Assembly: GCF_054482525.1 (NCBI RefSeq)
Contig: NZ_CM137006.1
DNA: 64,000 bases
Strand: one strand, 5' to 3'
Part shown: positions 1 to 64,000 of the stretch, one piece after another
Numbering within the stretch: position 1 is the stretch's first letter
Layout of the letters: every line of letters begins with the position of its first letter
Made by a program: the position numbers and the translations under genes
Notes under the pieces: model-generated
The model's database searches: none
What the model was told of the DNA's origin: nothing
Seen by the model: only the letters and a program-made list of their open reading frames with translations

Positions 1-306
1 CAATCATCGAACCGAGGAACATCGGCATATCTGCGCCGACGATAACGCCCATGGTGGTGATGGCACCGACTACACCGCCACGTTCGCCGCCTACCAGCTT
101 ACCACCGGTATAACCGATCAGCAGCGGCAGGAGATAAGTGATCATCGGCCCGACCAGCTTCGCCAGCGTTTCGTTCGGTAACCACCCTGTTGGAATAAAT
201 AACGCGGTGATGATACCCCACGCGATAAACGCGCCGATATTTGGCATCACCATGTTGCTGAGGAAACGACCAAAGCTTTGCACTTTGATCTTAATATCGG
301 ATGACA
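1..306 (-). CDS. mtlA: PTS mannitol-specific EIICBA permease, N-terminal 102 codons (partial, continues past window start)
   Basis: Reverse translation from 306 gives [33 protein letters not shown]..., the MtlA N-terminus; ATG at 306..304 on minus strand. Confidence 0.9.
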
Positions 307-450
307 TAAAAACACCCCTTCTTATGTTTGCTGTCGCGCAGGCTGGAAGCCCGAGGTTTTTTGTTAATGTGGCGGCAGAGGTAGCCGGACCTTGTAGATA
401 CTGCGAAATCTGGCACTGAATCGGTTAACTGTCCAGTCGACGGCCTTTTG

Positions 451-466
451 TGTGATATCGGTCACA
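451..466. promoter_or_regulatory. CRP-type palindrome TGTGAtatcggTCACA upstream of mtlA
   Basis: Perfect TGTGA-N6-TCACA read directly; the mtlA promoter is known to carry multiple CRP sites. Confidence 0.55.
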
Positions 467-567
467 TAAATATAGGGGGTAGAGAGGTAATTGACGTGAT
501 GCTCATCACAAAACGCTTGTGTAAAAAAGCAACAAGGCGGCGATTTTCGCTAAAAATGGCATTTAAA

Positions 568-583
568 TGTGAGTAATGTCACA
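568..583. promoter_or_regulatory. CRP-type palindrome TGTGAgtaatgTCACA upstream of mtlA
   Basis: Perfect TGTGA-N6-TCACA read directly. Confidence 0.55.
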
Positions 584-611
584 TTTTTGTTTTGTTGGTT
601 TGTTGAATCTT

Positions 612-627
612 TGTGATCTGAATCACA
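612..627. promoter_or_regulatory. CRP-type palindrome TGTGAtctgaaTCACA upstream of mtlA
   Basis: Perfect TGTGA-N6-TCACA read directly; a further TGTGA half-site follows at about 655. Confidence 0.55.
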
Positions 628-843
628 AGATATTTTCTTACGACGTTCACCTGATGTGATCTGCAGCATGTTATGCCCTCGTCATAAAATCGTTATGTAA
701 CTAAGCAACTCATCACCTCTAAAAATTATTCTTTGGTGTTATGGCGAGAATCGCGAACCCGAATTATTGTCAAAATATCAGCCTGACTCCCTTCTGGCTG
801 CCAGCCAAAAAACAACACTGATAAACGTGAATCCGAGGCAGAT

Positions 844-1206
844 ATGTTTCTAAACTATTTCGCGTTGGGAGTGCTGATCTTCGTCTTTCTGGTGATTTTT
901 TATGGAATCATCGCGATACATGACATCCCTTATCTGATTGCCAAAAAGCGCAACCATCCCCATGCCGACGCTATTCATACGGCGGGCTGGGTGAGCCTGT
1001 TTACTCTGCATGTTATCTGGCCGTTTCTGTGGATCTGGGCGACGCTCTATCAACCGGAGCGTGGCTGGGGTATGCAGTCACATGTTGCGTCGCAGGAGAA
1101 AGCGACTGACCCGGAAATCGCCGCACTTTCTGACCGAATTTCCCGGCTGGAGCATCAACTCGCCGCCGAGAAAAAGACTGACTATTCCACGTTCCCGGAG
1201 ATCTAA
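844..1206 (+). CDS. yibI: DUF3302 inner-membrane protein
   Basis: 120-aa ORF with N-terminal hydrophobic segments; ATG preceded by GAGG; matches recalled YibI length and position next to yibH. Confidence 0.88.
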
Positions 1207-1208
1207 TT

Positions 1209-2345
1209 ATGGATCTATTGATCGTTTTAACTTACGTGGCGCTGGCGTGGGCGGTCTTTAAAATCTTCCGCATTCCGGTGAATCAGTGGACGCTGGCGAC
1301 GGCGGCGCTGGGAGGCGTGTTTCTGGTGAGTGGTTTGATTTTGTTGATGAACTACAATCACCCTTACACTTTTACCGCGCAAAAGGCAGTGATAGCGATC
1401 CCCATCACGCCACAGGTGACGGGAATTGTTACTGAAGTCACTGACAAGAATAATCAGCTTATTCAAAAGGGCGAGGTGCTTTTTAAACTCGACCCGGTTC
1501 GTTACCAGGCGCGAGTTGACAGACTTCAGGCTGACCTGATGACGGCGACGCATAATATAAAGACGCTGCGCGCGCAGCTCACTGAAGCGCAGGCCAACAC
1601 CACCCAGGTTTCAGCGGAGCGCGACCGTCTATTTAAAAATTATCAACGTTATCTGAAAGGCAGCCAGGCGGCGGTGAATCCGTTCTCGGAACGTGACATC
1701 GACGATGCGCGGCAAAACTTCCTCGCGCAGGACGCGCTGGTGAAAGGCTCGGTGGCGGAGCAGGCGCAGATCCAGAGCCAGCTCGACAGTATGGTTAACG
1801 GCGAGCAATCGCAGATTGTGAGCTTAAGAGCGCAACTTACTGAAGCAAAATATAACCTTGAGCAGACTGTCATTCGCGCACCAAGCAATGGCTACGTTAC
1901 TCAGGTACTGATCCGCCCAGGTACATACGCAGCTGCCTTGCCGCTACGTCCGGTGATGGTTTTCATCCCCGAGCAAAAACGGCAAATTGTCGCCCAATTT
2001 CGGCAAAACTCGCTGTTACGTCTGAAACCCGGCGATGATGCGGAAGTGGTGTTTAACGCGCTACCTGGGCAGGTGTTCCACGGCAAACTGACCAGTATTT
2101 TACCTGTCGTGCCAGGCGGTTCGTATCAGGCGCAAGGGGTATTGCAATCATTAACGGTCGTGCCCGGCACGGACGGTGTGCTGGGAACCATTGAACTGGA
2201 CCCTAACGCTGATATCGATGCCTTACCCGACGGCATCTACGCCCAGGTGGCAGTTTACTCCGACCATTTCAGCCATGTTTCGGTGATGCGGAAGGTGCTG
2301 CTGAGAATGACCAGTTGGATGCATTATCTTTATTTGGATCATTGA
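1209..2345 (+). CDS. yibH: HlyD-family membrane fusion protein
   Basis: 378-aa ORF, N-terminal TM helix then coiled-coil-rich region typical of HlyD/EmrA family; starts 3 bp after yibI stop. Confidence 0.88.
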
Positions 2346-2442
2346 GTAGGGAAGGGGGAGATTATGGAACTTTGCTCCCTGTAAGGACTAATTATTTTTG
2401 CATATTACTTCATTGGCTGCGATGATTTTTCGTTAATATCCA

Positions 2443-2650
2443 TTATGTTAAGAAGTTCGGGATGAGTGTGAACTCATTGGATTTTTTATCCGTCTTGATC
2501 TGCCGAAGGATCAGACCATACATTGTCGAGATCGCAATGATGATATGAGTTGTTCCTCTGCCACGGCTCTAATCAAAAAAGAGCAGGAGTGCTTTTCCAT
2601 CTATTGCGATGATGGCTTTATTATCTGAAGGATGACAGTCACATTTAAAA
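2443..2650 (-). pseudogene. Remnant of H-repeat (ISAs1-family) transposase, truncated both sides and frame-disrupted
   Basis: Minus-strand translation gives DNKAIIAIDGKALLLFFD* and [33 protein letters not shown], resembling the conserved DKDVIAIDGKTLR...[32 protein letters not shown] core of H-rpt proteins (recalled, e.g. YhhI). Confidence 0.45.
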
Positions 2651-2923
2651 ATATTTAATTTATAGATCACAATGTAGGTTCATGTAATATATGTATACAA
2701 CTATTTTTCTCTTCACTTTTAATTATCGTATTCATTATAACACTAAGTTAAAAAACTCCTGGAGAGTGAGTCATTAATATATTTTTAAATATAATTAAGT
2801 TATTATTCATCGATGCATTTTATAGAATCATCAATGGCTACAATAGTACTATTAACTCTCCAATTTATATTTTTATTATCATTGCAAATATTAACTGAAT
2901 CTATATCAATGATTTTTTTATTT

Positions 2924-3319
2924 TTATCTTTTATTTACAGTTTCAATGCAATCAGCGACAAGTTGGTGTGGATTTAGATTCTTCAGATATGGTCTTATGA
3001 TCTTTCCCTTGCTTAATAAATAGCATGTATAGGATTCGGAAAGTCCAGCATCTATTTTGTACATCATTATTCTAGATAAGGATGTGAGAAATGCCTTGTT
3101 ATCATTAGCAGCCATATATGCCAGTCCGAGTTCAGCCTCTGCGGCTTTACATGAAAAATAGCTAAGTGAACACGCTTTTCGTCCCTCTTGGGTACTGGCT
3201 GATATTAGTGCCCATAATATTGCCTTGTCTGCCAAATCCAACTCTCTCTGAAATTGGTTTACAGTAACTGCATTCGCAGAAATAGAGAAAAAAAGCACAA
3301 TTGTTAATAACCTTGCCAT
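2924..3319 (-). CDS. Orphan immunity-like protein for the adjacent Rhs C-terminal tip; predicted signal peptide
   Basis: 131-aa ORF starting ATG 5 bp after the Rhs-fragment stop; N-terminus MARLLTIVLFFSISANA looks like a Sec signal peptide; AT-rich codon usage. Confidence 0.6.
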   Translation of the reverse strand: MARLLTIVLFFSISANAVTVNQFQRELDLADKAILWALISASTQEGRKACSLSYFSCKAAEAELGLAYMAANDNKAFLTSLSRIMMYKIDAGLSESYTCYLLSKGKIIRPYLKNLNPHQLVADCIETVNKR

Positions 3320-3323
3320 ATTT

Positions 3324-4133
3324 CTAGTCCGTCACTGTTAATGTGCTATCTGGCTCTGAAAATATTAGCTCATTTAATTTTTGCATGTCATTAGATGAAC
3401 CAGTTATACAACCCTCGGAACAGAATCGAGGTCCTAAAGATGGACCAAAAGCGTTTAAACAACTATGTGTTAAAAATCCATCACGATTATACGTTTCTGT
3501 ATTTGCTGACGGTACTAAACGTATACCATTAGGTTTTCTATTAGTTGCTCCAGGACCATTAACATTCCAGCTCCATACCCCTGGAGGTATTGGGCCTCTA
3601 TTTTGTAAGTGTGTACAACCAGGATTATTTTTACATTGCATATTATTACCATTATTACCAGAGGCGACTGAAATAGTAAGCACACCATAAGAATTATCAT
3701 CACTTGGCGTATCTGAAACGCATGAAAGCATACCTAAAGTTATGCTGTATAAACAGGTCGCTAATCCCAACGGGTCAATATCAGTTATCGGATTCAACGG
3801 ATACTGATAAAAATTCCATCCCCCCTTCAGTCCAATCGGATCCTGAGTGATATACCGCCCCTGCAGCTGGTGCGGGTTCTCTTCATTCAGCAGGTTGCCC
3901 CACTCATCGTATTCTGCGCACCATTCTGTTGCCCCTTCCGTGCTGATAAGCACCAGCGGCAGGCCGCGATGGTCGCAGTGGTACAGGTGGATTTTTCGCG
4001 CCGGCGTGTACACCGGGTCCATCTGGTTTTGCATCTGCGCCACCGTCAGGCCGCACGATGCCAGCCAGCGTCGGCTTTCCTCACTCACCCGGTCAGCCAG
4101 GATTTCACTTTCCAGCCGGTCGAGCATCTGCAC
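3324..4133 (-). CDS. Orphan Rhs C-terminal fragment (core end plus divergent toxin tip); no own ATG start
   Basis: Translation [29 protein letters not shown]...[18 protein letters not shown] is near-identical to the rhsA core end in this window, then diverges after the DPxGL motif into a unique Cys-rich tip; ORF-track start is a GTG that is an internal Val codon in rhsA. Confidence 0.7.
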
Positions 4134-4174
4134 CGTGCCGGCGGGAATACCTCACTGTGCATAGGCAACTCACG

Positions 4175-5017
4175 CTATGAACGCTTCAGCTTATCAATAA
4201 CGGAAGTTATAATTTCATTGTCATCAAACTTGTACAACATAGTATCTAAAACAGGAAGTAGCGTTTTATCACCTAATTCACCCGCAGCTTCAATGATATC
4301 ATCATAAACAGTATTTTTTTTTAACTCATCGCATAAAACAGATAAAACCCTTTTATCTTTTCTGTAGGAAAGTCCGATTATTGCTTCAATACGGACTTCC
4401 TCATTTTTATCCTGAAGCATCTCCACAAAATAATCCCTAATATCACTATTATCATATTTATTGATATTTATTGCAAATGCGGCCCAGTTTCTGACATCTC
4501 CATTTGGATCTTTTAACAGATTAATCAATAGTGGAATTGTTTCTTTATCATTGATAACAGAAATAGCAAATGCCGTAGCACGTCTGACATTAGCCGATTT
4601 ATCAAAAGCAGTAATTTGAGATTGTTCTACTATTTTAGGTGAATAAATTGGGTTTTTCTTGCATCGCTGAGCAGTTGACTCGATTGCTGTAGCTCGAACG
4701 CAAGCACTTTTATCATTCAGTGCCATCTTTTTTAAAATATTAAAAACGCTATCTTCGCATTTTTTGCAAACTTTTATTTGCCCGAGTATAAATGCTCCTA
4801 TATCTCTACGGATATAATTTTTGTCAGCGCAGAATTCAATTGCCAATCTAACAGCGTCTTGCCCACCTCTTAGCTGCAATACTCTGGCAGATGAAATCCT
4901 TTTCAATGAATTGCGATTATCAAGTAAGCGAAATAATTCATCATCATTTAGTTTCTTACATTGATTGTATAAACCATACTCTTTACTTGCCTTTCTTTTC
5001 TGGTATGTATTCGACAT
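4175..5017 (-). CDS. yibA: HEAT-repeat protein
   Basis: Translation MSNTYQKRKASKEYGLYNQCKKLNDDELFRLLDN... matches recalled YibA (280 aa); GGAGG RBS 8 nt upstream of ATG at 5017. ORF-track start at 5032 is a 5-codon extension. Confidence 0.85.
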   Translation of the reverse strand: MSNTYQKRKASKEYGLYNQCKKLNDDELFRLLDNRNSLKRISSARVLQLRGGQDAVRLAIEFCADKNYIRRDIGAFILGQIKVCKKCEDSVFNILKKMALNDKSACVRATAIESTAQRCKKNPIYSPKIVEQSQITAFDKSANVRRATAFAISVINDKETIPLLINLLKDPNGDVRNWAAFAININKYDNSDIRDYFVEMLQDKNEEVRIEAIIGLSYRKDKRVLSVLCDELKKNTVYDDIIEAAGELGDKTLLPVLDTMLYKFDDNEIITSVIDKLKRS

Positions 5018-5121
5018 TGCAGGAACCTCCATAAAGACTATCTTTTTCTATCGTTTGACTGTCTGGAGTCCTCCACCTACTCTGCCATCAGCACACACGA
5101 TGTTTGTTTATCCTTACATAC

Positions 5122-5391
5122 TTATTTTCCGTGGCCAAAATTTAGAATTCTCCCGTCATTTTTGCCTATTTCTATAATAAAAACCCTACCAGCAATTTGG
5201 TCTGATTCAATGGTGCCTTCAACAATCCAACTTGTTGGTAATTCCATGATTTTGTATGGTTTTTCTTCTTCTTCTTCGGCATCATGTCCATAACGATTTT
5301 TAACATACATCTCAGCTAATTCCAATGCTATAGCTTTATTTTTGACCAAATTTCTAACGGTGTATTTCCCCTCACTTTCATACTTGCGCAT
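5122..5391 (-). CDS. Small NTF2-like (YbbC/YhhH-family-like) immunity-type protein
   Basis: 89-aa ORF, ATG start; shares KxxAxxLAExYxKxxYG...KPY...W.xEG...DG pattern with the 115-aa ORF at 6994..7341 and with Rhs-linked YbbC/YhhH proteins as recalled; no clear RBS. Confidence 0.5.
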   Translation of the reverse strand: MRKYESEGKYTVRNLVKNKAIALELAEMYVKNRYGHDAEEEEEKPYKIMELPTSWIVEGTIESDQIAGRVFIIEIGKNDGRILNFGHGK

Positions 5392-5472
5392 TATAATAAT
5401 ATTATTACACTGCGCCCATGTGTTGTATGTAAAAATAAAGATACAATCACATAGGTTCTGAATAATATTTTC

Positions 5473-5838
5473 TTATACGTTGTCATGTATTTTGCAAACA
5501 TTAGGCAATCCTTTTCCATTTATTATATCTTTCCCATGATTATCTATTGCTTTAAAATTTTCACCTATTGACCTTGAATTACTACAATCACTTCCAGTGA
5601 AATCTGAGTTATTCAGAATAGCATTCATCAGAGCCGCATTGCGAAAGACAGCATTTCTAGTTGATGTATGTTGAATCATTACATTTCTTAAATGAGTTTT
5701 TTCAAATTTCGCCCCATCAAGACAATAACCATTGAGGGTGGCACGATGTAGATTCATCCCGCTAAAATCATATCCAGCAAGAGTGGTACTATCTATCTCA
5801 AGAAATTTATTGGTTATTAAAAATGCGATTCTTATCAT
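5473..5838 (-). CDS. Pentapeptide-repeat protein (orphan immunity-like)
   Basis: Translation shows consecutive pentapeptide-like units (ATLNGYCLDGAKFEKTHLRNVMIQHTSTRNAVFRNAALMNAILNNSDFTGSD); first ATG at 5838 preceded by GGAGGA RBS; ORF-track TTG start at 5850 is probably an extension. Confidence 0.6.
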   Translation of the reverse strand: MIRIAFLITNKFLEIDSTTLAGYDFSGMNLHRATLNGYCLDGAKFEKTHLRNVMIQHTSTRNAVFRNAALMNAILNNSDFTGSDCSNSRSIGENFKAIDNHGKDIINGKGLPNVCKIHDNV

Positions 5839-5931
5839 CTGTTCCTCCAATCATCTAACTCCCGAAAAATTTGAAAACCAGAACCTCGCTTAGGCCTGTG
5901 TCCATACTACGTGGGTAGGATTATTCTACGT

Positions 5932-5974
5932 ACTACGCTGTTGTCCCTTACGTGCTGATAAGCGCCAGCGGCAG
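5932..5974 (-). repeat. Isolated ~43-bp scar homologous to the Rhs core-end coding sequence
   Basis: ...gctgttgtcccttacgtgctgataagcgccagcggcagg aligns to rhsA at about 8775..8817 and to the orphan fragment at about 3935..3966, with mismatches; flanks are unrelated. Confidence 0.5.
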
Positions 5975-6090
5975 GTTATTCGGTTTGCGTCGTTGAGTTC
6001 ACTACACTAAAACTCCGTGCCCATATAACCCAAGTCGGAGGCATGCCTTCCTCTGGTTCGTTCCATCTAAAATGTCTATACATAACATGG

Positions 6091-6333
6091 TTATTCAATT
6101 ATTTTTTCTTTGAGTTTATTCTCAATCCAGCTGTCTTTATACCTGATGAAAATTTGACATTCACCAATATTATCAATGTCACCAACATTTGTGTTTCGAA
6201 TTTGACCAACAGCAACTATAGTTGATTCAAAATATTCAACATTGACATTATCTGTAATTATTGAAATTATATAATCATCTGGAATAGAGCCATTAGGAGT
6301 TATATTGAAGAAACTAACATCTGAAAATACCAA
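6091..6333 (-). CDS. Hypothetical small protein (80 aa), possible orphan immunity gene
   Basis: Open frame with only a TTG start and no internal Met; AT-rich; lies downstream of a decayed coding remnant. Weak call. Confidence 0.3.
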   Translation of the reverse strand: MVFSDVSFFNITPNGSIPDDYIISIITDNVNVEYFESTIVAVGQIRNTNVGDIDNIGECQIFIRYKDSWIENKLKEKIIE

Positions 6334-6559
6334 ATAACCATCTTCTAAGTCTTCATTATCATAAAAATTCCATTCTGTTGTACCATAGGCTATCCTTGAG
6401 ATTAAATTAACCTGAATTCTAATTTGTTTACTCCATAAATCAAATTCAATTTTTTATTGCTCGATCACCAAGATATATTCTATCAAACATATTACCCCCC
6501 TATTCTAAAAATACTCAGGCATTCCGCACATTATATCAGCCTCATCTTGATTGCTTCCC

Positions 6560-6840
6560 GTTTCCCAATACGGCGGCGCGGGGAGTCATAAAGGTAAGAA
6601 ATTTCCAGCAGTACGGCGTCCTATTGTTCACGGCGGTAATGCACCAGCCAGTATTGGCTATCGTAGTGATAACCGTGTAACCTGCCGCCGCATCGCGTAT
6701 CTAATGTTCATTCTTTTCCATAAACCGTCCGTACACATTGTGATAGTAAAAATACAATACATCTTCGCTGATGCGGTTATTCTGCTGCATGTGGGAAGCG
6801 CCGAATACTGCTCCCGGTATGGCCAGTAATTACTATTTAG
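6560..6840 (-). pseudogene. Decayed coding remnant (possible orphan toxin-tip fragment)
   Basis: GC-richer patch in AT-rich DNA; minus-strand frames give protein-like stretches (LAIPGAVFGASHMQQNNRISEDVLYFYYHNVYGRFMEKNEH*, AGYTVITTIANTGWCITAVNNRTPYCWKF...) broken by stops; ORF-track 67-aa and 92-aa ORFs overlap here. Confidence 0.3.
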
Positions 6841-6993
6841 TACGACGTTAGGGGGAGTCACTTAATCTCACAGATACTTCAAGTAACAGATGAAAATCGC
6901 TCCTGAAATGAAAAAGAAATTTTTTTGAATGTGTTCCTGTCAAATCAAGTGGTTTTTTCGTCGATATGTAGAGTCATATTGTACACAAAATAG

Positions 6994-7341
6994 TTACGAA
7001 ACACACCTTGGTAAAATATTTGAATCGTCTGAACAGTGGATTATTTTGTGTATTACATCCAACGCTTGCCCATCTTTTTTCGCTATTAGTATTGTAAAAT
7101 TTCCTCCTAACGTCTTCGGTTGTTTTCCCTCGATTTTCCAACAATTATTGTCATCTGTAATACTATATGGTTTCTGAAATTCTGCTTTTTCTTTCCCGTA
7201 TATATATTTAATATAAACATATGATAATTCCAAAGCCATTTCACGACTATTTACTAAAATTTCCGCTGAATTTTCTTTTCCAAATACTGAGTGTGATATT
7301 GTAAACAATATCATAATAAGTAATATTAGTGAGTTTCTCAT
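6994..7341 (-). CDS. Secreted NTF2-like (YbbC/YhhH-family-like) immunity-type protein
   Basis: 115-aa ORF, ATG with AGGTG RBS; N-terminal signal peptide MRNSLILLIMILFTISHSVFG; shares motif pattern with 5122..5391. Confidence 0.6.
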   Translation of the reverse strand: MRNSLILLIMILFTISHSVFGKENSAEILVNSREMALELSYVYIKYIYGKEKAEFQKPYSITDDNNCWKIEGKQPKTLGGNFTILIAKKDGQALDVIHKIIHCSDDSNILPRCVS

Positions 7342-7509
7342 GCTCTACACCTATCGAATCTCAAAAGTTGTGGGTAAAACATTACATTCAGAATATATGA
7401 TATTCTTACCATCGGAATCCATTTTTCCAAATCGACCTTCTGGTGTTCCTGGATACCCATTAAGAACATATTTTTTCGAATAGTTAATTTATTTTCTCAG
7501 GAAGAGATT

Positions 7510-8079
7510 TTATTTTTCTTCACTACGAAGTAGTTCATGCTGTACTTTTGTTAAACATTCGTAAGACTCATCTTTGTTCGGGAGATGTGCTGTCATTCGA
7601 GCATAAGTTGGCTTCTCATCTTTAAAATATTTAACCATGATTGAATTATCAAGGACTGCCAACAACTGAGCTGGATCACTGCTCTTTTTTTGATAGATAC
7701 CCGCTCTTATATAACTTCTAAACCGATCGCCGAGAAACGCCGTTTTTTCTGCTGTATTTAGCAACTCCTGCAACGTTCCTTTGGTTGCATGATTTTCATT
7801 AAGGCGTAGTGATCCGACGCGAATTAAGAGTCTCGCCCCGCTTGGTGTGAATTTGTTATTTTTACATATACCAAGCTCTGTTTGCCAATAATACTCACCT
7901 ATGTCCTCATTCTGATACCATCTCCACATGGTTTTATTATTTAAGACAGGAAACGCGGAAAAAATAGTACCCTTAGTGAAAATGGTAAAGCAATCTTGAT
8001 CTTTAGCTTGTGTTTCGCAATTAGCTATAACACCAAAACTAACGAATATCATCAGCAAAAAGAACAAAGCTCTTTTCAT
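7510..8079 (-). CDS. Putative cognate immunity protein of RhsA (secreted)
   Basis: 189-aa ORF whose ATG overlaps the rhsA stop by 4 bp (8076..8079); N-terminal signal peptide [19 protein letters not shown]; AT-rich relative to the rhsA core. Confidence 0.65.
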
Positions 8080-11000
8080 TTTCTTATTCCTCTCGATGTT
8101 CTCTGTTTCATTTTAGCTAAAATTTCACCCAAATCATCTATCCCTGCTGTTGCTGGCCCATCGGGTTTATTAATGTCTGGGAATAAATAGGGTTCTGCAC
8201 AAGTATATCCTGGTGGTAATTGAGTTGTTGGCCAAGTTGTCTGTGGCAGGTAATCACTTGCTGTCTTTGTCTCCATCCCTGGATACTGGGGATCATCCTG
8301 CGGCGTACAAGTCAGATTGGGTTTTACCCACTTCCTGCAATACAGTGTGTAATCGTAAGGACTTAATGCTCTGAAGAATGTTTTGAAAACATTAGGCGCA
8401 CTACTGGCCTGGTCAATAGGATATGGCAGTCTTAATTGTTTCGCTATGTCTGGCAACTTACTTGGATCGGGCGTAGGCGGTTTGTTGGGTCTCGCTCCAT
8501 ATCCGCCATTATTTAAGTGTCCATATTTAGATGCCAGTCCCATTGAATCTATATACTGAACCGGATTTAACGGATACTGATAAAAATTCCATCCCCCCTT
8601 CAGTCCAATCGGATCCTGAGTGATATACCGCCCCTGCAGCGGGTCATAATAGCGGTGGCGGTTGTAATACAGGCCTGACTCCTCATCATACTGCTGACCC
8701 GGCAGGCGGATGAGCTGCTGCAGCTGGTGCGGGTTATCCTCACTCAGCTGGTTACCCCATTCATCGTATTCTGCGTACCATTCTGTTGCCCCTTCCGTGC
8801 TGACAAGCGCCAGCGGCAGGCCGCGATGGTCGCAGTGGTACAGGTGGATTTTTCGCGCCGGCGTGTACACCGGGTCCATCTGGTTTTGCATCTGCTCCAC
8901 CGTCAGGCCGCACGATGCCAGCCAGCGGCGGCTTTCCTCACTCACCCGGTCAGTAAGGATTTCACTTTCCAGCCGGTCGAGCATCTGCACCAGCACCGGC
9001 GGGAACACCACATCACCACCGTCTTCACCGCCGGACTGCTGAAGCGCATCCGCCAGGCTGCGGCGCTGCGTTTTCGCCAGCTCACCGGTGGCAGTTTCAA
9101 CTCTGATGAGTGGCGTGAAGCTCCCCGGCTGATAAACCGTCTGGATGCGGGTTCTGTCGTTCTGTATCGTGGTCAGCCGGTCGCCGTCCCAGCCGTACCA
9201 GGTCACTTCCGGTTTCCGTGACAGCGACATCCAGCCCGTCAGGTCCCGTTCACGCCGCCACACCCGTTTTGCCACCCTGCGGCCCAGCGGGTCGTAAAGA
9301 TAGCGACTTTCGACCAGCGGCTCTGCATATTGTGTCCGCGTGTAGTGCACCAGCCGGTGCTGACTGTCGTAATGGTACTGGTGAGTCCGCTCATCATCCG
9401 TGCGGATAACCCCTTCCGGGATGAGGTCGGTTTTCTCTGTCAGCCTGCCGTGACGGTCATACCGGTAAAGATAGTGCGCGTCACGGGCGATACGGTTATC
9501 CGGCCACATGCTGAGGGTGCTGTCCGGGTGCAGCTCCGGGTCGGGCAGGCGGTTACCTGCCGGGTCTGTGGCATACGGGATGCGGATATCAAGGTTCGCT
9601 GCCGTGGTGTGAACGCCGGTCAGCCTGCCGGAGTCGCTGTAGCTGTAACTCCGGGTCTGGCGCGGGCTGCTGATGCGGATGAGTTCGCCGTTGTCGTTCC
9701 AGGTGTAATCGCGGTCATACTGCAGGCTGTTCAGATGCTGGCTCTGTAACTGCCCGGCAGGGGTGTAAGCGGTGGTGAGTTCATAACGGCCGAAGCTGCG
9801 CAGCGTTTCCCGGTGCAGGCGGTCGCGGGTGAAATCCACCAGCGGTGTGTCGCCGAGTTTCATGCCTGACAGCCAGCCGCTGCCGTAGGTCAGCCATTCC
9901 ACGGCGGGCAGGCTGTCCGGTATACAGCGGTTCGCCAGTCCCTGCGCGTTGTAAGCGTGTCTGGTTTCATGCTGCCAGAGCAGTGCTTCCGTCTGCGGGT
10001 GATGCACCGTCTGGCGCTCACCGGTCAGGCGGCCTTTCTCATCATACCCGTAATGCACCGTCACCCGGTGGCCTTCGCTGAGATGGCTGATTTGTGTCAG
10101 CCAGCCGCGTTCGTCATACTGCCACTGCTCTGCCGGTTCACCCTTCACGGTGCGGTGAGTGAGGCGGTCTGCTTCGTCATAGTGCCAGTGGGTGACCAGC
10201 CCCTCATCCTCGCTGCGGATAAGTTTGCCGGTCAGGTCGTGGTGATAACGCTGTGTGCGGCCGTCAAAGCCGGTTTCCTGTATCAGCCGGTCAAGTACAT
10301 CGTAACGGAAGGTGGTGTGGCTGCCGTTTTCACTGGTCAGGCGGATGACCCGTCCGGCAGCATCGTATTCCATACTGCGCGTCAGACCGCCCTGCGTGGT
10401 ACGGATGGCCTTTCCCCACGCATCGTACTGTGTCCCGTTTCTGCTGCCGTCCGGGGCAATGACGGCGGTCAGGTCACCGGCGGCGTTGTATTCATACCGC
10501 GTTTCATGGCCCTGCATGTCTTTCACCGCAATTAACTGTCCACGGCTGTCGTATGCGCGGTACTGGCTCAGGCCTTCCTCGCGGTGCACCGCCGTCACCT
10601 GACCAAAACGGTCATGGTCATAACGGGTTACATAACCGGAACAGTCAGTGACGGTCAGCAACTGACCGTAACGGCTCCATGTCATGGTTTTCCGGCTGCC
10701 GGTGGCATCCTCCGTTGCGCAGGGTAAGTCACTGTGTGGATTATCATAACGGTAGCGGGTGATATCGCCGTCAGGGGCAGTTTCCTGAATCAGACGGCCG
10801 GATTCATCATATTCCCGGCGTATTTCCAGCCCGTCAGTCCCGGTGGCTGACGTTAACTGGCTGTGGTGGTTATAGTAAAACGCCGATGCCCTGCCATCCG
10901 GCGTGGTGATGCGCGTGATGAGGCCCGTCACCACATCCGGGCTGTATTCTGTTGTCCGGCCTGCGGCATCCGTCTGTGCCTTAAGCCTGCCCACCGCATC

Positions 11001-12263
11001 AAACTGACTCTGCGTGACGCTGCCGTCCGCGTGTTCCTTTTTCACCACCCGCTTCAGCCCGCCTTCGCCCTGCGTGTGCAGCACTTCACGGCGGTCCAGA
11101 CTGTCGGTGATGGTGATGCGGTCTTTCTCATACTGATACGTGTAGCTTAAGCCTGCCGGGTTTAGCTGCTCTGTCACCCGCCCGTCGCTGTCGTAACGGT
11201 AACGGATTTCCGGCCGGCCCGTGTGACGGTGCGCCACCATCCGGCCCCGGTATTTATCATCGTAAGTAAAGCTGCGCACCTGTGTATTGCTGCGGTCATA
11301 CACCGCCGCCAGTTCGCCGCGCGGCGTCCAGCCATAGCGTACCAGCGGCGCGGCTGGCAGGTTATCCGGATATTCCGGGTCGTGCGTCAGCCACACGGCA
11401 GACAGACGGATGCCGTTGTCCCGGCCATATTCGGTGTAACCCGGCAGGGTATCAGGAAAAGCGGACGGTTCCGTCCCGCCGGAAATGGCCTGCTGCCGGG
11501 CTTCTTCTGCCCGCTGCGCCTGCGTGGTCAGTACCAGCCGGAAGTGACGCCCGGCACCATCCGTCACGCCGCTGAATTCGCCGCCAGCCTCACGGTGGAA
11601 CGTCTGTGTGCGCCCGAAGCGGTCCACCAGCCCGGTCAGTACCCGGTACGGCGGCAGCGGCGCAGGCAGCACCTCATCCGCCTCCGGCACCCGCTCACAC
11701 CAGCCGAGTACCCACCACGGCCCCTGCGGACTGTTCGTCGCCAGATAACGATGCGGACTCAGGCGAAGCTCTTCCGGCAGCGCCTGCCAGAGTGCGGCCA
11801 GCCGGTGACCTTCATCCAGTTTCGCCACGCCGCCACGCACCAGCCAGAGTGACTCGCTGCGGCTGTAACCGTCCTCACCGGGAAACAGGTGCTCAAAATA
11901 CAGGCTCCTGCCGCCGTTATCACTGAGTATCAGTGTGTTATCGCGCAGCTGTAAGCGGATATCCGCGGGCATTTTCCAGCCGGGGCCGAGGCTCCCCACC
12001 GGCGCGGGCGTTTTTGTCCGGTAACTGCTGTAGGTGCGGGAGAGGATGAACGGCAGCGGGCCGGGCAGGGCAAGGTCGGTTTCGCCGGGAAGGACCTTCG
12101 CGCCGAGCAGCGGATTGACCGGATGGCCGGACGTCACCCCGCCGGGGCACACCGAACAGGCCACGCCGGTGGGGGCACCGATGCGCACCCCGGCTGAACC
12201 CTGAACAATGCTACCGCCATACTGCGTCATGTCGCCCTGACGCGCCGCCGGTTTTCCGCTCAT
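8076..12263 (-). CDS. rhsA: Rhs-family polymorphic toxin: PAAR-like N-terminus, YD-repeat core, variant C-terminal tip
   Basis: 1395-aa ORF beginning [29 protein letters not shown], repeated YD/RY motifs, conserved [15 protein letters not shown] near the end followed by a ~170-aa proline-rich tip; sits beside yibF as rhsA does in K-12; GC-rich core. Confidence 0.95.
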
Positions 12264-12491
12264 CTGCTCATCCTTGTTTTATCGGGTTATTTGTCTGCTG
12301 ACAGGCGAAACCCTACAGATTTATAAGAAAGCCTTAAGTGAGATATCTGTCAGATAAGAACAATTAGGAAAATATTTATATCACCATGATAAATATCTGA
12401 TTTATTGGGAGGTAACAAACCATCAACATTTTCTGCCCTTTTTCCCATCACCAGGCCATACTGATATTTTTCCTCGCACAAAGGACTCGGC

Positions 12492-13100
12492 ATGAAACTC
12501 GTCGGTAGCTACACCAGCCCGTTTGTACGCAAACTTTCTATTCTGTTGTTAGAAAAGGGTATAACTTTCGAATTTATTAATGAACTGCCCTATAACGCGG
12601 ACAACGGCGTGGCGCAATTTAACCCGTTAGGGAAAGTGCCGGTGCTGGTGGCCGAAGAGGGCGAATGTTGGTTTGATTCGCCGATCATCGCTGAATATAT
12701 TGAATTAATGAATGTCGCTCCGGCGATGTTGCCGCGCGATCCGCTGGAGTCGTTGCGGGTGCGCAAAATTGAGGCGCTGGCGGATGGCATTATGGATGCC
12801 GGGCTGGTATCGGTACGTGAACAGGCGCGTCCGGCGGCGCAGCAGTCTGAAGATGAATTGTTACGCCAGCGGGAGAAAATCAACCGCAGTCTGGATGTGC
12901 TGGAAGGATATCTGGTCGATGGCACGCTCAAAACCGATACGGTCAATCTGGCGACTATCGCCATTGCCTGTGCCGTCGGATATCTCAATTTCCGCCGCGT
13001 TGCGCCAGGCTGGTGTGTCGACCGCCCACACTTAGTCAAACTGATCGAAAACCTGTTTAGCCGCGAAAGCTTTGCTCGCACCGAACCGCCAAAGGCTTGA
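12492..13100 (+). CDS. yibF: Glutathione S-transferase-family protein
   Basis: 202-aa [31 protein letters not shown]..., GST N-terminal thioredoxin-like motif; matches recalled YibF. Confidence 0.9.
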
Positions 13101-13197
13101 TGCGCGATATGTCCTCCTGACCCATCTCACGTTACAATCCGTGGTTATGTTAAACGCCCTTCTCCGTGTGAGAGGGCCTTGATCAGCCAGGTTTCCT

Positions 13198-14589
13198 ATG
13201 ACAACCGAAACGCGTTCCCTCTATAGTCAACTTCCGGCTATTGATCGCTTATTGCGCGATAGCTCCTTCCTTTCTTTGCGTGATACTTATGGCCACACCC
13301 GCGTAGTGGAATTGCTGCGTCAGATGCTTGACGAAGCGCGAGAAGTGATTCGTGATAGCCAGACGCTGCCCGCATGGTGTGAAAACTGGGCGCAAGAAGT
13401 CGATGCCCGACTGACAAAGGAGGCGCAGAGCGCGCTGCGTCCGGTGATCAACCTGACGGGAACCGTGCTGCATACCAATCTTGGGCGAGCTTTACAGGCG
13501 GAAGCCGCAGTGGAAGCCGTTGCGCAGGCTATGCGTTCGCCAGTGACCCTCGAGTACGATCTGGACGACGCCGGACGCGGACATCGCGATCGGGCGCTGG
13601 CGCAGCTGCTGTGCCGCATTACGGGGGCGGAAGATGCCTGTATCGTTAATAACAATGCGGCGGCGGTATTCTTGATGTTGGCGGCCACTGCCAGTGGGAA
13701 AGAGGTGGTGGTATCTCGCGGCGAACTGGTGGAGATTGGCGGCGCGTTTCGTATTCCTGATGTCATGCGTCAGGCAGGCTGCACCCTACACGAAGTGGGG
13801 ACCACCAACCGCACGCACGCTAATGATTATCGTCAGGCGGTGAATGAAAATACCGCGCTGTTGATGAAAGTACATACCAGTAACTACAGCATTCAGGGAT
13901 TCACCAAAGCGATAGATGAAGCGGAACTGGTGGCGCTCGGCAAAGAGCTGGATGTTCCCGTAGTGACTGATTTAGGCAGTGGCTCGCTGGTTGATCTTAG
14001 CCAGTACGGTTTGCCGAAAGAGCCAATGCCGCAGGAGTTGATTGCGGCGGGTGTCAGTCTGGTGAGCTTCTCCGGCGACAAGTTGTTAGGTGGGCCGCAG
14101 GCAGGAATTATTGTTGGTAAAAAAGAGATGATCGCCCGCCTGCAAAGCCACCCGCTGAAGCGTGCATTACGCGCGGATAAAATGACCCTCGCGGCGCTGG
14201 AAGCCACGTTGCGTCTTTATTTACACCCTGAAGCTCTGAGTGAAAAATTACCGACCCTGCGCCTGCTTACCCGCAGCGCAGAGGTCATTCAAATCCAGGC
14301 ACAACGTTTACAGGCTCCCCTTGCCGCACATTACGGCGCGGAGTTTGCGGTACAGGTTATGCCATGTCTTTCGCAGATTGGCAGTGGTTCGCTGCCGGTT
14401 GATCGCCTGCCGAGCGCGGCATTAACGTTTACACCCCATGATGGACGCGGTAGCCACCTTGAGTCATTAGCCGCCCGCTGGCGTGAATTGCCAGTGCCGG
14501 TGATTGGTCGTATTTATGACGGACGATTGTGGCTGGATTTACGCTGCCTTGAAGATGAGCAACGGTTTTTGGAGATGTTGTTGAAATGA
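13198..14589 (+). CDS. selA: L-seryl-tRNA(Sec) selenium transferase
   Basis: 463-aa [24 protein letters not shown]...; PLP-fold motifs; overlaps selB start by 4 bp. Confidence 0.95.
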
Positions 14590-16430
14590 TTATTGCGACT
14601 GCCGGACACGTTGACCACGGCAAAACAACCTTATTGCAGGCGATTACTGGCGTAAATGCCGACCGTCTGCCGGAAGAAAAAAAGCGCGGCATGACCATCG
14701 ATCTCGGTTATGCCTACTGGCCGCAGCCGGATGGCCGCGTGCCTGGTTTTATCGACGTACCCGGTCATGAAAAGTTTCTTTCCAACATGCTGGCGGGCGT
14801 TGGTGGTATCGATCACGCGCTGTTGGTGGTGGCGTGCGATGACGGCGTGATGGCACAGACCCGTGAGCATCTGGCGATTTTGCAGCTGACCGGTAACCCG
14901 ATGCTGACAGTGGCGCTGACCAAAGCCGATCGCGTGGACGAAGCGCGTGTTAATGAGGTTGAACGCCAGGTAAAGGAGGTGCTGCGGGAATACGGTTTTG
15001 CTGAGGCAAAACTGTTTATCACCGCAGCAACCGAAGGTCGGGGAATTGATGCCCTGCGCGAGCATTTGCTTCAGTTACCAGAACGTGAACACGCCAGCCA
15101 ACATAGTTTCCGCCTCGCGATCGACCGTGCATTTACCGTAAAAGGTGCCGGGCTGGTCGTCACCGGTACGGCGTTAAGCGGGGAAGTGAAGGTAGGCGAT
15201 TCACTCTGGCTGACTGGTGTAAATAAACCGATGCGCGTGCGTGCGCTACATGCGCAAAATCAGCCAACAGAAACTGCCCATGCCGGGCAGCGTATCGCGC
15301 TTAACATCGCGGGTGATGCGGAAAAAGAGCAGATTAACCGTGGCGACTGGCTGCTTGCCGATGCGCCGCCGGAGCCGTTCACACGGGTGATTGTCGAGCT
15401 TCAAACCCATACACCGCTGACCCAGTGGCAGCCGCTGCATATTCACCACGCCGCCAGCCACGTTACGGGACGCGTTTCGCTGCTGGAAGATAACCTTGCC
15501 GAGCTGGTGTTCGACACGCCGCTGTGGCTGGCGGATAACGATCGCTTAGTGCTGCGCGATATCTCGGCCCGCAACACGCTGGCGGGGGCGCGTGTGGTGA
15601 TGCTTAACCCGCCGCGTCGCGGTAAGCGTAAGCCGGAATATCTGCAATGGCTGGCGTCTCTTGCACGGGCGCAGAGCGATGCCGATGCGTTATCTGTTCA
15701 TCTGGAACGCGGCGCGGTTAACCTTGCGGATTTCGCCTGGGCACGGCAGCTCAACGGCGAAGGGATGCGCGAACTGCTGCAACAGCCTGGCTATATTCAG
15801 GCTGGTTACAGCTTGTTGAATGCGCCAGTTGCCGCCCGCTGGCAGCGGAAAATTCTCGACACATTAGCGACTTATCATGAGCAACATCGCGATGAACCTG
15901 GTCCTGGGCGCGAACGTCTGCGACGTATGGCGTTGCCAATGGAAGATGAAGCGCTGGTACTGTTGCTGATTGAAAAGATGCGCGAAAGCGGCGACATCCT
16001 CAGTCATCACGGCTGGCTGCATCTGCCGGATCACAAAGCGGGCTTCAGTGAAGAGCAGCAGGCCATCTGGCAAAAAGCAGAGCCGCTGTTTGGTGACGAG
16101 CCGTGGTGGGTGCGAGACCTGGCAAAAGAGACGGGAACCGACGAGCAGGCAATGCGTCTGACGCTACGTCAGGCGGCGCAGCAGGGGATAATTACCGCGA
16201 TCGTTAAAGATCGTTATTACCGTAACGATCGGATTGTCGAGTTTGCCAATATGATCCGCGATCTCGATCAGGAGTGTGGTTCAACCTGCGCGGCGGATTT
16301 CCGCGATCGCTTAGGCGTAGGCCGAAAGCTGGCAATTCAAATCCTGGAATATTTTGACCGCATTGGTTTTACGCGTCGTCGGGGAAATGATCATTTATTG
16401 CGCGACGCATTATTATTTCCGGAAAAATAA
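14586..16430 (+). CDS. selB: Selenocysteine-specific translation elongation factor
   Basis: 614-aa ORF with N-terminal GTPase motifs ([21 protein letters not shown]). Confidence 0.95.
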
Positions 16431-16489
16431 GGAAATGATTAATTAAGTTTTAAAATAAATTAATACAAAATTCTTATGAATTTAAAAAA

Positions 16490-16525
16490 AGCACATTGTT
16501 TAATGAATACAATGTGCTTTTTATT
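16490..16525 (+). terminator. Rho-independent terminator after selB
   Basis: Stem agcacattgt / acaatgtgct with 9-nt loop followed by ttttatt. Confidence 0.6.
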
Positions 16526-16619
16526 AGATTAATTTTGATAAACAATAATACTGATCATATTTTCGAATGAAAATCCTCAGTAAGCTGCCCGCCCTTTTTT
16601 ACACTTTCAGGAGTGTGTT

Positions 16620-17771
16620 ATGGCAGCTTCAACCTTTTTTATTCCTTCCGTGAATGTTATTGGTGCTGATTCATTGAATGATGCAATGAATATGATGGCA
16701 GATTATGGATTTACCCGTACCTTAATTGTCACTGACAATATGTTAACGAAATTGGGTATGGCGGGTGATGTGCAAAAAGCACTGGAAGAACGCAATATTT
16801 TTAGCGTTATTTATGATGGCACCCAACCTAACCCCACCACGGAAAACGTCGCTGCAGGTTTGAAATTACTTAAAGAAAATAATTGCGATAGCGTGATCTC
16901 CTTAGGCGGTGGTTCTCCGCACGACTGCGCAAAAGGTATTGCGCTGGTGGCAGCCAATGGCGGCGATATTCGCGATTACGAAGGCGTTGACCGCTCTGCA
17001 AAACCGCAGCTGCCGATGATCGCCATCAACACCACGGCGGGTACGGCCTCTGAAATGACCCGTTTCTGCATCATCACTGACGAAGCGCGTCATATCAAAA
17101 TGGCGATTGTTGATAAACATGTCACTCCGTTGCTTTCTGTCAATGACTCCTCTCTGATGATTGGTATGCCGCAGTCACTGACCGCCGCAACGGGTATGGA
17201 TGCCTTAACGCACGCTATCGAAGCGTATGTTTCTATTGCTGCCACGCCGATCACTGACGCTTGTGCATTGAAAGCGGTGACCATGATTGCCGAAAACCTG
17301 CCGTTAGCCGTTGAAAATGGCAGCAATGCTAAAGCGCGTGAAGCAATGGCTTATGCCCAGTTCCTCGCTGGCATGGCATTCAACAACGCTTCTCTGGGTT
17401 ATGTTCATGCGATGGCGCACCAGCTGGGCGGTTTCTACAATCTGCCGCACGGTGTATGTAACGCCGTTCTGCTGCCGCATGTTCAGGTATTCAACAGCAA
17501 AGTCGCCGCTGCGCGTCTGCGTGACTGTGCTGCTGCTATGGGCGTGAACGTGACAGGCAAAAATGACGCGGAAGGCGCAGAAGCGTGCATCAATGCCATC
17601 CGTGAACTGGCGAAGAAAGTGAATATCCCGGCAGGCCTGCGTGACCTGAACGTGAAAGAAGAGGATTTCGCGGTACTGGCCACCAATGCCCTGAAAGATG
17701 CGTGTGGGTTTACTAACCCGATTCAGGCAACTCACGAAGAAATTGTGGCGATTTATCGCGCTGCGATGTAA
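16620..17771 (+). CDS. yiaY: Iron-containing (group III) alcohol dehydrogenase
   Basis: 383-aa ORF with GGGSPHD and metal-binding His motifs typical of Fe-ADH; matches recalled YiaY. Confidence 0.92.
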
Positions 17772-17785
17772 TCATCATTCCCCCA

Positions 17786-17849
17786 ATGGCTGGCTAATTG
17801 TCAGCCATTTTTTAAACTCTCTCAAAATTTGCGATTTTTGAGAGAGTTT
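17786..17849 (+). terminator. Two tandem hairpins after yiaY (terminator plus 11-bp-stem inverted repeat)
   Basis: atggctg/cagccat stem followed by tttttt (17786..17813); then ctctctcaaaa / ttttgagagag perfect 11-bp inverted repeat (17817..17845) followed by tttt. Confidence 0.5.
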
Positions 17850-17971
17850 TAGTTATCTCTGTAATCCTTGCCCGTAAATTCGTGATAGCCGTCGTAAAGC
17901 TATCACCAGTTGGCGAAGATTTCGCCAGCCACGTCTACCCTTGTTATACCTCACACCGCAAGGAGACGATC

Positions 17972-19510
17972 ATGACCAATAATCCCCCTTCAGCACAGAT
18001 TAAGCCCGGCGAGTATGGTTTTCCTCTTAAGTTAAAAGCCCGTTATGACAACTTTATCGGCGGCGAGTGGGTAGCCCCTGCCGACGGCGAGTATTACCAG
18101 AACCTGACGCCGGTGACCGGGCAGCTGCTGTGCGAAGTGGCGTCTTCGGGCAAACGAGACATCGATCTGGCGCTGGATGCTGCGCACAAAGTGAAAGATA
18201 AATGGGCGCATACTTCGGTGCAGGATCGCGCGGCGATTCTGTTTAAGATCGCCGATCGGATGGAGCAGAACCTCGAACTGTTAGCGACCGCTGAAACCTG
18301 GGATAACGGCAAACCCATTCGCGAAACCAGTGCTGCCGATGTGCCGCTGGCGATTGACCATTTCCGCTATTTCGCCTCGTGTATTCGGGCGCAGGAAGGC
18401 GGTATTAGTGAAGTGGATAGCGAAACCGTGGCTTATCACTTCCACGAACCGTTAGGCGTGGTGGGGCAGATTATTCCGTGGAACTTCCCGCTGCTGATGG
18501 CGAGCTGGAAAATGGCCCCCGCGCTGGCGGCGGGCAACTGTGTGGTGCTGAAACCCGCACGTCTTACCCCGCTTTCTGTACTGCTGCTAATGGAAATCGT
18601 CGGTGATTTACTGCCGCCAGGCGTGGTGAACGTGGTCAACGGTGCAGGTGGGGAAATTGGCGAATATCTGGCGACCTCGAAACGCATCGCTAAAGTGGCG
18701 TTTACCGGCTCAACGGAAGTGGGCCAACAAATTATGCAATACGCTACGCAAAACATTATTCCGGTAACCCTGGAGCTGGGCGGCAAATCGCCAAATATCT
18801 TCTTTGCTGATGTGATGGATGAAGAAGATGCCTTTTTCGATAAAGCGCTGGAAGGCTTTGCACTGTTTGCCTTTAACCAGGGCGAAGTTTGCACCTGTCC
18901 AAGCCGTGCTTTAGTACAGGAGTCTATCTACGAACGCTTTATGGAACGCGCCATCCGCCGTGTCGAAAGCATTCGTAGCGGTAACCCACTCGACAGCGTG
19001 ACGCAAATGGGTGCGCAGGTATCTCACGGGCAACTGGAAACCATCCTCAATTACATTGATATCGGCAAAAAAGAGGGCGCAGACGTGCTCACCGGCGGGC
19101 GGCGCAAGCTGCTGGAAGGCGAACTGAAAGACGGCTACTACCTTGAACCGACTATTTTGTTTGGTCAGAACAATATGCGGGTGTTCCAGGAGGAGATATT
19201 TGGCCCGGTGCTGGCGGTGACCACCTTCAAAACGATGGAAGAAGCGCTGGAGCTGGCGAACGATACGCAATATGGCCTGGGCGCGGGCGTCTGGAGCCGC
19301 AACGGTAATCTGGCCTATAAGATGGGGCGCGGCATTCAGGCTGGGCGCGTGTGGACCAACTGTTATCACGCTTACCCGGCACATGCGGCGTTTGGCGGCT
19401 ACAAACAGTCGGGCATCGGACGCGAAACCCATAAGATGATGCTTGAGCATTACCAGCAAACCAAGTGCCTGCTGGTGAGCTACTCGGATAAACCGTTGGG
19501 GCTGTTCTGA
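17972..19510 (+). CDS. aldB: NAD(P)-dependent aldehyde dehydrogenase B
   Basis: Translation from ATG at 17972 ([33 protein letters not shown]...) gives 512 aa with ALDH motifs (ELGGKSP, catalytic Cys region); the 30 upstream codons of the ORF track are an extension. Confidence 0.93.
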
Positions 19511-19516
19511 TGTGAA

Positions 19517-19552
19517 AGGCAGGCAACGTTAATAGTTGTCTGCCTTTGTTTT
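19517..19552 (+). terminator. Rho-independent terminator after aldB, shared with the convergent gene
   Basis: Stem aggcaggcaac / gttgtctgcct (one mismatch) with gttaata loop followed by ttgtttt; the stop of the minus-strand 359-aa gene lies in the T-run. Confidence 0.6.
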
Positions 19553-20630
19553 AGTTGTATAAAGCGGCAGTCGCTTTTAACTCATCGCTGAAAGAATAAA
19601 TATCATCGAGAGATTCAATAGGATGGCGGGTTTCGTTTTTCTCTAAGTCAAATAAACCAATATATTTTTGATTTCGATTGAAATGTAATCTACAGAGTGG
19701 TTTTCGATTATTGTCATCTACAAGTATACCAAAATAGCTTTTTGTATCTCTGTGGACTATTCGTGGTGCATCAAGCACTACGCGGACTATAGCTTTAACA
19801 ATATGAAATCCTTCAAGTTCCTCCATAGTAGTGGCAATATCGGTTTCTTCTTTATTAATACATTCTACTTCCTCATTGTGTGAATTCGAATCAATTACAG
19901 ATAATGACCCACCACCTATTGCCGATTTCAATCTTTCGTTTATTTGAGAGCCAATATATTGATTGGCAGCTTTCTTTGTTAATTTTGCAAACGTATCTTT
20001 TACCTTTTGTGTTAACATACCTTCATAAATTCTTGCTGCAAAGAATTTTACAAAATCCTCTTCAGGATTATTCATTTGTGCATGGAGAACTTTTTTAATT
20101 AAACTAACATATTTTAATTCACCTGCAGCATTAATTATTGATTCCAAATCAAATGCTGATTTAGTAAGCTTTTTTATCTCGGGAACAACTGTTTCGTCTA
20201 AGTCAAGTAGATCTATCTCAAGAAATGGTTTTTCATCCATTTTATTAGGTGCTTCTAAATCAGTAAAAAATTTATAAACTTGTCCATTGGTTAGAATAGA
20301 TATTCTTGCATTTGTTACATGAAAGTATCGAAAAAGCTGTGAAGCATGATTTATATTTAGAGGATCACCAATTTTTTTGCATTCAATGAGAATCTGAACC
20401 TCGCTATTTTTTAAGATTGCATAGTCAATCTTTTCACCTTTCTTCGTTCCAATATCGCATACAAACTCTGGGATAACTTCGGTAGGATCAAAGACATCAT
20501 AACCTAACACATTGTTAATGAACGGCATTACGAAAGCATTTTTGGTAGCTTCCTCCGTTTCAATGACTCCGGCTTGTTGTTTTATTTTTGCGGATAATGA
20601 ATTCAGCTTATCTATAAACTCCATAGACAT
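19551..20630 (-). CDS. Uncharacterised 359-aa protein with N-terminal PD-(D/E)xK (HsdR-N-like) nuclease-fold domain; candidate defence gene
   Basis: ATG with AAGGAG RBS; N-terminal ~120 aa contain PEF...KIDYAIL...ILIECKK (E-D-ExK arrangement typical of HsdR N-terminal/Mrr-like nuclease domains); helical middle; unassigned C-terminal region VVLDAPRIVHRDTKSYFGILVDDNNRKPLCRLHFNRN; visibly AT-rich gene. Confidence 0.75.
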   Translation of the reverse strand: MSMEFIDKLNSLSAKIKQQAGVIETEEATKNAFVMPFINNVLGYDVFDPTEVIPEFVCDIGTKKGEKIDYAILKNSEVQILIECKKIGDPLNINHASQLFRYFHVTNARISILTNGQVYKFFTDLEAPNKMDEKPFLEIDLLDLDETVVPEIKKLTKSAFDLESIINAAGELKYVSLIKKVLHAQMNNPEEDFVKFFAARIYEGMLTQKVKDTFAKLTKKAANQYIGSQINERLKSAIGGGSLSVIDSNSHNEEVECINKEETDIATTMEELEGFHIVKAIVRVVLDAPRIVHRDTKSYFGILVDDNNRKPLCRLHFNRNQKYIGLFDLEKNETRHPIESLDDIYSFSDELKATAALYN

Positions 20631-21072
20631 TATAACTCCTTTTATATATATTTAATAAAAATGCGTTTGATAAAAATATAGAAAATATTTATATATTAAC
20701 GCCTTATCATTGGTCATAGTTAATGTATAACACACAAAAAATAATGTTTGCACATTGTAAATACAATGGTGAAACAAACTTGATATTTATCAAGAAAATA
20801 AAACAATGTCTTTTATTGGTTGTTTTAAACGTCCAATGAATACGAGTTGGAGCTATAGCAAGACTAGCTTCGATATCGCATGGATAATCTAATACAGATT
20901 TTTTAACACCTAATACTATGAGTTATATGTAAATTGCGAGCATCCTCGCATCTTTTCAACAAGTTACTGCACACCGTTATTCTCCTTCCGAGCGAGTCAA
21001 CTTTATCCCCCTGACGGCCCATATAAATCGCGCTATCGTGATTGTTATCGCTAATTGTGTGTGTATCGTGTG

Positions 21073-21078
21073 TATAAT
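21073..21078 (+). promoter_or_regulatory. Candidate -10 hexamer (TATAAT) for hicAB
   Basis: Perfect TATAAT 18 nt upstream of the hicA start, followed by GGAAGGG RBS-like sequence; no convincing -35 identified. Confidence 0.3.
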
Positions 21079-21095
21079 CATGGAAGGGCAGGGAT

Positions 21096-21281
21096 GTGAA
21101 AAGTGCAGACGTGATCGCTATCCTGAAGCAGCATGGCTGGGAACATATTCGAACCCGTGGCAGTCATCATCAGTTCCGCCACCCTGTTCATCCGGGTCTG
21201 GTGACGGTTCCGCACCCTAAAAAAGATATTAAGCCCGGTACGCTGGCGCAAATTGGGCGTCAGGCTGGTTTAACATTTTAA
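21096..21281 (+). CDS. hicA: HicA-family mRNA interferase toxin
   Basis: 61-aa ORF (GTG start) with GSHHQFRHP...HPKKDIKPGTLAQIGRQAGL, the HicA/YcfA-like signature; followed by hicB. Confidence 0.8.
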   Translation: MKSADVIAILKQHGWEHIRTRGSHHQFRHPVHPGLVTVPHPKKDIKPGTLAQIGRQAGLTF

Positions 21282-21297
21282 AATTTCAGGAGGCAAT

Positions 21298-21708
21298 ATG
21301 TTTTATCCCGCCTATATCCACAGTGATCCTGACGGCAGCGCCAGCGGTTTTTTCCCTGATGTTCCAGGCTGTTATTTTGCTGGTGATACGCTGGACAACG
21401 CTTTCCAGGATGCGCGAAGTGCACTTGTCGCGCACTTCGAAACCTTATGCGAGATGAATGAAGAGTTGCCGCTTCCAGGCTCTGTGGAAACACATCTGGT
21501 CCAGCGTGCGCAGGACTTTATTGGCGGGCAATGGTTGCTGGTGGATATCAATATGAATCAGTTCGAAGGTCGGGCTGAACGTATCAATATTACGATGCCG
21601 AAAAGATTACTGAACAAGATTGATACCTACGTGCGCAATAACCCAGACTACGCCAACAGAAGTGCGTTTCTGGCGGAAGCTGCCCGGCGTGTATTGCCGG
21701 GCGCTTAA
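21298..21708 (+). CDS. hicB: HicB-family antitoxin with C-terminal DNA-binding region
   Basis: 136-aa ORF 17 bp downstream of hicA; N-terminal HicB-like fold sequence and C-terminal RHH-like segment (ITMPKRLLNKIDTYV...AFLAEAARRVL). Confidence 0.8.
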   Translation: MFYPAYIHSDPDGSASGFFPDVPGCYFAGDTLDNAFQDARSALVAHFETLCEMNEELPLPGSVETHLVQRAQDFIGGQWLLVDINMNQFEGRAERINITMPKRLLNKIDTYVRNNPDYANRSAFLAEAARRVLPGA

Positions 21709-21779
21709 TCCCGCGTTTCGATGGTTGGCGGGCAACCGCACCGATATGTTGATACTGATAAGACGCGTTAAGCGTCGCA

Positions 21780-23744
21780 TCATGCGCTGGTTTCCTCATT
21801 CACCCAGATCCGCATTTCGCCTTCACCCCGGTTAGCCCAGCTAAACCACGGGATAAATGTCAGAGTTTGCGGCTGGCGTTTGGCTGGGGCATAGTCGTAA
21901 TGCCACAGCGGTTGCTGCTCTGGATTGCTCTGTTCATACCGGTAACCCGGTGCCTGGATTAAGATCTTATGGCGGAACAATCCTTTGCCTTCAAATGTCG
22001 TAAATGGCGCATCGGCGGGCAGCCACAGGTTATGCAGTGACTCGCCGTTGTCGGCCTGTTCCAGGCAATACACCAGCGGGCCGCGCTGAATCGCCACTTT
22101 TCCGGCGACGTGACGCACCAGCGGGTTACCGTAAACGCGACGTACCGGCATTGGCAAAGTCAGATTCAGCGTGTCACCCTCCTGCCATTCGCGGGTAATG
22201 TGCAAATACCCTTTACGAATATCCTGCTCGACCTCTTCCCCATTCAATATGATCTGCGGCTGTGTGCACCAGTCCGGCAGACGTAAAGCCAGCGTATGAC
22301 GTACCGGCTGGGGCGATTCGACCGCAATCGTCACCTGCTCCTGCCACGGATAGTTCCCGCTAACCCGCAGGCGCAACGTGCCATTTTCTACCGGCACTTC
22401 CATGCTGTTTCCTGCGTAGATGTTGATATACAACGCATCTTCACGCGGCGTGTAGAGATAATGACCAATCGAGGTCAGCACGCGGGCGATATTTGGCGGA
22501 CAACAAGCGCAGCCAAACCAACGCTGGCGGATCGGTTTAACGTGATCGTAGATATGGTTGAATTTCAGCGATTTTGGATGTACTTCCAGCGGATTCACAT
22601 AGAAGAAATGTTTGCCATCCAGTGCCATGCCGCCGAGCACAGTGTTGTACAGCGCGCGCTCCATCACATCGGCATATTGACTGTCGCCTTCCATTTCCAG
22701 CATTCGCCGGGCGAACATCATCAGGCCGATGGAAGCACAGCTTTCGGCGTATACCGTGTCATTCGGCAGATCGTAATCGCTGCTGAACGCTTCGCCGCTG
22801 CTTTGTGAGCCAATGCCGCCGGTAATATATAACTGACGCTGGGCCATATTGTTCCACAGCCGCAGGCAATCCTGACGCTTGCTTTCATCGTGACTTAAAC
22901 GCGCCAGATGTGCGACGCCAGTCATCAGATATACAAAGCGTACTGCATGTCCGATGGCGGTTTGTTGCTGTGCGATGGGCAAATGCGCCTGGCTGTAGGC
23001 TTTATCTTTCACCATCCACGCCGGGCCGTAGGTGTGCCAGTGCGAGGTCTGCCCGCGCTTTTCATATTCCTGGTCGTAATAGTGCGGTTGCGCACCACGC
23101 TGTTCGACAAAATAGTTCGTCAGCGCCAGGTAGCGCGGCTCTTCGGTCACTTCATACAGGCGCATTAGTGCCAGTTCAATTTCCGGGTGACCAGGATAAC
23201 CGTGTAACTTACTTTCACCTGGACCAAATACGCTGTCGATATGATCGGCCAGACGGCAAACCACTTCCAGCAAGCGCCGCTTGCCCGTGGCCTGGAAGAA
23301 GGCGACTCCGGCTTCAATCAGATGACCGGCGCAGTAAAGTTCATGACACTCTGCCAGATTGCTCCAGCGTTCTTCGGGTGCTTTTACCGTAAAGTAAGTA
23401 TTGAGATAGCCATCTTCGCACTGGGCGGAAGCGACCAGTTCGATTACCTCGTCGGCGGTTTTTTCCAGTTCGGCGTCCGGCTTCTGGCACAGCGACCAGG
23501 CTACCGCTTCCAGCCATTTGGCGACGTCGCTGTCCTGAAACACCATCCCGTAAAATTCACCCTCCTGAAGTCCGGCGGCAATGCGAAAGTTTTCAATCGC
23601 ATGGCTGGGTTCCGCTTCTGGGATACGATCGTTCAAGGCATCCCACTGATAAGGAATCACCACGTCGCGGACCAGTTGTTGGTACTGACCGAGGAACGGA
23701 TCGCTGACCGTCAGTTTATGCAGATCGACTTCCGAAATGTTCAT
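21780..23744 (-). CDS. Glycoside hydrolase family 127 (DUF1680, beta-L-arabinofuranosidase-like) protein
   Basis: 654-aa translation from ATG at 23744 (MNISEVDLHKL...) with perfect AAGGAG RBS; Cys-rich C-terminal CACCPPN motif and overall similarity pattern to HypBA1-type enzymes as recalled; ORF-track 670-aa version is an extension. Confidence 0.75.
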   Translation of the reverse strand: MNISEVDLHKLTVSDPFLGQYQQLVRDVVIPYQWDALNDRIPEAEPSHAIENFRIAAGLQEGEFYGMVFQDSDVAKWLEAVAWSLCQKPDAELEKTADEVIELVASAQCEDGYLNTYFTVKAPEERWSNLAECHELYCAGHLIEAGVAFFQATGKRRLLEVVCRLADHIDSVFGPGESKLHGYPGHPEIELALMRLYEVTEEPRYLALTNYFVEQRGAQPHYYDQEYEKRGQTSHWHTYGPAWMVKDKAYSQAHLPIAQQQTAIGHAVRFVYLMTGVAHLARLSHDESKRQDCLRLWNNMAQRQLYITGGIGSQSSGEAFSSDYDLPNDTVYAESCASIGLMMFARRMLEMEGDSQYADVMERALYNTVLGGMALDGKHFFYVNPLEVHPKSLKFNHIYDHVKPIRQRWFGCACCPPNIARVLTSIGHYLYTPREDALYINIYAGNSMEVPVENGTLRLRVSGNYPWQEQVTIAVESPQPVRHTLALRLPDWCTQPQIILNGEEVEQDIRKGYLHITREWQEGDTLNLTLPMPVRRVYGNPLVRHVAGKVAIQRGPLVYCLEQADNGESLHNLWLPADAPFTTFEGKGLFRHKILIQAPGYRYEQSNPEQQPLWHYDYAPAKRQPQTLTFIPWFSWANRGEGEMRIWVNEETSA

Positions 23745-23754
23745 CTTGTGCTCC

Positions 23755-25155
23755 TTAAGGCTGTACATGACGCTGACGCAGGTCGCTAGCAATGCGTGAC
23801 ATCATAGGGTTATTGAGTTTGCAAAAGCGGATCGCCCCTGCCAGCAGCAGGTGGAATAGCGCAGGCAGTAATGTTTCCATCGCCGCGATGCCGCCAAGCG
23901 AACTGGCGGTCTGGTTTTCCACGCCAGGCTGGTAGGCGACAAAAATAAACAGCAGGCTGATGATCCCGGCGCTGGAGGCCCAGGCCAGTTTGATGAAAAA
24001 CAGATTGAAGGCGAAGTTCATGCCGGAAGAACGTACGCGGGTTTTCCACTCGCCGTAGTCATCGGCAAAGGCCATCAATGAGAAGTGCAGTGGCAATGTG
24101 AAGCCAAGAATCACGCCATTACCGAGGATCACCGCCAGCCACAGCGTTTGATAAGCCGGGCCGGAGGGCAGGAACCACATCAACACCGCCAGTGAAGCGA
24201 GGAGCAGGTTGGTGTAGTAATAAATTTTGACGGTATCGAAACGTCGCGTTAACGGGCTGACAATCACCGAGCCGATAATGGAGGCGAAGGTGACCATAGT
24301 GAAGAACAGCGACGTGTAGCCCGTACTGCCTTGTAAGACGTAGGTAATAAAGTACATATACCCACCGCCGCGAATATTAAAGACGTTAATCAGCAGGAAA
24401 GACATGACCAGCATCAGCAGCAGTTGGTCGTTGTTCCGCAGCCCGGCAAGATGTTCGCGCAGGGTAAATTTCCCCATTGTGGAGAGCGGCACCCGTTCAC
24501 GAACCCAGAAGAAACAGCACAGTAACATCACCACGGCAATGGCGCACAATACGCCGACGCCCAGTTGATAGCCGCGCGCGGCATTACCCTGACCGAAGAG
24601 ATCTACCATCCACGGTAAGCCTACCGAAACCAGAAATCCCGCCACGCCGCAGAGAACGAATCGCCAGGACTGGCAGGAGATCACTTCATTGTGGCGGGTG
24701 GTCATGGTGTTGATCAGCGCGCAGTACGGCACGTTGATGGCGGTATAACCGACTGAAAGGAGCAGGTAAGTGCCGAACGCCCAGGCGATTTTTACTCCCA
24801 TGCTGGCATCTGGCACGGTGAACGTCAGGATGCCGATAATGCCGATGGGAATGGCAATCCACAACTGCCACGGACGAAAGCGCCCCCAGCGACTTTGCGT
24901 CCGGTCGGCAATGACGCCCATCACCGGGTCGGAGATGGCATCAAACACGCGCAGTGCAATAAACAGCGTGCCGACCAGCGCCGGAGTTAAGCCAAAAACG
25001 TCGGTGTAGAAAAAGGTGAGAAAGTTCATGATCAGGCAAGTTATTACGGTGCCGCCTGCGTCACCCAGGCCGTAGCCTATTTTTTCCCGTACAGATAACG
25101 CATCGTCAATTTTACCTTTAGCGATATCAGCGGTAGTAATCGGTGTAGAGGTCAT
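23755..25155 (-). CDS. GPH-family (glycoside-pentoside-hexuronide:cation) symporter
   Basis: 466-aa ORF with 12 predicted hydrophobic segments and MelB/YicJ-like N-terminus ([10 protein letters not shown]...[21 protein letters not shown]). Confidence 0.8.
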
Positions 25156-25380
25156 AGATATTCCTCGTGAATAGGGAGCAATTTTTAGTTTTATTGCAAT
25201 GACCTGATTAATTCTGCCGTGAACGGGAATATCAACAAGGCGAGAAAAGAGTAAAAAAAGGTGACGATTCCGACCTGAATTTAAAAGTGTGAAATGGATC
25301 AGGTGAAATTAATGTTTTTGATTAATAATCAAAAGGTAATGTGTTTAATCATTAATGAATAAGCGGGAAATTACATATCA

Positions 25381-26196
25381 ATGCTCGAATTATCCATGAC
25401 GTTACCGATTAAAGTGCAAAATGGTGGATTATTTATTTCCCGTGGCGTAGGGAGGCATCCGGCAAGGCGGCTGGAGTCATGGGAAATTATCTTTGTCGAA
25501 AAAGGTCGATTAGCGATTCAGGAAGAAGAGCGGATATTTCTGGTCGATGCGGGAGAGAGTTTATTACTCTGGCCGAACCGACAGCATGTTGGGGTAGAGG
25601 ATTTTCCCGCTGATCTCAAATTTTACTGGCTGCATTTTGAGGTTAAAGCGCCGGACAACGACCCGCGCTGGCTCACTCATCTTAGCGTGCCGCAACAAAC
25701 AAAGGTTGCCGATCCGCAGGCGTTGGTGGTCCTGTTTCGCCAGTTCTTAAGCGAACAGGAAAAGCATCAACGCACTCCGGCGCTGGAGTTTATTGTGCTG
25801 CTGATTTTGCAGCAACTCACCCGTGACGCGCGTCTTGATGAACAGGCCGATGCCGCAGGTACCACGCTTGCCTGGAAAGCGCAGAAACTGATCCGCACGC
25901 AATATCATCGCCCGCTTTCTACGGCGCTTTTAGCCCGCGAGCTGTACTGCAATGCCGATTATCTTGGGCGTGTCTATCGGCGGGTGTTTCATCTGACGTT
26001 AACAGAAGCAATTCATCGCCAGCGAGTGCGCGAAGCCGAAAAGCTGTTAATTAGCGAAGCGCGATCGCTCACTGAAGTGGCGGCGTTGTGCGGGTTTAAT
26101 GACGTTGGCTATTTCCGGCAGATTTTTCGCAAACACACCGGTTTAACGCCAGCTGCGTGGAAGCGACGTTACAGCAAGGAACATATCAATTCGTAG
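25381..26196 (+). CDS. AraC/XylS-family transcriptional regulator
   Basis: 271-aa ORF with C-terminal AraC-type HTH signature (LTEVAALCGFNDVGYFRQIFRKHTGLTPAAWKRR); divergent from the transporter gene. Confidence 0.8.
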   Translation: MLELSMTLPIKVQNGGLFISRGVGRHPARRLESWEIIFVEKGRLAIQEEERIFLVDAGESLLLWPNRQHVGVEDFPADLKFYWLHFEVKAPDNDPRWLTHLSVPQQTKVADPQALVVLFRQFLSEQEKHQRTPALEFIVLLILQQLTRDARLDEQADAAGTTLAWKAQKLIRTQYHRPLSTALLARELYCNADYLGRVYRRVFHLTLTEAIHRQRVREAEKLLISEARSLTEVAALCGFNDVGYFRQIFRKHTGLTPAAWKRRYSKEHINS

Positions 26197-26227
26197 TGCC
26201 GGGGCGATGAAGCCCCGGCGTGAGGGA

Positions 26228-26923
26228 TTACTGCCCGTAATAGGCATTGGCCCCATGTTTACGCAGGTAGTGCTTATCCAGCAGTTCGTTTTGCATGGCA
26301 GGGAGCTGCGGCGCAAGCTGGCGCGAGAACAGGCCCATATAGGCGCACTCTTCCAGCACCACGGCATTATGCACCGCATCGGCGGCGTTTTTACCCCAGG
26401 CGAACGGGCCGTGAGAATGCACCAGTACCGCCGGGATTTGCGCCGGACTCCTGCCGCGTTCTTCGAAAGTTTCAATGATCACTTCGCCGGTCTGGTATTC
26501 ATACTCGCCGTTGATCTCCTCTGCGGTCATCTGTCGCGTGCAGGGGATTGCGCCATAGAAATAATCGGCGTGCGTGGTGCCCCAGGCAGGGAGATCCAGC
26601 CCGGCCTGTGACCAGATGGTGGCGTGGCGCGAGTGGGTATGCACAATGCCACCGATTTCGGCATAGCGACGGTAAAGCGCCAGATGCGTTGGCGTATCGG
26701 ACGAGGGCTTTTTGCTACCTTCCACCACCTTGCCGCTGGCTATCTCAACCACCACCATATCGTCGGCGGTCATCACGTCGTACTCGACGCCGGAAGGTTT
26801 GATTACCATCCATTGCCGCGTTTCGTCTATCGCGCTGACATTGCCCCAGGTGAACGTCACCAGATGGTGAGCGGGAAGCGCCAGATTCGCCGCCAGCATG
26901 TCGGCTTTCAGTTGCTCTAACAT
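26228..26923 (-). CDS. sgbE: L-ribulose-5-phosphate 4-epimerase
   Basis: 231-aa ORF; class II aldolase/epimerase motifs; matches recalled SgbE. Confidence 0.92.
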
Positions 26924-27777
26924 ATAAATCCAGCCTCCTGCATACGCGCTTCAATCCAGCGCCGCGCCTGAATAATCTCCAGCACCGGCTCTTTGGCTTT
27001 TTCGGTCCACATCTCAATCAGGAAAGAACCGCGATAGTTCAGTTCATGCAGCGTTTTGAAGATGCCAACGAAATCGACGCAGCCTTCGCCAAACGGCACA
27101 TCACGGAACTGTCCGGGATTTTGCCCGGTGACTGGCAGGGTGTCTTTCAGATGGATTGCGGCAATACGGTCAATGCCCAGTTTCAGTTCGGCGGGAACAT
27201 CATTGCCCCAGGCGCTGAGGTTGCCGACGTCCGGGTAGACGGTGAACCACGGCGAGGCGAGCATCTCGTCCCACTTTTTCCATTTGCTGATGGAGTTCAT
27301 AAACGCGGTATCCATAATCTCCACCGCCAGCATTACTTGTGATGCCGCCGCCTGTTCGACCGCCCACGCCAGCCCTTCAGCAAAACGTTGCTGGGTGCCT
27401 TCGTCGTGGTCTTCGTAATAGACGTCATAACCCGCCAGTTGAATGGTGCGAATGCCGAGATCGCGCGCCAGGCGAATCGCTTTACTCATGATTTCCCGCG
27501 CCCGTTCGCGCACCGCCTTGTCCCGGCTGCCAAAGGGAAAGCGACGATGTGCGGACAGGCACATTGACGGAATGGCAACACCCGTTTCGATCATCGCGGC
27601 AACCAGCGAAGTCCTTTGTGCGGCGCTCCAGTCAAGACGTGAGAGCCGTTCGTCGGTTTCATCCACCGACATTTCGACAAAATCAAAGCCACAGCTTTTT
27701 GCCAGCACCAGCCGCTCCGGCCAGGAGAGATCTTTCGCCAGCGCTTTTTCATAAATCCCTAACGGATGATTACGCAC
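26917..27777 (-). CDS. sgbU: L-xylulose-5-phosphate 3-epimerase
   Basis: Translation from GTG at 27777 ([23 protein letters not shown]...) gives 286 aa as recalled for SgbU; start choice uncertain, ORF track extends to 27867. Confidence 0.88.
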
Positions 27778-28432
27778 GCGCGCCTCCCCAGATGGCATCA
27801 ATTTGCGCATGGAAATCGCCAGCCACCTGCGCCGGATTTGCTGCGCCTGCCAGCGCCCGCCCGGCAATAAACGCTTTCACGCGGATATCTTTAAACAGCG
27901 GCAGGTCAGCAGGGGTAATCCCGCCGGTAATGGAAAGCTCAAGGCCGATATCGGAAAGCGCCTTCATGCGTGCCAGATCGGCTTCGCCCCACTGTTGCCC
28001 GCTGGCCTGCGCGTCGCGACCGCGATGATAAATCGCCTGCCGCACGCCAATACGATGCCAGTCGCGGGCGTCGTCCAGCGTCCAGTTACCGAACAGCTCT
28101 ATCTGAATTTCACCACCGCAGCGTTGCGCCATGGCGTGGCCTTTTTCCACCGTCGCGAGCGGCGCGGCGCAGATGATGGTCATCCAGTTAGCGCCTGCGC
28201 CAAACGCCTGTTGCGCGAGCGTTTCACCAGCGTCGGCGACCTTCCAGTCAGCAACGATGATTTTGTCCGGGCACTGTTCGCGCAAGGCTTTCACCGCGCC
28301 AAGCCCTTCGTTTAAACAGAGAATGGTGCCCGCTTCGACGATATCGACGCTGTCTTTTAACAGCGTCACGTCGCGCTGCGCGGCTTCAAGTGATGAGTGG
28401 TCGAGGGCCAGTTGCAGAAGTGGTCGGCTCAT
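27770..28432 (-). CDS. sgbH: 3-keto-L-gulonate-6-phosphate decarboxylase
   Basis: 220-aa ORF, OMP-decarboxylase-like fold sequence; operon position between lyxK and sgbU. Confidence 0.92.
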
Positions 28433-29925
28433 AATGTGTGCTCCTTGATGCGGGCGTGATAACCCTGAAGTGCGGCAATGAGATGCTGATAGCGTTGGTA
28501 TTTTTGTTGGTAAAGCTGATGGGCGGTCATATCCGGCAGCAGGGTGCGTACCGGGTGCTGTAAATCACGTTGGGCTTCGCTGAAATCGCGATAAACTCCG
28601 GTGCCGACGCGGGCGGCAAGTGCCGCACCAAAGCAGCCGGTTTCTTCCACCTGCGGCAGTTCGATACGCAGCCCGCTGACGTCCGCCAGCATTTGCATCC
28701 AGACATCGGAATGCGCCGGACCGCCAGTGACGCGCAGGGTGTGCACATCAGTAAAACGTTCGCGCATCCGGTTGAGATGGGTCATATGGCTGAACACCAC
28801 GCCTTCATAAATTGCCTGCAACAGGTGTGCGCGGGTGTGAATGGCCTGCATCCCGTAGAAACCGCTGGTCATCTCGAGTCCGGCGTTGCTGCCGTACAGG
28901 AACGGCAGGAAAAAGAGATCGCCCCCGGCCTTTGGCAAGCTGGCAACGGCCTGGTTAATCTCATCAAACGAGATTTCTCCCCACTGTGCGGTAAACCATT
29001 CGAGGTTGCCGGAAGAGGTGGGGCTGGCTTCGTGAACGATAAATTGACCATCGTTAACGTAGCGACCATAGACATACGGATGCGCTTCACCGTCACGTAA
29101 ACCACGGGTTATGCCGCTGGTCACCGCCCAGGTGCCCATCACCGCATTAAGGGTAAATTCGTCTTCGATCCCGGCGCAGAGTGCGGTGGAAACCACATCA
29201 AACAGGCCGCCGACAACGGGCGTACCCGCTTTCAGACCGGTCAGTGCGGATGTCTGAGCGGTGATCTCCCCGCAGATTTCGGCAGATCCGACAACAGGCG
29301 GCAGGGCGTGGTTGATTTCAGCGATCCCAAGCCAGTCGGTGAGGCACGGGTCATATTCCCCAAGACTCATGTTGTAGAGATTGGACTCGGAAATATTGCT
29401 CTCTTCGCAGCCTTTGACGCCGGTTAAACACCAGCGCAGGTAGTCGTGCGTCATCATCACGCAGCCAATTTGCGCGTAGCGTTCCGGTTCGTGCTCTTTC
29501 AGCCAGCGTAACAGCGACACCGGATGCCCGGTCCACAAGGTTTGTCGCGTCAGCGGGTAGAGTTTTTCCGGGATGCCATCTTCCTGCCAGCGACGAACGA
29601 TTTCCATCGCCCGGCGATCCGAGGACAAAATGGCGTTACCGAGCGGCTTGTCGTTTTTATCCAGCAAAAACAAGCCCTTTCCCTGTGCGGAGATGCCGAT
29701 ACCGACTATTTGTTCCCCGCTAACACCAGAATGAGTAAGCAGGGGGCGAATGACAGCCATGCAGCATTGCCACAGTTCTGCCATATCGCGCTCTGCCCAG
29801 CCTGGCTGCGGGCTTAATGCGCACAGCGGCAGGCGTTGCACGCCTGCCTCCCGGCCTTCGCGGTCATACAGCCCGGCTTTCAGCCAGCTACCGCCACAAT
29901 CTAACCCCAGCCAGTATTGCGTCAT
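28429..29925 (-). CDS. lyxK: L-xylulose / 3-keto-L-gulonate kinase
   Basis: 498-aa FGGY-family sugar kinase ORF; overlaps sgbH start by 4 bp. Confidence 0.92.
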   Translation of the reverse strand: MTQYWLGLDCGGSWLKAGLYDREGREAGVQRLPLCALSPQPGWAERDMAELWQCCMAVIRPLLTHSGVSGEQIVGIGISAQGKGLFLLDKNDKPLGNAILSSDRRAMEIVRRWQEDGIPEKLYPLTRQTLWTGHPVSLLRWLKEHEPERYAQIGCVMMTHDYLRWCLTGVKGCEESNISESNLYNMSLGEYDPCLTDWLGIAEINHALPPVVGSAEICGEITAQTSALTGLKAGTPVVGGLFDVVSTALCAGIEDEFTLNAVMGTWAVTSGITRGLRDGEAHPYVYGRYVNDGQFIVHEASPTSSGNLEWFTAQWGEISFDEINQAVASLPKAGGDLFFLPFLYGSNAGLEMTSGFYGMQAIHTRAHLLQAIYEGVVFSHMTHLNRMRERFTDVHTLRVTGGPAHSDVWMQMLADVSGLRIELPQVEETGCFGAALAARVGTGVYRDFSEAQRDLQHPVRTLLPDMTAHQLYQQKYQRYQHLIAALQGYHARIKEHTL

Positions 29926-29928
29926 GGT

Positions 29929-30915
29929 TTATTGCACCTCATCCACGGCTTTCAGCAGATCAGCTCCCTGCGGCACATCTTTAACAAACATGTCGCGAAC
30001 CTGATTCCCCAGTGCGTCGCTAAAGGCTTTGCGGTCGAGATCGGTGATGACTTCCACGCCCGCTTCTTTCATGCCGTCGATGATTTTTTGCTGATCTTCG
30101 GCAACCAGTTTGCGCTGGTAGTTACCCGCTTCCTGCGCAGATGAGATCAGCGCCTGCTGGAACTCCGGGGTTAAGCCGTCAAACTTCGCTTTGTTGATCA
30201 CCACCAGAAGTGGCGAATAGGCGTGGTGCGTCAGAGAAAGGTACTTCTGTACTTCGAAAAATTTTGCTGACCAGACGACGTTGATCGGGTGTTCCTGAGC
30301 GTCGATAGTGCGCGTTTCCAGCCCGGTATAGACTTCGGCAAACGGCATCGGGATCGGGTTAGCGCCAAAGACTTTGAATGCGGCGATATTCATCGGGCTA
30401 TTGTTGGTGCGGATTTTCAACCCTTTCAGGTCTGCGGGGGTTTTAACTGGTGCGCGGGAGTTGGTGACATCGCGCCAGCCGTTTTCCCAGTAGGCAAGTA
30501 CTTTCAGTCCTTTACCTTCAAGTGAGGCTTTCAAATCATCACCGACTTTGCCGTCGAGCGTTTTATGCGCGTGGGCGGTATCGCGGAACAGGAAAGGGAC
30601 ATCAAGCAAGTTCATCACTGGTGATAACCCAGCAAAGTTATTCGAGCCGGACATTTCCATATCGATGGTGCCGCCACGTACGCCGCTGATCATCGCCTGC
30701 GCGTTACCGAGAGTGCTGTCCGGGAACAGTTTTAATTTCAGCTCGCCTTTGGTTCTCTCCTGCAATAAATCATTGAATTTTTTCGCCGCAATATGTTGCG
30801 AGTCGGTTTGTGAGGTTTCATAACCGAAACGTAAAGACTGCGCCGCCATTGAAGATGTACTAAATGCAGCCAGGCCAGCAATGAATAATGCGTAGGTTAC
30901 AGAGCGTAATTTCAT
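29929..30915 (-). CDS. yiaO: TRAP transporter periplasmic solute-binding protein (2,3-diketo-L-gulonate)
   Basis: 328-aa ORF with signal peptide and DctP-family sequence. Confidence 0.92.
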   Translation of the reverse strand: MKLRSVTYALFIAGLAAFSTSSMAAQSLRFGYETSQTDSQHIAAKKFNDLLQERTKGELKLKLFPDSTLGNAQAMISGVRGGTIDMEMSGSNNFAGLSPVMNLLDVPFLFRDTAHAHKTLDGKVGDDLKASLEGKGLKVLAYWENGWRDVTNSRAPVKTPADLKGLKIRTNNSPMNIAAFKVFGANPIPMPFAEVYTGLETRTIDAQEHPINVVWSAKFFEVQKYLSLTHHAYSPLLVVINKAKFDGLTPEFQQALISSAQEAGNYQRKLVAEDQQKIIDGMKEAGVEVITDLDRKAFSDALGNQVRDMFVKDVPQGADLLKAVDEVQ

Positions 30916-30927
30916 AATATTGTCCTT

Positions 30928-32205
30928 TTAATTAATCCATTTCAAAGGGAGGATGATGAGATCGGGAATAAAAACAAATACGACTAATAATGAATATAAA
31001 ACCAGGACGTAAGGGAAAACGCCTCTGACTGCATCATCGAATTTGAGTTTTGCCACCCCTGAAATAACGTTAAGCACATTACCGATAGGCGGTGTAATTA
31101 AGCCGATTGAGCAGTTAATGATAAACATGACACCGAAATAAATCGGATCGATTCCTGCCTCTTTAACTAAAGGCATTAATACCGGGGTAAGAATTAATAC
31201 CGTCGGCGTTAAATCCATGACCATGCCGACAATCAGGATAGCCACCATAATGACGATAAACAGCAGACGCGGTGAATCGACCAGCGGTTGCAGTAAATCA
31301 GAAACCATCATCGGCAGTTCAGCAATGGTGATCAGCCAGGCGGAAACTTGTGCCGAGGCCACCAGAAACATCACCACTGAGGTCGTTTTCGCTGCGCCAA
31401 TGAGCACATGCCAAAGTGTGGCGAAGGTCATTTCACGGTAAATAACTGTGGCGACAAACAGCGCATAGAAAGCAGCAACGGCCCCGGCTTCGGTAGGGGT
31501 AAACAGACCGGAGCGAAACCCGCCAATAATGATGACTGGAAGAAACAGCGCCCAGATACCGGAGACAAAAGAGTGCCAGATTTCCTGCATCGTTGCTTTT
31601 TGCTGGCGGGGTAAATTAAGGCGACTGGCCTGCCACCACCAGGTAAGCATCAGCGTTGCGCCCATCATCATGCCAGGGGCAATGCCCGCCATAAACAGCT
31701 TACTGATGGATAATCCGCTGGAAACGCCGAAAATAATAAACGGAATGGAAGGGGGAATAATTGGCGCGATAATGCCGCCAGAGGCAATCAGCCCCGCCGC
31801 CCGGTTGACCGGGTAGTTGGCGCTGCGCATCATCGGCACCAGTAGAGCGGCAACGGCGGCGGTATCCGCAACGGCAGAACCAGAAAGGCTTGCCATGATC
31901 ATAGCCGCCAGCACGCCGACGTAGCCCAGCCCGCCTGGTTTATGCCCCACCAGTTTCATCGGCAGGTCAACAATGCGTTTTGACAAGCCGCCCGCATTCA
32001 TGATTTCACCCGCCAGCACAAAGAACGGAATCGCCAGCAGGGAGAAGCTGTCGGCTCCGTTCACCAGCGTTTGTGCCATGATCTGGACATCAAACATGTC
32101 CAGCCAGAACATTAACGCCGCTCCGCACAACAACAGTGCCCAGGCAATAGGCAAACCGATAGCAATACCACCCAACAGACAGCCCAGAAAAATCAGCACA
32201 GCCAT
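30928..32205 (-). CDS. yiaN: TRAP transporter large permease subunit
   Basis: 425-aa polytopic membrane ORF, DctM family. Confidence 0.92.
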   Translation of the reverse strand: MAVLIFLGCLLGGIAIGLPIAWALLLCGAALMFWLDMFDVQIMAQTLVNGADSFSLLAIPFFVLAGEIMNAGGLSKRIVDLPMKLVGHKPGGLGYVGVLAAMIMASLSGSAVADTAAVAALLVPMMRSANYPVNRAAGLIASGGIIAPIIPPSIPFIIFGVSSGLSISKLFMAGIAPGMMMGATLMLTWWWQASRLNLPRQQKATMQEIWHSFVSGIWALFLPVIIIGGFRSGLFTPTEAGAVAAFYALFVATVIYREMTFATLWHVLIGAAKTTSVVMFLVASAQVSAWLITIAELPMMVSDLLQPLVDSPRLLFIVIMVAILIVGMVMDLTPTVLILTPVLMPLVKEAGIDPIYFGVMFIINCSIGLITPPIGNVLNVISGVAKLKFDDAVRGVFPYVLVLYSLLVVFVFIPDLIILPLKWIN

Positions 32206-32207
32206 GA

Positions 32208-32681
32208 TTAAGCTCCTTGCGGTGGCGACGTTAGAGAATTGCTACGCGTGATGAGTTGATATAAATGACGCAGTTCAAAGAATGCGATAACGAGGCTGGT
32301 GGGCAGACAAGCGGCATACATCAGGCCGATAGGCAAACCGAGGATCGGTGAATAATCGCTCCAGTCCTGAATTGTTTTTAGCGTTGCGCCCCAGGCCAGT
32401 GCGCCACAAATAAATAAGATTAAGGAATGGGTAACCAGAGCGACTCGTCGCTGCCATGCGGGGGAGAGTTTCTCCACCAGAAAGGTGACCTGAACGTGGG
32501 CGTTATCCATAAAAGCCACAATCGCGCCAATAAATGTTAACCAGACAAATAAATAACGTGACAATTCATCTACAGATAAAATGCTTGTCTGAAAACCATA
32601 TCTTAAAATAATGTTTATAAACACAATACAGGAAAGTACGGCGAGATTAATCGCCAGTATTGCTTCAAGTATTTTTTTCAT
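32208..32681 (-). CDS. yiaM: TRAP transporter small permease subunit
   Basis: 157-aa 4-TM ORF, DctQ family, directly upstream of yiaN. Confidence 0.9.
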
Positions 32682-32798
32682 AGCTATTCCTTGAGGCTAT
32701 GTCTGTCATAATTCAAGTTGCATGTGCAGCAACCTAAATTATTAATATAGTTAGAGCAATAACATTACCCAGGCGTTCTGGCGTAGACGATTATTCGA

Positions 32799-33269
<471 letters not shown>

Positions 33270-33277
33270 TTATCTCC

Positions 33278-34276
33278 TCATAACGCCTGGATTTTGGCCC
33301 ACACGCTGTCATCAACGGTGATGCCGTTACGGCGGTTTTCGGCCAGCAGGGTAGTAAATTCATGGCCGGGTAAGCGGATGGCCTGGTTTTCATCGGCGCG
33401 TTCAGCGGTGGTGATGTAATCCATGATGCGTTGCAGCTTGGCATCGCGGGTGGCACCGTCGATCAATTTATCCACTTCAATGGCGATAAAGATTTGCGAA
33501 ACACCATATTCGTCGCTGTTATCCTGGGTGACTTCGGCAACCGATGCGCCGTCGGAAAGCAGGGTGGCTATCATATCCAGCACGATCGACATACCGGAAC
33601 CTTTCCAGTAACCCATCGGCAAAATGCGGCGATTTTTCTCGATAACGCCAGGTTCTTTGGTCAAATTGCCCTCATCATCAAAGCCACCATCGACCGGGAG
33701 CTGACGACCTGCCAGGCGGTTAACTTCTAACATGCCGTAAGAGAACATCGACATCGACATATCGACCATGGTGATTGGGGTAGAAGGAATGGCGACGATC
33801 AGCGGGTTGGTGCCGATGCGACACTCTTTTGCGCCCCACGGCGGCATTACGGCGATGGAGTTGGTCCAGCAAATGCCAATATAGCCTTTTTCCGCCGCCT
33901 GCCAGCCGTAGCTGCCGCCGCGCATCCAGTGGTTGGCATTACGTAGTGCCACCAGACCAATACCATGATCGGCAGCCAGTTCGATGGCGCGATCCATCAT
34001 CTTTTTCGCTGTCAGGTTACCGATCGAACGCTGGGCGTCCCACTGTTCAATTGCGCCGAGGCTGGTTATACGTTTGGGTTGGGCATCGGGAATGATATCG
34101 CCGTTTTCCAGTTGTTGAATGAAACGAGGGAAACGATTAACGCCGTGAGAATAAACGCCGGATTCGGTGGTGCGGGCGAACATCTCGGCACAGGCATCAG
34201 CCGTTTCGCTGTCAACGCCGCGTGAAATTAAGACTCGATTAAAGGCTGCTTTTAACTGCTCAAATGTCACTTTCAT
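33278..34276 (-). CDS. yiaK: 2,3-diketo-L-gulonate reductase
   Basis: 332-aa ORF, Ldh_2 family; first gene of the operon, divergent from yiaJ. Confidence 0.92.
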
Positions 34277-34476
34277 CCCTGGCTTCCTTGTTTTTTTGAT
34301 CGCTTTTTTGGCTTAAAATTTCAATATGCGAAATATGATTTCAAATATATCGATCGCTTTTTAACAAAGCAATCTGATTGATGAATTTCAAAAAACTTAA
34401 AAATCAAGTGTTTATAAATTATCTGTCGAGATCGTGAACTACGACACACTTTGCGCTACCATCAGGACCCGACAAA

Positions 34477-35325
34477 ATGGGGAAAGAAGTGATGGGAAAA
34501 AAAGAGAACGAGATGGCGCAGGAAAAAGAGCGTCCAGCCGGAAGCCAGAGTCTGTTTCGCGGGTTGATGCTGATTGAGATTTTGAGCAACTATCCAAACG
34601 GTTGTCCGTTGGCGCATCTTTCGGAACTGGCTGGTTTAAATAAGAGTACCGTCCATCGCTTATTGCAGGGATTACAGTCCTGCGGCTATGTGACCACCGC
34701 GCCCGCCGCAGGGAGTTACCGCCTGACTACCAAATTTATTGCCGTCGGGCAGAAGGCGCTGTCTTCGCTGAATATCATTCATATCGCCGCTCCGCATCTT
34801 GAGGCACTGAACATCGCCACTGGTGAAACCATTAACTTCTCCAGCCGCGAAGACGATCACGCTATTTTGATTTATAAGCTGGAACCCACAACCGGGATGC
34901 TGCGAACCCGTGCCTATATAGGCCAGCATATGCCGCTCTACTGTTCCGCAATGGGCAAGATCTACATGGCGTTTGGTCACCCGGACTACGTGAAGTCATA
35001 CTGGGAAAGCCATCAGCATGAGATCCAGCCGTTAACCCGCAATACCATTACCGAGCTGCCCGCGATGTTCGACGAACTGGCGCACATTCGTGAAAGCGGA
35101 GCGGCGATGGACAGAGAAGAAAACGAACTCGGCGTCTCCTGTATTGCTGTTCCGGTGTTTGATATTCATGGGCGGGTGCCGTACGCCGTGTCGATTTCGC
35201 TTTCGACATCACGTCTGAAACAGGTGGGGGAGAAAAATCTCCTGAAACCACTGCGTGAAACCGCGCAGGCTATTTCTAATGAACTGGGATTTACTGTCAG
35301 GGACGACCAGGGCGCGATCACATAA
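34477..35325 (+). CDS. yiaJ: IclR-family transcriptional repressor of the yiaK-S operon
   Basis: 282-aa ORF with N-terminal HTH and C-terminal IclR effector domain; matches recalled YiaJ. Confidence 0.9.
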   Translation: MGKEVMGKKENEMAQEKERPAGSQSLFRGLMLIEILSNYPNGCPLAHLSELAGLNKSTVHRLLQGLQSCGYVTTAPAAGSYRLTTKFIAVGQKALSSLNIIHIAAPHLEALNIATGETINFSSREDDHAILIYKLEPTTGMLRTRAYIGQHMPLYCSAMGKIYMAFGHPDYVKSYWESHQHEIQPLTRNTITELPAMFDELAHIRESGAAMDREENELGVSCIAVPVFDIHGRVPYAVSISLSTSRLKQVGEKNLLKPLRETAQAISNELGFTVRDDQGAIT

Positions 35326-35426
35326 CGCTTTGGACAAGTGCCAAAACTTTAACATTTCCTTCGTTGGATCAAAGCAGTAGAGACGCGCTCTCTGGCACTC
35401 TGCTGTTTTAGTGCAAAGGAGTGATC

Positions 35427-35900
35427 ATGAACCGGTTTATTATTGCGGATGCGACGAAATGTATCGGTTGCCGTACCTGTGAAGTGGCTTGCGCAGTGTC
35501 GCATCAGGAGAATCAGGATTGCGCTGCGTTGTCACCAGACGAGTTTATTTCCCGTATTCGTGTCATTAAAGACCACACATGGACCACGGCTGTAGCCTGC
35601 CATCAGTGTGAAGATGCACCGTGCGCGAATGTCTGCCCTGTTGACGCGATAAGCCGCGAACATGGGCATATTTTCGTTGAACAATCACGTTGCATTGGCT
35701 GTAAAAGCTGTATGCTGGCTTGCCCGTTTGGTGCGATGGAGGTCGTTTCTTCGCGCAAAAAGGCGAGGGCGATTAAGTGCGATCTGTGCTGGCATCGGGA
35801 GACGGGGCCGGCCTGTGTTGAAGCCTGCCCGACAAAGGCGTTGCAGTGCATGGATGTCGAGAAAGTGCAGCGGCATCGGCTACGGCAGCAGCCTGTTTGA
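35427..35900 (+). CDS. ysaA: 4Fe-4S ferredoxin-type protein
   Basis: Translation from ATG at 35427 (MNRFIIADATKCIGCRTCEVAC...) with four CxxCxxC(xxx)CP clusters; ORF track adds 2 codons upstream. Confidence 0.88.
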   Translation: MNRFIIADATKCIGCRTCEVACAVSHQENQDCAALSPDEFISRIRVIKDHTWTTAVACHQCEDAPCANVCPVDAISREHGHIFVEQSRCIGCKSCMLACPFGAMEVVSSRKKARAIKCDLCWHRETGPACVEACPTKALQCMDVEKVQRHRLRQQPV

Positions 35901-35947
35901 AACGTTTTCCGGCGTTTCTCAACGCCGGAATAGTGCGCTTTGTTTAT

Positions 35948-36046
35948 GCCGGATGCGGCTAAAACGCCTTATCCGGCCTACAAATTCTACCAAATTCAAT
36001 ATATTGCAGAAATCATGTAGGCCTGATAAGCGTAGCGCATCAGGCA
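35948..36046. repeat. BIME: two REP palindromic units in inverse orientation between ysaA and avtA
   Basis: gccggatgcggctaaaacgccttatccggcctaca and tgtaggcctgataagcgtagcgcatcaggca are typical E. coli REP sequences. Confidence 0.75.
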
Positions 36047-36050
36047 ATTT

Positions 36051-37304
36051 TTAGTGACTTTCAGCCCAGGCTCTTTCTATCTCTTCTGCCAGAATCTTCA
36101 CACCCGCCTCAATTTTATCCGGCTCCGGCACGTAGTTCATGCGCATACATTGATGTGTATGTGGCCACGGTTTATCCAGCCCTGGGAAGAAGTTGTGCCC
36201 CGGCACCATCAGCACGCCGCGTGCTTTCAGGCGCTGATAGAGCTGCTCGGTCGTAATGGGCAAATCCTTAAACCATAGCCAGAGGAAAATGGCTCCTTCC
36301 GGTTTATGAATCAGGCAGCGATCTTCCGGTAAATAGCGGCGAATGATGGCGATAGTTTCCTGAACACGCTGGTAGTAAAACGGTTTGATGACTGTTTCAG
36401 ACAGGCGCAGCAGATCGTTACGCTTAATCATTTCACACATCATCGCCGGACCAATACCGCCAGGTGCCAGGCTGATAATGCCGTTCATATTGGTGATGGC
36501 GGTGATGATTTTTTCATTGGCGATGATAATGCCGCAGCGGGAGCCAGGTAGACCCAGCTTGGAAAGACTCATGCACAGTACGATATTCGGATTCCACAGC
36601 GGGCGCGCTTCGCTGAAGATGATACCCGGGAACGGGACGCCATAAGCGTTATCAATCACCAGCGGAATGCCGTGTTGATTCGCCAGCGCGTCAAGCTTCA
36701 GCAACTCTTCGTCAGTAATCACATTGCCTGTTGGATTCGTCGGCCGGGAGACGCAAATCATCCCGGTTTCTTCGCCAATATGCAGATGCTCAAAATCGAC
36801 GTGGTATTTAAACTGGCCTTCCGGCAGCAGTTCAATATTCGGACGCGCAGAGACAAACAGATCTTCTTCCAGTCCGGCGTCAGCGTAGCCAATATATTCA
36901 GGTGCCAGCGGGAACAGCACTTTTTTGACCCGACCATCGGCACGGCGTCCGGCAAACAGATTAAATAAGTAGAAAAACGCGCTCTGGCTGCCGTTTGTTA
37001 GTGCAATATTCTGTGGTTCGATATCCCAACCCAACTTCTCGCGCAGCATTCCGGCAAGCAGTGTGAGTAGCTCCGTTTTCCCCTGTGGACCGTCGTAATT
37101 GCACAGTGCATCAGTCGCTTTGCCACTTTCCAGCATGTCGGTCAGTAGCGTCTGGAAGTAGTCCTGCATTTCCGGGATCTGCGCTGGATTACCGCCGCCG
37201 AGCATAATCGCGCCAGGCGTGCGTAAACCGTCGTTCAGATCTTCCATCAGCAGCGTAATGCCGGAGTGGCGGGTAAATTTGTCACCAAAAAGGGAGAATG
37301 TCAT
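36051..37304 (-). CDS. avtA: Valine-pyruvate aminotransferase
   Basis: Translation from ATG at 37304 (MTFSLFGDKFTRHSGITLLMEDL...) gives 417 aa; ORF-track start at 37409 is a 35-codon extension. Confidence 0.92.
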   Translation of the reverse strand: MTFSLFGDKFTRHSGITLLMEDLNDGLRTPGAIMLGGGNPAQIPEMQDYFQTLLTDMLESGKATDALCNYDGPQGKTELLTLLAGMLREKLGWDIEPQNIALTNGSQSAFFYLFNLFAGRRADGRVKKVLFPLAPEYIGYADAGLEEDLFVSARPNIELLPEGQFKYHVDFEHLHIGEETGMICVSRPTNPTGNVITDEELLKLDALANQHGIPLVIDNAYGVPFPGIIFSEARPLWNPNIVLCMSLSKLGLPGSRCGIIIANEKIITAITNMNGIISLAPGGIGPAMMCEMIKRNDLLRLSETVIKPFYYQRVQETIAIIRRYLPEDRCLIHKPEGAIFLWLWFKDLPITTEQLYQRLKARGVLMVPGHNFFPGLDKPWPHTHQCMRMNYVPEPDKIEAGVKILAEEIERAWAESH

Positions 37305-37481
37305 AGCGGGATATCTGTCGAACTCTGTAGCAAGGAAGGTAACAATAACGCTACATTTGCTGGGGTGCAAATCGCTCTGTTGAAGAGGGAGCGGTGCTTT
37401 ATCCTGCAACGCTGATTAGAGCTGACATTTTATCCTGGTTGGCGGCTTCCCGAGGTACTGACGAACGGGAAGCCGGAAAAG

Positions 37482-39512
37482 TCACTGTTGCCCAGCCCAG
37501 ATGACCAGCACTTTATCGTCGCCATGCTCACGAACAAAGCCGTAGCCCTGCTTCAGCGAAAGTGTCGTTTGTTTGCCCTCGCCAATTGCGGGATGGCGGG
37601 CGCGGAACTGGCTGATTTTCTGCCAGTGCGCGACGCTGGCGGCAGATTTACCGCTAACATCCTGCCAGTTCATATCCGAACGCGTACCTTGCAGCGGATC
37701 CGAACCGGTGGGGCCGAACGGACGCGAGGATTCATCACCATAAAAGATTTGTACCGCGCCTGGCGCTAATAATAATAACTCTGCTGCTTTGTCGCCCCCT
37801 TCACGGAACAGGCGGGTATCATGCGACGAGAGGTAGCTCAACACGTTGAAATCCTGCAATTTCTCCGCCATTTTCTGCCAGGTAGTATCCATCTGCGCCA
37901 GACAATCGACTGCTTTAGCCGCCTGCTCCTGATAATCGAAATTGATCATCGCATCGAAGCCGTGGCGATAGTAGTCACTTTGCATCACGCCGTGGCCCCA
38001 GGCTTCACCGGTCATCCAGAACGGTTTGTCATCTAATGTTTTGTCGGGGTTAGCTTTTTTCCATTCGCGAAGTGCGGCGCTGGCTTCGGTTTTCAGTTGC
38101 TGCCAGGCGGGCAACTCAACATGTTTGGCGGTATCGACCCGAAAACCATCAATCCCATAGTCGCGAACCCACTGACTTAACCAGTGGGTTAAGTAATCGC
38201 GAGGGGTAAAACCGTCGATGACTTTAGCGTGGGTATTCGTTTTGTTTTTATAGAACACCGGCAGACCTGAAGCGGTAGTTGATTCGGTTTTGATATCCGG
38301 CAAAAAGGCCAGCGACATAGTGAGATCGTCAAATCCCGGATTGTCGTAATCGCCGATATCGGTTCTGATCCAGTTTTTTCCCCACCATTTATCCCAGCCT
38401 GTTTTGTCGCTGAAATTAATGTAATCGTTAAAGCTATGCCAGGTTTGCCCGGCGGCAGGTTTCCAGTCGCTCCAGCGTTCACCCAACGTTTTTTTCACTT
38501 CGTCACCAGAAAGATATAACGCGCCAAACTGATACTCCTGCATATCCGCCAGCGTGGCATAGCCAGTGTGGTTCATCACGACATCAAAGAGAATACGAAT
38601 ACCGCGCTGATGCGCGCTATCAACCAGTGTCCGTAGAGCGGCTTCACTGCCCATATTGGCATCAAGATTCGTCCAGTCCTGTGTGTAATAACCGTGGTAG
38701 GCATAATGCGGGAAATCGCCTTTTGTACCGCCGCCGACCCAGCCGTGAATTTGCTCAAATGGGGCGCTTATCCACAAAGCATTGACGCCCAGCTGCTGGA
38801 GGTAATCCAGTTTGTTGGTCAGGCCGCGTAAATCGCCGCCGTGAAAAGTGCCAATTTCTGCCATACCGTCTTTATGACGTCCGTAACTCTGGTCATTACT
38901 GGGATCGCCGTTTTCGAAACGATCTGTCAGCACAAAGTAAACCGTGGCGTTATGCCAGTCGAAAGGGGCAGGGGCGTCAGTTTCTGCCCGTTCCAGCAGG
39001 AGTAAACCGTTGCTGGTGGCAGCGGGTTGTAACGTTATTTGACCGTTCTTCACGATCGCAATTTGCTGGCTGTAATAATCCCGGACTGCGGCTCCCTCCG
39101 GAAAAGTGGCGCTGACATCCAGTGTGAGCGGTAATCCATCCCATTTCGGGCATTCACGGACCAGGCTTGCTACCGGTTCGACGGCGTTCTGGATGGAAAT
39201 CATCAATGTTGGTGTACCGGAGCGGGTGTCTAGTTGCAGCGTATATTCGCCGTCCCTGAACAATCGCCATTGAGGTGGCGTGTTGCTACAAGGTTGCAGG
39301 GAAAGCATCTGATTGAGTTTTATCGCATCCGCAGGCTGCCAGCACTGTTGGTCAAAATTTAGCGTTAGTGGACGCGTACCTTTGGGCAACTGCGCGTGGC
39401 TGACAAATGTTCCCGTCCCCTGTTCGCTAAAGGCGGGAAACCCCGGAGAAGTCCAGCTGGCGGCAACGGCGAAGCTAGGAAGGAGTGTCAGAAAACAGGC
39501 GGCGAGTTTCAT
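37482..39512 (-). CDS. malS: Periplasmic alpha-amylase
   Basis: 676-aa ORF with signal peptide (MKLAACFLTLLPSFAVA) and GH13 catalytic motifs. Confidence 0.93.
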   Translation of the reverse strand: MKLAACFLTLLPSFAVAASWTSPGFPAFSEQGTGTFVSHAQLPKGTRPLTLNFDQQCWQPADAIKLNQMLSLQPCSNTPPQWRLFRDGEYTLQLDTRSGTPTLMISIQNAVEPVASLVRECPKWDGLPLTLDVSATFPEGAAVRDYYSQQIAIVKNGQITLQPAATSNGLLLLERAETDAPAPFDWHNATVYFVLTDRFENGDPSNDQSYGRHKDGMAEIGTFHGGDLRGLTNKLDYLQQLGVNALWISAPFEQIHGWVGGGTKGDFPHYAYHGYYTQDWTNLDANMGSEAALRTLVDSAHQRGIRILFDVVMNHTGYATLADMQEYQFGALYLSGDEVKKTLGERWSDWKPAAGQTWHSFNDYINFSDKTGWDKWWGKNWIRTDIGDYDNPGFDDLTMSLAFLPDIKTESTTASGLPVFYKNKTNTHAKVIDGFTPRDYLTHWLSQWVRDYGIDGFRVDTAKHVELPAWQQLKTEASAALREWKKANPDKTLDDKPFWMTGEAWGHGVMQSDYYRHGFDAMINFDYQEQAAKAVDCLAQMDTTWQKMAEKLQDFNVLSYLSSHDTRLFREGGDKAAELLLLAPGAVQIFYGDESSRPFGPTGSDPLQGTRSDMNWQDVSGKSAASVAHWQKISQFRARHPAIGEGKQTTLSLKQGYGFVREHGDDKVLVIWAGQQ

Positions 39513-39831
39513 GGCGGATGAGTCCTTATTGCTGCGATTTCAGACAGTTTGCCAGCGATAAGCCAGACAAAACTCATCCCTGAGCGGTAAGTCCACAGGA
39601 TGAGAAGCAAGGGTGAGCGATCGCGCACAAAAAACGGCTGAATTTTGCGATAAACCCCACATTTTCTGCGATTTAGCGCCAATCTGAATCGTTAACTCGT
39701 GACATAGTTTCAGATTTGGACTATTCCTTGGGGTGCTCTTGACAGCTATTTTTGATATGATTTGAGATTCAACTCTCAAATTTGTGAAAAATATAAGGTG
39801 TTGGAATGATTAAATCCGACCAGGAGACCTG

Positions 39832-40656
39832 ATGATTTTGACTCCCATACGACGATATGGGGCGATGATTCTTATGTTACTCACTCTGGTGTTTTCGAGT
39901 GAGGTGTTAGCGAAGACGCACACAACAACAGCGAGTCAAAAGTCCCACTTAACTAAAGCTAGTAATAAACAGGTAAGCAGTAAACAAGAGTATTCTCGCA
40001 ATAGTGCAAAGAGTAGTTCACTTCCTGATTTGCGAAAATACCCTTCCGGAACACCAAGGAAAAAGGCGTTTCTCCGGACTGTAATGCCTTACATTACCAG
40101 CCAAAATGCGGCCATTACTGCGGAACGTAACTGGCTGATTTCAAAACAGTATCAGGGCCAATGGTCACCTGCTGAGCGTGCGCGTCTGAAAGACATCGCC
40201 AAACGCTACAAGGTGAAGTGGTCTGGTAATACGCGAAAAATCCCGTGGAATACCTTGCTTGAACGCGTAGACATTATCCCTACCAGTATGGTGGCGACGA
40301 TGGCTGCAGCAGAAAGCGGTTGGGGAACGTCAAAGCTGGCGCGCAACAACAACAATCTGTTCGGCATGAAATGCATGAAAGGACGTTGTACCAATGCGCC
40401 GGGTAAAGTGAAAGGGTACTCACAGTTTAGTTCTGTCAAAGAATCGGTGAGCGCCTATGTCACTAACCTGAATACTCATCCGGCTTACTCTTCGTTCCGT
40501 AAATCGCGTGCACAGCTGCGTAAAGCGGATCAGGAAGTGACTGCCACAGCGATGATTCACAAGCTGAAGGGCTACTCGACTAAAGGGAAGAGTTATAACA
40601 ACTACCTGTTCGCAATGTACCAGGATAACCAACGGTTAATCGCGGCGCATATGTAA
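39832..40656 (+). CDS. bax: Putative glucosaminidase (Bax protein)
   Basis: 274-aa ORF with N-terminal hydrophobic anchor and C-terminal glucosaminidase-like domain; matches recalled Bax. Confidence 0.9.
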   Translation: MILTPIRRYGAMILMLLTLVFSSEVLAKTHTTTASQKSHLTKASNKQVSSKQEYSRNSAKSSSLPDLRKYPSGTPRKKAFLRTVMPYITSQNAAITAERNWLISKQYQGQWSPAERARLKDIAKRYKVKWSGNTRKIPWNTLLERVDIIPTSMVATMAAAESGWGTSKLARNNNNLFGMKCMKGRCTNAPGKVKGYSQFSSVKESVSAYVTNLNTHPAYSSFRKSRAQLRKADQEVTATAMIHKLKGYSTKGKSYNNYLFAMYQDNQRLIAAHM

Positions 40657-40670
40657 TTGCATTTCCTCGA

Positions 40671-40707
40671 GCCTTATCCGACTTGTCAGTCGGATAAGGC
40701 TTTTGCT
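40671..40707 (+). terminator. Rho-independent terminator after bax
   Basis: Stem gccttatccgac / gtcggataaggc (12 bp) with ttgtca loop followed by ttttgct. Confidence 0.65.
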
Positions 40708-40763
40708 CGCATCAGGTGGTTGTGCTGAGTTACCTGAAGCGACGCCGACAATTCTCATCATCG

Positions 40764-41942
40764 CTACAACATGACCTCGCTATTTACATCGCGATACTCT
40801 TTTGGCGTCGTGTCATATGCTTTTTTAAAAACAGAGTAGAAATATTGCAGCGATGGATAACCGCACATTTGCGATATCTCATTGATCGACAAGGTGGTTG
40901 AAATCAGCAGACTGCGCGCTTTCTCCAACTTCTCGGCATGAATCATGGCATGGATGGTTTCACCCACCTCTTCTTTAAAACGCTTCTCAAGATTGGAGCG
41001 CGAGATCCCGACCGCATCGAGTACCTGATCCACTTTAATCCCTTTACAGGCGTGATTACGAATGTAATGCATGGCCTGAATAACGGCGGGATCGGTCAGC
41101 GAGCGGTAATCTGTTGAGCGCCGTTCAATGACGCGAACTGGTGGGACCAAAATCCGCTGTAGCGGCATTTCTTCTTTATCTAATAATCGATGCAACAGTT
41201 TTGCCGCCTGATAGCCCATTTGCCGTGCGCCCTGAGCGACCGAAGAAAGGGCGACACGCGACAGATAGCGGGTCAGTTCTTCGTTATCGATGCCAATCAC
41301 GCATAATTTTTCCGGTACGGGAATGTGTAGATGTTCACATACTTGCAGAATATGCCGTGCCCGGGCGTCAGTAACGGCAATAATCCCGGTTTGCGGTGGC
41401 AGCGTTTGTAGCCAGTCTGCCAGCCGATTTTGCGCGTGTTGCCAGTTCTCTGGCGCGGTTTCTAACCCCTGATAAACCACTCCGCGATACTTTTCTTCGG
41501 CGACAAGCTGACGAAATGCATATTCGCGTTCAGTGGCCCAACGTTTGCCGCTTGATTCCGGAAGACCATAAAAAGCAAAGCGGTTAACGCCTTTCTCTTT
41601 TAAATGCAAAAATGCGCTTTCAACCAGCGCATAGTTATCGGTGGCAATGTAATGAACGGGTGGGTAACTTTCGGCAAGGTGATACGAGCCACCAACCCCA
41701 ACAATGGGGACGTCGACATCAGCCAGCGCTTGCTCGATTTGTTTGTCGTCGAAGTCGGCAATGACGCCATCTCCTAACCAGTCCTTGATTTTATCAATGC
41801 GGGCGCGGAAATCTTCTTCAATGAAAATATCCCATTCCGATTGTGACGCCTGTAAATATTCCCCTACGCCTTCTACTACCTGCCGGTCATAGGCTTTATT
41901 GGCATTGAACAGTAATGTGATGCGGTGACGTTTAGTAAACAT
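40764..41942 (-). CDS. xylR: Xylose operon transcriptional activator (AraC-family with periplasmic-binding-protein-like domain)
   Basis: 392-aa ORF; C-terminal AraC HTH (INEISQMCGYPSLQYFYSVFKKAYDTTPKEYR). Confidence 0.93.
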   Translation of the reverse strand: MFTKRHRITLLFNANKAYDRQVVEGVGEYLQASQSEWDIFIEEDFRARIDKIKDWLGDGVIADFDDKQIEQALADVDVPIVGVGGSYHLAESYPPVHYIATDNYALVESAFLHLKEKGVNRFAFYGLPESSGKRWATEREYAFRQLVAEEKYRGVVYQGLETAPENWQHAQNRLADWLQTLPPQTGIIAVTDARARHILQVCEHLHIPVPEKLCVIGIDNEELTRYLSRVALSSVAQGARQMGYQAAKLLHRLLDKEEMPLQRILVPPVRVIERRSTDYRSLTDPAVIQAMHYIRNHACKGIKVDQVLDAVGISRSNLEKRFKEEVGETIHAMIHAEKLEKARSLLISTTLSINEISQMCGYPSLQYFYSVFKKAYDTTPKEYRDVNSEVML

Positions 41943-42019
41943 GGTTCTTTTCCTGCTGAATCATGCAAAAACTCAAAACCGGTAATACATTACCGGCTTT
42001 GAGAAAATTTTTATCAAAA

Positions 42020-43201
42020 TCAAGAACGGCGTTTGGTTGCGGAGTCCATCCATACTGCCAGCAACAGAATCGCACCTTTAACGATATACTGCCAGAAGGT
42101 CGGTACATCCATCATACTCATGCCGTTATCCAGTGAAGCCATGATGAATGCCCCCATTACCGCTCCGGCAACGCTTCCCACACCGCCAGCCAGACTGGTG
42201 CCGCCAATCACGCATGCGGCAATTGCGTCCAGTTCGGCGATATTTCCCGCAGAAGGTGAACCAGCGCCAAGTCGAGAACTGAGGATTAATCCGGCGATAG
42301 CGACCATTAATCCGTTAATAGCGAATACGGCAAGTTTGGTGCGTTCAACGTTAATCCCGGAGAGACGTGCTGCTTCCAGATTGCCGCCGATGGCATAAAT
42401 GCGTCGTCCAAATGCCGTCCGCGTTGCCATAAACATTCCGCCGAGTAACAGCAACGTCAGCAGCAGAACGGGAGTGGGAACGCCACGGTAATCGTTCAAC
42501 AGCCAGATTGCGCCTAAGACGATAATCGCCGTTAATGACTGGCGACCGACAACTGCGGTAGAGGCCGGAGACTGCAAACCCAAAGCCTGACGGCGCATTC
42601 TTCCGCGCCATTGCCAGCCAACAAAAGCCATTAAGCCAAGCGCGCCAATGATGAAGCCGGTGCTGGCGGGTAGATAGCTTTGCCCAATTTGTGACATCGC
42701 GGCGCTGGTGGGAGATACAGTCGTGCCGTTGGTGATGCCAATGAGTATGCCGCGAAATGCCAACATGCCCGCGAGGGTGACAATAAATGAAGGGACTTTG
42801 CGGTACGCTACCCACCATCCGTTCCAGGCACCGAGAAGCAGTCCCAGAACCAAAGTCACAATGATGGTAAGTGGCAAAGGCCAGCCTAGCCAGACGTCAC
42901 AAATCGCCGCGACGCCACCTAATAGCCCCATCATTGAGCCGACGGAAAGGTCGATTTCAGCAGAAATTATGACGAACACCATTCCTACCGCGAGGATGCC
43001 GGTAATCGCGGTCTGGCGTAACAGGTTGGAGACGTTACGGGCGCTTAAGTAGGCACCATCGGTGGTCCAGGTAAAGAACAGCATGATTGCGATGATAGCT
43101 GCAATCATCACGAAGACCTGCAAATTCAGTGACTTCAGCCCGGAAAAGCCACCGGATGTCGGTACGGCCAATTTCACTTCAGACGGATTGCTTTTCGACA
43201 T
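42020..43201 (-). CDS. xylH: Xylose ABC transporter permease
   Basis: 393-aa polytopic membrane ORF; overlaps xylG end. Confidence 0.93.
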
Positions 43202-44720
43202 GATGTTCGCTCCTCAATGCGGCTTCCATCACCTGCTCCTGAGTCAGGTTATGATTTATCAGGTTGGCTTTTAGTTTCCCTTCATGCATCACCAGTACAC
43301 GATCGCTAAGGCCGAGCACTTCTGGTAATTCGGAAGAGATGACAATAACGGCAATACCCTGCTGGACGAGTTGGTTAATTAATTTGTAGATCTCGTATTT
43401 CGCGCCAATATCGATACCCCTGGTGGGTTCATCAAGAATGAGAATGCGCGGGTTGAGTAACAGACATCGAGCGAGGATCGCTTTTTGCTGATTGCCGCCG
43501 CTCAAACGTCCAATAGCAAGGTCGGGGGACGACGTTTTAACTTTGAGTTGCTGGATTGATTCCAGAATACATTTTTGCTCTGCCGCGTCATCAAGCTGGC
43601 TAATACCGCCGGTAAATTTATTGAGTGCGGCGAGGGTAATATTTTTACCAACCGCCATTACCGGAACGATGCCGTCGCGCTTTCTGTCTTCGGGTACCAT
43701 CGCAATCCCCTGGGCGATGGCTTGCTGACAGTTACGAATATCTACCTGTTTGCCATCAATATAAATTTTTCCTTCCCATTGTCCGGGCCACACGCCAAAC
43801 AGGCACTGAATGGTCTCGGTACGTCCGGCACCAACGAGTCCGGCAATACCCAGTATTTCGCCACGTTTCAGGGAAAACGAGACATCATTAACTCGTTTAA
43901 TATGACGATTGACCGGATGCCATGCCGTCAGATGTTCAATACGTAATATTTCATCTCCGGTGGTATGTGGTTCATTAGGGTAAAGCGCGGTTAACTCTCG
44001 CCCGACCATCATGGTGATAATATCGTCTTCACTCATTCCGGCAGCATCACGCGTACCAATGTGCTGACCGTCGCGAATAACGCAAATCGTATCGGAAATC
44101 GCTTTGACTTCGTTGAGTTTGTGCGAAATATAAATACAGGCGATACCGTGCTGTTGTAGATCGCGAATAATATCCAGTAAAACCGACGTTTCCTGCTCAG
44201 TTAATGAGGCTGTCGGTTCATCGAGAATTAACAAGCGCACCTGTTTATTAAGTGCCTTGGCAATTTCAACCAGTTGTTGTTGCCCAAGCCCTAAATCGCC
44301 AACGCGGGTATCAGGTGAAATGGATAAACTGACCTGTGCGAGCAGCTTCTGACAGCGTAGCGTCATCAGGTCATAATCCATAATGCCATTGTGGGTTATT
44401 TCGTTACCCAGGAAGATATTTTCCAGCACGGTCAATTCTTTCACCAGGGCCAATTCCTGGTGAATGATGGCGATACCTTTGCGTTCGGTATCGCGGATGT
44501 GACTCGCCTGAATCTCTTCTCCCGCAAAAATAATTTCGCCTTCGTAGGAGCCATGGGGATAAATACCACACAGCACTTTCATCAGCGTTGATTTACCAGA
44601 CCCATTTTCCCCACAGAGTGAGACGATTTCGCCAGCATTCAACCGCAAGCTGACGTTATCAATCGCCTTCACACTGCCGAAGGTTTTGGTAATGTTCTTC
44701 ATTTCAAGTAGATAAGGCAT
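43179..44720 (-). CDS. xylG: Xylose ABC transporter ATP-binding protein
   Basis: 513-aa ORF with two ABC ATPase cassettes (GENGSGKST / LSGGNQQK motifs). Confidence 0.93.
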
Positions 44721-44797
44721 AACGACTCCACCTAAGCCAATTCATTCACGCGGCATGGAGAGAAATCACGCCCCCGCTCTGCGCCGGGGCGTAACGC

Positions 44798-45790
44798 TTA
44801 CAGCTCGCTCTCTTTGTGGAATCCGTCTTTAACTACCGTGTCTTTGATGTTGTTTTTATTCACATCGATCGGTATCAGCAGGCGGGAGGGAACATCTTTC
44901 AGGCCATTATTCAGTGTGGTATCTGCTTTTGGTTCCTGACCATTGCCCAACTCAACGGCAATTTCTGCGGCAGTATTTGCCAACAATGTAATAGGTTTAT
45001 ACACCGTCATAGTTTGCGTACCGGCAGCAATACGTTTAATACCTGCGAGATCCGCATCCTGGCCGGAAATTGCTACTTTCCCTGATAAACCTTGCGCGCT
45101 TAATGCCTGAATTGCCCCACCTGCGGTGGCATCGTTTGAGGCAACTACAGCATCAATTTTGTTGTTATTGGCGGTTAGCGCGTTTTCCATAATTTTTAAT
45201 GCGTTTTCCGGTAACCAGCCATCAACCCATTGGTCACCAACGACTTTAATTTTTCCGGAATCAACGTAAGGTTTTAACACTTTCATTTGCCCGGCGCGGA
45301 ACAGCTTGGCGTTGTTATCTACCGGCGAGCCGCCCATCAGGAAGTAATTACCTTGCGGGACAATATCGACCAGGGCTTTTGCCTGCAACTCACCGACTTT
45401 TTCGTTATCAAAAGAAATATAAAAATCGATATCCGCATCGTTAATCATACGGTCGTAAGCTAATACTTTAATACCTTCTTGTTTGGCTTCTTTTACAACG
45501 TTACTTAATACCTGACCGTTATACGGAATAATGACAAGAACATCGACACCCCGGTTAATCATGTTTTCAATCTGCGACATTTGTGTTTCTTCATTGCCAT
45601 TTGCAGACTGTACAAATACTTTCGCGCCGAGAGATTCTGCCTTTTTCACAAAAATATCTCGATCTTTTTGCCAGCGTTCAAGACGGAGATCATCAATCGC
45701 CATACCTATTTTGACTTCTTTGGCGTGTGCCGCAACGTTGGTAAGCAGAAGTGAGGTGCAAAGGGTGAGTAGAATGTTCTTTATTTTCAT
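44798..45790 (-). CDS. xylF: D-xylose ABC transporter periplasmic binding protein
   Basis: Translation from ATG at 45790 (MKIKNILLTLCTSLLLTNVAAHA...) gives 330 aa with signal peptide; ORF-track start is a 26-codon extension. Confidence 0.92.
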   Translation of the reverse strand: MKIKNILLTLCTSLLLTNVAAHAKEVKIGMAIDDLRLERWQKDRDIFVKKAESLGAKVFVQSANGNEETQMSQIENMINRGVDVLVIIPYNGQVLSNVVKEAKQEGIKVLAYDRMINDADIDFYISFDNEKVGELQAKALVDIVPQGNYFLMGGSPVDNNAKLFRAGQMKVLKPYVDSGKIKVVGDQWVDGWLPENALKIMENALTANNNKIDAVVASNDATAGGAIQALSAQGLSGKVAISGQDADLAGIKRIAAGTQTMTVYKPITLLANTAAEIAVELGNGQEPKADTTLNNGLKDVPSRLLIPIDVNKNNIKDTVVKDGFHKESEL

Positions 45791-46155
45791 GGTGTAGGGC
45801 CTTCTGTAGGTAGAGGACAGCTTTAATAAGTAACAATCACCGCGATAAACGTAACCAATTTTTAGCAACTAAACAGGGGAAAACAATTACAGATTTTTAT
45901 CTTTCGATTACGATTTTTGGTTTATTTCTTGATTTATGACAGAGATCTTACTTTTGTTGCGCAATTGTACTTATTGCATTTTTCTCTTCGAGGAATTACC
46001 CAGTTTCATCATTCCATTTTATTTTGCGAGCGAGCGCACACTTGTGAATTATCTCAATAGCAGTGTGAAATAACATAATTGAGCAACTGAAAGGGAGTGC
46101 CCAATATTACGACATCATCCATCACCCGCGGCATTACCTGATTATGGAGTTCAAT
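45791..46155. promoter_or_regulatory. Divergent xylAB / xylFGH promoter region with XylR and CRP control elements
   Basis: Intergenic region between divergent xylF and xylA; contains TGTGA-containing repeats (ttgtgaattatctcaatagcagtgtgaaata, about 46041..46071); exact operators not resolved by eye. Confidence 0.6.
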
Positions 46156-47478
46156 ATGCAAGCCTATTTTGACCAGCTCGATCGCGTTCGTTATGAAGGC
46201 TCAAAATCCTCTAACCCGTTAGCATTCCATCACTATAATCCCGACGAACTGGTGTTGGGCAAGCGTATGGAAGAACACTTGCGTTTTGCCGCCTGCTACT
46301 GGCACACCTTCTGCTGGAACGGGGCGGACATGTTTGGTGTGGGGGCGTTTAATCGTCCGTGGCAGCAGCCTGGTGAGGCACTGGCGTTGGCGAAGCGTAA
46401 AGCAGATGTCGCATTTGAGTTTTTCCACAAGTTACATGTGCCATTTTATTGCTTCCACGATGTGGATGTTTCCCCTGAGGGCGCGTCGTTAAAAGAGTAC
46501 ATCAATAATTTTGCGCAAATGGTTGATGTCCTGGCAGGCAAGCAAGAAGAGAGCGGCGTGAAGCTGCTGTGGGGAACCGCTAACTGCTTTACAAACCCTC
46601 GCTACGGCGCGGGTGCGGCGACGAACCCAGATCCTGAAGTCTTCAGCTGGGCGGCATCGCAAGTTGTTACAGCGATGGAAGCAACCCATAAATTGGGCGG
46701 TGAAAACTATGTCCTGTGGGGCGGTCGTGAAGGTTACGAAACGTTGTTAAATACCGACTTGCGTCAGGAGCGTGAACAGCTGGGCCGCTTTATGCAAATG
46801 GTGGTTGAGCATAAACATAAAATCGGCTTCCAGGGTACGTTGCTTATCGAACCGAAACCGCAAGAACCGACCAAACATCAATATGATTACGATGCTGCGA
46901 CAGTCTATGGCTTCCTGAAACAGTTTGGTCTGGAAAAAGAGATTAAACTGAACATTGAAGCTAACCACGCGACGCTGGCAGGTCACTCTTTCCATCATGA
47001 AATAGCCACCGCCATTGCGCTTGGCCTGTTCGGTTCTGTCGACGCTAACCGTGGCGATGCACAACTGGGCTGGGACACCGACCAGTTCCCGAACAGTGTG
47101 GAAGAGAATGCGTTGGTGATGTATGAAATTCTCAAAGCAGGCGGTTTCACCACCGGCGGTCTGAACTTCGATGCCAAAGTACGTCGTCAAAGTACTGATA
47201 AATATGATCTGTTTTACGGTCATATCGGCGCGATGGATACGATGGCGTTGGCGCTGAAAATTGCAGCACGCATGATTGAAGATGGCGAGCTGGATAAACG
47301 CATCGCGCAGCGTTATTCCGGCTGGAATAGCGAATTAGGCCAGCAAATCCTGAAAGGCCAAATGTCACTGGCAGATTTAGCCAAATATGCTCAGGAACAC
47401 AATTTGTCTCCGGTGCATCAGAGTGGTCGCCAGGAGCAACTGGAAAATCTGGTAAACCATTATCTGTTCGACAAATAA
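46156..47478 (+). CDS. xylA: Xylose isomerase
   Basis: Translation from ATG at 46156 ([24 protein letters not shown]...) gives 440 aa; ORF track adds 4 codons. Confidence 0.95.
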
Positions 47479-47549
47479 CGGCTAACTGTGCAGTCCGTTG
47501 GCCCGGTTATCGGTAGCGATACCGGGCATTTTTTTAAGGAACGATCGAT

Positions 47550-49004
47550 ATGTATATCGGGATAGATCTTGGCACCTCGGGCGTAAAAGTTATTTTGCTC
47601 AACGAGCAGGGCGAGGTGGTTGCTTCGCAAACGGAAAAGCTGACCGTTTCGCGCCCGCATCCACTCTGGTCGGAACAAGACCCGGAACAGTGGTGGCAGG
47701 CAACTGATCGCGCAATGAAAGCCCTGGGCGATCAGCATTCTCTGCAGGACGTTAAAGCATTGGGTATTGCCGGCCAGATGCACGGTGCAACCTTACTGGA
47801 TGCCCAGCAACGGTTATTACGCCCTGCCATTTTGTGGAACGACGGGCGCTGTGCGCAAGAGTGCACTTTGCTGGAAGCGCGAGTTCCGCAATCACGGGTG
47901 ATTACCGGTAACCTGATGATGCCCGGATTTACTGCGCCTAAATTGCTATGGGTTCAGCGGCATGAGCCGGAGATATTCCGTCAAATCGACAAAGTATTAT
48001 TACCGAAAGATTACTTGCGTCTGCGTATGACGGGGGAGTTTGCCAGCGATATGTCTGACGCAGCTGGCACCATGTGGCTGGATGTCGCAAAGCGTGACTG
48101 GAGTGACGACATGCTGCAGGCTTGCCACTTATCTCGTGACCAGATGCCCACATTATACGAAGGCAGCGAAATTACTGGGGCTTTGCTACCTGAAGTTGCG
48201 AAAGCGTGGGGTATGGCGGCGGTGCCAGTTGTCGCAGGCGGTGGTGATAATGCAGCTGGTGCGGTTGGTGTAGGAATGGTTGATGCTAATCAGGCAATGT
48301 TATCGCTGGGGACGTCGGGGGTCTATTTTGCTGTCAGCGAAGGGTTCTTAAGCAAGCCAGAAAGCGCCGTACACAGCTTTTGCCATGCGCTACCGCAGCG
48401 TTGGCATTTAATGTCTGTGATGCTGAGTGCAGCGTCGTGTCTGGATTGGGCTGCGAAATTAACGGGCCTGAACAATGTCCCAGCTTTAATCGCGGCTGCT
48501 CAACAGGCTGATGAAAGTGCCGAGCCAGTTTGGTTTCTGCCTTATCTTTCCGGCGAGCGTACACCACACAATAATCCCCAGGCGAAGGGGGTTTTCTTTG
48601 GTTTGACTCATCAACATGGCCCCAATGAACTGGCGCGAGCAGTGCTGGAAGGCGTGGGTTATGCGCTGGCAGATGGCATGGATGTCGTGCATGCCTGCGG
48701 CATTAAACCGCAAAGTGTTACGTTGATTGGTGGCGGGGCGCGTAGTGAGTACTGGCGTCAGATGCTGGCGGATATCAGCGGTCAGCAACTCGATTACCGT
48801 ACGGGGGGGGATGTGGGGCCAGCACTGGGCGCAGCAAGGCTGGCGCAGATTGCGGCGAATCCAGAGAAATCGCTCATTGAGTTGTTGCCGCAGTTACCGT
48901 TAGAACAGTCGCATCTACCAGATGCGCAGCGTTATGCCGCTTATCAGCCACGACGAGAAACGTTCCGTCGCCTCTATCAGCAACTTCTGCCATTAATGGC
49001 GTAA
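47550..49004 (+). CDS. xylB: Xylulokinase
   Basis: 484-aa FGGY-family kinase ORF (MYIGIDLGTSGVKVILLNEQGEV...). Confidence 0.95.
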   Translation: MYIGIDLGTSGVKVILLNEQGEVVASQTEKLTVSRPHPLWSEQDPEQWWQATDRAMKALGDQHSLQDVKALGIAGQMHGATLLDAQQRLLRPAILWNDGRCAQECTLLEARVPQSRVITGNLMMPGFTAPKLLWVQRHEPEIFRQIDKVLLPKDYLRLRMTGEFASDMSDAAGTMWLDVAKRDWSDDMLQACHLSRDQMPTLYEGSEITGALLPEVAKAWGMAAVPVVAGGGDNAAGAVGVGMVDANQAMLSLGTSGVYFAVSEGFLSKPESAVHSFCHALPQRWHLMSVMLSAASCLDWAAKLTGLNNVPALIAAAQQADESAEPVWFLPYLSGERTPHNNPQAKGVFFGLTHQHGPNELARAVLEGVGYALADGMDVVHACGIKPQSVTLIGGGARSEYWRQMLADISGQQLDYRTGGDVGPALGAARLAQIAANPEKSLIELLPQLPLEQSHLPDAQRYAAYQPRRETFRRLYQQLLPLMA

Positions 49005-49172
49005 ACGTTATCCCCTGCCTGACCGGGTGGGGGATAATTCACATCTATATATCTCAGTAATTAATTAATATTTAGTATGAATTTATTCTGAAAATCATTT
49101 GTTAATGGCATTTTTCAGTTTTGTCTTTCGTTGGTTACTCGTAATGTATCGCTGGTAGATATGGAGATCGTT

Positions 49173-49514
49173 ATGAAAACCTCAAAGACTGTGGCAAAAC
49201 TATTATTTGTTGTCGGGGCGCTGGTTTATCTGGTTGGGCTATGGATCTCATGCCCATTGTTAAGTGGAAAAGGCTATTTTCTTGGCGTATTAATGACAGC
49301 AACTTTTGGCAACTATGCATATCTTCGCGCAGAAAAACTCGGGCAACTGGATAATTTTTTTACCCATATCTGCCAGTTAGTTGCGTTAATCACTATCGGT
49401 CTCTTGTTTATCGGTGTTTTAAATGCACCTATCAATGCTTATGAAATGGTGATCTACCCCATCGCCTTTTTTGTCTGCTTGTTTGGTCAAATGCGTTTGT
49501 TTCGCCCGGCATGA
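49173..49514 (+). CDS. yiaB: Inner membrane protein
   Basis: Translation from ATG at 49173 (MKTSKTVAKLLFVVGALVYLVGLW...) gives 113 aa; paralogous in pattern to yiaA. Confidence 0.85.
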   Translation: MKTSKTVAKLLFVVGALVYLVGLWISCPLLSGKGYFLGVLMTATFGNYAYLRAEKLGQLDNFFTHICQLVALITIGLLFIGVLNAPINAYEMVIYPIAFFVCLFGQMRLFRPA

Positions 49515-49559
49515 GCAACATAAAGCTCTTACACATTCAGGAATGAAAGGAATACTGTG

Positions 49560-49997
49560 ATGGACAACAAAATATCAACCTATTCTCCGGCATTCAGTAT
49601 TGTGTCATGGATAGCTCTCGTTGGTGGTATCGTTACCTATCTGTTAGGGCTATGGAATGCAGAGATGCAGTTAAATGAAAAAGGATATTATTTTGCCGTA
49701 CTGGTATTAGGACTGTTTTCTGCGGCGTCTTATCAAAAGACCGTTCGGGACAAGTATGAAGGAATACCGACCACCTCCATTTATTATATGACCTGCCTGA
49801 CTGTCTTTATTATCTCTGTTGCATTACTGATGGTAGGTCTGTGGAATGCGACGTTATTACTCAGCGAGAAAGGTTTTTATGGACTGGCTTTCTTCTTAAG
49901 CTTGTTTGGTGCAGTAGCGGTGCAGAAGAATATTCGTGATGCCGGAATAAACCCACCAAAAGAAACACAGGTTACCCAGGAAGAATACAGCGAATAA
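49560..49997 (+). CDS. yiaA: Inner membrane protein
   Basis: 145-aa translation [23 protein letters not shown]..., tandem repeat of the YiaB-like membrane module. Confidence 0.85.
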
Positions 49998-50004
49998 TTC
50001 ACAT

Positions 50005-50040
50005 AAGCCCGGTCAGTCCAATGTGACCGGGCTTTTATTT
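50005..50040. terminator. Bidirectional terminator between convergent yiaA and wecH
   Basis: Stem aagcccggtca / tgaccgggctt flanked by A-run and T-run (gcttttattt). Confidence 0.6.
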
Positions 50041-51034
50041 AACTCACTAGTCTGTTTCTGTCGATTCGTTGTACCAGCATAGAAAGTAACAAACTCGCTG
50101 CCAACGTCGCGCAAAAGATCCAAATAATATCGAGTATTGGCCAGTTTTTAAGCTCAATCCCCCGGGTGCGCAGTGCATGGATAATCAAGGCGTGGAATCC
50201 GTATATACCCAACGAATGGCGGGAGATTAAGCCAAGTCCGCGAACGGTACGCGTATCCAGCGTGTTTTTAACCAGAGTCAATAGCGTGATTGCGCAGATA
50301 AAAACCATCGGCCCACAGTAAAGATACCAGGTATCGGCAAAATTTCCGCGCCACTGCAATTCATATAATGTCCCGCGAGAGATAATAAAAACCCCCGTCG
50401 CAAACAGTGCGGCGCACACCCACGACAGTGCTTTATGCTGTGTGTCCATCATCCCTATAGCGCGGCCCAACATGCCATACAGGATGTAGTAAAAAGTATC
50501 GCCATTGATATATAAGTTAATTGGCAGCCATTCAAAACCGTCAATTTTCTGCGGCACTGTGTTTGGGTTAGCGATAATGCCAATCACCACCATTAGCACC
50601 AGCAACATTTTTCCGCCGACGTTCTTCACCTGAATCAGCGGTGAAACCAGATAAATCACCGCAATCGCGAAGAAAAACCACAAGTGGTAAAACACTGGCT
50701 TTTGCAGCAGGTTTTTCAGCGCTAACTCCATATTGATGGAGGTAAACAGCGCAATGTAGAGCAGTGCGATTGCGCTATAAAAAAGCAGACATAAGCCGAT
50801 ACGTAAAAAATGGCGCGGCTGGGCGCTGCGTTCGCCAAAAAAGAGATAGCCGGAAATCATGAAAAATAGCGGCACGCTGACACGAGAGGCAGAATTCAGA
50901 ACATTGGCGATATCCCAGGTGACGGGGCTAACACTATGAGCATTGGTCACATACCAGGTAGTGGTGTGAATCATCACCACCATTAAACACGCTATCCCTC
51001 GCAGGTTATCAATCCAGTAAATTTTGGGCTGCAT
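50039..51034 (-). CDS. wecH: O-acetyltransferase (acyltransferase-3 family)
   Basis: 331-aa polytopic membrane [26 protein letters not shown]...; matches recalled WecH/YiaH. Confidence 0.9.
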
Positions 51035-51208
51035 CTGTGTCTCTGTATCTGGTTAAAAAAAGTCTGACCGATAAATCATTCGGTTGGCGCACTGGAATAA
51101 TCTGAGTTTTATCACTACAGCTTATAGAGGCTTAAGGAAATTCGTAAGATATCAGCCACTATACCGATATAAATAATAAGACTCACCTGCAAACCAGACG
51201 GTAATTTA

Positions 51209-51517
51209 ATGATGATGAACTCTTTCTTTCCGGCAATGGCGCTTATGGTGCTTATGGCGCTAGTGGGTTGTTCTACACCGCCACCCGTGCAGAAAGCACA
51301 ACGGGTAAAGGTTGATCCTCTGCGTTCGTTGAATATGGAAGGGCTATGCAAAGATCAGGCGGCAAAACGCTATAATACAGGTGCGCAAAAAATCGACGTC
51401 ACCGCATTTGAACAGTTCCAGGGGAGCTACGAAATGCGCGGTTATACCTTCCGTAAAGAGCAGTTTGTCTGTTCTTTTGACGCAGATGGCCATTTTTTGC
51501 ATCTTTCCATGCGTTAA
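51209..51517 (+). CDS. ysaB: Small lipoprotein
   Basis: About 100-aa ORF with lipoprotein signal (LMALVGCSTP); exact start among three consecutive Met codons uncertain. Confidence 0.8.
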   Translation: MMMNSFFPAMALMVLMALVGCSTPPPVQKAQRVKVDPLRSLNMEGLCKDQAAKRYNTGAQKIDVTAFEQFQGSYEMRGYTFRKEQFVCSFDADGHFLHLSMR

Positions 51518-51611
51518 GCCCTGCTTTTTCCCGTTTCGTACTGTATATCTTCCATCCAGCGGGTATACTGATCCCTTCCTTTAAATCCACACGTATCCAG
51601 CACGAAATAAT

Positions 51612-52523
51612 ATGCAAAAGTTTGATACCAGGACCTTCCAGGGCTTGATCCTGACCTTACAGGATTACTGGGCTCGCCAGGGCTGCACCATTGTTCAACC
51701 ATTGGACATGGAAGTCGGCGCGGGAACCTCTCACCCAATGACCTGTCTGCGCGCGCTGGGGCCAGAACCGATGGCGGCTGCTTATGTTCAGCCTTCTCGT
51801 CGCCCGACCGATGGTCGCTACGGCGAAAACCCCAACCGTTTACAGCACTACTATCAGTTCCAGGTGGTCATTAAGCCATCGCCGGACAATATTCAGGAGC
51901 TGTACCTCGGTTCTCTGAAAGAGCTGGGCATGGACCCGACCATCCACGACATCCGTTTCGTGGAAGATAACTGGGAAAACCCGACGCTGGGTGCCTGGGG
52001 ACTGGGCTGGGAAGTGTGGCTGAACGGCATGGAAGTGACGCAGTTCACTTACTTCCAGCAGGTTGGTGGTCTGGAGTGTAAACCGGTTACCGGCGAGATC
52101 ACCTACGGTCTGGAACGTCTGGCAATGTACATTCAGGGCGTAGACAGCGTTTACGACCTGGTCTGGAGCGACGGCCCGCTGGGTAAAACCACCTACGGCG
52201 ACGTGTTCCATCAGAACGAAGTGGAGCAGTCCACTTACAACTTCGAATACGCGGATGTGGACTTCCTGTTCACCTGCTTTGAGCAGTACGAGAAAGAAGC
52301 GCAGCAGCTGCTGGCGCTGGAAAATCCGCTGCCGCTGCCAGCCTACGAGCGTATTCTGAAAGCCGCCCACAGCTTCAACCTGCTGGATGCGCGTAAAGCC
52401 ATCTCCGTCACCGAGCGTCAGCGCTACATTCTGCGAATTCGCACCCTGACCAAAGCAGTGGCTGAAGCATACTACGCTTCCCGTGAAGCCCTCGGCTTCC
52501 CGATGTGCAACAAAGATAAGTAA
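51612..52523 (+). CDS. glyQ: Glycine--tRNA ligase alpha subunit
   Basis: 303-aa [28 protein letters not shown]..., highly conserved. Confidence 0.96.
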
Positions 52524-52532
52524 GAGGCGGCT

Positions 52533-54602
52533 ATGTCTGAGAAAACTTTTCTGGTGGAAATCGGCACTGAAGAGCTGCCACCAAAAGCACTGCGCAGCCT
52601 GGCTGAGTCCTTTGCTGCGAACTTTACTGCGGAGCTGGATAACGCTGGCCTCGCATACGGCACCGTTCAATGGTTTGCTGCTCCGCGTCGTCTGGCGCTG
52701 AAAGTAGCTAACCTGGCGGAAGCGCAACCGGATCGTGAAATCGAAAAACGCGGCCCGGCGATTGCTCAGGCGTTCGACGCTGAAGGCAAACCGAGCAAAG
52801 CGGCAGAAGGTTGGGCGCGTGGTTGCGGTATTACCGTAGACCAAGCTGAGCGTCTGACTACCGATAAAGGCGAATGGCTGCTGTATCGCGCCCACGTGAA
52901 GGGCGAAAGCACCGAAGCTCTGCTGCCGAATATGGTTGCGACTTCGCTGGCGAAACTGCCGATCCCGAAACTGATGCGTTGGGGTGCAAGCGACGTGCAC
53001 TTCGTGCGTCCGGTGCACACCGTGACTCTGTTGCTGGGCGACAAAGTTATTCCGGCTACCATTCTGGGCATTCAGTCCGATCGCGTAATTCGCGGCCATC
53101 GCTTTATGGGCGAGCCGGAATTCACTATCGACAATGCCGATCAGTATCCGGAAATTCTGCGTGAGCGCGGGAAAGTCATCGCCGATTACGAAGAACGTAA
53201 GGCGAAGATTAAAGCCGATGCCGAAGAAGCGGCGCGTAAGATTGGCGGTAACGCTGACTTAAGCGAAAGCCTGCTGGAAGAAGTGGCTTCGCTGGTGGAG
53301 TGGCCGGTCGTTCTGACCGCGAAATTTGAAGAGAAATTCCTCGCTGTGCCGTCTGAAGCGCTGGTTTACACCATGAAAGGTGACCAGAAGTACTTCCCGG
53401 TGTACGCGAACGACGGCAAACTGCTGCCGAACTTTATCTTCGTTGCCAACATCGAATCGAAAGATCCGCAGCAAATTATCTCTGGTAACGAGAAAGTCGT
53501 TCGTCCACGTCTGGCGGATGCCGAGTTCTTCTTCAACACCGACCGTAAAAAACGTCTGGAAGATAATCTGCCGCGTCTGCAAACCGTGCTGTTCCAGCAA
53601 CAGCTTGGCACACTGCGTGACAAAACTGACCGCATCCAGGCACTGGCTGGCTGGATTGCTGAACAGATTGGCGCTGACGTTAACCACGCAACCCGTGCGG
53701 GCCTGCTGTCCAAGTGCGATCTGATGACCAACATGGTCTTCGAGTTCACCGACACCCAGGGCGTTATGGGGATGCACTACGCGCGTCACGATGGCGAAGC
53801 GGAAGATGTTGCCGTGGCGCTGAACGAGCAGTATCAGCCGCGCTTTGCCGGTGATGACCTGCCGTCTAATCCGGTAGCCTGTGCGCTGGCGATTGCTGAC
53901 AAGATGGATACTCTGGCGGGTATCTTCGGTATCGGTCAGCATCCGAAAGGCGACAAAGACCCGTTTGCGTTGCGTCGTGCCGCACTTGGCGTGCTGCGTA
54001 TTATCGTTGAGAAGAACCTCAACCTTGATCTGCAAACGCTGACCGAAGAAGCGGTGCGTCTGTATGGCGATAAGCTGACTAATGCCAACGTGGTTGATGA
54101 TGTTATCGACTTTATGCTCGGTCGCTTCCGCGCCTGGTATCAGGACGAAGGTTACACCGTTGACACCATCCAGGCGGTACTGGCGCGTCGTCCGACTCGT
54201 CCGGCTGATTTCGATGCCCGAATGAAAGCGGTATCGCACTTCCGTACCCTGGATGCAGCTGCAGCACTGGCGGCGGCGAACAAGCGTGTATCTAACATTC
54301 TGGCGAAATCTGACGAAGTGCTGAGCGACCGCGTGAATGCCTCTACTCTGAAAGAGCCGGAAGAAATTAAACTGGCGATGCAGGTTGTGGTGCTACGTGA
54401 CAAGCTAGAGCCGTACTTTGCTGAAGGTCGTTACCAGGATGCGCTGGTCGAACTGGCTGAGCTGCGTGAACCGGTTGATGCCTTCTTCGATAAAGTGATG
54501 GTCATGGTTGATGACAAAGAATTGCGTATCAACCGTTTGACCATGCTGGAGAAACTGCGCGAATTATTCCTGCGCGTTGCGGATATTTCGCTGTTACAGT
54601 AA
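52533..54602 (+). CDS. glyS: Glycine--tRNA ligase beta subunit
   Basis: 689-aa ORF 9 bp after glyQ; [20 protein letters not shown]... Confidence 0.96.
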
Positions 54603-54616
54603 TAACGCCGTTATTA

Positions 54617-54647
54617 AAAAGCCTGCCATCTGGCAGGCTTTTTTTAT
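54617..54647 (+). terminator. Rho-independent terminator after glyS
   Basis: Stem agcctgcca / tggcaggct with 2-nt loop followed by ttttttt. Confidence 0.75.
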
Positions 54648-54864
54648 CGCTAAATAATACAGCAACCTTTAATAATCTTCTGATGAATAAAGATTATCTC
54701 ATATATTAATTTTATGAGATTTTTTTAGGATTATATCAAGGAGAAGAAACGAACTTATTAAGCTAGAATAGCCACGGGTGCTTGAGACTGTTTGTCTCAG
54801 GTATTCACCGAAAGGCAGACAGAGAAAAGCCCCACCTGACTATAAATCAAAGTGAGGCCCCTCT

Positions 54865-55077
54865 ATGCATAGACACCATAAGGTTAGCCTCTTACTCGTT
54901 GGAAATCAACATAGGGGGCTGGGAATGCCGCAGAAATATAGATTACTTTCTTTAATAGTGATTTGTTTCACGCTTTTATTTTTCACCTGGATGATAAGAG
55001 ATTCACTGTGTGAATTGCATATTAAACAGGAGAGTTATGAGCTGGCGGCGTTTTTAGCCTGCAAATTGAAAGAGTAA
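54865..55077 (+). CDS. mokA: Mok-type reading frame overlapping hokA (same frame, upstream start)
   Basis: ATG at 54865 preceded by GTGAGG; 70-codon frame ending at the hokA stop, as recalled for mok/hok pairs. Confidence 0.45.
   Translation: MHRHHKVSLLLVGNQHRGLGMPQKYRLLSLIVICFTLLFFTWMIRDSLCELHIKQESYELAAFLACKLKE
54925..55077 (+). CDS. hokA: Hok-family type I toxin (small membrane peptide)
   Basis: Translation MPQKYRLLSLIVICFTLLFFTWMIRDSLCELHIKQESYELAAFLACKLKE, the Hok/Gef family signature. Confidence 0.8.
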   Translation: MPQKYRLLSLIVICFTLLFFTWMIRDSLCELHIKQESYELAAFLACKLKE

Positions 55078-55200
55078 GCGTCTTCGGCGGGAAATTATTC
55101 CCGCCTTTCTTACGGTGTTGCGCATTCTCATTGCACCCAAATTTATTCTTCACAAAAATAACACTAGATTCTATTACGCGATCGATTATTTATTTCCTGA

Positions 55201-55236
55201 AAAAAAATAAAAAAATCCCCGCCAAATGGCAGGGAT
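55201..55236 (-). terminator. Rho-independent terminator after cspA
   Basis: On minus strand: stem tccctgcc / ggcgggga (one mismatch) followed by a long T-run (complement of aaaaaaataaaaaaa). Confidence 0.65.
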
Positions 55237-55263
55237 CTTAGATTCTGTGCTTTTAAGCAGAGA

Positions 55264-55476
55264 TTACAGGCTGGTTACGTTACCAGCTGCCGGGCCTTTA
55301 GCGCCGCTTTCGATGGTGAAGGACACTTTCTGACCTTCGTCCAGAGATTTGTAACCATCGTTCTGGATAGCAGAGAAGTGTACGAACACGTCTTTAGAGC
55401 CATCGTCAGGAGTGATGAAGCCGAAGCCTTTGTCAGCGTTGAACCATTTTACGATACCAGTCATTTTACCGGACAT
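55264..55476 (-). CDS. cspA: Major cold-shock protein
   Basis: 70-aa [41 protein letters not shown]..., exact CspA sequence as recalled; its long 5' UTR lies upstream at about 55477..55640. Confidence 0.96.
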
Positions 55477-55756
55477 AGTGTATTACCTTTAATAATTAAG
55501 TGTGCCTTTCGGCGATATGGCGTGCTTTACAGATTTTGAAGCGTTAAAGGAATGTGCACTACGAGGGGTATCAACGATAACTCTTGAAGGGACTTGCCTT
55601 ACTACACTGCTTTAATGGTCTGTACGTCAAACCGTTGATGTGCATTAAGCCACGCATTGGCGGGTGATGCAACAATTATTTTTCATATTTATGATTAATC
55701 GGTTGGAAAACGGTCCTGTCATCAGGACCGTAAACAGCAATAAAGTGGATAAAAGT

Positions 55757-56047
55757 CTATTCCATCAACTGCTTACTTAATGCCGGGTTGGCTTGAATCA
55801 AACGCATCAATTTTAGTTCGGCACTTGAAGGCTTCACGCGTCTGGATTCCCATTCCTTTACCATGGCGACTGATACGCCCAAAACCCGGGCGAAATCATC
55901 GATTTTTAATCCTGTCCCTTTTCGTAACTGCTCAATTTCGGTACAGGATGTTGTTCTGTGCGTCAGGGTAATTTTCTGCGTTTCATCTTTAAAAACAATC
56001 TGTTCCAGGCTGCTCAACAGCTCATGCATTGGATCTTTATATTCCAT
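55757..56047 (-). CDS. yiaG: HTH-type (XRE-like) transcriptional regulator
   Basis: 96-aa ORF with HTH segment (LRKGTGLKIDDFARVLGVSVAMVKEWES). Confidence 0.88.
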   Translation of the reverse strand: MEYKDPMHELLSSLEQIVFKDETQKITLTHRTTSCTEIEQLRKGTGLKIDDFARVLGVSVAMVKEWESRRVKPSSAELKLMRLIQANPALSKQLME

Positions 56048-56480
56048 TGAAAACTCCTCAAATCACACTGCGGGATCGTGAATTGCATCGAAGCTCATTA
56101 AGAATAGTCGGGAAAAACAGACACAGCGGGGTGTAGTCAGGGCATGCTCTGGCTATGATTCGATTCAGCCAGTCATTTAGCGTGACTTATAGCCACCTAA
56201 CGATCTGATAAATGCCGATATATCTCTTACCACTCCCGGTTTGTAAAGATTTCGAAAATCTAACGTTCTGAGAAGGCGTAAATCTCTGGCTACAAAAAAA
56301 GCAACGGCACTATCATTTTTTAACAATGAAACAACAAATTAACCTTGTTTCATTTTCTCCATGATTTTACCAGGAAGATTACGTAGAAAGGGTATCCTGC
56401 AAGCCTGTCCTGGACTATCCTTGTCACGTCAGACACGCGTGTGTCGTTGTGCGCTTTTTTTGGGTGAAAGGAGTAAGAAA

Positions 56481-57191
56481 ATGGCGACAGGAAAGTCCTG
56501 CTCTCGCTGGTTTGCGCCTCTTGCGGCGTTATTAATGGTAGTTAGCCTGAGTGGGTGTTTTGATAAAGAAGGCGATCAGCGTAAAGCGTTTATCGACTTC
56601 CTGCAGAATACAGTGATGCGTAGCGGTGAACGTCTACCAACCCTGACTGCCGATCAGAAAAAACAGTTTGGTCCTTTTGTCTCTGATTACGCGATTCTGT
56701 ATGGTTATTCTCAGCAGGTGAATCAGGCGATGGATTCCGGTCTGCGCCCGGTCGTAGACAGCGTTAACGCAATTCGCGTACCGCAGGATTACGTTACGCA
56801 AAGCGGCCCACTGCGTGAAATGAACGGTTCTCTGGGTGTACTGGCGCAACAGCTGCAAAATGCGAAGTTGCAGGCCGATGCTGCGCACTCTGCGCTAAAA
56901 CAGAGCGATGACCTGAAACCAGTCTTCGATCAGGCATTCACCAAAGTGGTAACGACGCCAGCTGATGCGTTGCAACCGTTGATTCCGGCGGCACAAACTT
57001 TCACGCAACAACTGGTGATGGTTGGAGACTACATTGCTCAGCAAGGTACTCAGGTGAGCTTTGTAGCAAATGGCATCCAGTTCCCGACGTCACAGCAGGC
57101 AAGTGAATATAACAAACTGATTGCGCCATTACCGGCACAGCATCAGGCGTTTAATCAGGCCTGGACTACAGCAGTTACTGCAACCCAATAA
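56481..57191 (+). CDS. yiaF: DUF3053 lipoprotein
   Basis: Translation from ATG at 56481 (MATGKSCSRWFAPLAALLMVVSLSGCFDK...) gives 236 aa with lipoprotein signal; ORF track adds 40 codons. Confidence 0.88.
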   Translation: MATGKSCSRWFAPLAALLMVVSLSGCFDKEGDQRKAFIDFLQNTVMRSGERLPTLTADQKKQFGPFVSDYAILYGYSQQVNQAMDSGLRPVVDSVNAIRVPQDYVTQSGPLREMNGSLGVLAQQLQNAKLQADAAHSALKQSDDLKPVFDQAFTKVVTTPADALQPLIPAAQTFTQQLVMVGDYIAQQGTQVSFVANGIQFPTSQQASEYNKLIAPLPAQHQAFNQAWTTAVTATQ

Positions 57192-57197
57192 AGAATA

Positions 57198-57222
57198 AAA
57201 GCCCGGGCGATTATCGGGCTTT
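57198..57222. terminator. Hairpin between convergent yiaF and ghrB (likely ghrB terminator)
   Basis: Stem aaagcccg / cgggcttt with 9-nt loop; T-run is on the minus-strand side. Confidence 0.5.
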
Positions 57223-57240
57223 ACTCCACGCAGTCGCGGC

Positions 57241-58215
57241 TTAGTCCGCGACGTGCGGATTCACACAGTTCTTCTCAACCTTTCCTTGTAACGCATCAAT
57301 CAAATTATCCACGGCACAGGCGGCCATGCCATAACGCGTCTCATGGGTGGCAGATCCAATATGCGGTACTGCGACGACGTTGGCCATTGAGAGCAACGGC
57401 GAATCTACGGATAGTGGCTCTTGTTCGAAGACATCCAGCCCGGCAGCGTGAATTTCCCCTTTCTGCAATGCAGCAATCAGTGCATTTTCATCAACCACCG
57501 GGCCACGTCCGGCATTAATGAAAATGGCGGAGGATTTCATTTTGGCGAATTGTTCTGCGCCAAACAGATGATGCGTTTCATCAGTTAACGGCAGGATCAG
57601 GCAAACGAAATCTGACTCTTGTAACAGTGTATCCAAATCGCAGTAGCGGGCGTTGAAGCGTTCTTCTGCTTCTTTATGGTGGCGGCGCGCGTTATAGAGG
57701 ATGGGCATGTTGAAGCCAAAGTGCGCACGTTGTGCCAGCGCCATGCCGATCCGTCCCATCCCGACAATGCCCAGTGTTTTATGGTGAACGTCAGTGCCAT
57801 ACCAGTCCGGGCCTATGCTCGCGGTCCATTCGCCTGCTTTTACTCGTTCTGCTACCTCCACAACCCGACGAGCGGTAGACAACACCAGCGCCATCAGCGT
57901 ATCGGCGACGGTTTCTGTTAATACGGTTGGCGTGTGCATCAGCAGAATTTTTCGGGCGGTAAGCGCATCGACATCAAAATTGTCATAGCCTACGGAGATC
58001 GTTGATGTGGCACGCAGTTTCGGCATTTTTTCCAGCAATGCGGCATCAACATTCTCGTTTGAACCCAGTAAACCTTCAGCTTCGGCAAAAATTGCTGCAT
58101 TTTGTTCGACGGTTTGTGGGCTGAGGTTTGCCACCTGGTGAACGGTGAAATGCTCTTGCAGGCGTTGCAGTAAATCATCAGGTAAGGCTTTGTAGAGGAT
58201 AACGGACGGCTTCAT
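57241..58215 (-). CDS. ghrB: Glyoxylate/hydroxypyruvate reductase B
   Basis: Translation from ATG at 58215 ([23 protein letters not shown]...) gives 324 aa; D-2-hydroxyacid dehydrogenase NAD-binding motif GIVGMGRIG. Confidence 0.93.
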
Positions 58216-58280
58216 TCTTCTCTCCATTCACTGATAAGGCGATCACCTTAGCCTGAAATATGATGAAGGAAAACTGAAGA

Positions 58281-58310
58281 ATGCCAGGTGATTTTTGCAT
58301 CACCTGGCAT
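58281..58310 (-). terminator. Hairpin after yiaD
   Basis: Perfect 12-bp stem atgccaggtgat / atcacctggcat with 6-nt loop immediately downstream of yiaD stop. Confidence 0.55.
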
Positions 58311-58318
58311 GAAAGGGA

Positions 58319-58978
58319 TTACAGCGGGCTTAAGGTAATTTCTACACGGCGGTTTTGCGCCTTACCTTCTGCGGTGCTGTTGCTGGCGATTGGGTTAGCC
58401 GGGCCAAGGCCCTGAGTACGGATGCGGCTGGCGTCCACGCCCTGGGTGATCAACGCGCTGGCAACGGAATCCGCACGCTGCTGGGAGAGACGCATGTTCA
58501 GGTCGTGACCACCCGTGCTGTCGGTATAACCAATCACGTTAACCGCCGTTTTCGGATACTCTTTCAGCACCATTGCCACGCCGGTTAGGGTGTTAGCGCC
58601 TGCCGGTTTCAGGGTCGCGCTGCTGCTGTCGAAGGTCACATTGTTCGGCATATTGAGGATAATGTTATCCCCGCTGCGGGTTACGCTAACACCAGTGCCA
58701 CGCATTTTGTCACGCAGCTTCGCTTCCTGCACATCCATGTAATAACCAACGCCGCCGCCCAGAGCTGCACCCGCTGCTGCGCCAATCAGCGCGCCTTTAC
58801 CGCGATCTTTCTTCGAAGAAGAGAGCGCACCAATACCCGCGCCAACGAGAGAGCCCAGACCTGCGCCGATAGCAGATTTACCTGCTTCGCGTTCGCCGGT
58901 GTAAGGGTTAGTTGTGCAGCCAGATACCGCCAGAGCGCCACTCACTACGGCGGCAATAAGATAAACACGTTTCTTCAT
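58319..58978 (-). CDS. yiaD: OmpA-family outer-membrane lipoprotein
   Basis: 219-aa ORF with lipoprotein signal (ALAVSGCTT), Gly-rich segment and C-terminal OmpA-like peptidoglycan-binding domain. Confidence 0.92.
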   Translation of the reverse strand: MKKRVYLIAAVVSGALAVSGCTTNPYTGEREAGKSAIGAGLGSLVGAGIGALSSSKKDRGKGALIGAAAGAALGGGVGYYMDVQEAKLRDKMRGTGVSVTRSGDNIILNMPNNVTFDSSSATLKPAGANTLTGVAMVLKEYPKTAVNVIGYTDSTGGHDLNMRLSQQRADSVASALITQGVDASRIRTQGLGPANPIASNSTAEGKAQNRRVEITLSPL

Positions 58979-59130
58979 TGTTAATCCTTAATAACCTTTT
59001 TATTCTTTGCCACGGGTTCCGTGGCGGGAGATTATGCCGCGTGAACATGAAGATTATTCCTGGGAATACTCGGAAATTTGTAAGTAATATTTAACTGCTC
59101 AATACATCTAACCTTTCAGGAGCCTTCGGT

Positions 59131-61464
59131 TTGGCCAACTCATCCTCACGATATTCCGTTCTGACTGCCGCCCACTGGGGGCCCATGCTGGTTGAAACCG
59201 ACGGCGAAACCGTGCTTAGCTCGCGTGGCGCGTTAGCCACAGGAATGGAAAACTCCTTGCAGAGTGCGGTTCGCGACCAGGTTCACAGCAATACGCGGGT
59301 ACGATTTCCAATGGTGCGCAAAGGCTTTCTTGCGTCACCGGAAAACCCGCAAGGCATTCGCGGGCAGGATGAATTTGTTCGTGTGAGTTGGGATGAGGCG
59401 CTGGAGCTTATTCACCAACAACATAAACGTATTCGTGAGGCTTATGGTCCGGCATCGATTTTTGCTGGTTCCTACGGCTGGCGTTCAAACGGCGTGCTGC
59501 ATAAGGCCTCGACATTATTACAACGCTATATGGCGCTTGCAGGCGGTTATACCGGGCATCTGGGGGATTATTCGACCGGTGCAGCACAGGCGATCATGCC
59601 GTATGTCGTGGGGGGCAGCGAAGTTTATCAACAGCAAACCAGTTGGCCGTTGGTGCTGGAACATAGCGATGTCGTGGTGCTGTGGAGTGCTAACCCACTC
59701 AATACGCTGAAAATTGCGTGGAATGCATCCGATGAGCAGGGGCTTTCTTACTATTCTGCACTGCGTGACAGTGGGAAAAAGCTGATCTGTATTGATCCAA
59801 TGCGATCGGAAACCGTCGATTTCTTTGGCAATAAAATGGAGTGGGTGGCACCGCACATGGGCACCGATGTTGCGCTGATGTTGGGGATCGCCCATACGCT
59901 GGTGGAAAATGGCTGGCACGACGAAGCGTTTCTGGCACGTTGCACCACAGGTTATGCCGTCTTCGCCTCTTATTTGCTGGGCGAGAGCGACGGAATAGCG
60001 AAAACCGCCGAATGGGCGGCAGAGATTTGTGGGGTTAACGCAGAGAAAATCCGCGAACTGGCGGCTATTTTCCACCAAAACACCACCATGCTGATGGCTG
60101 GCTGGGGAATGCAGCGCCAACAGTTTGGTGAACAAAAACACTGGATGATCGTCACGTTGGCGGCAATGTTGGGGCAAATCGGCACACCCGGCGGCGGTTT
60201 TGGTCTTTCTTACCATTTTGCCAATGGTGGTAACCCCACGCGCCGCGCTGCGGTGCTCTCTTCCATGCAGGGCAGCTTGCCGGGTGGCTGCGATGCGGTA
60301 GATAAAATCCCTGTTGCCCGCATTGTTGAAGCACTGGAAAACCCTGGTGGCGCATATCAACATAACGGTATGGACCGACATTTCCCGGATATTCGTTTTA
60401 TCTGGTGGGCGGGCGGTGCCAACTTTACTCATCATCAGGATACCAATCGCCTGATCCGTGCCTGGCAAAAACCTGAACTGGTGGTTATCTCTGAATGTTT
60501 CTGGACGGCGGCGGCGAAACACGCGGATATCGTTCTGCCTGCGACCACCTCGTTTGAGCGTAATGATCTCACCATGACCGGCGATTACAGTAATCAGCAT
60601 CTGGTGCCGATGAAGCAAGTGGTGCCTCCATGTTATGAAGCGCGTAATGATTTTGATGTCTTTGCCGAGTTGAGTGAACGTTGGGAGAAGGGCGGCTATG
60701 CGCGGTTTACGGAAGGAAAAAGTGAGCTGCAATGGCTGGAAACGTTTTATAACGTTGCCCGGCAGCGCGGGGCAAGCCAGCAGGTTGAATTGCCGCCATT
60801 TGCTGAGTTCTGGGAAGCCAACCAGTTAATTGAGATGCCGGAAAACCCGGACAGCGAGCGGTTTATTCGCTTCGCCGATTTTCGCCGCGATCCGCAGGCG
60901 CATCCATTAAAAACTGCCAGTGGTAAGATTGAAATCTTCTCGCAGCGTATTGCTGATTACGCTTATCCGGATTGCCCTGGGCATCCAATATGGCTGGAGC
61001 CGGACGAATGGCTGGGCAATGCCGAACCGGAACAGTTGCAGGTACTTTCTGCTCATCCGGCACATCGTCTGCACAGCCAGCTGAATTACAGTTCTCTGCG
61101 CGAATTGTACGCGGTGGCAAACCGTGAGCCTGTCACCATTCATCCTGACGATGCTCAGGCGCGCGGCATACAAGATGGCGATACTGTTCGGCTGTGGAAC
61201 GCACGCGGGCAAATTCTTGCCGGAGCGGTCATTAGCGAGGGAATTAAACCTGGCGTGATTTGCATTCACGAAGGCGCATGGCCGGATCTGGATTTAACCG
61301 CTGACGGTATTTGTAAAAACGGCGCGGTGAATGTATTGACTAAAGACCTCCCCAGCTCGCGGCTGGGGAATGGTTGTGCAGGCAACACGGCTTTGGCATG
61401 GCTGGAAAAATACAACGGTCCGGAACTGACACTTACAGCGTTTGAACCACCGGCCAGCTCATAA
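59131..61464 (+). CDS. bisC: Biotin sulfoxide reductase (molybdopterin oxidoreductase)
   Basis: 777-aa frame, [25 protein letters not shown]...; first codon at 59131 is TTG; molybdopterin-binding family sequence throughout. Confidence 0.9.
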
Positions 61465-61873
61465 TCCAGGTGGGTAGTTGGGTTTCATCCTGCCATGCGC
61501 AGTCGACAATGTGAAAACCCTGCGCATGGTAAAAATCTATCGCCGGTTGATTTTTTTGATAAACCTCCAGCATCAGATGGGGATGGCGCTGCTGCACATA
61601 CTGCATCAGCGCCTTACCAATACCGCGTCTGACGGCCTTCGGTGCGACAAACATTGCAGCCAGAAATCGGCCTTCCATAATGCTGACAAAACCGAGAAGC
61701 TTACCGTCTTCTTCCCAGACCCAGTTTTGCGCGTTGGCAAGATAGGCATCCCGCACCAGCGGAATGCAATCACGCCAGTAATTCGCTTTTATAAAGGGAT
61801 GCCCCCAGGTTGTACTTTCCAGCCACAGTTCGAGGATCGCGGGGAGTTCTGAACGTTGCGCTTCCCGAATCAT
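61433..61873 (-). CDS. yiaC: GNAT-family N-acetyltransferase
   Basis: 146-aa ORF with GNAT motif ([12 protein letters not shown]); 3' end overlaps the bisC 3' end by 32 bp (convergent). Confidence 0.9.
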
Positions 61874-62433
61874 GGTTTATTTCCCGGATAGCAACAGCAG
61901 CCAACCACATGATCATTTACCAGCCCACATGCCTGCATAAAGGAGTAACAGATTGTGGTACCGACAAACTTAAAACCACGCTTTTTCAGGGCTTTAGATA
62001 GAGCGTCGGAGGCGGGCGTAGATGTGGGGATTTCGCTCAATGTTGTGGCTTGTGTCACCTGTGGCTGATGATTTACGAACGACCAAACAAAGTCGGCAAA
62101 CGGTTCGCCGTTCCGTTCCATTTGCAGGTACGCCCGCGCATTACCAATAATTGCCTGAATTTTCCCGCGATGGCGGATAATCCCGGCGTCCTGTACCAGT
62201 CTTTCAACATCCTCTTCCTGCATTGCAGCCACCTTCACCGGATCGAACTGATGAAAGCTGGCGCGATAGTTTTCACGTTTTTTGAGGACGGTGATCCACG
62301 ATAATCCAGCCTGCTGCCCTTCAAGGCAGATCATTTCGAACAGTTTTTTACTGTCAGTTTCAGGCACGCCCCATTCATTATCATGGTAGGCAATATAAAG
62401 CGGGTCCTGACTCACCCAGCCGCAACGTTCCAT
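61870..62433 (-). CDS. tag: 3-methyladenine DNA glycosylase I
   Basis: Translation from ATG at 62433 (MERCGWVSQDPLYIAYHDNEWGVP...) gives 187 aa; ORF track extends 79 codons upstream. Confidence 0.93.
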   Translation of the reverse strand: MERCGWVSQDPLYIAYHDNEWGVPETDSKKLFEMICLEGQQAGLSWITVLKKRENYRASFHQFDPVKVAAMQEEDVERLVQDAGIIRHRGKIQAIIGNARAYLQMERNGEPFADFVWSFVNHQPQVTQATTLSEIPTSTPASDALSKALKKRGFKFVGTTICYSFMQACGLVNDHVVGCCCYPGNKP

Positions 62434-62590
62434 ACTTTCCCTCGCTATGTACCCGATCGTAAAAATTTCAGCCGCTTTTCTTGACGCATCGGTGAAAAAG
62501 TCAATATTTAATACAGGGCTACTATGCCCGATATCCTTCATACAATGACAATAATATTGCCGAATTCGGCTCTTCCCTGGAGTCGTGTTA

Positions 62591-63289
62591 ATGATCATAA
62601 AAAAAAGCGGTGGTCGCTGGCAGCTAAGCCTGCTGGTGAGCGTGGTAATCAGTGCCTTTTTTCTCAACACAGCTTACGCCTGGCAACAAGAATATATCGT
62701 TTATACGCAACCCGGACATTCCACAGAGCGTTACACCTGGGATAGCGATCATCAACCTGATTACAACGATATTTTGTCGCAACGTATTCAAAGTAGCCAA
62801 AGGGCGCTGGGACTGGAAGTCAATCTGGCAGAAGAAACCCCTGTGGATGTGACCAGCAGTATGAGTATGGGCTGGAATTTTCCTTTATATGAACAGGTTA
62901 CAACTGGCCCGGTCGCGGCATTACATTACGATGGCACAACCACCTCGATGTATAACGAGTTTGGCGACAGTACTACCACGCTGACCGATCCGTTATGGCA
63001 TGCCAGCGTGAGTACTTTAGGCTGGCGTGTTGACTCCCGGCTTGGCGATCTCCGACCCTGGGCGCAAATCAGCTATAACCAGCAATTTGGCGAGAATATC
63101 TGGAAGGCGCAATCAGGCCTGAGCCGGATGACGGCGACAAACCAGAACGGCAACTGGCTGGATGTCACCGTAGGCGCTGATATGTTGCTCAATCAAAATA
63201 TTGCCGCCTATGCGGCGCTATCTCAGGCAGAAAATACCACTAACAATAGCGACTATCTGTATACGATGGGGGTTAGCGCCAGATTTTAA
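62591..63289 (+). CDS. yhjY: Putative outer-membrane protein
   Basis: About 232-aa ORF with signal peptide (LLVSVVISAFFLNTAYA) and C-terminal Phe typical of beta-barrel proteins; position matches K-12 yhjY as recalled. Confidence 0.85.
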   Translation: MIIKKSGGRWQLSLLVSVVISAFFLNTAYAWQQEYIVYTQPGHSTERYTWDSDHQPDYNDILSQRIQSSQRALGLEVNLAEETPVDVTSSMSMGWNFPLYEQVTTGPVAALHYDGTTTSMYNEFGDSTTTLTDPLWHASVSTLGWRVDSRLGDLRPWAQISYNQQFGENIWKAQSGLSRMTATNQNGNWLDVTVGADMLLNQNIAAYAALSQAENTTNNSDYLYTMGVSARF

Positions 63290-63403
63290 CGTAACAGTCA
63301 CAATTGAAACCATTGAATAACAACGCTTGTGGTGATAGTGGGTGCTAACTCACCAAATAATAAATTTGGTGAATAATTGTCACGTCATTCATTCCTGAAC
63401 TAA

Positions 63404-63434
63404 GGCATTTCATTCCGTTCTGATGGCATTTCAT
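63404..63434 (+). promoter_or_regulatory. Direct repeats GGCATTTCAT-N11-GGCATTTCAT in the yhjX promoter (YpdB-type response-regulator site)
   Basis: Two exact 10-bp direct repeats at 63404..63413 and 63425..63434, about 85-115 bp upstream of the yhjX start; matches the recalled YpdB binding motif. Confidence 0.6.
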
Positions 63435-63517
63435 GCCGTTTTTCCCCAGGCATAAAGTGCACTTCGTTATGGTTGTCGGCAGAGATTTTTCCTTTTTATT
63501 ACTGCAGGAATACTGCC

Positions 63518-64000
63518 ATGACACCTTCAAATTATCAGCGTACCCGCTGGCTGACACTCATCGGTACTATCATTACCCAGTTTGCCCTTGGGTCGGTTTA
63601 TACCTGGAGCCTGTTTAACGGCGCGCTTTCTGCCAAGCTGGATGCGCCGGTAAGCCAGGTCGCTTTCTCTTTCGGCTTGTTAAGTCTGGGGCTGGCAATT
63701 TCATCTTCTGTTGCGGGGAAATTACAGGAACGTTTTGGCGTTAAACGCGTCACTATGGCTTCCGGCATTTTGCTGGGATTAGGCTTCTTCCTGACAGCGC
63801 ATTCTGACAACCTGATGATGCTGTGGTTAAGCGCCGGTGTGCTGGTCGGTCTGGCGGATGGCGCGGGTTACCTGCTGACGCTCTCTAACTGCGTGAAGTG
63901 GTTCCCGGAGCGTAAAGGTCTGATCTCCGCGTTCGCTATCGGTTCTTATGGTCTGGGTAGCCTGGGTTTCAAATTTATCGACACGCAGCTGCTGGAAACG
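63518..64000 (+). CDS. yhjX: MFS transporter (oxalate/formate antiporter family), N-terminal part; continues past window end
   Basis: ATG at 63518; translation MTPSNYQRTRWLTLIGTIITQFALGSVYTWSLFNG... with successive TM helices. Confidence 0.88.
   Translation, partial: MTPSNYQRTRWLTLIGTIITQFALGSVYTWSLFNGALSAKLDAPVSQVAFSFGLLSLGLAISSSVAGKLQERFGVKRVTMASGILLGLGFFLTAHSDNLMMLWLSAGVLVGLADGAGYLLTLSNCVKWFPERKGLISAFAIGSYGLGSLGFKFIDTQLLET

Follow-up and report, generated by a model that had tools for sequence, protein, structure and literature searches.

Variable segments of the E. coli pan-genome occur as presence/absence haplotypes between conserved anchor genes, a property shared by the interval between aldB and sgbE; organised genome dynamics are reportedly the subject of Touchon et al. 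2009 (PMC2617782). The modules found in this interval in E. coli PCN033 can be set beside type II HicAB toxin–antitoxin systems, the HsdR subunits and type IIG nuclease domains of restriction enzymes, and the GH127 loci of Bifidobacterium and Bacteroides. A further point of reference is Upx, a single-protein dual PD-(D/E)XK anti-phage nuclease whose canonical catalytic core lies in the C-terminal domain (PMC13099982).

The window analysed here, a stretch of 64,000 nucleotides, is 100% identical to the chromosome of PCN033 (phylogroup D; NZ_CP006632.1). The original prediction, which is partly supported overall, had read the interval as an accessory block integrated at a hotspot in place of yiaT-yiaU-yiaV-yiaW, a reading that mostly inverts the direction of change. 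Below, we describe aldB–sgbE as what is, with good probability, an old enterobacterial neighbourhood that diversified in E. coli mainly through independent deletions rather than through integration of foreign blocks. The difference at this site is ordinary genome variation.

Gene content of the interval in PCN033

The PCN033 gene list combines the RefSeq annotation with open reading frames. The conserved left anchor is aldB (17972-19510, + strand; RefSeq annotation), whose product matches the NCBIfam model of acetaldehyde dehydrogenase ExaC at 917 bits (cutoff 900). The conserved right anchor, sgbE (26228-26923, − strand; annotated araD in RefSeq), encodes an L-ribulose-5-phosphate 4-epimerase that matches NCBIfam PRK12347 at 510 bits (cutoff 386). 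RefSeq annotation and open reading frames agree with the predicted content between these anchors, namely a nuclease-like gene, hicAB and a GH127/GPH/AraC locus. The K-12 arrangement given in the original prediction is also right for MG1655, in which yiaW, yiaV, yiaU and yiaT fill the interval.

The nuclease gene (19551-20630, − strand) encodes a stand-alone, HsdR-N-terminal-like PD-(D/E)XK protein of 359 residues, which is likely a Mg2+-dependent DNA endonuclease. It lies in an AT-rich cassette of 1.42 kb (19511-20931, 31.6% GC), delimited by mapping onto the genomes L089 and U1; nuclease-less strains carry a 102-bp REP-bearing spacer in its place. In 400-bp windows, GC content is 29-34% over 19600-20999 versus 50-58% in the flanks, which bears out the AT-rich start put at ~1.5 kb in the original prediction: ~1.4 kb after aldB stands at ~31% GC. 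Where aldB and the nuclease gene converge, an inverted repeat with a 13-bp stem followed by a T-run (19515-19547) forms a terminator-like hairpin that is likely a bidirectional terminator.

The hicA gene (21096-21281, + strand; RefSeq annotation) has a GTG start and encodes a 61-residue type II toxin of the HicA family, with a match to phrog_353 ‘toxin’ (8.7e-23). Downstream, hicB (21298-21708, + strand) encodes a 136-residue antitoxin with a C-terminal RHH-type DNA-binding end; it matches Pfam HicB_lk_antitox (9e-36) and aligns to the solved HicB structures 6g1n and 4p78 through residues 133 and 131, respectively. HicA is likely an mRNA interferase neutralised by HicB.

The sugar locus makes up two thirds of the block. 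Its GH127-family glycoside hydrolase gene (21780-23744, − strand; beta-L-arabinofuranosidase family, RefSeq annotation) scores 457 bits against NCBIfam aceric acid hydrolase, under the cutoff of 950, and is therefore assigned at the family level only; the Citrobacter orthologue carries the Pfam GH127 domains. The adjacent gene (23755-25155, − strand) encodes a GPH-family glycoside-pentoside-hexuronide:cation symporter (MFS) that matches TIGR00792 at 332 bits (cutoff 231) and is syntenic in outgroups at 86-90% amino acid identity. Divergent from it, the gene for an AraC-family regulator (25381-26196, + strand) is supported by NCBIfam AraC-family matches and RefSeq annotation. The trio is predicted to import and cleave a glycoside that is likely of the beta-L-arabinofuranoside type. 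Between the convergent AraC gene and sgbE, a GC-rich hairpin (26198-26219; GCCGGGGC-gatgaa-GCCCCGGC) likely serves as a second bidirectional terminator.

Haplotypes, junctions and remnants

Alignment against K-12 and other E. coli genomes confirms that the interval differs from K-12 and resolves at least seven haplotypes, seven of which cover ~5,350 of 5,426 complete genomes. L089 carries the complete (maximal) interval, onto which all haplotypes map as deletions plus a single replacement of 102 bp by 1.42 kb. Junctions between haplotypes show 0-2 nt of microhomology, and the interval contains no annotated integrase or IS, no tRNA and no Rfam match.

The boundaries fall elsewhere than first proposed. 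On the left, haplotypes part at the aldB stop codon (19510/19511) instead of after the hairpin, so the hairpin at 19515-19547 is part of the nuclease cassette and lies in variable DNA rather than in the conserved flank. On the right, the AraC/sgbE junction is a boundary only when compared with the ‘empty’ aldB|sgbE haplotype, whose point of divergence is the sgbE stop codon (26228/26229). Compared with K-12, the break falls inside the AraC gene (26092/26093), and K-12 additionally keeps 21882-22071. The segment that truly replaces yiaWVUT stops at ~21733-21756, not at 26227.

The yiaWVUT genes are ancestral, because they are present in Citrobacter, and they occur together with the sugar locus in ~1,300 E. 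coli genomes, as they do in Citrobacter. In PCN033, the junction of a plain 3.8-kb deletion (21733-21756), at which microhomology is limited to 0-2 nt, marks the removal of a 104-aa ORF and yiaW-yiaV-yiaU-yiaT (L089 9812-13635); mapping onto L089 places the identical junction in the nuclease-less, hicAB-only genome U1. Next to it lies a degenerate REP-like palindromic element (21755-21782), a counterpart of the REP that follows yiaT in full-length haplotypes, with a 28-bp match (96%) to the sequence downstream of yiaT in GPEC60 and L089. This element was classed as a REP by the REP consensus. REP core positions were located in L089, K-12 and EC958, and the B2-type deletion is bounded by two REPs.

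GH127-GPH-AraC is present in ~2,320 of the 5,426 genomes (~43%) and extends well beyond E. coli. Among the matches listed, the order aldB-yiaWVUT-GH127-GPH-AraC(-sgbE) recurs in Citrobacter sp. FP75 and C. werkmanii, Leclercia has aldB-yiaU-yiaT-GH127-GPH-AraC, and the arrangement in Enterobacter cloacae, Pseudescherichia and Kluyvera is aldB-GH127-GPH-AraC. This synteny was drawn from a sample of species that does not include E. fergusonii, E. marmotae or E. ruysiae. K-12-type genomes lack a segment of 4.0 kb (22072-26092) and keep its scar: a 190-bp piece of GH127 (21882-22071, 89% identity) is joined directly to the sequence from 26093 onward, and RefSeq marks both the GH127 piece and the AraC piece (last ~100 nt) as partial pseudogenes. 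The scar junction is found in 2,460 of 5,426 genomes. Together with outgroup synteny in five genera, it indicates that K-12 lost the sugar locus and that PCN033 did not gain it.

Intact hicAB is present in 505 of the 5,426 genomes, and ~3,400 further genomes of this set carry a 49-bp core from the 3′ end of hicB. The surviving part corresponds to the hicB end and the bases just downstream (21625-21725, + strand): K-12 and GPEC60 retain 21625-21673 and 21686-21725 upstream of yiaW and have a deletion of the 12 bp in between. A shorter stretch (21679-21702) matches at 24 of 24 bp in the ‘empty’ E. coli OZ121072 and in E. albertii; it encodes the AARRVLPG end, which belongs to the native RHH helix of HicB, as alignments to solved HicB reach residue 133. 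Sixteen genomes combine intact hicAB with yiaWV, the intermediate that successive deletion predicts. Given the remnants in K-12-type genomes, ‘empty’ E. coli and E. albertii, and these 16 complete genomes, hicAB is old in Escherichia.

The nuclease cassette and the history of the interval

The nuclease cassette is found in ~190 (188-191) of 5,426 genomes (3.5%), chromosomal in every case. The five loci inspected all have the hicAB-positive, yiaWVUT-deleted haplotype, which fits a single nuclease gain on that background; carriers differ in their flanking backgrounds. In Citrobacter sp. S2-9 and C. freundii, the gene sits in this slot with its orientation unchanged and with an analogous hairpin at the same place, and E. 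coli and Citrobacter DNA is collinear from aldB via the hairpin to the nuclease start at 78% nucleotide identity. Both GTDB representative Citrobacter genomes (2/2) lack it. The Citrobacter copies are as AT-rich as those of E. coli (33-35% GC), and composition is therefore no guide to the date of arrival. In Enterobacter asburiae, the gene sits in another slot, after yiaT, which implies that, within this neighbourhood, the gene has moved or been acquired independently at least once and lends some support to the idea that the region accepts such genes. Synonymous divergence is saturated between genera for all sampled Citrobacter and Enterobacter copies, versus a dS of 1.1-1.25 for aldB. Within E. 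coli, the nuclease has a dS of up to 0.085 and a dN of 0.002-0.005 and is under purifying selection, and aldB is unusually polymorphic and mosaic (93-98% pairwise identity per segment; dS 0.14-0.19). The nuclease polymorphism could reflect retention from the Escherichia–Citrobacter ancestor or an old import via aldB homology.

Alongside the observed gene content, breakpoints, remnants, outgroup synteny and haplotype frequencies, we infer an order of events and a recombination mechanism; the number and order of deletions rest on shared junctions and parsimony. The ancestral Escherichia/Citrobacter order would have been aldB-yiaW-yiaV-yiaU-yiaT-GH127-GPH symporter-AraC regulator-sgbE, with hicAB placed between aldB and yiaW early in Escherichia. 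The nuclease gene, convergent with aldB, may have long occupied, at low frequency, the position immediately following aldB, as it does in some Citrobacter. K-12-type genomes would have lost hicA and most of hicB first, and later the 4.0 kb of the sugar locus that left the scar; B2-type genomes would have lost everything between two REP elements. The ‘empty’ genomes and E. albertii presumably lost all except 24 bp of hicB, a somewhat contrived step since it requires two deletions that leave an exact 24-bp hairpin, eased if that hairpin was kept as the aldB terminator. The PCN033/U1 lineage would have kept hicAB and the sugar locus and lost the 104-aa ORF and yiaWVUT in one illegitimate deletion of 3.8 kb, PCN033-type genomes having in addition the cassette where others have the REP spacer. 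Homologous recombination through the flanking genes probably shuffled presence/absence alleles across lineages and would thereby account for the mosaic aldB.

Three other histories were weighed against this deletion-based one. That the whole 6.7-kb block is an accessory island at a recurrent integration hotspot, displacing yiaT-yiaU-yiaV-yiaW, would agree with a content unlike that of K-12, the AT-rich first 1.4 kb and the several alternative contents of the site. This is nevertheless extremely improbable, being largely refuted by the K-12 scar and the synteny of the sugar locus in five other genera. The yiaWVUT genes, supposedly displaced, coexist with the sugar locus in E. coli and Citrobacter; the block is a composite of three modules distributed separately (~190, 505 and 2,320 genomes); and deviant composition is confined to 1.4 kb. 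Neither integrase nor IS, tRNA or att repeats accompany it, a search of the boundaries found no flanking direct or inverted repeats around the nuclease cassette, and an integration hotspot at this site is not supported. It is also unlikely, though not to the same degree, that the nuclease and HicAB form one anti-phage ‘defence islet’, such as an effector with a toxin–antitoxin abortive-infection module, held together by selection. Their adjacency in ~190 genomes, the resemblance of the PD-(D/E)XK domain to those of HsdR and type IIG restriction enzymes, the presence of the family in prophages and the purifying selection on the nuclease speak for such a unit. However, hicAB occurs without the nuclease in ~300 genomes and the nuclease without hicAB in Citrobacter and Enterobacter, and the two are divergent and 465 bp apart. 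The present sample thus suggests that their occurrence across genera is independent. PADLOC gives only a weak, domain-level match for the nuclease (REase_MTase_IIG, E 3.7e-7) and none for HicA and HicB, and the interval is absent from the hotspot flank genes searched in the supplements of an E. coli defence-island survey.

A narrower alternative, tentative yet appreciable, restricts horizontal gain to the 1.42-kb cassette, an AT-rich xenogeneic gene that would have entered a hicAB-only (U1-type) haplotype from an enterobacterium with the gene beside aldB; its left side would have been joined by homologous recombination within aldB, its right side by an illegitimate or short-homology event. Its low frequency and 31.6% GC, the single haplotype of the inspected carriers, homologues in temperate phages and plasmids of many phyla, the different slot in Enterobacter and a mosaic aldB, as frequent recombination would predict, are all consistent with import. 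Against this, the 3′ end of aldB in carriers has no donor-like tract, the saturated synonymous divergence means that no close donor exists among the sampled Citrobacter and Enterobacter, the dS within E. coli implies long residence, and the AT-rich Citrobacter copies leave the arrival undated by composition.

Comparison with known systems

The nuclease was compared with HsdR proteins of type I enzymes (3h1t; EcoR124I, 2w00) and type IIG nuclease domains (DrdV, 7lo5; BpuSI, 3s1s). Unlike these, it stands alone: it lacks SF2 motor/ATPase, methyltransferase and specificity domains, and hsdM and hsdS are absent from its neighbourhood. The RefSeq name ‘type I restriction endonuclease’ is a misnomer. 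It also differs in its long helical linker and small conserved C-terminal alpha/beta domain; the latter has no PDB counterpart, and the nuclease sequence has no match among PDB chains. Like Upx, it is a single-gene PD-(D/E)XK protein with additional domains, but its nuclease core is N-terminal, and Upx is absent among its fold matches.

The hicAB pair resembles type II systems of Burkholderia pseudomallei (6g1n) and Yersinia pestis (HicB3, 4p78) in its gene order, hicA preceding hicB with a 16-nt spacer, and in the full-length Pfam match and C-terminal RHH helix of HicB. The hicAB pair of K-12 is a separate locus; of the PCN033 pair, K-12 has only the 49-bp remnant (megablast). The sugar locus shares the catalytic, middle and C-terminal domains of GH127 with the HypBA1-type loci of Bifidobacterium and the aceric acid hydrolase of Bacteroides, as well as the pairing of the GH127 gene with a transporter and a regulator. 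In contrast to those loci, the enterobacterial version uses a GPH cation symporter instead of an ABC transporter, and its hydrolase falls below the equivalog cutoff of the Bacteroides enzyme.

As in other variable segments of the E. coli pan-genome that are shaped by differential loss and REP-associated rearrangement, REPs lie at or near the aldB–sgbE breakpoints, and alleles cross phylogroups, a pattern that fits homologous recombination via the flanks. The interval differs in having neither mobile element nor tRNA, and it reflects mostly the loss of ancestral genes rather than gain.

Gene content and haplotypes of the aldB-sgbE interval

The window matches the genome of E. coli PCN033 (NZ_CP006632.1), a porcine ExPEC strain of phylogroup D and serogroup O11 (PMC4578781), with 100% identity. 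According to RefSeq and the ORF list, aldB (17972-19510, plus strand) is followed by a 359-aa protein named "type I restriction endonuclease" by RefSeq (19551-20630, minus; hereafter the nuclease), hicA (21096-21281, plus), hicB (21298-21708, plus), and a sugar locus consisting of a GH127 glycoside hydrolase gene (21780-23744, minus), a GPH/MFS symporter gene (23755-25155, minus) and an AraC-family regulator gene (25381-26196, plus), which precedes sgbE (26228-26923, minus, annotated araD). The MG1655 annotation shows yiaW, yiaV, yiaU and yiaT (yiaWVUT) in this interval, and the original prediction was therefore right about the K-12 gene content. The AT-rich first part that it described is also real: in 400-bp windows, GC content is 29-34% over 19600-20999 versus 50-58% on either side. 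The sole deviant part of the block is the segment containing the nuclease gene (the cassette; 31.6% GC over 19511-20931), and hicAB and the sugar locus have a flank-like GC content of 49-58%. A second AT-rich dip (32-37% GC), at 16200-16800, spans the selB-yiaY spacer and the first part of yiaY. The left boundary, which had been placed just after an aldB terminator hairpin, is indeed near the end of aldB, but the hairpin (19515-19547) belongs to the cassette, since the divergence between haplotypes begins at the aldB stop codon. With such boundary corrections the observation is confirmed; its interpretation is only partly supported.

A megablast search with 17800-28500 against 5,426 complete E. 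coli genomes returned coverage classes of ~100%, 87%, 79%, 78%, 57%, 40% and 37%, and annotated representatives display seven states. GPEC60 carries aldB-yiaWVUT-GH127-GPH-AraC-sgbE (state a); K-12 carries aldB-yiaWVUT, two pseudogene fragments and sgbE (b); PCN033 carries nuclease-hicAB-GH127-GPH-AraC (c); U1 carries hicAB-GH127-GPH-AraC (d); EC958 carries only GH127-GPH-AraC (e); and in OZ121072 aldB is directly followed by sgbE (f, the "empty" type). The maximal state (g), in strain 2017-02-2CC (locus L089), reads aldB-hicAB-104-aa ORF-yiaWVUT-GH127-GPH-AraC-sgbE. Module and junction-spanning queries against the 5,426 genomes detected the nuclease cassette in 188-191, intact hicAB in 505 (adjoining yiaWV in 16), yiaWVUT in 3,727-3,816 and the sugar locus in 2,313-2,324. 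The K-12 scar junction was found in 2,460, the aldB-GH127 junction in 567 and the "empty" aldB-sgbE junction in 481. By subtraction, ~300 genomes are of the U1 type and ~1,300 combine yiaWVUT with an intact sugar locus; all states together sum to ~5,350 of 5,426. The PCN033 arrangement is a 3.5% minority, and that of K-12 is the largest single class at 45%, short of a majority. In the O157-like strain 2009C-3554, state (a) is accompanied by absence of the whole sgb/yiaK-S operon; downstream of the AraC gene come an IclR-family (yiaJ-like) remnant and ysaA (L008 14058-14773), reflecting a large right-side deletion.

Variation extends to the neighboring genes. aldB itself (17972-19510) is unusually polymorphic and mosaic in E. 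coli, with 93-98% identity per segment and a dS of 0.14-0.19, a within-species distance not far from that to E. albertii (91-95% identity). Such diversity points to frequent recombination around the interval or to balanced alleles that are old. Just upstream of aldB, a 431-aa Fic-family gene is a second presence/absence polymorphism: it lies between yiaY and aldB in EC958 (L004 202-1497), OZ121072 (L007 218-1513), 2009C-3554 (L008 2718-4013), MS6198 (L097 1056-2351) and E. albertii (L022 91-1383), and is absent from PCN033 (yiaY-aldB spacer, ~17772-17971), K-12, U1 and 2017-02-2CC. Further upstream, ~6-7 kb from aldB in E. coli and several other genera, the paralogous DUF3302/HlyD pair yibI-yibH (L089 306-1807; also loci L009 3057-4549 and L023 3057-4555) shares 68-79% protein identity with YiaW-YiaV and thus represents a nearby duplicate of the yiaWV module. 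In the window, this pair presumably lies at about 10900-12400.

Outgroup synteny, deletion scars and mobility signatures

The polarity of these states was assessed in outgroups, using an AldB-relative scan of species-representative genomes (whose listed matches comprised many distant aldehyde dehydrogenases and one other Escherichia species) and a subsequent tblastn search with every interval protein. Citrobacter sp. FP75 and C. werkmanii carry aldB-yiaW-yiaV-yiaU-yiaT-GH127-GPH-AraC(-sgbE-sgbU), in the order and orientation of state (a). By tblastn, aldB-GH127-GPH-AraC is found in Enterobacter cloacae, Pseudescherichia vulneris and Kluyvera, and aldB-yiaU-yiaT-GH127-GPH-AraC in Leclercia. This synteny indicates that yiaWVUT and the sugar locus are ancestral at the aldB-sgbE position. 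The direction of change is confirmed by the scar in K-12, where a 190-bp remnant of the GH127 3' end, matching 21882-22071 at 89% identity, directly adjoins the final ~100 nt of the AraC gene (from 26093 on); RefSeq annotates both as partial pseudogenes. The DNA corresponding to 22072-26092 has been lost across a junction with essentially no microhomology; K-12 is a deletion derivative, and its state is derived, not ancestral.

Other haplotypes can be mapped as deletions on the complete interval of 2017-02-2CC. PCN033 and U1 share a deletion of L089 9812-13635, which removes the 104-aa ORF and yiaWVUT, with an identical junction (PCN033 21733/21756). K-12-type genomes lack L089 8957-9702 (hicA and most of hicB) and 9825-9980, and the "empty" type lacks 8909-9756 and 9781-18164. 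EC958-type genomes lack L089 8957-13644, exactly the DNA between two REPs (assigned from the REP consensus), one just after aldB (8928, plus) and one after yiaT (13665, minus). Microhomology at the deletion junctions is 0-2 nt. The sole gain-like difference from 2017-02-2CC is the 1,418-bp PCN033 cassette (19514-20931), which replaces a 102-bp REP-bearing spacer of 2017-02-2CC and U1. In the maximal haplotype, hicB is immediately followed by the 104-aa hypothetical ORF (L089 9783-10097, minus strand), which is cut to 47 aa in K-12 (L002 3376-3519) and deleted in PCN033; a partial protein match to it occurs between aldB and GH127 in Kluyvera (L013 11788-11865).

The original prediction had regarded the interval as an accessory block at an integration hotspot. 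Beyond the outgroup synteny and the K-12 scar, the absence of mobility signatures argues against this reading. The RefSeq annotation over 17.8-28.5 kb contains no integrase, recombinase, transposase or phage gene in or beside the block, the ORF list holds no further large ORFs, ARAGORN predicts no tRNA or tmRNA in 16000-29000, and an Rfam scan gave no match at the interval. A search of 19300-21900 for att-like direct repeats or terminal inverted repeats yielded only short, chance-level matches in AT-rich DNA, and the proposed check for direct repeats at the boundaries found none bracketing either cassette or block. GH127-GPH-AraC and yiaWVUT are syntenic in Citrobacter and other genera, and the nuclease occupies the same slot in Citrobacter; these modules are not missing from related genera at this position, contrary to what a derived block would show. 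IS1 is confined to two derivatives of the PCN033 haplotype: PEC148, whose AraC gene is interrupted by IS1 (L006 9036-10628), and ETEC4075, where IS1 abuts selB (L090 4288-5328) and a deletion from selB into the cassette has taken out yiaY, aldB and the nuclease gene, sparing only the last 328 bp of the cassette. A literature search found nothing specific on the aldB-sgbE interval as a hotspot. Differential deletion within an ancestral neighborhood has been the main force shaping the interval, with two small, old additions. K-12, a scar-bearing genome, is consequently a poor reference for the "core" at this position, where GH127-GPH-AraC is ancestral and ~43% of complete E. coli genomes carry it, and differences from K-12 in the interval should not be taken as insertions without outgroups.

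Age and origin of hicAB and the nuclease cassette

hicA and hicB lie on the same strand, the HicA-family toxin gene immediately upstream of the HicB-family gene. Matches to phrog_353 (toxin, 8.7e-23), phrog_497 (HicB-like, 2.4e-33) and Pfam HicB_lk_antitox (9e-36), together with this gene order, lead us to infer a type II toxin-antitoxin pair. HicB has a C-terminal RHH/HTH DNA-binding domain, aligning to the solved HicB 6g1n through residue 133, the RSAFLAEAARRVL helix included, and to 4p78 through residue 131. Among the outgroup matches listed, hicAB was not detected by tblastn at the locus outside Escherichia, making it the only Escherichia-specific interval module on that sampling. Within the genus hicAB is old. 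K-12-type and GPEC60-type genomes retain, between aldB and yiaW and ~150 bp from aldB, a hicB piece comprising the last ~84 bp with a 12-bp internal deletion and ~20 bp of downstream sequence, and a 49-bp hicB core is 98-100% identical in ~3,400 genomes without intact hicAB. Directly after the aldB stop codon, both the "empty" haplotype and the type strain of E. albertii carry a 24-bp hairpin identical at 24 of 24 positions to hicB codons 128-135, the part of hicB that specifies the end of the RHH helix (RSAFLAEAARRVL). This hairpin could in principle be an ancestral aldB terminator captured by hicB, a reading ruled out by the fact that its codons form a native RHH helix aligning to the solved HicB proteins (6g1n, 4p78); the 24-bp piece is therefore derived from hicB. 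The intermediate predicted by the model, intact hicAB beside yiaW, was recovered in the 16 genomes with a chimeric query, and 2017-02-2CC has the complete interval. Upstream of hicA, a short GC-rich hairpin with a T-run (TGCGAGCATCCTCGCA TCTTTTC; 20935-20950) is located exactly where homology with nuclease-less haplotypes resumes.

Citrobacter sp. S2-9 (84% aa identity) and C. freundii (82%) have a nuclease homologue in this same slot, convergent with aldB and with yiaW as the next gene. The Citrobacter and PCN033 sequences are collinear, with 78% identity, over a stretch that begins within aldB, includes the hairpin and ends ~20 bp upstream of the nuclease start; the Citrobacter copies are equally AT-rich. 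An Enterobacter asburiae homologue (78% aa identity) lies after yiaT and before ysaA. Such a distribution could reflect retention of the nuclease from a common ancestor or import long ago through aldB homology, and either origin is compatible with the data. Synonymous sites of the nuclease are saturated between genera (dS not computable) versus a dS of 1.1-1.25 for the adjacent aldB, so nuclease dS against Citrobacter or Enterobacter gives only a lower bound for age. Cassette carriers have varied flanking backgrounds, differing in their aldB alleles and in whether the Fic gene precedes aldB; together with the saturated divergence, this leaves no sign of a recent transfer between genera. In nuclease carriers, the 3' end of aldB contains no Citrobacter-like or carrier-specific tract, aldB being mosaic in every strain compared. 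In the inspected loci the cassette occurs only on the hicAB-positive, yiaWVUT-deleted haplotype, which makes a single old gain plausible. Cassette copies within E. coli differ by a dS of up to 0.085 and a dN of 0.002-0.005, and the nuclease is under purifying selection.

Predicted functions of the sugar locus and the nuclease

The sugar locus combines a GH127 catalytic domain with a sugar transporter and a regulator. The symporter scores above the cutoff of TIGR00792, the regulator has AraC-family matches, and a Citrobacter GH127 orthologue contains Pfam PF07944, PF20736 and PF20737. The GH127 protein scores 457 versus 950 bits for the NCBIfam aceric acid hydrolase equivalog and is thus assigned at family level only. 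From this combination we infer that the locus would serve uptake and hydrolysis of a beta-L-arabinofuranoside-like glycoside. In one study (PMC11879602), this GH127 is listed as variably present and as co-segregating with epithelial invasion among isolates from IBD. In EC958 (ST131), GH127 is annotated as frameshifted (L004 3324-5293), indicating that the sugar locus, though retained, is decaying in at least one lineage. The locus has been lost in the laboratory strains usual for work on E. coli metabolism. The practical consequences are modest.

The nuclease has weak Pfam matches to HSDR_N_2 and HSDR_N, limited to residues 26-129, and the Pfam search returned neither ResIII nor Helicase_C, the SF2 helicase-like ATPase/translocase domains. 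It is 359 aa long versus >800 aa for the HsdR chains compared, and hsdM and hsdS do not adjoin it, its neighbors being aldB and hicAB in PCN033 and aldB and yiaW in Citrobacter. Lacking motor domains and these partners, it is misnamed as a type I restriction endonuclease. The protein instead matches phrog_4225 ("endonuclease") over its full length (1e-130) and belongs to a family of 5,263 representatives (50% clustering) at E<1e-3, or 1,209 at E<1e-30, mostly of 350-370 aa and aligning end to end. Across 74 homologues (38-84% identity), K30, E55, D69 and E83 are invariant and K85 is conserved in >90%, giving a D...E-x-K signature. In a confident AlphaFold2 model (pLDDT 92.3), an alpha/beta nuclease domain forms the N-terminal part and a small alpha-beta5-alpha domain the C-terminal part; the model also has a long helical linker and, at 243-260, a disordered loop. 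Upx was considered as a relative and ruled out, because its canonical catalytic core is C-terminal and neither sequence nor fold matches. Temperate phages of Porphyromonas, Corynebacterium, Enterococcus and Fusobacterium, as well as plasmids of Borrelia and Curtobacterium, also encode homologues.

A role of the nuclease in defence is possible but unsupported. In PADLOC-DB v2, it has only a weak, domain-level match to REase_MTase_IIG (E 3.7e-7, residues 50-181) with no significant full-length match to a defence system, and neither HicA nor HicB is matched. The independent distributions of hicAB and the nuclease make it unlikely that the two form one system. A broader proposal, which we regard as rather improbable, is that this HsdR-N-like PD-(D/E)XK family (~1,200 clusters at 50% identity, in many phyla and temperate phages) acts as a single-gene immunity or exclusion factor targeting nucleic acids, and that the slot after aldB is a small, old "defence slot" of Escherichia and Citrobacter, a balanced presence/absence polymorphism beside the HicAB module. 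The large, conserved and uncharacterized family could merit a defence assay.

Compared with proteins of known structure, the nuclease matches no chain in a PDB sequence search and no entry at E<=0.001 in Foldseek against the PDB, none corresponding to the whole protein. Its catalytic motif and restriction-endonuclease-like alpha/beta fold are those of the PD-(D/E)XK superfamily, and it is probably a Mg2+-dependent DNA endonuclease. Every component of the interval is annotated as belonging to a known family, and the phenomenon is an ordinary one.

Follow-up and report, generated by a model that had tools for sequence, protein, structure and literature searches.

Two independent upstream regions between an HsdR-N-like gene and hicAB in Escherichia coli, and a predicted HicB operator at the hicA promoter

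The gap between a leftward HsdR-N-domain gene and the hicAB operon of this E. coli chromosome is in all likelihood of composite origin: two independent 5′ regulatory regions lie back to back in it. The locus is a routine intergenic control region with two modules, and all of its sites are of known kinds. Within it, a HicB operator over the hicA −10 element is a well-supported prediction, while a core of the Sxy-dependent CRP (CRP-S) type and an FNR box are consensus-level leads. On balance, we consider it probable that the complete arrangement combines a composite gap, a HicB operator over the hicA −10, a CRP-S site upstream of it and an FNR-dependent promoter on the left. The original prediction had singled out one palindrome of the gap (P1, below) as a vague 'candidate operator'. 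Three predictions take its place: HicB at the GTGTGTAT repeats, Sxy/CRP at the CRP-S core and FNR beside P1. Transcription start sites, protein binding and the regulation by FNR, CRP-Sxy and H-NS discussed below are all predicted from sequence.

Organisation of the locus

The window is the whole stretch of DNA that was analysed, 64 kb in length. Its segment 19400-21800 matches the E. coli PCN033 chromosome with 100% identity. The gene order is yiaY, aldB, the HsdR-N gene (minus strand), the gap, hicA, hicB and a GH127 glycosidase gene (minus strand). The elements around the gap are the following:

17882-19510, plus strand: aldB, the gene preceding the 359-aa HsdR-N gene
19551-20630, minus strand: open reading frame of 359 aa with an HsdR-N domain (PD-(D/E)xK nuclease-like), served by the left part of the gap
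20636-20641, minus strand: Shine-Dalgarno sequence AAGGAG of the HsdR-N gene, read from the sequence 5 nt before the ATG at 20630
21096-21281, plus strand: hicA, with a GTG start (Pfam HicA_toxin)
21298-21708, plus strand: hicB, RHH type (Pfam HicB_lk_antitox)

The 359-aa protein carries the RefSeq name 'type I restriction endonuclease'. The Pfam families HSDR_N and HSDR_N_2 match its residues 26-129 only, no NCBIfam match was retrieved, and PADLOC gives just a weak match to the nuclease region of type IIG enzymes. For HicB, the nearest solved structures are those of Burkholderia pseudomallei HicB (6g1n) and Yersinia pestis HicB3 (4p78). An HsdR-N-like gene and hicAB are neighbours again in Enterobacter, Lelliottia, Trabulsiella and several Pseudomonas, with differing relative orientations.

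An Rfam scan of 19300-21900 returned nothing relevant. Small open reading frames inside the gap were rejected, as a ribosome-binding site was present in none. One of them, of 39 aa (20903-21022, minus strand), was additionally discarded because it is interrupted by a stop codon in allele N3.

Two upstream regions of separate origin

The gap spans 465 bp (20631-21095), as originally delimited, and is bounded by the minus-strand start of the HsdR-N gene (20630) and the GTG of hicA (21096). Its GC content is 32.5%, compared with 50% for the 64-kb window. The gap had been described as strongly AT-rich. This is true of positions 20631-20931 (25.2% GC), but not of positions 20932-21095, where the GC content is 45.7%. 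The left part is a block of its own:

20631-20931, no strand assigned: AT-rich 5′ flank (25% GC) that moves with the HsdR-N-like gene, delimited by alignment of strains without this gene

In E. coli strains that have aldB and hicAB and lack the HsdR-N gene, the alignment to the window starts at 20932. Examples in which aldB is directly followed by hicAB are CFIAFB20190167, 21AH126 and EF5-18-41. To the left of the position equivalent to 20932, such strains have about 100 bp of unrelated DNA. The variable block in full covers 19512-20931. K-12-like strains lack the left block, and of hicAB they have kept only a remnant of the 3′ end of hicB.

The two parts also differ in how widely they are distributed. 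We detected the 301-bp left block in 191 of 5426 complete E. coli genomes, with one copy in each and 97.4-100% identity, whereas hicAB together with its 164-bp upstream region (20932-21095) was found in 505 E. coli genomes. Both the left block and hicAB are present in at least 189 of the 191. From the 191 genomes with the left block and the 505 with hicAB, it follows that approximately 314 genomes have hicAB without the palindrome originally flagged. No match to the left block was found among phages or true plasmids, and the matches obtained by pattern search in metagenomes all represented this one E. coli locus. The single copy per genome and the lack of phage or true-plasmid matches led us to reject a repeated or mobile element. 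The original view of a divergent control region thus holds in so far as the gap serves two divergent units, but the picture of a single region is misleading because its halves have separate evolutionary histories.

Silencing of the left block by H-NS, which had been suggested for AT-rich promoters of horizontal origin, is plausible. The 1,420 bp of the variable block (31.6% GC, falling to 25.2% in the 5′ flank, in a window of 50%) make up an extended (>1 kb) AT-rich stretch. The high-affinity H-NS motif TCGATAAATT (PMC2094087) has one weak 8/10 match in the gap, at 20784-20793, inside the palindrome P2 described below. Any H-NS binding would therefore rest on general AT-richness. Regarding horizontal acquisition, the block is patchily distributed (191/5426 genomes) and low in GC; yet orthologues are likewise convergent with aldB in Citrobacter, Salmonella and metagenome bins, where they occupy this very position.

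A predicted HicB operator over the hicA promoter

Two conserved elements lie close to the start of hicA:

21059-21078, plus strand: tandem GTGTGTAT-C-GTGTGTAT (21059-21075) overlapping a perfect −10 element, TATAAT (21073-21078); predicted HicB operator and hicA-proximal promoter
21031-21042, plus strand: conserved block CGCTATCGTGAT, with TATCGT at 21034-21039 (TAnnGT in all orthologues), from alignment columns

The TATAAT element sits 17 nt before the GTG of hicA, and the hicA-proximal start is predicted near 21085, about 11 nt before the GTG. The tandem that overlaps it is unique within the 64-kb window. In the form GTGTGTAT-N-GTGTGTATAAT, the tandem recurs in eight enterobacterial genera, always equally far from the hicA start, while its surroundings diverge. 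The orthologous loci that contain it belong to Escherichia sp., Trabulsiella, Pseudescherichia, Enterobacter, Yokenella, Metakosakonia and Serratia, and just two other blocks are conserved along with it in the hicA upstream region, which has diverged elsewhere. The repeats are also found with homologues of 44-58% identity from Salmonella, Proteus, Yersinia, Aeromonas and Azotobacter.

The type of repeat follows the β-strand of the RHH domain of HicB. Where this strand is ERIN(I/V)T (for instance ERINIT) or VRFNAT, the repeats are of the GTGTGTAT type, and where it is KLNIT or KKNVT, GGTTAT-type repeats occupy the same place. An operator would be expected to co-vary in this way with the strand by which HicB reads DNA. 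RHH-type HicB proteins, namely HicB3 of Y. pestis and HicB of B. pseudomallei, bind palindromic operators that flank or overlap the hicA −10, as far as these are described in a review (PMC11594946). Considering that segment 21059-21078 is repeated, lies over the −10, is conserved among orthologues and co-varies with the HicB strand, we predict with good confidence that it is the HicB operator. HicB, through its RHH fold, would bind the tandem GTGTGTAT over TATAAT and autoregulate hicAB.

The CGCTATCGTGAT block consists of nearly invariant columns in an alignment of eight sequences (E. coli, another Escherichia species and five other genera). It scores like a promoter element and could be the −10 of a promoter further upstream; otherwise it could be a second contact for HicB.

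The flagged palindrome and its neighbours

The palindrome P1 is present at 20753-20768, as claimed. The gap contains two further perfect palindromes, cTTGATatttATCAAg (20779-20794) and TGCGAgcatccTCGCA (20935-20950), as well as the P3 hairpin, which had been overlooked. The four elements are:

20753-20768, no strand assigned: P1, CATTGTA-AA-TACAATG, with TACAAT on both strands (minus-strand TACAAT from 20759 to 20754)
20779-20794, no strand assigned: P2, CTTGATA-TT-TATCAAG (cTTGATatttATCAAg), perfect 7-2-7, from the palindrome scan
20797-20817, no strand assigned: P3, 7-7-7 hairpin AATAAAA-CAATGTC-TTTTATT, from the palindrome scan; its loop varies in allele N3
20935-20950, plus strand: TGCGA-GCATCC-TCGCA (TGCGAgcatccTCGCA), perfect 5-6-5, CRP-S-type core and terminator-like hairpin followed by TCTTTTC, from the terminator scan

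By itself, P1 is not beyond chance. At least one perfect palindrome (arms of at least 7, spacer of 0-10) arises in 44% of dinucleotide shuffles of the gap, and 6.8% hold one when the spacer is fixed at 2. The imperfect extension of P1 to 20745-20776, with 12/15 matches per arm, was equalled or beaten in 42 of 300 shuffles. P1, P2 and P3 together make three perfect palindromes against 0.78 expected, a number reached by 8% of shuffles. P1 is invariant across five E. coli alleles, among which divergence is just about 2%.

The proposal that HicB acts at P1, repressing hicAB or both divergent units from there, did not hold up. What speaks for it is that P1 is a perfect palindrome within the gap upstream of hicA, and that looping is conceivable, HicB tetramers having two DNA-binding units (PMC11594946). 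There is also a weak BS1-like sequence, ATAACACACAAAA (20725-20739), 9/10 complementary to 21055-21064. We judged this candidate for a distal HicB site to be a chance match, given its low complexity and its 6/8 match to the repeat unit. P1 itself is not at the hicA promoter: the TATAAT element (21073-21078) is 305 bp, and the GTG of hicA 328 bp, further downstream, and P1 lies away from the conserved repeats. Nor does it travel with hicAB (191 versus 505 E. coli genomes): its block is missing from about 314 of the 505 hicAB-bearing genomes, and P1 was absent from the E. coli alleles without the left block and from every orthologous hicAB locus examined, in seven other genera. It has no similarity to the GTGTGTAT operator repeats, and between 20500 and 21300 GTGTRTA or its complement occurs only at 21059-21076. 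Finally, known RHH HicB operators sit at the promoter, over or beside the −10 (PMC11594946). For these reasons, namely distance, absence with hicAB, lack of repeat similarity and the place of known operators, we reject this reading as highly improbable and are nearly certain that P1 is not a HicB operator. The expected action of HicB is thereby moved from P1 to the GTGTGTAT repeats over the −10.

Another dimeric repressor might instead occlude the −10 of the HsdR-N gene at P1, which is a perfect dyad with an imperfect extension to 32 bp and overlaps the best −10 on both strands. This seems unlikely, as no regulator gene is encoded within the 1.42-kb block and the palindrome is not conserved elsewhere. 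To our knowledge, it fits no E. coli regulator consensus; compared by eye with those of CRP, LexA, NarL (7-2-7), TyrR, Fur, ArcA, IHF and SlyA, it matched none.

A candidate FNR promoter for the HsdR-N gene

The core of P2, TTGATatttATCAA at 20780-20793, matches the FNR consensus TTGATnnnnATCAA (PMC3688515) in 10/10 positions. No other perfect match to TTGATnnnnATCAA exists in the 64-kb window, and such a match turned up in 0.25% of gap shuffles. The FNR and CRP-S motifs were both recognised after the palindromes had been seen, and a look-elsewhere factor applies; with an estimated 30 or so familiar motifs, the probability of a chance FNR match rises to roughly 0.07.

The P2 core lies 20 nt upstream of the minus-strand TACAAT (20759 to 20754) contained in P1. 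Among −10 hexamers of the coding strand in the 170 bp that precede the HsdR-N start codon, this TACAAT scores best. It lacks a good −35, and no strong complete sigma-70 promoter was found on the gene strand. With a start predicted 7 nt after TACAAT, the candidate FNR box would be centred at −39.5, the canonical position being −41.5. In K-12, sites at −41.5 ± 4 are found in 19 of 23 FNR-activated promoters (PMC3688515). If TACATT (20727 to 20722) were the −10, the box would be at −71.5, and class I geometries with this element are equally possible.

P1 would thus most likely be promoter DNA, its minus-strand TACAAT serving as the −10 of the HsdR-N gene. FNR bound at P2 would activate this gene in a class II geometry, and H-NS would probably cover the promoter, as at hlyE. 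We put forward an FNR-dependent promoter with P1 as its −10 only tentatively. If true, it would provide the first physiological cue for a widespread, uncharacterised nuclease-like gene.

The copies of the left block have all diverged by at most 2.6% (97.4-100% identical), and the upstream DNA of the nearest HsdR-N orthologues (84% protein identity; Citrobacter and metagenome) does not align. Upstream of 80 homologous loci in other species, FNR boxes were not enriched, and scanning metagenomes for the pattern of the palindromes yielded no alignable diverged copy. Neither P1 nor P2 therefore has phylogenetic support.

Alternatively, the palindromes between 20745 and 20817 are by-products of AT-richness with no site-specific regulator, in a curved, promoter-dense region coated by H-NS, and the FNR match is coincidental or 'silent'. 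This possibility deserves attention even if we do not favour it. An equal palindrome appears in 44% of shuffles and three in 8%, sigma-70-like sites are found on both strands of this AT-rich DNA, and the palindromes are unconserved beyond near-identical E. coli copies. Moreover, among predicted FNR sites of K-12 without a ChIP peak, approximately 90% are occupied by H-NS, IHF or Fis (PMC3688515). However, a 10/10 FNR consensus was seen in just 0.25% of shuffles, the box is at an activating distance from the best −10, and the two perfect palindromes share the same 7-2-7 form, of which 0.068 are expected per region.

A CRP-S-type core upstream of hicAB

The third palindrome, TGCGA-GCATCC-TCGCA, stands at the left boundary of the block linked to hicAB, some 150 bp ahead of hicA. 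CRP-S sites have TGCGA as their core half-site (PMC1635313). The element has the form TGCGA-N6-TCGCA with a C at position 6 in both half-sites, and this perfect form occurs once in the window, with 1e-4 occurrences expected in the gap.

The core is perfect in Escherichia sp. L111 and matches 9/10 in the E. coli alleles without the left block. In Trabulsiella, where another gene adjoins it upstream, it also matches 9/10 and keeps its distance from hicA, at −161.5 (P = 0.002 versus shuffles). A 7/10 match was retrieved at −163.5 to −165.5 in three more genera. Overall, Enterobacter, Yokenella, Pseudescherichia, Metakosakonia, Serratia and the plasmid homologues have at best a degenerate core (7/10), and it is missing altogether from Serratia, Metakosakonia and all of the plasmid homologues.

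The core is 141 bp from the predicted start of the sole strong promoter, and no convincing promoter was detected at a standard class I distance from it (about −62, −73, −93 or −100). With the candidate −10 elements TATAAA (21022-21027) and TATCGT (21034-21039), it would be at about −92 or −104. The spacing between the core and hicA differs among alleles by an indel of 9 bp. We rate the chance that the CRP-S site is functional as slightly below even. Sxy/CRP at 20935-20950 would probably serve an upstream hicAB promoter, and the same hairpin may also stop transcripts that arrive from the AT-rich block. If the CRP-S prediction is true, control of HicAB by the competence regulon reaches beyond the K-12 system, to a structurally different E. 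coli hicAB.

A pure terminator or insulator role, with a fortuitous CRP-S match, is a serious rival to this assignment, although we find it rather unlikely as a full account. The hairpin would then end read-through from aldB in strains without the left block and spurious plus-strand transcripts in carriers of it. A corollary would be a plus-strand RNA of about 140 nt, running from a TTGATA-16-AACAAT promoter (20780-20807) to the hairpin. The terminator scan was positive at 20935-20958 on the plus strand, with a 6-bp stem, four G-C pairs and the T-run TCTTTTC; it found this one site versus 0.8 expected in shuffles. Plus-strand sigma-70-like promoters are present upstream of the hairpin, and the plus-strand RNA 20740-20965 folds with z = −2.3. 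Against such a role, the stem falls to 4-5 bp in the alleles without the left block, the T-run is weak, and there is no Rfam match. A stem that is exactly TGCGA/TCGCA is expected in about 1 in 1000 hairpins of such shape. Furthermore, the Trabulsiella palindrome comes after a separate selB terminator, so that no second terminator is needed there.

Comparison with known regulatory systems

The hicAB part of the gap resembles the hicA3B3 locus of Y. pestis and hicAB of B. pseudomallei, with which it shares an RHH-type HicB (best PDB matches, 6g1n and 4p78). It also shares a repeated element over the hicA −10, like BS2 of the Y. pestis PhicA3 promoter and the B. pseudomallei site as portrayed in the review (PMC11594946). 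The Salmonella, Proteus and Yersinia homologues additionally carry an inverted upstream copy flanking the −35, as in the Y. pestis BS1/BS2 pair. The E. coli locus differs from this pair in having the −10-overlapping tandem only, with no adjacent inverted copy upstream.

For the HsdR-N part, the closest parallel is hlyE (clyA) of E. coli K-12. The sequence TTGATATTTATCAT in hlyE and TTGATATTTATCAA here are equal at 13/14 positions, and the hlyE site TTTGATATTTATCATA is one base apart from the P2 site. In either case, the site precedes the start codon by 130-160 bp, and the gene is AT-rich and patchy in its distribution. FNR and CRP activate the AT-rich hlyE promoter, whose silencing by H-NS is relieved by SlyA (PMC2156107), and H-NS masks the action of FNR at hlyE and its binding at many other sites (PMC3688515; PMC2156107). 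The two differ in geometry, hlyE being a proven class I promoter with its site at −61.5, whereas the −39.5 predicted for the present locus is class II-like. No good SlyA site was seen here.

The hicAB operon of K-12 has two promoters. According to published accounts, P1 of K-12 has a CRP-S site and is activated by Sxy/CRP (Turnbull & Gerdes 2017 via PMC11594946; bioRxiv 10.1101/330480), and HicB represses P2 of K-12, which is close to the start codon and gives rise mainly to HicB (PMC11594946; bioRxiv 10.1101/330480). The present locus likewise has a CRP-S-type core, some 150 bp before hicA, and in both loci a −10 element is found 17 nt before the GTG. Their −10/Shine-Dalgarno/GTG regions align with a score of 37, compared with 23 ± 3.3 for shuffles. 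A start about 11 nt before the GTG would favour synthesis of HicB over HicA, as at P2 of K-12. Given the upstream CRP-S core, the K-12 precedent and the aligning start regions, a two-promoter design of the K-12 kind is likely here. The differences are that the proteins are distantly related, K-12 HicB having an HTH domain instead of RHH (PMC11594946), and that no TGCGA-N6-TCGCA within 3 mismatches was found in K-12, whereas the core is perfect in the present locus. As a speculation to which we attach little weight, a solitary HsdR-N-type gene switched on by FNR from under H-NS silencing, in low oxygen such as that of the gut, could form a loosely coupled defence pair with an RHH-type hicAB. 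This hicAB would itself be tied to the Sxy/CRP-S competence regulon, as is its distant HTH-type relative in K-12, and the two operons would be a case of regulatory convergence.

Distribution and domain content of the HsdR-N-domain protein

The protein encoded on the minus strand at 19551-20630 is conserved very widely and closely. Its homologues (loci L004-L083 and L088-L092 of the comparison set) share 58-79% full-length identity and come from Enterobacteriaceae, Pseudomonas, Vibrio, Aeromonas, Caulobacterales and Actinobacteria. In every one of the dozen hosts examined, the GC content of the gene was below that of its flanks. The match to a known domain is confined to residues 26-129, while the other 230 residues matched no family in Pfam or NCBIfam.

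hicAB at the aldB-yiaW site

K-12-like E. coli strains retain the 3' end of hicB between aldB and yiaW:

L003 2762-2863 (window 21625-21737), hicB 3' remnant, 82% identical

A 49-bp piece of it is matched by about 3,900 genomes. Because this remnant persists, the ribbon-helix-helix (RHH) type hicAB probably occupied the site ancestrally and was lost by a later deletion.

Hairpins and annotation of the intergenic regions

Two inverted repeats were noted, the second of them inside the AT-rich block (20631-20931) that accompanies the HsdR-N-like gene:

19515-19552, hairpin GGCAGGCAAC / GTTGTCTGCC with A-runs and T-runs on its sides, between the convergent aldB and HsdR-N-like genes
20849-20871, inverted repeat GGAGCTA-N9-TAGCTTC

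The first, which looks like a bidirectional terminator, begins directly behind the stop codon of aldB, at the point where homology with other strains breaks off. The second is the strongest stem predicted in the plus-strand RNA of the gap. Within it, TAGCAAGACTA resembles the SlyA consensus TTAGCAAGCTAA, save for a 1-nt insertion.

Between the HsdR-N-like gene and hicA, one locus tag is missing from the RefSeq records of both PCN033 (RS19585; L002) and N3 (RS05410; L084). This jump in numbering in both records suggests that an earlier annotation held a feature in the gap that has since been withdrawn.

Variation upstream of hicAB

A 9-bp indel (GGCATTCCT) is located at about 20994, between GAGC and GAGT, in alignments A1 and A2. 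It alters the distance from the candidate CRP-S site to hicA, and is polymorphic both among carriers of the AT-rich block and among strains without it. All four pairings of position 2 of the CRP-S core (G or A) with its spacer (GCATCC or GTCTCC) are found. Together with the indel common to both strain groups, this sequence pattern indicates recombination inside the hicAB upstream region.

The block CGCTA-NN-GTGAT (21031-21042), about 20 bp upstream of the inferred HicB operator repeats, is nearly invariant in E. coli, a second Escherichia species and five further genera of enterobacteria. It could serve an upstream promoter as its -10 element (TAnnGT), or be a third operator repeat that has degenerated.

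The HsdR-N-like gene/hicAB locus shows signs of decay in some strains:

L001 1889-2073, frameshifted hicA, strain CFIAFB20190167
L085 221-1300, internal stop in the HsdR-N-like gene, strain ETEC1738
L110 about 1745, 2-bp deletion in one GTGTGTAT repeat of the inferred HicB operator, strain CUVET20-416

Pairing with hicAB in other genomes

The HsdR-N-like gene was found near RHH-type hicAB in 8 of the 82 homologous loci. Across the loci compared, the two were found as follows:

L006, L007, L113 and L115, adjacent HsdR-N-like gene and hicAB
L018, L026, L028, L037, L050 and L053, both within 3 kb

Several Pseudomonas carry the two no more than 3 kb apart. Their repeated pairing may reflect a functional link, or a hot spot or defence island that both share. 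A tail-to-tail arrangement with 3-11 bp between them is seen in Enterobacter, Lelliottia and Trabulsiella, whereas the E. coli arrangement is head to head.

Follow-up and report, generated by a model that had tools for sequence, protein, structure and literature searches.

A probable functional hicAB operon with a ribbon-helix-helix antitoxin between aldB and a GH127 gene in Escherichia coli

Known HicAB systems and the pair beside aldB

Classical hicAB operons whose antitoxin carries a ribbon-helix-helix (RHH) domain form Class 4 of Gerdes 2024 (PMC10865869), a class that has been characterised structurally and functionally in Burkholderia and Yersinia. In the Burkholderia pseudomallei system (6g26, 6g1n, and 4c26), HicB covers His24 of HicA, and an excess of HicA frees HicB from the operator (PMC11594946 and PMC8138530). 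The Yersinia pestis HicA3-HicB3 pair (4p78 and 4p7d) likewise has an RHH-type HicB, for which two operators are described, the main one overlapping the -10 element; the roles of Gly22 and His24 in HicA (His28 in Y. pestis HicA3) are set out in the same source (PMC11594946). E. coli K-12 carries a hicAB pair (b4532/b1438; 6hpb) that is transcribed from a CRP-S-dependent promoter, P1, and a HicB-repressed promoter, P2, beside the hicA start (PMC6957337 and PMC8138530).

The window, that is, the whole 64-kb stretch of DNA analysed, was identical to E. coli PCN033 where the two were compared, over 2.5 kb. Between aldB and a GH127 gene it contains the following pair, as defined from the ORF listing and the sequence.

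21096-21281, plus strand: hicA, GTG start, 61 aa, beginning MKSADVIAILKQHGWEHIRTRGSHHQFRHP and ending KDIKPGTLAQIGRQAGLTF
21298-21708, plus strand: hicB, ATG start, 136 aa
HicB residues 1 to about 85: N-terminal partial RNase H-like domain
HicB residues about 94-133: C-terminal RHH domain

The pair is already named in RefSeq, where the proteins at the same coordinates on E. coli PCN033 are listed as a HicA family toxin (WP_000833473.1) and a HicB family antitoxin (WP_000499743.1). A literature search for this specific pair found no paper, the sole trace being a Xanthomonas study in which WP_000833473.1 served as a BLAST query. With its bicistronic operon, partial RNase H-like N-domain, C-terminal RHH domain, and short spacer, the pair is an ordinary representative of Gerdes Class 4; no difference from that class was found, and it was typical in every feature tested. 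We give a probability of roughly 85% to the reading that the locus is a functional chromosomal type II toxin-antitoxin (TA) operon of this classical, RHH-type kind.

The original prediction had described a HicA-signature ORF of 61 aa, followed 17 bp later by a HicB-like ORF with an RHH-like C-terminal segment, and had held that the HicA sequence differs from that of K-12. The two ORFs and their family assignments were borne out by the comparisons given below. hicB does lie downstream of hicA, on a common strand, but the spacer is 16 nt (21282-21297) rather than 17 bp; this arrangement was kept in all orthologues compared.

The system of B. pseudomallei shares the hicA-then-hicB order. Over 58 aligned columns its HicA shows 52% identity and shares the GSHH motif and catalytic His24, and its HicB aligns over the full length, including the RHH domain, with 35 to 36% identity. 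By analogy, the same mechanism would be expected for the pair described here. The two systems differ in host family and in the RHH strand, which reads ERINVSIP in B. pseudomallei and ERINITMP here. The HicB3 protein of Y. pestis also aligns over the full length, whereas similarity between the HicA proteins is weaker (E 1e-4) and 174 bp lie between hicA3 and hicB3 (PMC11594946), compared with the 16 nt found here. The K-12 pair belongs to the same family, has the same gene order, and encodes a HicA of similar fold (TM-score 0.77 to 0.81), but is located at yncJ-ydcR rather than aldB-GH127. Pairwise comparison of the HicA sequences gave a similarity near noise (E 0.011), and the alignable part of the HicB proteins was limited to the N-terminal residues 1 to 66, with 33% identity, so that the claimed difference from K-12 HicA was upheld. 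The C-terminal halves of the two HicB proteins are unrelated: that of K-12 is a helix-turn-helix (HTH) of the Xre type and not an RHH domain. The C-terminal Xre-type HTH of HTH-class HicB proteins (Gerdes Class 3) was not found in the HicB of the window.

The HicA and HicB proteins

Assignment to the HicA family was based on a profile score above the curated threshold, a length of 50 to 100 aa, an alpha-beta-beta-beta-alpha dsRBD-like (double-stranded-RNA-binding-domain) fold, and a catalytic His with a preceding Gly. HicA matched Pfam profile PF07927 with 82.7 bits (gathering score 27) over profile positions 2 to 58 of 58. Its AF2 model (pLDDT 94.2) contains the elements H3-12, E16-21, E24-28, E35-38, and H47-57, which give the dsRBD-like fold, and Foldseek aligned it with 6g26_F at a TM-score of 0.89 and an rmsd of 1.0 A. 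The closest PDB relatives were the HicA proteins of 4c26 and 6g26 (E about 1e-16). Residues G22-S23-H24-H25 pair with GS(A)HH of 4c26, His24 standing opposite the mutated A24 of this H24A mutant. In an alignment of 19 HicA sequences, G22 was invariant and S23 nearly so, and H24 was present in all close orthologues but that of lineage L017, which has Pro at this position.

HicB matched PF15919 with 123.3 bits (gathering score 27), its residues 3 to 129 covering profile positions 1 to 123 of 123. Against PDB sequences it aligned with 6g1n (E 3e-25, residues 2 to 133) and 4p78 (E 2e-21), both RHH-type antitoxins, and these full-length alignments take in the segment ERINITMPKRLLNKIDTYV...NRSAFLAEAARRVL. 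The AF2 model (pLDDT 88.8) has an N-domain made up of E2-9, E15-18, E26-29, H32-52, H63-73, and E78-83, which matched 6g1c, a structure of a HicB N-domain, with a target-normalised TM-score of 0.84 to 0.86 and an rmsd of about 2 A. Foldseek returned full-length matches to 6g26_A and 4p7d_A, and a match to K-12 6hpb_B over the N-domain only (88 columns). At the C terminus, the model shows an extended segment (residues 94 to 101) followed by helices at 102 to 114 and 121 to 132; that the RHH strand is not formed in this monomer model is expected, since the domain folds on dimerisation. A search of NCBIfam found a specific model for none of HicA, HicB, and the nuclease encoded next to them.

On the basis of these relationships, HicA is predicted to be a small, ribosome-independent, mRNA-cleaving toxin of dsRBD fold whose activity would need His24 and Gly22. 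The N-terminal domain of HicB would bind HicA and mask the catalytic His, thereby neutralising it. A HicB tetramer would also repress the operon, with its C-terminal RHH domains placed on GTGTAT repeats in the promoter region, and surplus HicA would be expected to free HicB from the DNA.

Promoter region and candidate regulatory sites

The following features were located upstream of and within the operon.

20935-20950, no strand: perfect CRP-S-type palindrome TGCGA-gcatcc-TCGCA (TGCGAgcatccTCGCA), 161 bp upstream of the hicA start
21030-21042, plus strand: box 1, GCGCTAnnGTGAT, candidate second HicB site and/or upstream-promoter -10 (TAtcGT, 21034-21039)
21061-21078, plus strand: box 2, GTGTAT-cg-TGTGTATAAT, candidate HicB operator from phylogenetic footprinting
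21073-21078, plus strand: TATAAT, -10 hexamer, identical in 16 of 20 compared sequences upstream of hicA
21084-21088, plus strand: AAGGG, weak Shine-Dalgarno-like sequence of hicA, 7 nt before the GTG
21288-21293, plus strand: AGGAGG, strong Shine-Dalgarno sequence of hicB, 4 nt before the ATG and inside the spacer

The TATAAT hexamer that had been noted just upstream of the pair is thus present and conserved, and it lies within an 18-nt box that occurs only once in the 64-kb window. A sigma-70 consensus scan called no promoter at this hexamer because an acceptable -35 element is absent; the promoter is assigned from conservation and not from the scan. The two sites that the scan did call were both within an AT-rich insert, and shuffled sequences gave more.

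Box 2, in its general form GTGTAT-NN-TGTGTATAAT, is near-invariant across genera and overlaps the -10 element; it contains two GTGTAT half-sites in direct orientation, 9 bp apart. Box 1 was also conserved in a footprint of 16 upstream regions, and box 2 repeats it in direct orientation 30 bp away. The box 2 motif is also found beside the -10 of more remote hicAB loci, in identical form in Janthinobacterium (TATCGTGTGTATAAT) and as GTGTGTATAATACACAC in Massilia, and where distant loci (Pasteurellaceae and Oxalobacteraceae) have the GTGTAT motif at the -10, the invariant RHH strand ERINIT is preserved in their HicB. These patterns suggest that box 2 is probably the HicB operator, bound at the -10, with box 1 as a possible further site 30 bp upstream. 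Such a layout would match the two operators of Y. pestis HicB3, although those are 15-bp inverted repeats and the half-sites here are direct. A search of the promoter region for conserved inverted repeats as an RHH operator found none, and it was the direct GTGTAT repeats that were conserved instead.

Transcription from the TATAAT promoter would be predicted to begin at the AAGGG sequence, the AAGG block of which is conserved in orthologues. As its start would then fall within the hicA Shine-Dalgarno sequence, this short mRNA would probably yield mainly HicB. Translation in general may be biased toward the antitoxin, since hicA combines a GTG start with a weak Shine-Dalgarno sequence and hicB an ATG start with AGGAGG. 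A search of Rfam over positions 19400 to 21900 gave one sub-threshold chance match (TeloSII_ncR30, 20.8 bits against a threshold of 86), and folding of the spacer between hicB and GH127 revealed no unusual structure (z = -0.37).

The CRP-S core motif has been defined as a 22-bp CRP-type site with a TGCGA core and C at position 6 (PMC1635313), and the palindrome at 20935-20950 places such a TGCGA core upstream of the promoter. Exact TGCGA-N6-TCGCA occurs once in the window, compared with 0.17 expected occurrences. Its position is kept in other genera (exact or 9/10), and at least 8 of the 10 bases were matched in 11 of 20 upstream regions, compared with 8% of shuffles; in most E. coli carriers, the left half reads TACGA. 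From the centre of the site to TATAAT the distance is 130 bp in E. coli and, for most of the other genera, 139 to 142 bp (eight of them have 140), a 10-bp difference that hints at kept helical phasing, depending on the assumed -10. Serratia and Phytobacter have a different, second site, 98 and 87 bp from TATAAT, respectively. The palindrome is accordingly a candidate site for CRP, with or without Sxy, at an upstream promoter P1. Full-length mRNA may then be made from this second promoter, and the pair may follow the P1/P2 logic of K-12 hicAB. Dependence on Sxy is uncertain because one fully symmetric site with two TGCGA halves is reported to have been active whether or not Sxy was present (PMC6728893). 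When the 230 bp upstream of K-12 hicA were inspected by eye, no CRP-S core with correct spacing was seen. The scan used for sigma-70 promoters also called the palindrome as a weak terminator-like hairpin; a role as a mere terminator was ranked lower, as the changes found in other genera (TGCGA..CCGCA and TACGA..CTGCA) do not preserve pairing.

Synteny, the adjoining nuclease gene, and rival readings

The genes flanking the pair are selAB, yiaY, aldB, GH127, an MFS transporter gene, an AraC regulator gene, and sgb genes. The order aldB-hicAB-GH127 is conserved in about ten enterobacterial genera, among them Enterobacter, Citrobacter, Yokenella, Lelliottia, Trabulsiella, and Pseudocitrobacter. 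Among the 5,426 E. coli genomes, the pair was found in 505, or 9% of the complete ones, compared with 4,253 for the K-12-type hicAB. Where it is missing, a part of hicB often remains.

21625-21735, plus strand: hicB 3' end and the spacer after it, the part still present as a relic in K-12-like E. coli genomes, as seen on alignment with A1_181 and MG1655

K-12 MG1655 has this unannotated relic of about 110 bp at the same site, a 49-bp core of it (query positions 530 to 578) is present in about 3,400 E. coli genomes without the pair, and a relic also occupies the same site in Escherichia whittamii. The locus had been called a non-K-12 location; as the relic shows, K-12 formerly had the pair here and has lost it.

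It had further been proposed that the pair is a separately acquired paralogue of K-12 hicAB. A recent, separate horizontal transfer could account for a HicB of another class than that of K-12, for the low frequency in complete E. coli genomes, and for a position downstream of aldB that is a variable spot. We nevertheless regard it as very improbable, given that synteny extends over about ten genera, that the divergence of hicAB is comparable to that of GH127 and matches the flanking genes, that its GC content (48 to 50%) is host-like, and that relics lie at the same site. No close copy of the pair was found on a plasmid, the two matches of 98% identity being 4.9-Mb chromosomes filed as plasmids. 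The pair is thus an old resident of the site, and most E. coli, K-12 among them, have lost it. Its dispensability, with which this loss is consistent, would also suit an inert or domesticated remnant, in which HicA is non-toxic and HicB is kept as a transcription factor or as an "anti-addiction" antitoxin. Chromosomal TA pairs are frequently silent in phenotype. In several related lineages the toxin gene is indeed inactivated beside an intact hicB, through an internal deletion (L009), a frameshift (L008), a truncation (L016), or the H24P substitution (L017), but decay of HicA ahead of hicB is also the pattern expected if HicA is toxic. The hicA of the window is intact, with Gly22 and His24 present, and its confident model superposes closely on an active-type HicA. 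Across genera, pN/pS was 0.196 for hicA, the same as for hicB (0.19), and 0.157 for the adjoining GH127 gene, indicating purifying selection; pS was 0.6 to 0.9 between genera, so that dS is saturated and these ratios are usable but dated divergences are not. An inert remnant is therefore unlikely in the window, and a functional TA operon is preferred.

The position of the TA genes next to a nuclease gene had been taken to reinforce an interpretation as a defence islet.

19551-20630, minus strand: gene for a nuclease with an HSDR_N domain

That hicAB and this nuclease act together as a phage-defence unit, or that the locus is a hotspot of defence genes, would agree with the frequency of HicA genes in defence islands (PMC10865869). 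A nuclease of 76 to 77% identity is also encoded beside the pair in Trabulsiella, two Enterobacter genomes, and Lelliottia, where its gene occupies the opposite side, between hicB and GH127. More distant homologues lie near defence-like genes in Variovorax (AAA ATPase and UvrD helicase) and Kocuria (DUF4041 and RES proteins), but in Duffyella and Diaphorobacter the homologue is solitary amid metabolic genes, and hicAB was beside the homologue in none of the four distant contexts examined. Only 189 of the 505 E. coli genomes carrying hicAB have the nuclease gene, and in the majority of genera hicAB occurs without it. The insert has a GC content of 26 to 35%, well below that of hicAB, and the nuclease gene entered later, as an AT-rich insertion. 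In PADLOC-DB 2.0, neither HicA nor HicB had a match, and the nuclease gave only a weak, partial N-terminal match, to a type IIG enzyme (26.6 bits). The flanking genes are metabolic, and other cargo at the same spot (yiaU- and yiaT-like genes and efflux pump genes) is of a housekeeping type. A defence role shared with the nuclease thus has little probability, and the islet interpretation is weak.

TA pairs are usually viewed as mobile. The analysis adds a TA pair that has kept a single chromosomal location in different enterobacterial genera while under purifying selection, its loss from most E. coli with an unannotated relic left in K-12, an operator prediction (GTGTAT half-sites over the -10) common to homologues in other orders, and a testable hint of CRP/Sxy control, as for K-12 hicAB; none of these alters the kind of system. 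A more tentative proposal, which we think possible but rather doubtful, is that an ancient, vertically inherited RHH-class hicAB independently reached the two-promoter wiring of the K-12 pair, which is of an unrelated class. An upstream CRP-S/Sxy promoter, belonging to the competence regulon, would then serve toxin and antitoxin together, and a HicB-repressed promoter starting in the hicA Shine-Dalgarno sequence would serve the antitoxin only. If this were true, two HicAB classes in one species would share a physiological signal, which would speak for a conserved function of HicA in the cell when conditions induce cAMP/Sxy, as opposed to one that is only selfish or defensive.

The hicAB pair and its class

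The ORF list and the sequence confirmed a 61-aa ORF followed by a 136-aa ORF, together with the peptide motifs and the TATAAT hexamer quoted in the original prediction; the gap between the genes, given there as 17 bp, is a spacer of 16 nt.

21073-21078, TATAAT hexamer upstream of hicA
21096-21281, + strand, hicA, 61 aa, GTG start
21288-21293, AGGAGG, Shine-Dalgarno sequence of hicB, within the 16-nt hicA-hicB spacer, 4 nt ahead of the ATG
21298-21708, + strand, hicB, 136 aa, ATG start

Both proteins scored far above the Pfam cut-offs of 27 bits (HicA, 82.7 bits against HicA_toxin; HicB, 123.3 bits against HicB_lk_antitox, with the whole profile covered), bearing out the proposed family identity. 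The nearest solved structure to HicA is that of Burkholderia pseudomallei HicA (4c26/6g26; E about 1e-16), while those nearest to HicB are B. pseudomallei HicB (6g1n; E 3e-25; residues 2-133) and Yersinia pestis HicB3 (4p78; E 2e-21). Both HicB alignments extend through the C-terminal segment (ERINITMPKRLLNKIDTYV...NRSAFLAEAARRVL), in agreement with its description as ribbon-helix-helix (RHH)-like. Confident AlphaFold2 models were obtained for HicA (pLDDT 94.2; alpha-beta-beta-beta-alpha fold) and HicB (pLDDT 88.8), and using Foldseek, HicA was superimposed on 6g26_F with a TM-score of 0.89 and an rmsd of 1.0 A. Toxicity of B. pseudomallei HicA requires Gly22 and His24, the latter equivalent to the catalytic His28 of Y. 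pestis HicA3 (PMC11594946), and sequence alignments revealed that both residues are kept here. Taken together, the profile and structure matches, the models and these residues place the pair in Class 4 of Gerdes, that of classical hicAB operons whose HicB is of the RHH type (PMC10865869).

In contrast, HicA of K-12 shows hardly any sequence similarity (pairwise E 0.011), and K-12 HicB is 33% identical within the first 66 residues, with no similarity beyond them. Full-length Foldseek alignments of HicB were obtained only with RHH-type HicBs, whereas K-12 HicB (6hpb_B) matched in the N-domain only. The two pairs belong to different HicB classes, and the claim that they are dissimilar is correct.

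Escherichia coli PCN033 is 100% identical over the 2.5-kb stretch compared (19400-21900). In RefSeq its proteins are annotated as "type II toxin-antitoxin system HicA family toxin" (WP_000833473.1) and "HicB family antitoxin" (WP_000499743.1), flanked by a "type I restriction endonuclease" gene adjoining aldB on one side and a GH127 glycoside hydrolase gene on the other. A literature search for this particular pair found no paper, its sole trace being use as a BLAST query. In the spacer where hicB and GH127 converge, a REP-like palindrome (TGATAAGACGCGTTAAGCGTCGCATCA; about 21756-21782) overlaps the GH127 stop codon; the folded spacer was not of exceptional stability (z = -0.37).

Distribution, history and the adjoining nuclease gene

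The whole pair was present in 505 of 5426 complete E. coli genomes, chromosomal in every case. About 3400 more carried only a fragment of the hicB 3' end (49-bp core, 98-100% identity), and about 1500 had neither. Alignments of K-12-like genomes, including MG1655, placed REP sequences after aldB, then a relic of approximately 110 bp and yiaW; the relic matches 21625-21735 (hicB 3' end and downstream spacer) with a 12-bp deletion. The MG1655 relic site (6430-6973 of its comparison locus, L006; minus strand, aldB-yiaW intergenic) has no annotation, and the relic is common also to BL21 and NEB10-beta among the approximately 3400 complete genomes. In ST131-like genomes, aldB is followed by REP sequences and GH127, and hicAB is absent. 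The K-12-type hicAB was complete in 4253 genomes.

When one genome per species was scanned, orthologs (HicB, 69 to 86% identity; HicA, 56 to 83%) were identified between aldB and GH127 in Enterobacter, Citrobacter, Yokenella, Lelliottia, Trabulsiella and Pseudocitrobacter, and the GH127 side of this arrangement was seen in Pluralibacter and Phytobacter ursingii. Relics were also found in Escherichia whittamii and one other Escherichia species. Median pN/pS against E. coli was 0.196 for hicA, 0.19 for hicB, 0.157 for GH127 and 0.054 for aldB; the GC content of hicAB (48 to 50%) is host-like, and no close copy was identified on any plasmid in the collection searched. Synteny, selection, GC content, lack of plasmid copies and relics together mark the aldB-linked pair as an old resident, maintained vertically but with repeated losses. 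Recent acquisition, including the proposed origin as a separately acquired paralog, was rejected on synteny across genera, host-like GC and same-site relics. The location was described as non-K-12, which holds in that K-12 lacks the pair, but K-12 deleted it at this same site, where the relic remains.

The sole close "plasmid" matches to HicA and the nuclease (PLSDB NZ_CP134663.1 and NZ_CP141089.1) are 4.9-Mb E. coli records, evidently chromosomes. A 1.2-kb contig labeled "MAG: Collinsella sp." (L007; JAIJJM010000854.1) probably reached its bin as a contaminant, as the aldB-hicAB-GH127 proteins it encodes are 97 to 100% identical to their E. coli counterparts. Alternative forms exist downstream of aldB (about 17900-27000; loci L004 and L006): hicAB, GH127, an MFS transporter and an AraC regulator in the window, and yiaW-yiaV-yiaU-yiaT flanked by ysaC/ysaD and AraC-family gene fragments in K-12. 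Enterobacter and Lelliottia have yiaU-like and yiaT-like genes between aldB and hicA.

Damaged copies of hicA were found in four related loci: an internal deletion in an Enterobacter MAG (L009, 3927-3990), a frameshift within a run of A residues in Escherichia sp. E1V33 (L008, 169-350), a 5' truncation (L016, about 3903-3977) and replacement of the catalytic histidine (H24P) in E. chuandaensis (L017, 3801-3983). All four kept hicB, the promoter and the predicted operator box, the decay pattern that would be expected of an active toxin. Both genes have decayed in Lelliottia nimipressuralis (L031, 4001-4245).

The nuclease gene and its counterparts, which in four other enterobacterial genomes lie tail-to-tail with hicB, are as follows.

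19551-20630, - strand, nuclease gene, 359 aa, HSDR_N nuclease domain only
L011 4426-5502, counterpart
L017 4415-5488, counterpart
L021 4415-5488, counterpart
L016 4415-5443, counterpart

No family was matched by the C-terminal 200 aa or so. The gene sits in an insert of approximately 1.4 kb (26 to 35% GC) that, by alignment, stands in place of the REP-containing spacer from aldB to the hicA promoter region, and this insert was found in 189 E. coli genomes, at the same site upstream of hicA in all. It had been suggested that a toxin-antitoxin module beside a nuclease reinforces a defense islet. The association does recur on either side of hicAB, as a 76 to 77% identical gene lies between hicB and GH127 in Trabulsiella, two Enterobacter genomes and Lelliottia. 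However, most hicAB carriers are without the nuclease gene, none of its full-length homologs in four distant taxa adjoins hicAB, the homolog is solitary among metabolic genes in two of these four, the remaining cargo at this spot is of the housekeeping type, and PADLOC recognized no system. A functional link is thus unlikely, and we read the setting as an insertion-prone spot instead of a functional unit with hicAB.

Full-length nuclease homologs (45 to 68% identity) occur in Actinomycetota, Firmicutes, Rhizobium and Borrelia plasmids. A homolog adjoins an AAA ATPase and a UvrD-family helicase on a Variovorax plasmid (L037, 4884-8077), and DUF4041 and RES-domain proteins on a Kocuria plasmid (L036). 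Given these defense-like neighbors, the nuclease itself may be a stand-alone defense gene.

Promoter region and proposed regulation

The 200 bp 5' of hicA, aligned across 16 genomes, were mostly unalignable except for two blocks, boxes 1 and 2 in the list below.

20935-20950, perfect CRP-S core TGCGAgcatccTCGCA, upstream of the boxes, candidate site (core per PMC1635313)
21030-21042, box 1, GCGCTAnnGTGAT, 30 bp upstream of box 2, with a TA-nn-GTG core in common
21061-21078, box 2, GTGTAT-NN-TGTGTATAAT, near-invariant, includes TATAAT, occurs once in the window
21073-21096, hicA 5' layout: TATAAT (21073-21078), five bases, AAGGG (21084-21088), seven bases, GTG (21096)

Even homologs of 37 to 47% identity (Pasteurellaceae and Oxalobacteraceae) keep the RHH strand ERINIT unchanged, and the box 2 motif recurs at the -10 position of their promoters, as an identical 15-mer in Janthinobacterium (TATCGTGTGTATAAT), a palindrome in Massilia (GTGTGTATAATACACAC) and TTATAATACACAC in Avibacterium. 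We infer that HicB recognizes GTGTAT/ATACAC as its half-site and would repress by covering the -10, as Y. pestis HicB3 does at its BS2 site (PMC11594946). Given the TATAAT-AAGGG-GTG spacing, a transcript from this promoter would start at the hicA Shine-Dalgarno sequence or within it. It would probably translate hicB (AGGAGG) much better than hicA, paralleling the K-12 P2 transcript, which gives HicB only (PMC6957337, PMC8138530).

A perfect CRP-S core (Sxy-dependent CRP site type) occurs just once in the 64 kb, the expected number being 0.17. At the equivalent position, Lelliottia and Pseudocitrobacter have 10/10 matches, Trabulsiella, E. soli and two further E. coli-type contigs have 9/10 matches, and two more reach 8/10; in Serratia (10/10) and P. 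ursingii (8/10) the best match is a second site closer to hicA. Among shuffled upstream regions, 0.7% scored 9/10 or better and 8% scored 8/10 or better. The distance from site center to TATAAT is 130 bp in E. coli and 139 to 142 bp in most genera, a difference of one helical turn that hints that phasing matters. As K-12 hicAB P1 depends on CRP-S/Sxy (PMC11951105, PMC8138530), a comparable upstream promoter is plausible here; it is rated no higher because the palindrome also scores as a weak terminator and a fully symmetric TGCGA site was Sxy independent in a reporter (PMC6728893). Other genera carry a second conserved element, T[GT]CGA-N6-TTCC[ACT], approximately 45 to 50 bp downstream of the CRP-S-type site (about 20985-21005), perfect in Serratia silvae (TGCGAgcctctTCGCA); E. 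coli has a deletion of approximately 9 to 10 bp there, shortening the spacing by one helical turn.

The analysis directly established the gene structure of the pair, the family, fold and catalytic residues of its proteins, the conserved DNA boxes, and the selection, synteny and distribution of the genes. Beyond this, characterized homologs suggest how the pair may operate. HicA would cleave mRNA independently of the ribosome, the HicB N-domain would mask His24, and a HicB tetramer bound to both boxes through its RHH domains would repress transcription until dislodged by surplus HicA. The geometry would add two promoters, antitoxin-biased translation and CRP/Sxy input.

The identification is correct but routine, a known kind of system that is annotated already, and the evolutionary and defense interpretations first attached to it should be corrected. 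What the analysis adds is small and testable: the predicted operator, the relic in K-12 and the CRP-S lead.

Follow-up and report, generated by a model that had tools for sequence, protein, structure and literature searches.

The segment 54764–55138 of the DNA analysed here, a 64,000-nucleotide stretch of contig NZ_CM137006.1 (assembly GCF_054482525.1; hereafter the window), is very probably a wild-type, IS-free hokA/mokA/sokA type I toxin–antitoxin locus, with an RNA logic that, as judged from sequence comparison and modelled folds, would resemble that of plasmid R1. Intactness of the locus at the sequence level is supported. Its role as a functional killer is unproven, and killing in vivo under laboratory conditions appears doubtful by analogy, given that the E. 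coli C allele was negative in published tests. The uninterrupted hokA locus as such is already known, having been described and tested in 1999.

The reading frames of the locus, and the neighbouring genes glyS and cspA, are placed as follows:

52533–54602: glyS, with its stop at 54602
54620..54646, plus strand: glyS intrinsic terminator, AGCCTGCC-ATCT-GGCAGGCT followed by T7, read directly from the sequence
54852..54857, plus strand: mokA Shine-Dalgarno sequence (SD), GTGAGG, 7 nt upstream of the ATG at 54865
54865..55077, plus strand: mokA, 70 amino acids, taken from the list of open reading frames; an in-frame 20-codon N-terminal extension of hokA
54925..55077, plus strand: hokA, 50 amino acids, its ATG 60 nt downstream of the mokA ATG and in the same frame; contains Cys29 and Cys46
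55054..55125, minus strand: ysaE-like small open reading frame, 23 amino acids, antisense to the hokA 3′ end
55264–55476, minus strand: cspA, convergent to the hokA locus
55209–55636: cspA thermoregulator, an Rfam match

The glyS terminator forms the upstream boundary of the hokA module, with an AT-rich spacer between them; Rfam gives only sub-threshold, terminator-like matches in this region. The interval between glyS and mokA (54603–54864) is 262 bp long and IS-free, and positions 54400–55300 match IS-free genomes as a single collinear piece of 901 bp, whereas K-12 matches in two pieces around IS150. The chromosome of E. coli PCN033 is identical to the window (100%), and hokA is annotated there. 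An earlier note on this DNA, made from the letters alone, had described the glyS–mokA interval as lacking an IS and the mokA (ATG 54865, GTGAGG) and hokA frames as intact, and both observations are borne out. The span that it gave for the locus, 54603–55077, does contain both frames but is too short at its 3′ side, as the locus reaches at least 55138, the end of the element fbi (see below).

The toxin encoded in the window is identical to K-12 HokA. It matches the Pfam family HOK_GEF (PF01848) with an E-value of 1.4e-21, and the NCBIfam HokA equivalog NF007290 with 129.7 bits (cutoff 89). The mokA remnant of K-12 is annotated as a pseudogene. The core of the mokA SD, GAGGC, is also kept in the R1-type locus and in hokC, and by analogy with the R1 model, from which the coupling is taken, hok is predicted to be translated through the overlapping mok frame, which has its own SD. 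The small open reading frame on the opposite strand is annotated as a hypothetical protein in PCN033 and as ysaE (b4793) in K-12, and has no NCBIfam match; it is a neighbour, not known to belong to the toxin–antitoxin module.

I placed the RNA elements by alignment to the R1-type hok/sok locus of an IncF plasmid. This alignment covers the −10 box, tac, ucb, the mok SD, the sok −10 and −35 boxes, the post-stop hairpin and fbi. A generic sigma-70 promoter and terminator scan called neither the hokA nor the sokA promoter, and both were therefore placed via the R1-type alignment; the sole promoter call of that scan overlaps the glyS terminator and was disregarded. The elements of the hokA mRNA are listed here:

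54764..54769, plus strand: putative −10 box of the hokA mRNA promoter, TAGAAT, which aligns with TATGAT of the R1-type hok promoter
54776..55138, plus strand: hokA (mokA-hokA) mRNA in its minimal full-length form, the 5′ end placed by homology
54776..54787, plus strand: tac, the mRNA 5′ end, with predicted pairing to fbi or ucb
54776..54806, plus strand: metastable 5′ hairpin of the nascent transcript, core GAGAC/GUCUC
54827..54835, plus strand: ucb, AAGCCCCAC, within the GGCAGA...AGCCCC block of the R1-type alignment
54887..54891, plus strand: dcb, GCCUC, in the third helix of the Rfam model
55086..55105, plus strand: GC-rich hairpin directly after the hokA stop, a terminator-like call that aligns with R1-type GGCGGGCGCAGGCCCGCC
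55126..55138, plus strand: fbi, UCUCAUUGCACCC, with 11 predicted base pairs to the mRNA 5′ end

The −10 box lies 7 nt upstream of the putative +1, in a region that is AT-rich further upstream but has no good −35 box; of eight E. coli alleles, seven conserve it, as do two further species of Escherichia. The mRNA 5′ end, GGGTGCTTGAG at 54776, corresponds to GGCGCTTGAGG in the R1-type locus. A full-length match to the Rfam covariance model RF01794 ('sok'; 54776–54927, plus strand, 120.2 bits against a gathering score of 59) begins exactly at this nucleotide and ends at the hokA AUG. I considered this match as a delimiter of the antisense RNA, and rejected it: lying on the plus strand, it covers the leader of the hok mRNA as far as the hokA AUG, and so supports the leader structure without locating SokA. 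The elements vary little or not at all among the eight E. coli alleles, E. coli C, E. albertii and Escherichia sp. E1V33.

At the 3′ side, the hairpin at 55086–55105 corresponds to the terminal stem that, in R1, protects the truncated hok mRNA (PMC9841398). Directly 3′ of fbi, a GC-rich terminal hairpin of the R1 kind was not found. Further on, the first structure that resembles a terminator is the cspA hairpin (55212–55239), in the opposite sense, and the hokA mRNA possibly ends at the bidirectional cspA terminator near 55240. In strain E09, sequence conservation stops about 15 nt past fbi.

The folding model described for R1 hok/sok (PMC9841398) served as the reference for the predicted RNA structures. 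The first 27 to 51 nt of the transcript are predicted to fold as a hairpin of 9 to 13 bp, with energies of −12.5 to −20.0 kcal/mol, and the R1-type sequence has an equivalent repeat, GAGGC/GCCUC; the leader fold as a whole has a z-score of −3.05. In the full-length RNA, with a 3′ end past 55138, the thermodynamic prediction pairs tac (54776–54787) with fbi (55126–55138) at a probability of ∼1.0, and ucb (54829–54835) with the mokA SD (54852–54858) at a probability of ∼0.99. One of the tac–fbi pairs is compensatory with respect to the R1-type locus, being U-A here and C-G there. When the RNA is cut in silico at 55110–55111, directly 3′ of the GC-rich hairpin, the minimum-energy fold has tac paired with ucb and the SD paired with dcb, at ensemble probabilities of only ∼0.5 and ∼0.3; the tac partner in this 3′-truncated RNA is 54827–54833 (∼0.5). 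The hokA SD/AUG is paired with 55049–55062 in both predicted states. Modelled in this way, the full-length RNA takes a closed form as in the R1 model, and the minimum-energy fold of the truncated RNA has the stems of its open form.

On the minus strand, the alignment places the antisense RNA and its promoter:

∼54874 to 54819, minus strand: predicted SokA antisense RNA, ∼56 nt
54881..54909, minus strand: putative sokA promoter, with −35 TTGATT (54909–54904), a 17-nt spacer and −10 TAACCT (54886–54881)

The SokA 5′ end (G at 54874) was set from promoter spacing, ∼7 nt downstream of the −10 box, and its 3′ end from K-12 sokA, the remnant of which (b4614, 35 nt) maps to 54819–54853 on the minus strand and corresponds to the SokA 3′ half. 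In the predicted RNA, one long hairpin follows a single-stranded 5′ tail, and the 3′ end is rich in U. The RNA folds at −24.7 kcal/mol with a z-score of −4.99, and none of 200 shuffled sequences folds as well. It is complementary to the mokA SD, the AUG and codons 2–4. The natural target length of E. coli C hokA, given as 52 bp in PMC3562002, is consistent with a SokA of ∼56 nt. The promoter aligns column for column with the R1-type sok promoter, TTGCGC-17-TATCCT, and the highly conserved block CAnAAGGTTAGCCTCTTAC reads as the sokA promoter on the minus strand. Its −10 box matches the consensus at three of six positions, and both boxes are invariant across all Escherichia alleles examined. The earlier note had anticipated a Sok-type RNA on the minus strand at roughly 54800..54880, close to the interval delimited here, and the check that it proposed, an alignment with characterised hok/sok loci, has now, together with the predicted folds, placed the sok promoter and all the hok mRNA elements.

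Taken with the R1 model, these elements suggest how the locus would operate. A weak promoter would give a stable mRNA starting at about 54776, the nascent 5′ end of which would be held in the metastable hairpin. Once the RNA is full-length, tac would pair with fbi and ucb would hide the mokA SD, permitting neither translation nor antisense binding. Slow trimming of the 3′ end back to the hairpin at 55086–55105 would then allow tac to pair with ucb, exposing the mokA SD/AUG in a target hairpin. The ∼56-nt SokA would pair with the mokA initiation region, blocking translation of mokA, and hence of hokA, and leading to cleavage of the duplex; were SokA lost, the 50-amino-acid membrane toxin HokA would be made. 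In this scheme I infer the transcription starts, the mRNA 3′ end, the 3′ processing and the expression.

Whether such a locus would kill has a published history. According to later papers, Pedersen & Gerdes (1999, Mol Microbiol 32:1090) described five hok loci in K-12, inactivated by IS elements and other lesions, and the earlier note's statement that these loci are considered inactivated agrees with the way the literature treats them. The same study described hokA of E. coli C and hokC of ECOR24, both IS-free, again as reported in later papers, and later summaries state that these showed no post-segregational killing and no rifampicin activation, and that their mRNAs were poorly translated, in the case of hokA in vitro. 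The locus in the window could thus be complete but cryptic, a silent relic that is transcribed, but with translation of mokA and hokA too inefficient for killing when SokA is lost. I consider the chances of this to be about even. Apart from the negative results reported for hokA and hokC, the former from an allele 98% identical to the window, it is consistent with the pairing of the hokA SD/AUG with 55049–55062 in both predicted states, and with the apparent tolerance of inactivation, 48% of genomes being disrupted by IS150 and Escherichia sp. E1V33 carrying a frameshift. However, different Escherichia species have kept all the RNA elements, long-range pairings among them, pointing to purifying selection on regulation. 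K-12 HokA, to which the toxin here is identical, is moreover toxic on overexpression and already encodes both cysteines (bioRxiv 10.1101/2025.08.07.668861), and what was found for E. coli C may not hold for the window, as that allele differs by E36G and K47N and by a different Sok/mok haplotype. The suggestion of the earlier note that the locus may be functional is thus upheld as far as the intact sequence and the model-like folds go, but has to be set against the E. coli C allele, for which neither killing nor rifampicin activation was seen according to the later reports.

The state of the locus in K-12 is clearly different. In MG1655, an IS150 of 1,443 bp is annotated between the mokA pseudogene remnant and the 35-nt sokA remnant. 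The K-12 flanks match window positions 54400–54853 and 54893–55300, so that 54854–54892 (39 bp) are missing, and with them most of the mokA SD, its ATG, nine codons, the sokA −10 box and the SokA 5′ half. The earlier note had placed an IS150 copy between glyS and hokA in K-12; the element is indeed at the locus, but within mokA/sokA, and 54854–54892 have been lost as well. In the window the insertion site is empty:

54850..54854, no strand assigned: empty IS150 site, AAGTG, intact and without the TGTACT footprint

The window accordingly does not fit the IS150-disrupted (K-12-type) class, with or without the 39-bp deletion.

Counts over 5,426 complete E. coli genomes place the window in the larger of two classes. 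Positions 54400–55300 are found as one collinear piece in 2,831 genomes, and a 131-bp core is covered to at least 80% in 2,800; the K-12-type IS150 junction is found in 1,643, and IS150 at that position but turned the other way, without the deletion, in ∼900–1,130, a class whose junctions were read in L004, L005 and L018. The locus is thus uninterrupted in ∼52% of complete E. coli genomes and occupied by IS150 in ∼48%. The earlier note had singled out the uninterrupted state, which is true of the window but not special to it, being shared by about half of the genomes. The IS-free state is the majority state and is also found in Escherichia sp. E1V33; the E. albertii type-strain sequence examined ends or diverges just upstream of hokA. 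Most simply, the IS-free state is ancestral, and K-12 represents an atypical state of the hokA locus. A scan of species-representative genomes for exact 22-mers, which is blind to more diverged homologues, found the locus in Escherichia only, at three loci.

I read the IS150 junctions of K-12, BL21, L004, L005 and L018. The K-12-type junction combines one IS150 orientation with the 39-bp deletion. The L018-type junction reads AAAG/IS/AAGTGAGG, with a 3-bp duplication of AAG, and the L004-type junction reads AAAGTG/IS/AAGTGAGG; the latter may have arisen from the L018 type by TG slippage. An apparent IS150 footprint, AAAGTG-TGTACT-GCCCC, which destroys the mokA SD, is present in the O145 strain RM9873. 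This is the only genome examined with a true footprint, and none was found among 60 sampled rows; an O145:NM match resembles the footprint allele in its score. Partial junction matches ('1..62 nt') had initially pointed to widespread footprints, a reading that was rejected, as they reflect the other junction class, detected through the similar IS150 terminal repeats.

The disrupted alleles bear on a further possibility, namely that the module is fully active and has a chromosomal role, such as stress- or phage-triggered arrest, persistence or protection against addiction to plasmid hok, with the IS150 disruptions reflecting selection against its activity. The complete set of elements, the model-like predicted folds and the toxic peptide are all in line with this, as are the recurrent, independent IS150 insertions at the mok SD and sok hairpin in hokA and hokC, and also in sokE (PMC11551753). 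A target-site hot spot without selection explains the recurrent insertions equally well, however, and no phenotype has been reported for IS-free hokA, which makes an active role of this kind rather unlikely.

The insertions themselves form a pattern across several hok paralogues, in which IS150 repeatedly occupies one short stretch of a few base pairs, immediately upstream of the mok SD. The hokA locus is hit in both IS150 orientations, with at least two and perhaps three junction types, together accounting for ∼48% of E. coli genomes. In strain F11, IS150 occupies exactly the homologous position in hokC (CAACC/IS/ACCCGAGGCC), where the duplication likewise ends one nucleotide before GAGGCCCC, and sokE::IS150 has been reported in more than 400 isolates (PMC11551753). 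The putative hot spot lies one nucleotide upstream of the mok SD core, as N3-N-GAGGCCCC, within the sok terminator hairpin. By eye, the hokA target shows only a weak resemblance to the IS150 inverted repeats (TGAGGCCCC compared with TGACCCC). Recurrent insertion at the same site suggests a target hot spot for IS150; no relevant account of such a hot spot in hok loci turned up when the literature was searched.

A second kind of variation concerns the segment where SokA and the mokA initiation region overlap. The patch 54859–54873 exists as two haplotypes, of which that of the window, GCCCCTCTATGCATAGAC, is found by sampling in ∼20% of complete genomes, including O157:H7. It is derived with respect to the form common to E. 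coli C, E. albertii and Escherichia sp. E1V33, and lacks the CUGA (YUNR-type) motif in the predicted target loop. Franch et al., in 1999, reportedly found that a YUNR-type motif speeds Sok binding. Speculatively, the derived haplotype may retune the specificity or the kinetics of the antisense interaction. The same six substitutions, which set the patch apart from the haplotype of the other three and remove CUGA from the target loop, could also be read as a subtle inactivation of SokA recognition or mokA initiation, for which the weak promoters would be a second possible cause. This I regard as very unlikely: a SokA encoded in cis keeps its complementarity automatically, the SD, AUG, spacing and target hairpin are all retained, the promoter boxes are the same as in every other allele, and a haplotype present in ∼20% of complete E. 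coli, O157:H7 among them, is too common for a private lesion. A wild-type, sequence-intact hokA/mokA/sokA locus is still the reading that I prefer for the window.

Considered together, the IS150 hot spot shared by hok paralogues and the derived SokA haplotype might indicate recurrent, lineage-specific selection, acting to switch these loci on and off or to alter their specificity, as opposed to inert relics; I put this forward tentatively, as a possibility that is less likely than not. The recurrent targeting by IS150 and the two SokA-recognition haplotypes are modest leads for the study of IS target choice or of how type I toxin–antitoxin systems evolve. The practical value of the present analysis lies in annotation, with mokA, SokA (minus strand, ∼54874–54819) and fbi to be added beside the 50-amino-acid open reading frame.

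Three known systems serve for comparison. The first is the K-12 remnant (b4455, b4647, b4614), which encodes the same HokA as the window and has flanks that are 97–98% identical; there, IS150 parts the hokA promoter and leader from the open reading frame, whereas the window is uninterrupted. The second is the hokA locus of E. coli C. It shares with the window its position between glyS and cspA and the 322-bp spacing from glyS to hokA, and is 98% identical over 660 bp, with identical promoters, tac, ucb, SD, dcb and fbi. The differences are the six substitutions within the 15-bp patch 54859–54873 (SokA 5′ region and mokA initiation), two HokA residues (E36 and K47 in the window, G36 and N47 in E. 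coli C), and a few changes in the 3′-UTR, including a 1-nt indel just upstream of fbi.

The third system is the hok/mok/sok (parB) locus of R1 and R1-type IncF plasmids, which brings about post-segregational killing, an activity that IS-free hokA reportedly lacks. Nucleotide similarity between the two is confined to short conserved blocks, and the R1-type leader has an extra 18-nt segment. Unlike R1, the hokA locus is chromosomal, has mokA in frame with hokA, and lacks the GC-rich terminal hairpin after fbi. The architecture and the order of elements are nevertheless the same, and the likeness extends to the Hok/Gef toxin, the RF01794 leader, the position of the sok promoter, the post-stop hairpin and the tac–fbi pairing of the mRNA ends.

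Four features of the window, among them an Rfam match across the hok mRNA leader and a short frame antisense to hokA, are listed here:

54776-54927, plus strand: match to Rfam RF01794, named 'sok antitoxin', on the sense strand
55054-55125, minus strand: 23-aa ORF, antisense to the 3' end of hokA and the hairpin that follows its stop codon
55209-55636, minus strand: cspA thermoregulator, full-length match (501 bits)
35982-36024, plus strand: match to Rfam ES036 (CssrF), an sRNA, barely above the gathering score (38.9 against 37.6 bits)

What RF01794 matches is the leader of the hok mRNA, between +1 and the hokA AUG, and not the antisense RNA of ∼56 nt. Annotation pipelines relying on this family will assign 'sok' to the incorrect strand, and its extent will be wrong as well. 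For the 23-aa frame, the K-12 annotation gives ysaE (b4793) and that of PCN033 a hypothetical protein; no family match was found. The gene adjoining the thermoregulator is named cspE by RefSeq in PCN033 and many other genomes; it lies at the cspA locus, and its protein accession is the one called CspA in other genomes. In strain E09, an insert of ∼390 bp in all, with a gene annotated as yidD-like, separates hokA from cspA. It begins ∼15 nt 3' of the fold-back inhibitory element (fbi), after the position equivalent to 55153, and shows where the conserved hokA module ends downstream.

Within the module, the alignments show six substitutions in only 15 bp (54859-54873), against ∼2% divergence elsewhere, and this cluster falls in the region of the SokA 5' end and mokA initiation. 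The window haplotype, GCCCCTCTATGCATAGAC, is carried by roughly 20% of E. coli genomes, O157:H7 included, and its predicted target loop has lost the CUGA motif. It is the derived form, since the alternative haplotype, GCTACCCTATGCCTGAAC, is present in E. coli C, E. albertii and Escherichia sp. E1V33.

Some of the compared alleles, those of strain M22546, Escherichia sp. E1V33 and E. albertii, look degenerate. In M22546, the -10 reads TGGAAT, a 1-nt deletion 5' of the hokA ATG puts mokA out of frame, and the fbi carries a G-to-A change, while in E1V33 a 1-nt insertion early in hokA causes a frameshift. In E. albertii, the sequence of the contig ends or diverges a short way 5' of the hokA SD, where another IS may lie. 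The allele of E. coli O145 RM9873 is IS-free, but AAAGTG-TGTACT-GCCCC replaces AAAGTGAGGCCCC at the position equivalent to 54852-54858, destroying the mokA SD. The TGTACT-bearing stretch looks like a remnant of an IS150 terminal repeat. A hokA locus that appears uninterrupted is therefore not always pristine.

The few base pairs immediately 5' of the mok SD are a recurrent target of IS150, and the same site (54850-54854) is empty in the window. Among 5,426 complete E. coli genomes, 1,643 possess the K-12-type junction, with the element in one orientation and a 39-bp deletion, and ∼900-1,130 carry IS150 at hokA in the opposite orientation, with junctions AAAG|IS|AAGTGAGG or AAAGTG|IS|AAGTGAGG. 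In the hokC locus of strain F11, IS150 lies at exactly the homologous position (CAACC|IS|ACCCGAGGCC), and sokE::IS150 has been reported in more than 400 isolates (PMC11551753). These recurrent insertions, at hokA, at the F11 hokC and at sokE, suggest an IS150 target hot spot common to hok paralogues.

Follow-up and report, generated by a model that had tools for sequence, protein, structure and literature searches.

Where does translation of bisC begin, and does the meeting of its 3' end with the neighbouring gene yiaC have consequences for either gene? Both questions arise from a window of 64,000 nucleotides (contig NZ_CM137006.1 of RefSeq assembly GCF_054482525.1; the window is the whole stretch of DNA analysed, and coordinates refer to it), in which the long bisC reading frame opens with a TTG codon and shares its last bases with the convergent yiaC. 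An earlier note, made from the sequence alone, had considered the true start ambiguous and had proposed that the shared 3' end could cause transcriptional interference or antisense pairing. Our reading, to which we give a probability of roughly 0.9, is that these features are the normal, already annotated structure of the Escherichia coli bisC-yiaC locus. Both the TTG start and the overlap are already known from the reference annotations (RefSeq, K-12), and the gene pair is included in a published excludon catalogue.

Identity and gene content of the locus

In a search of complete E. coli genomes, the stretch 58900-62000 matched strains SCU-102, 19KM1776, and PCN033 at 100% identity, and 5419 of 5426 genomes carried the greater part of the query region. 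The RefSeq annotation of SCU-102 gives the gene order yiaD (-), bisC (+), yiaC (-), tag (-), and yhjY (+), with boundaries of bisC, yiaC, tag, and yiaD that match the open reading frames of the window exactly. The bisC coding sequence (59131..61464, + strand) comprises 777 codons and a TAA stop (61462-61464); its predicted product is a reductase of biotin sulfoxide and free Met-S-sulfoxide, belonging to the Mo-bisMGD DMSO reductases. Facing it on the - strand is yiaC (61433..61873), encoding a GNAT N-acetyltransferase of 146 aa and ending in a TAA stop at 61433-61435. Upstream of yiaC lies tag (61870..62433, - strand; 3-methyladenine DNA glycosylase I according to the ORF list, Pfam, and RefSeq), whose stop codon overlaps the yiaC start as ATGA (61870-61873).

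The locus of K-12 MG1655 is alike in all these respects. Its bisC (b3551, NP_418007.3) is likewise 2334 nt long with TTG at the annotated start, and shares 32 bp with yiaC (b3550) at 3714061..3714092; amino acid identity to the proteins of the window is 97.8% for BisC and 98.6% for YiaC, the neighbours yiaD, tag, and yhjY are common to both loci, and the differences are strain-level substitutions only. The gene names used in the earlier note are thus confirmed, both by the SCU-102 annotation at 100% identity and by K-12 b3551/b3550.

Profile searches assigned both proteins to their families. BisC scored 1099.9 bits against TIGR00509 (bisC_fam, cutoff 1017.55), its residues 13-775 corresponding to positions 1-768 of the 772 in the profile. 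Its Pfam domains, all above the gathering scores, followed in the order Molybdopterin_N (PF18364, residues 12-52, spanning the whole 41-position profile), Molybdopterin (PF00384, 56-517), and Molydop_binding (PF01568, 636-741). YiaC reached 268.4 bits against the equivalog model NF007853 (cutoff 125; residues 1-145 matching positions 1-145 of 146) and matched Acetyltransf_1 over residues 12-120. Given the orthology with the K-12 gene, evident from protein identity and from the common yiaD-bisC-yiaC-tag context, we infer that BisC has biotin sulfoxide and free Met-S-sulfoxide reductase activity.

A 404-aa open reading frame antisense to bisC (59518..60732) was also considered as a gene and rejected: it is a shadow frame in register with the bisC codons, and only 7 of the 69 intact bisC orthologs described below keep the interval open.

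Signals and conservation at the bisC start

As the earlier note had described, TTG (59131..59133, + strand) opens the bisC frame and the first in-frame ATG (59185..59187, +) follows 18 codons downstream, as codon 19; both the ORF list and direct reading of the sequence bear this out. The second in-frame ATG, at 59245, is codon 39. Upstream, the frame is closed by an in-frame TAA (59092..59094, +) 13 codons before the TTG, and the interval between them holds no in-frame ATG, GTG, or TTG, which makes the TTG the first start-type codon after the stop. The sequence AGGAG (59118..59122, +), 8 nt before the TTG, forms a Shine-Dalgarno (SD) element. In these respects bisC resembles other UUG-initiated E. 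coli genes: it has a canonical alternative start codon and a strong SD at normal spacing, and from the preceding stop to the conserved core of the protein nothing else offers a start codon. RNA around the TTG folded at -7.3 kcal/mol, less strongly than its shuffled counterparts (mean -10.6; z = +1.37). Further upstream, a promoter-like site (TTGCCA-17-GATTAT, 59007..59035, +) matches the consensus at 9 of 12 positions, a consensus match only; since promoter-like sites occur in the region at chance level (5 found versus 4.0 expected), we claim no promoter here.

To place these signals in a comparative frame, we drew on one scan of species-representative genomes, which yielded 80 loci, most of them with the yiaD-bisC-yiaC-tag order. 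The 69 intact orthologs analysed (75-98% amino acid identity) span about 20 genera of Enterobacteriaceae, including Escherichia, Citrobacter, Salmonella, Enterobacter, Klebsiella, Raoultella, Kluyvera, Kosakonia, Lelliottia, Leclercia, and Shimwellia. The start codon is TTG in 65 of them and GTG in the remaining 4, never ATG. It sits 11-14 codons before an invariant HWG, and GGAG is found 6-10 nt upstream of it in 69/69 orthologs, the (C)AGGAG block appearing as a conserved column of the alignment. Residues 2-9 vary in sequence and length, and TAAHWGP is invariant. The first six residues of this segment (TAAHWG, codons 12-17, 59164..59181, +) form an N-terminal family motif upstream of codon 19 that is seen in the orthologs, in Pfam, and in TIGR00509.

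Family profiles and solved structures also extend into this region. The Molybdopterin_N profile begins at BisC residue 12 and TIGR00509 at residue 13, and solved homolog structures align from residues 7-10 onwards. In the mature R. sphaeroides DMSO reductase chain 1eu1, residue 8 pairs with BisC residue 10, and the TAAHWG segment aligns with residues 8-15. At the other end, BisC residue 775 pairs with residue 778 of 780, at most 2 residues from the DMSO reductase end. Fold and domain order are shared with the periplasmic enzymes TorA, TorZ/MtsZ, and DorA (PDB 7l5i, 1eu1, 1dms) over BisC residues 7-775, with a best E-value of 3.6e-279 against the solved homologs, and the N- and C-termini of BisC fall at the same places as those of the mature Tor/Dor enzymes.

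Within the Tor/Dor branch of molybdenum S-/N-oxide reductases, BisC is the cytoplasmic enzyme. Unlike its Tor/Dor paralogs, it starts with TTG and has no twin-arginine signal, for which the in-frame TAA 13 codons before the TTG, with no start codon in between, leaves no room. Paralogs with 66% identity in Citrobacter and Entomohabitans have an ATG start and a twin-arginine signal of the form M(K/N)LTRRDFIK...AWA, and their mature domain starts some 11 residues ahead of the R/HWG motif. Since this mature part, ...GGA(V/I)LTAARWG, aligns with the BisC N-terminus, BisC is the signal-less version, starting at the point where the mature domain does.

Taken together, the SD and frame signals, the family profiles, the solved homologs, and the 69 orthologs favour the TTG, and translation of bisC very probably starts at 59131. 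The ambiguity expressed in the earlier note is real for one sequence in isolation, but does not persist once the SD, profiles, structures, and orthologs are compared.

Downstream start codons

A start at ATG19 (59185) would give a protein of 759 aa and make the TTG extension an annotation artefact. ATG is the preferred start codon of E. coli (83% of genes; 10.1101/063800), and the G-rich stretch upstream of codon 19 pairs in silico with the anti-SD at -8.4 kcal/mol, as against -6.6 kcal/mol for the SD of the TTG. This G-run, however, which encodes the conserved Trp-Gly-Pro, leaves a gap of only 2-3 nt to the ATG, and the RNA there is more structured, with a local fold of -16.9 kcal/mol compared with -7.3 at the TTG. 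The codon itself lies 4 codons beyond the conserved HWG, and Citrobacter, Salmonella arizonae, Shimwellia, and others have ATT, ATA, or GTC (Ile/Val) in its place. Initiation at this point would moreover delete the invariant TAAHWG, a segment that the Pfam and TIGR profiles include and that belongs to the solved fold. In the 69 orthologs, the frame stays uninterrupted over the 18 upstream codons, with a conserved SD and TTG/GTG at their head. We regard this start as extremely improbable, and read codon 19 as an internal Met.

Both codons might instead be used in E. coli, so that the full-length enzyme made from the TTG is accompanied by a minor form, shortened at its N-terminus, made from ATG19. 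Other E. coli genes have documented internal starts in frame (10.1101/520783), and the SD-like G-run before ATG19 is consistent with such dual initiation. Yet ATG19 is not conserved outside some genera, and its product, being without HWG, would be without part of domain I. We find dual initiation highly unlikely.

ATG39 (59245) and GTG28 were rejected as starts, both having a poor SD (-3.4 and -2.1 kcal/mol, respectively) and structured RNA, and neither being conserved. Met39 was presumably the start used in earlier K-12 annotation versions (739 aa), before the frame was lengthened to begin at the TTG. As to direct data on the BisC N-terminus, the supplements of TRAINSPOTTER and INRI-seq contained no entry for bisC, b3551, or P20099, and a literature search on the bisC start codon returned nothing relevant.

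Conservation of a weak start codon

Among E. coli genes, about 3% open with UUG; codons of the AUG/GUG/UUG group support initiation at 10-100% of the level seen with AUG (10.1101/063800). Set against other UUG-initiated E. coli genes, bisC has kept UUG or GUG over about 20 genera and never AUG. At position 1 of the start codon, T is conserved in 94% of the 69 orthologs, though A or G would also work. For comparison, we took from the same alignment 145 fourfold-degenerate sites at which the amino acid is invariant. The median major-allele frequency at these sites was 65%; all four bases were seen at 119 of the 145, and only 3.4% reached a frequency of 92%. The comparison is a fair one, because the phylogeny is common to both kinds of site, and it places the bisC start codon among positions more conserved than neutral sites in the same gene. 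It is suggestive only of selection maintaining the weak TTG start, concerning as it does one site in phylogenetically related sequences with an empirical rank of about 3%. A selected weak start would fit with keeping BisC translation modest. At the level of transcripts, bisC rises 2-9-fold upon exposure to H2O2 or HOCl (PMC12096835).

Extent and conservation of the 3' overlap

The convergent overlap of bisC and yiaC covers 61433..61464 on both strands. That the two genes share their final 32 bp, as the earlier note stated, follows from the ORF list and sequence reading, and the K-12 and RefSeq coordinates agree. On the + strand these bases encode the last 10 bisC codons and the stop; on the - strand they encode 2 nt of Ile137, the last 9 complete yiaC codons, and the stop. 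The sequence TWIMSW, probably the final beta-strand of the GNAT fold, falls partly within the yiaC portion. Convergent overlaps of coding sequences are a known minority class in E. coli, with 75 among the 663 overlapping pairs of a reference genome (PMC4161906), and bisC-yiaC is one of them.

We surveyed 72 loci of other Enterobacteriaceae in which both genes are present. The coding sequences overlap in 71 of the 72, by 23 bp (7 loci), 32 bp (33 loci), or 38 bp (31 loci), always 2 mod 3; the sole locus without such an overlap has a broken frame. This survey, together with the 5419 E. coli genomes that carry most of the query region, shows that the arrangement did not arise by chance in a single strain. 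The locus is the ordinary ortholog of bisC-yiaC in K-12.

Across the loci bisC stops at a constant position, and it is the yiaC stop alone that moves. Because only the yiaC stop varies among genera, and because BisC ends where its homologs end, the most likely origin of the overlap is a lengthened yiaC or a lost spacer. In the phase observed, third codon positions of bisC face second positions of yiaC, which explains why the DNA they share is so strongly conserved, and we infer that the overlap is now held by constraint on both protein tails.

Transcription across the overlap

No intergenic DNA separates the two genes, so both transcripts have to finish within the partner gene, and the 32-bp overlap of coding sequences forces full-length mRNAs to overlap as in a convergent excludon. 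The same geometry bears on the refuting condition named in the earlier note, transcripts that terminate before the overlap. This condition does not apply to functional mRNAs: with each stop codon lying inside the other gene, a full protein needs a transcript that runs past the overlap. The proposal of interference or antisense pairing is reasonable: full-length mRNAs of the two genes necessarily share at least 32 nt of complementary sequence, and yiaC-bisC is listed as a convergent excludon (PMC12288877). We found no evidence of a regulatory consequence. The listing comes from the ExcludonFinder RNA-seq survey of 2025, in which the pair is one of 165 convergent excludons detected in at least 50% of 58 MG1655 transcriptomes; the survey reports no functional test for this pair (PMC12288877). 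A Term-seq literature search returned reviews only.

Hairpins were sought as candidate 3' ends of the two transcripts. On the - strand, a GC-rich hairpin of 9 bp (61348..61370, about -15.7 kcal/mol), recovered as a terminator-like hit and in the folds, is a candidate 3' end or terminator of tag-yiaC. It lies 63 nt past the yiaC stop, antisense to the bisC codons for LPSSRLGN. Across 68 orthologs, 89% of alignment cells at its stem positions can pair and some double changes fall at synonymous sites; its covariation is modest, with a score that none of 500 shuffles reached but with 19 sequences unpaired at the covarying pair. On the + strand, the folds gave a perfect 10-bp inverted repeat, CCATGCGCAG...CTGCGCATGG (61493..61529), as a candidate structure of the bisC 3' UTR. 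This repeat begins 29 nt past the bisC stop, inside yiaC, and is followed by a run of seven T (61551-61557). Its cells pair in 84.6% of cases in the 68 orthologs, and its covariation was no better than that of shuffles (89 of 500 reached it).

At the level of the region, the terminator scan gave 7 terminator-like sites versus 5.6 expected by chance, none of them on the + strand after bisC, and folding of both 3' regions was unremarkable relative to shuffles (z = -1.3 and -1.0). Both hairpins sit in conserved coding sequence and are themselves largely conserved; a terminator role for either would be a candidate function, as yet unproven.

Could the overlap nevertheless be a functional excludon, in which convergent transcription or RNase III cleavage makes tag-yiaC and bisC mutually antagonistic? 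The bisC-yiaC pair is like the classical excludons in that the genes are arranged tail to tail and their transcripts must overlap; it is unlike them in that a reciprocal expression effect was demonstrated there and none has been for this pair. Conservation of the overlap in 71 of the 72 surveyed loci, recurrence of the pair in the MG1655 transcriptomes, and the hairpins in each partner's coding region just past each stop are what such a function would lead one to expect. Double coding constraint on two protein tails, however, explains the conservation equally well; listing is near-automatic for overlapping coding sequences and does not demonstrate reciprocal expression; the hairpins covary weakly or not at all; and most of the 75 convergent overlaps and 165 convergent excludons of E. 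coli are without known function. We therefore consider a functional excludon unlikely. Somewhat more doubtful still is a broader proposal, in which the UUG start caps BisC synthesis and the ancient tail overlap with its embedded hairpins forms a conserved excludon, setting expression of BisC, an enzyme that repairs oxidative damage, inversely to that of the tag-yiaC operon. Our default view is that the overlap is a tolerated, doubly constrained arrangement for which a regulatory effect is plausible at most.

Discussion

These findings suggest a simple account of the locus as ordinarily annotated. The UUG at 59131 would be read as Met by the initiator tRNA, positioned by the AGGAG 8 nt upstream, and would yield the 777-aa BisC with its N-terminus where the mature, signal-cleaved periplasmic paralogs begin. 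As UUG is a canonical but weaker start, the translation rate would be modest, and the persistence of UUG across genera suggests that the weak start may be maintained. At the other end of the gene, the tail of yiaC runs 32 bp into the end of bisC, yiaC most likely having been extended or a spacer lost. Whenever both genes are expressed, at least 32 nt of their mRNAs are complementary, because the transcripts end inside each other's gene.

In practical terms, cloning or tagging BisC from Met19 or Met39 would remove conserved residues 12-18 or 12-38, which fall in the family profiles and align with solved homolog structures. The comparative analysis provides a justification, drawn from sequence, of the annotated start, with little import beyond annotation hygiene, and the overlap is shown to be old. 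If the start or the overlap does prove regulatory, either would be a small addition to the control of BisC, an enzyme of methionine and biotin sulfoxide repair.

Conservation of the bisC start codon

Among 69 intact bisC orthologs from about 20 genera (loci L003–L081 in a scan of species-representative genomes), the start codon corresponding to positions 59131–59133 was TTG in 65 cases, GTG in the remaining four, and ATG in none. Its first base was 94% conserved, a level that 96.6% of fourfold-degenerate sites within bisC do not attain. This pattern hints at the maintenance of a weak start. The bisC reading frame was broken in L068 (Leclercia adecarboxylata NCTC13032) and L082 (Citrobacter amalonaticus AUH_CA_2023_1), with yiaC and tag also affected in the latter; these interruptions could reflect either pseudogenisation or indel errors from long-read assemblies.

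A second BisC-like gene, 66% identical and located in another genomic context, was found in Citrobacter, Trabulsiella, and Entomohabitans (loci L069–L074, L076–L078, and L080). The two loci translated, L069 and L078, encode an ATG start followed by a twin-arginine signal; the gene is a periplasmic paralog. In Citrobacter sp. MGH106 and Trabulsiella guamensis it occurs alongside bisC itself.

A 404-aa antisense open reading frame lies inside bisC (59518–60732, minus strand). It is a codon-aligned shadow frame of bisC, whose stops correspond to TTA, CTA, and TCA, all of them rare as sense codons, and it was rejected as a gene because the interval was open in only 7/69 orthologs.

Inverted repeats downstream of yiaC and bisC

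On the minus strand, a GC-rich 9-bp hairpin (61348–61370), located 63 nt beyond the yiaC stop and antisense to the bisC codons for LPSSRLGN, may act as a terminator of tag-yiaC. Its stem shows compensatory synonymous changes (CTC/GGG to CTG/GGC) in some genera but is disrupted in Klebsiella and Raoultella. On the plus strand, a perfect 10-bp inverted repeat (61493–61529) occurs 29 nt beyond the bisC stop, within yiaC (codons HAQ...CAW), with a run of seven T residues on its 3' side (61551–61557). This repeat was kept in most genera, but its covariation across 68 orthologs was no higher than in shuffles.

Upstream elements and gene order

Alignment of the orthologs revealed a conserved block in the yiaD-bisC intergenic region (ACTCnGAAATTTGTAAGTAAyATTnAAC, 59066–59094), confined to loci with yiaD as the neighbour. 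A second, separate block, CACCTGCA, immediately precedes the bisC Shine–Dalgarno sequence in most genera and is absent from Escherichia and Citrobacter. Both are possible promoter or operator elements.

At the other end of the locus, the tag stop and yiaC start overlap co-directionally by 4 nt (ATGA, 61870–61873, minus strand), the usual type of overlap, linked to translational coupling, and the tag-yiaC adjacency was kept across the other genera. In Kosakonia, Phytobacter, Trabulsiella, and some others (L017–L020, L022, L024, L027, L028, L034, L043, L045, and L061), bisC lacks yiaD as its upstream neighbour but keeps the Shine–Dalgarno sequence, the TTG start, and the bisC-yiaC-tag arrangement. 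What is conserved as a unit is thus bisC-yiaC-tag, not yiaD-bisC.
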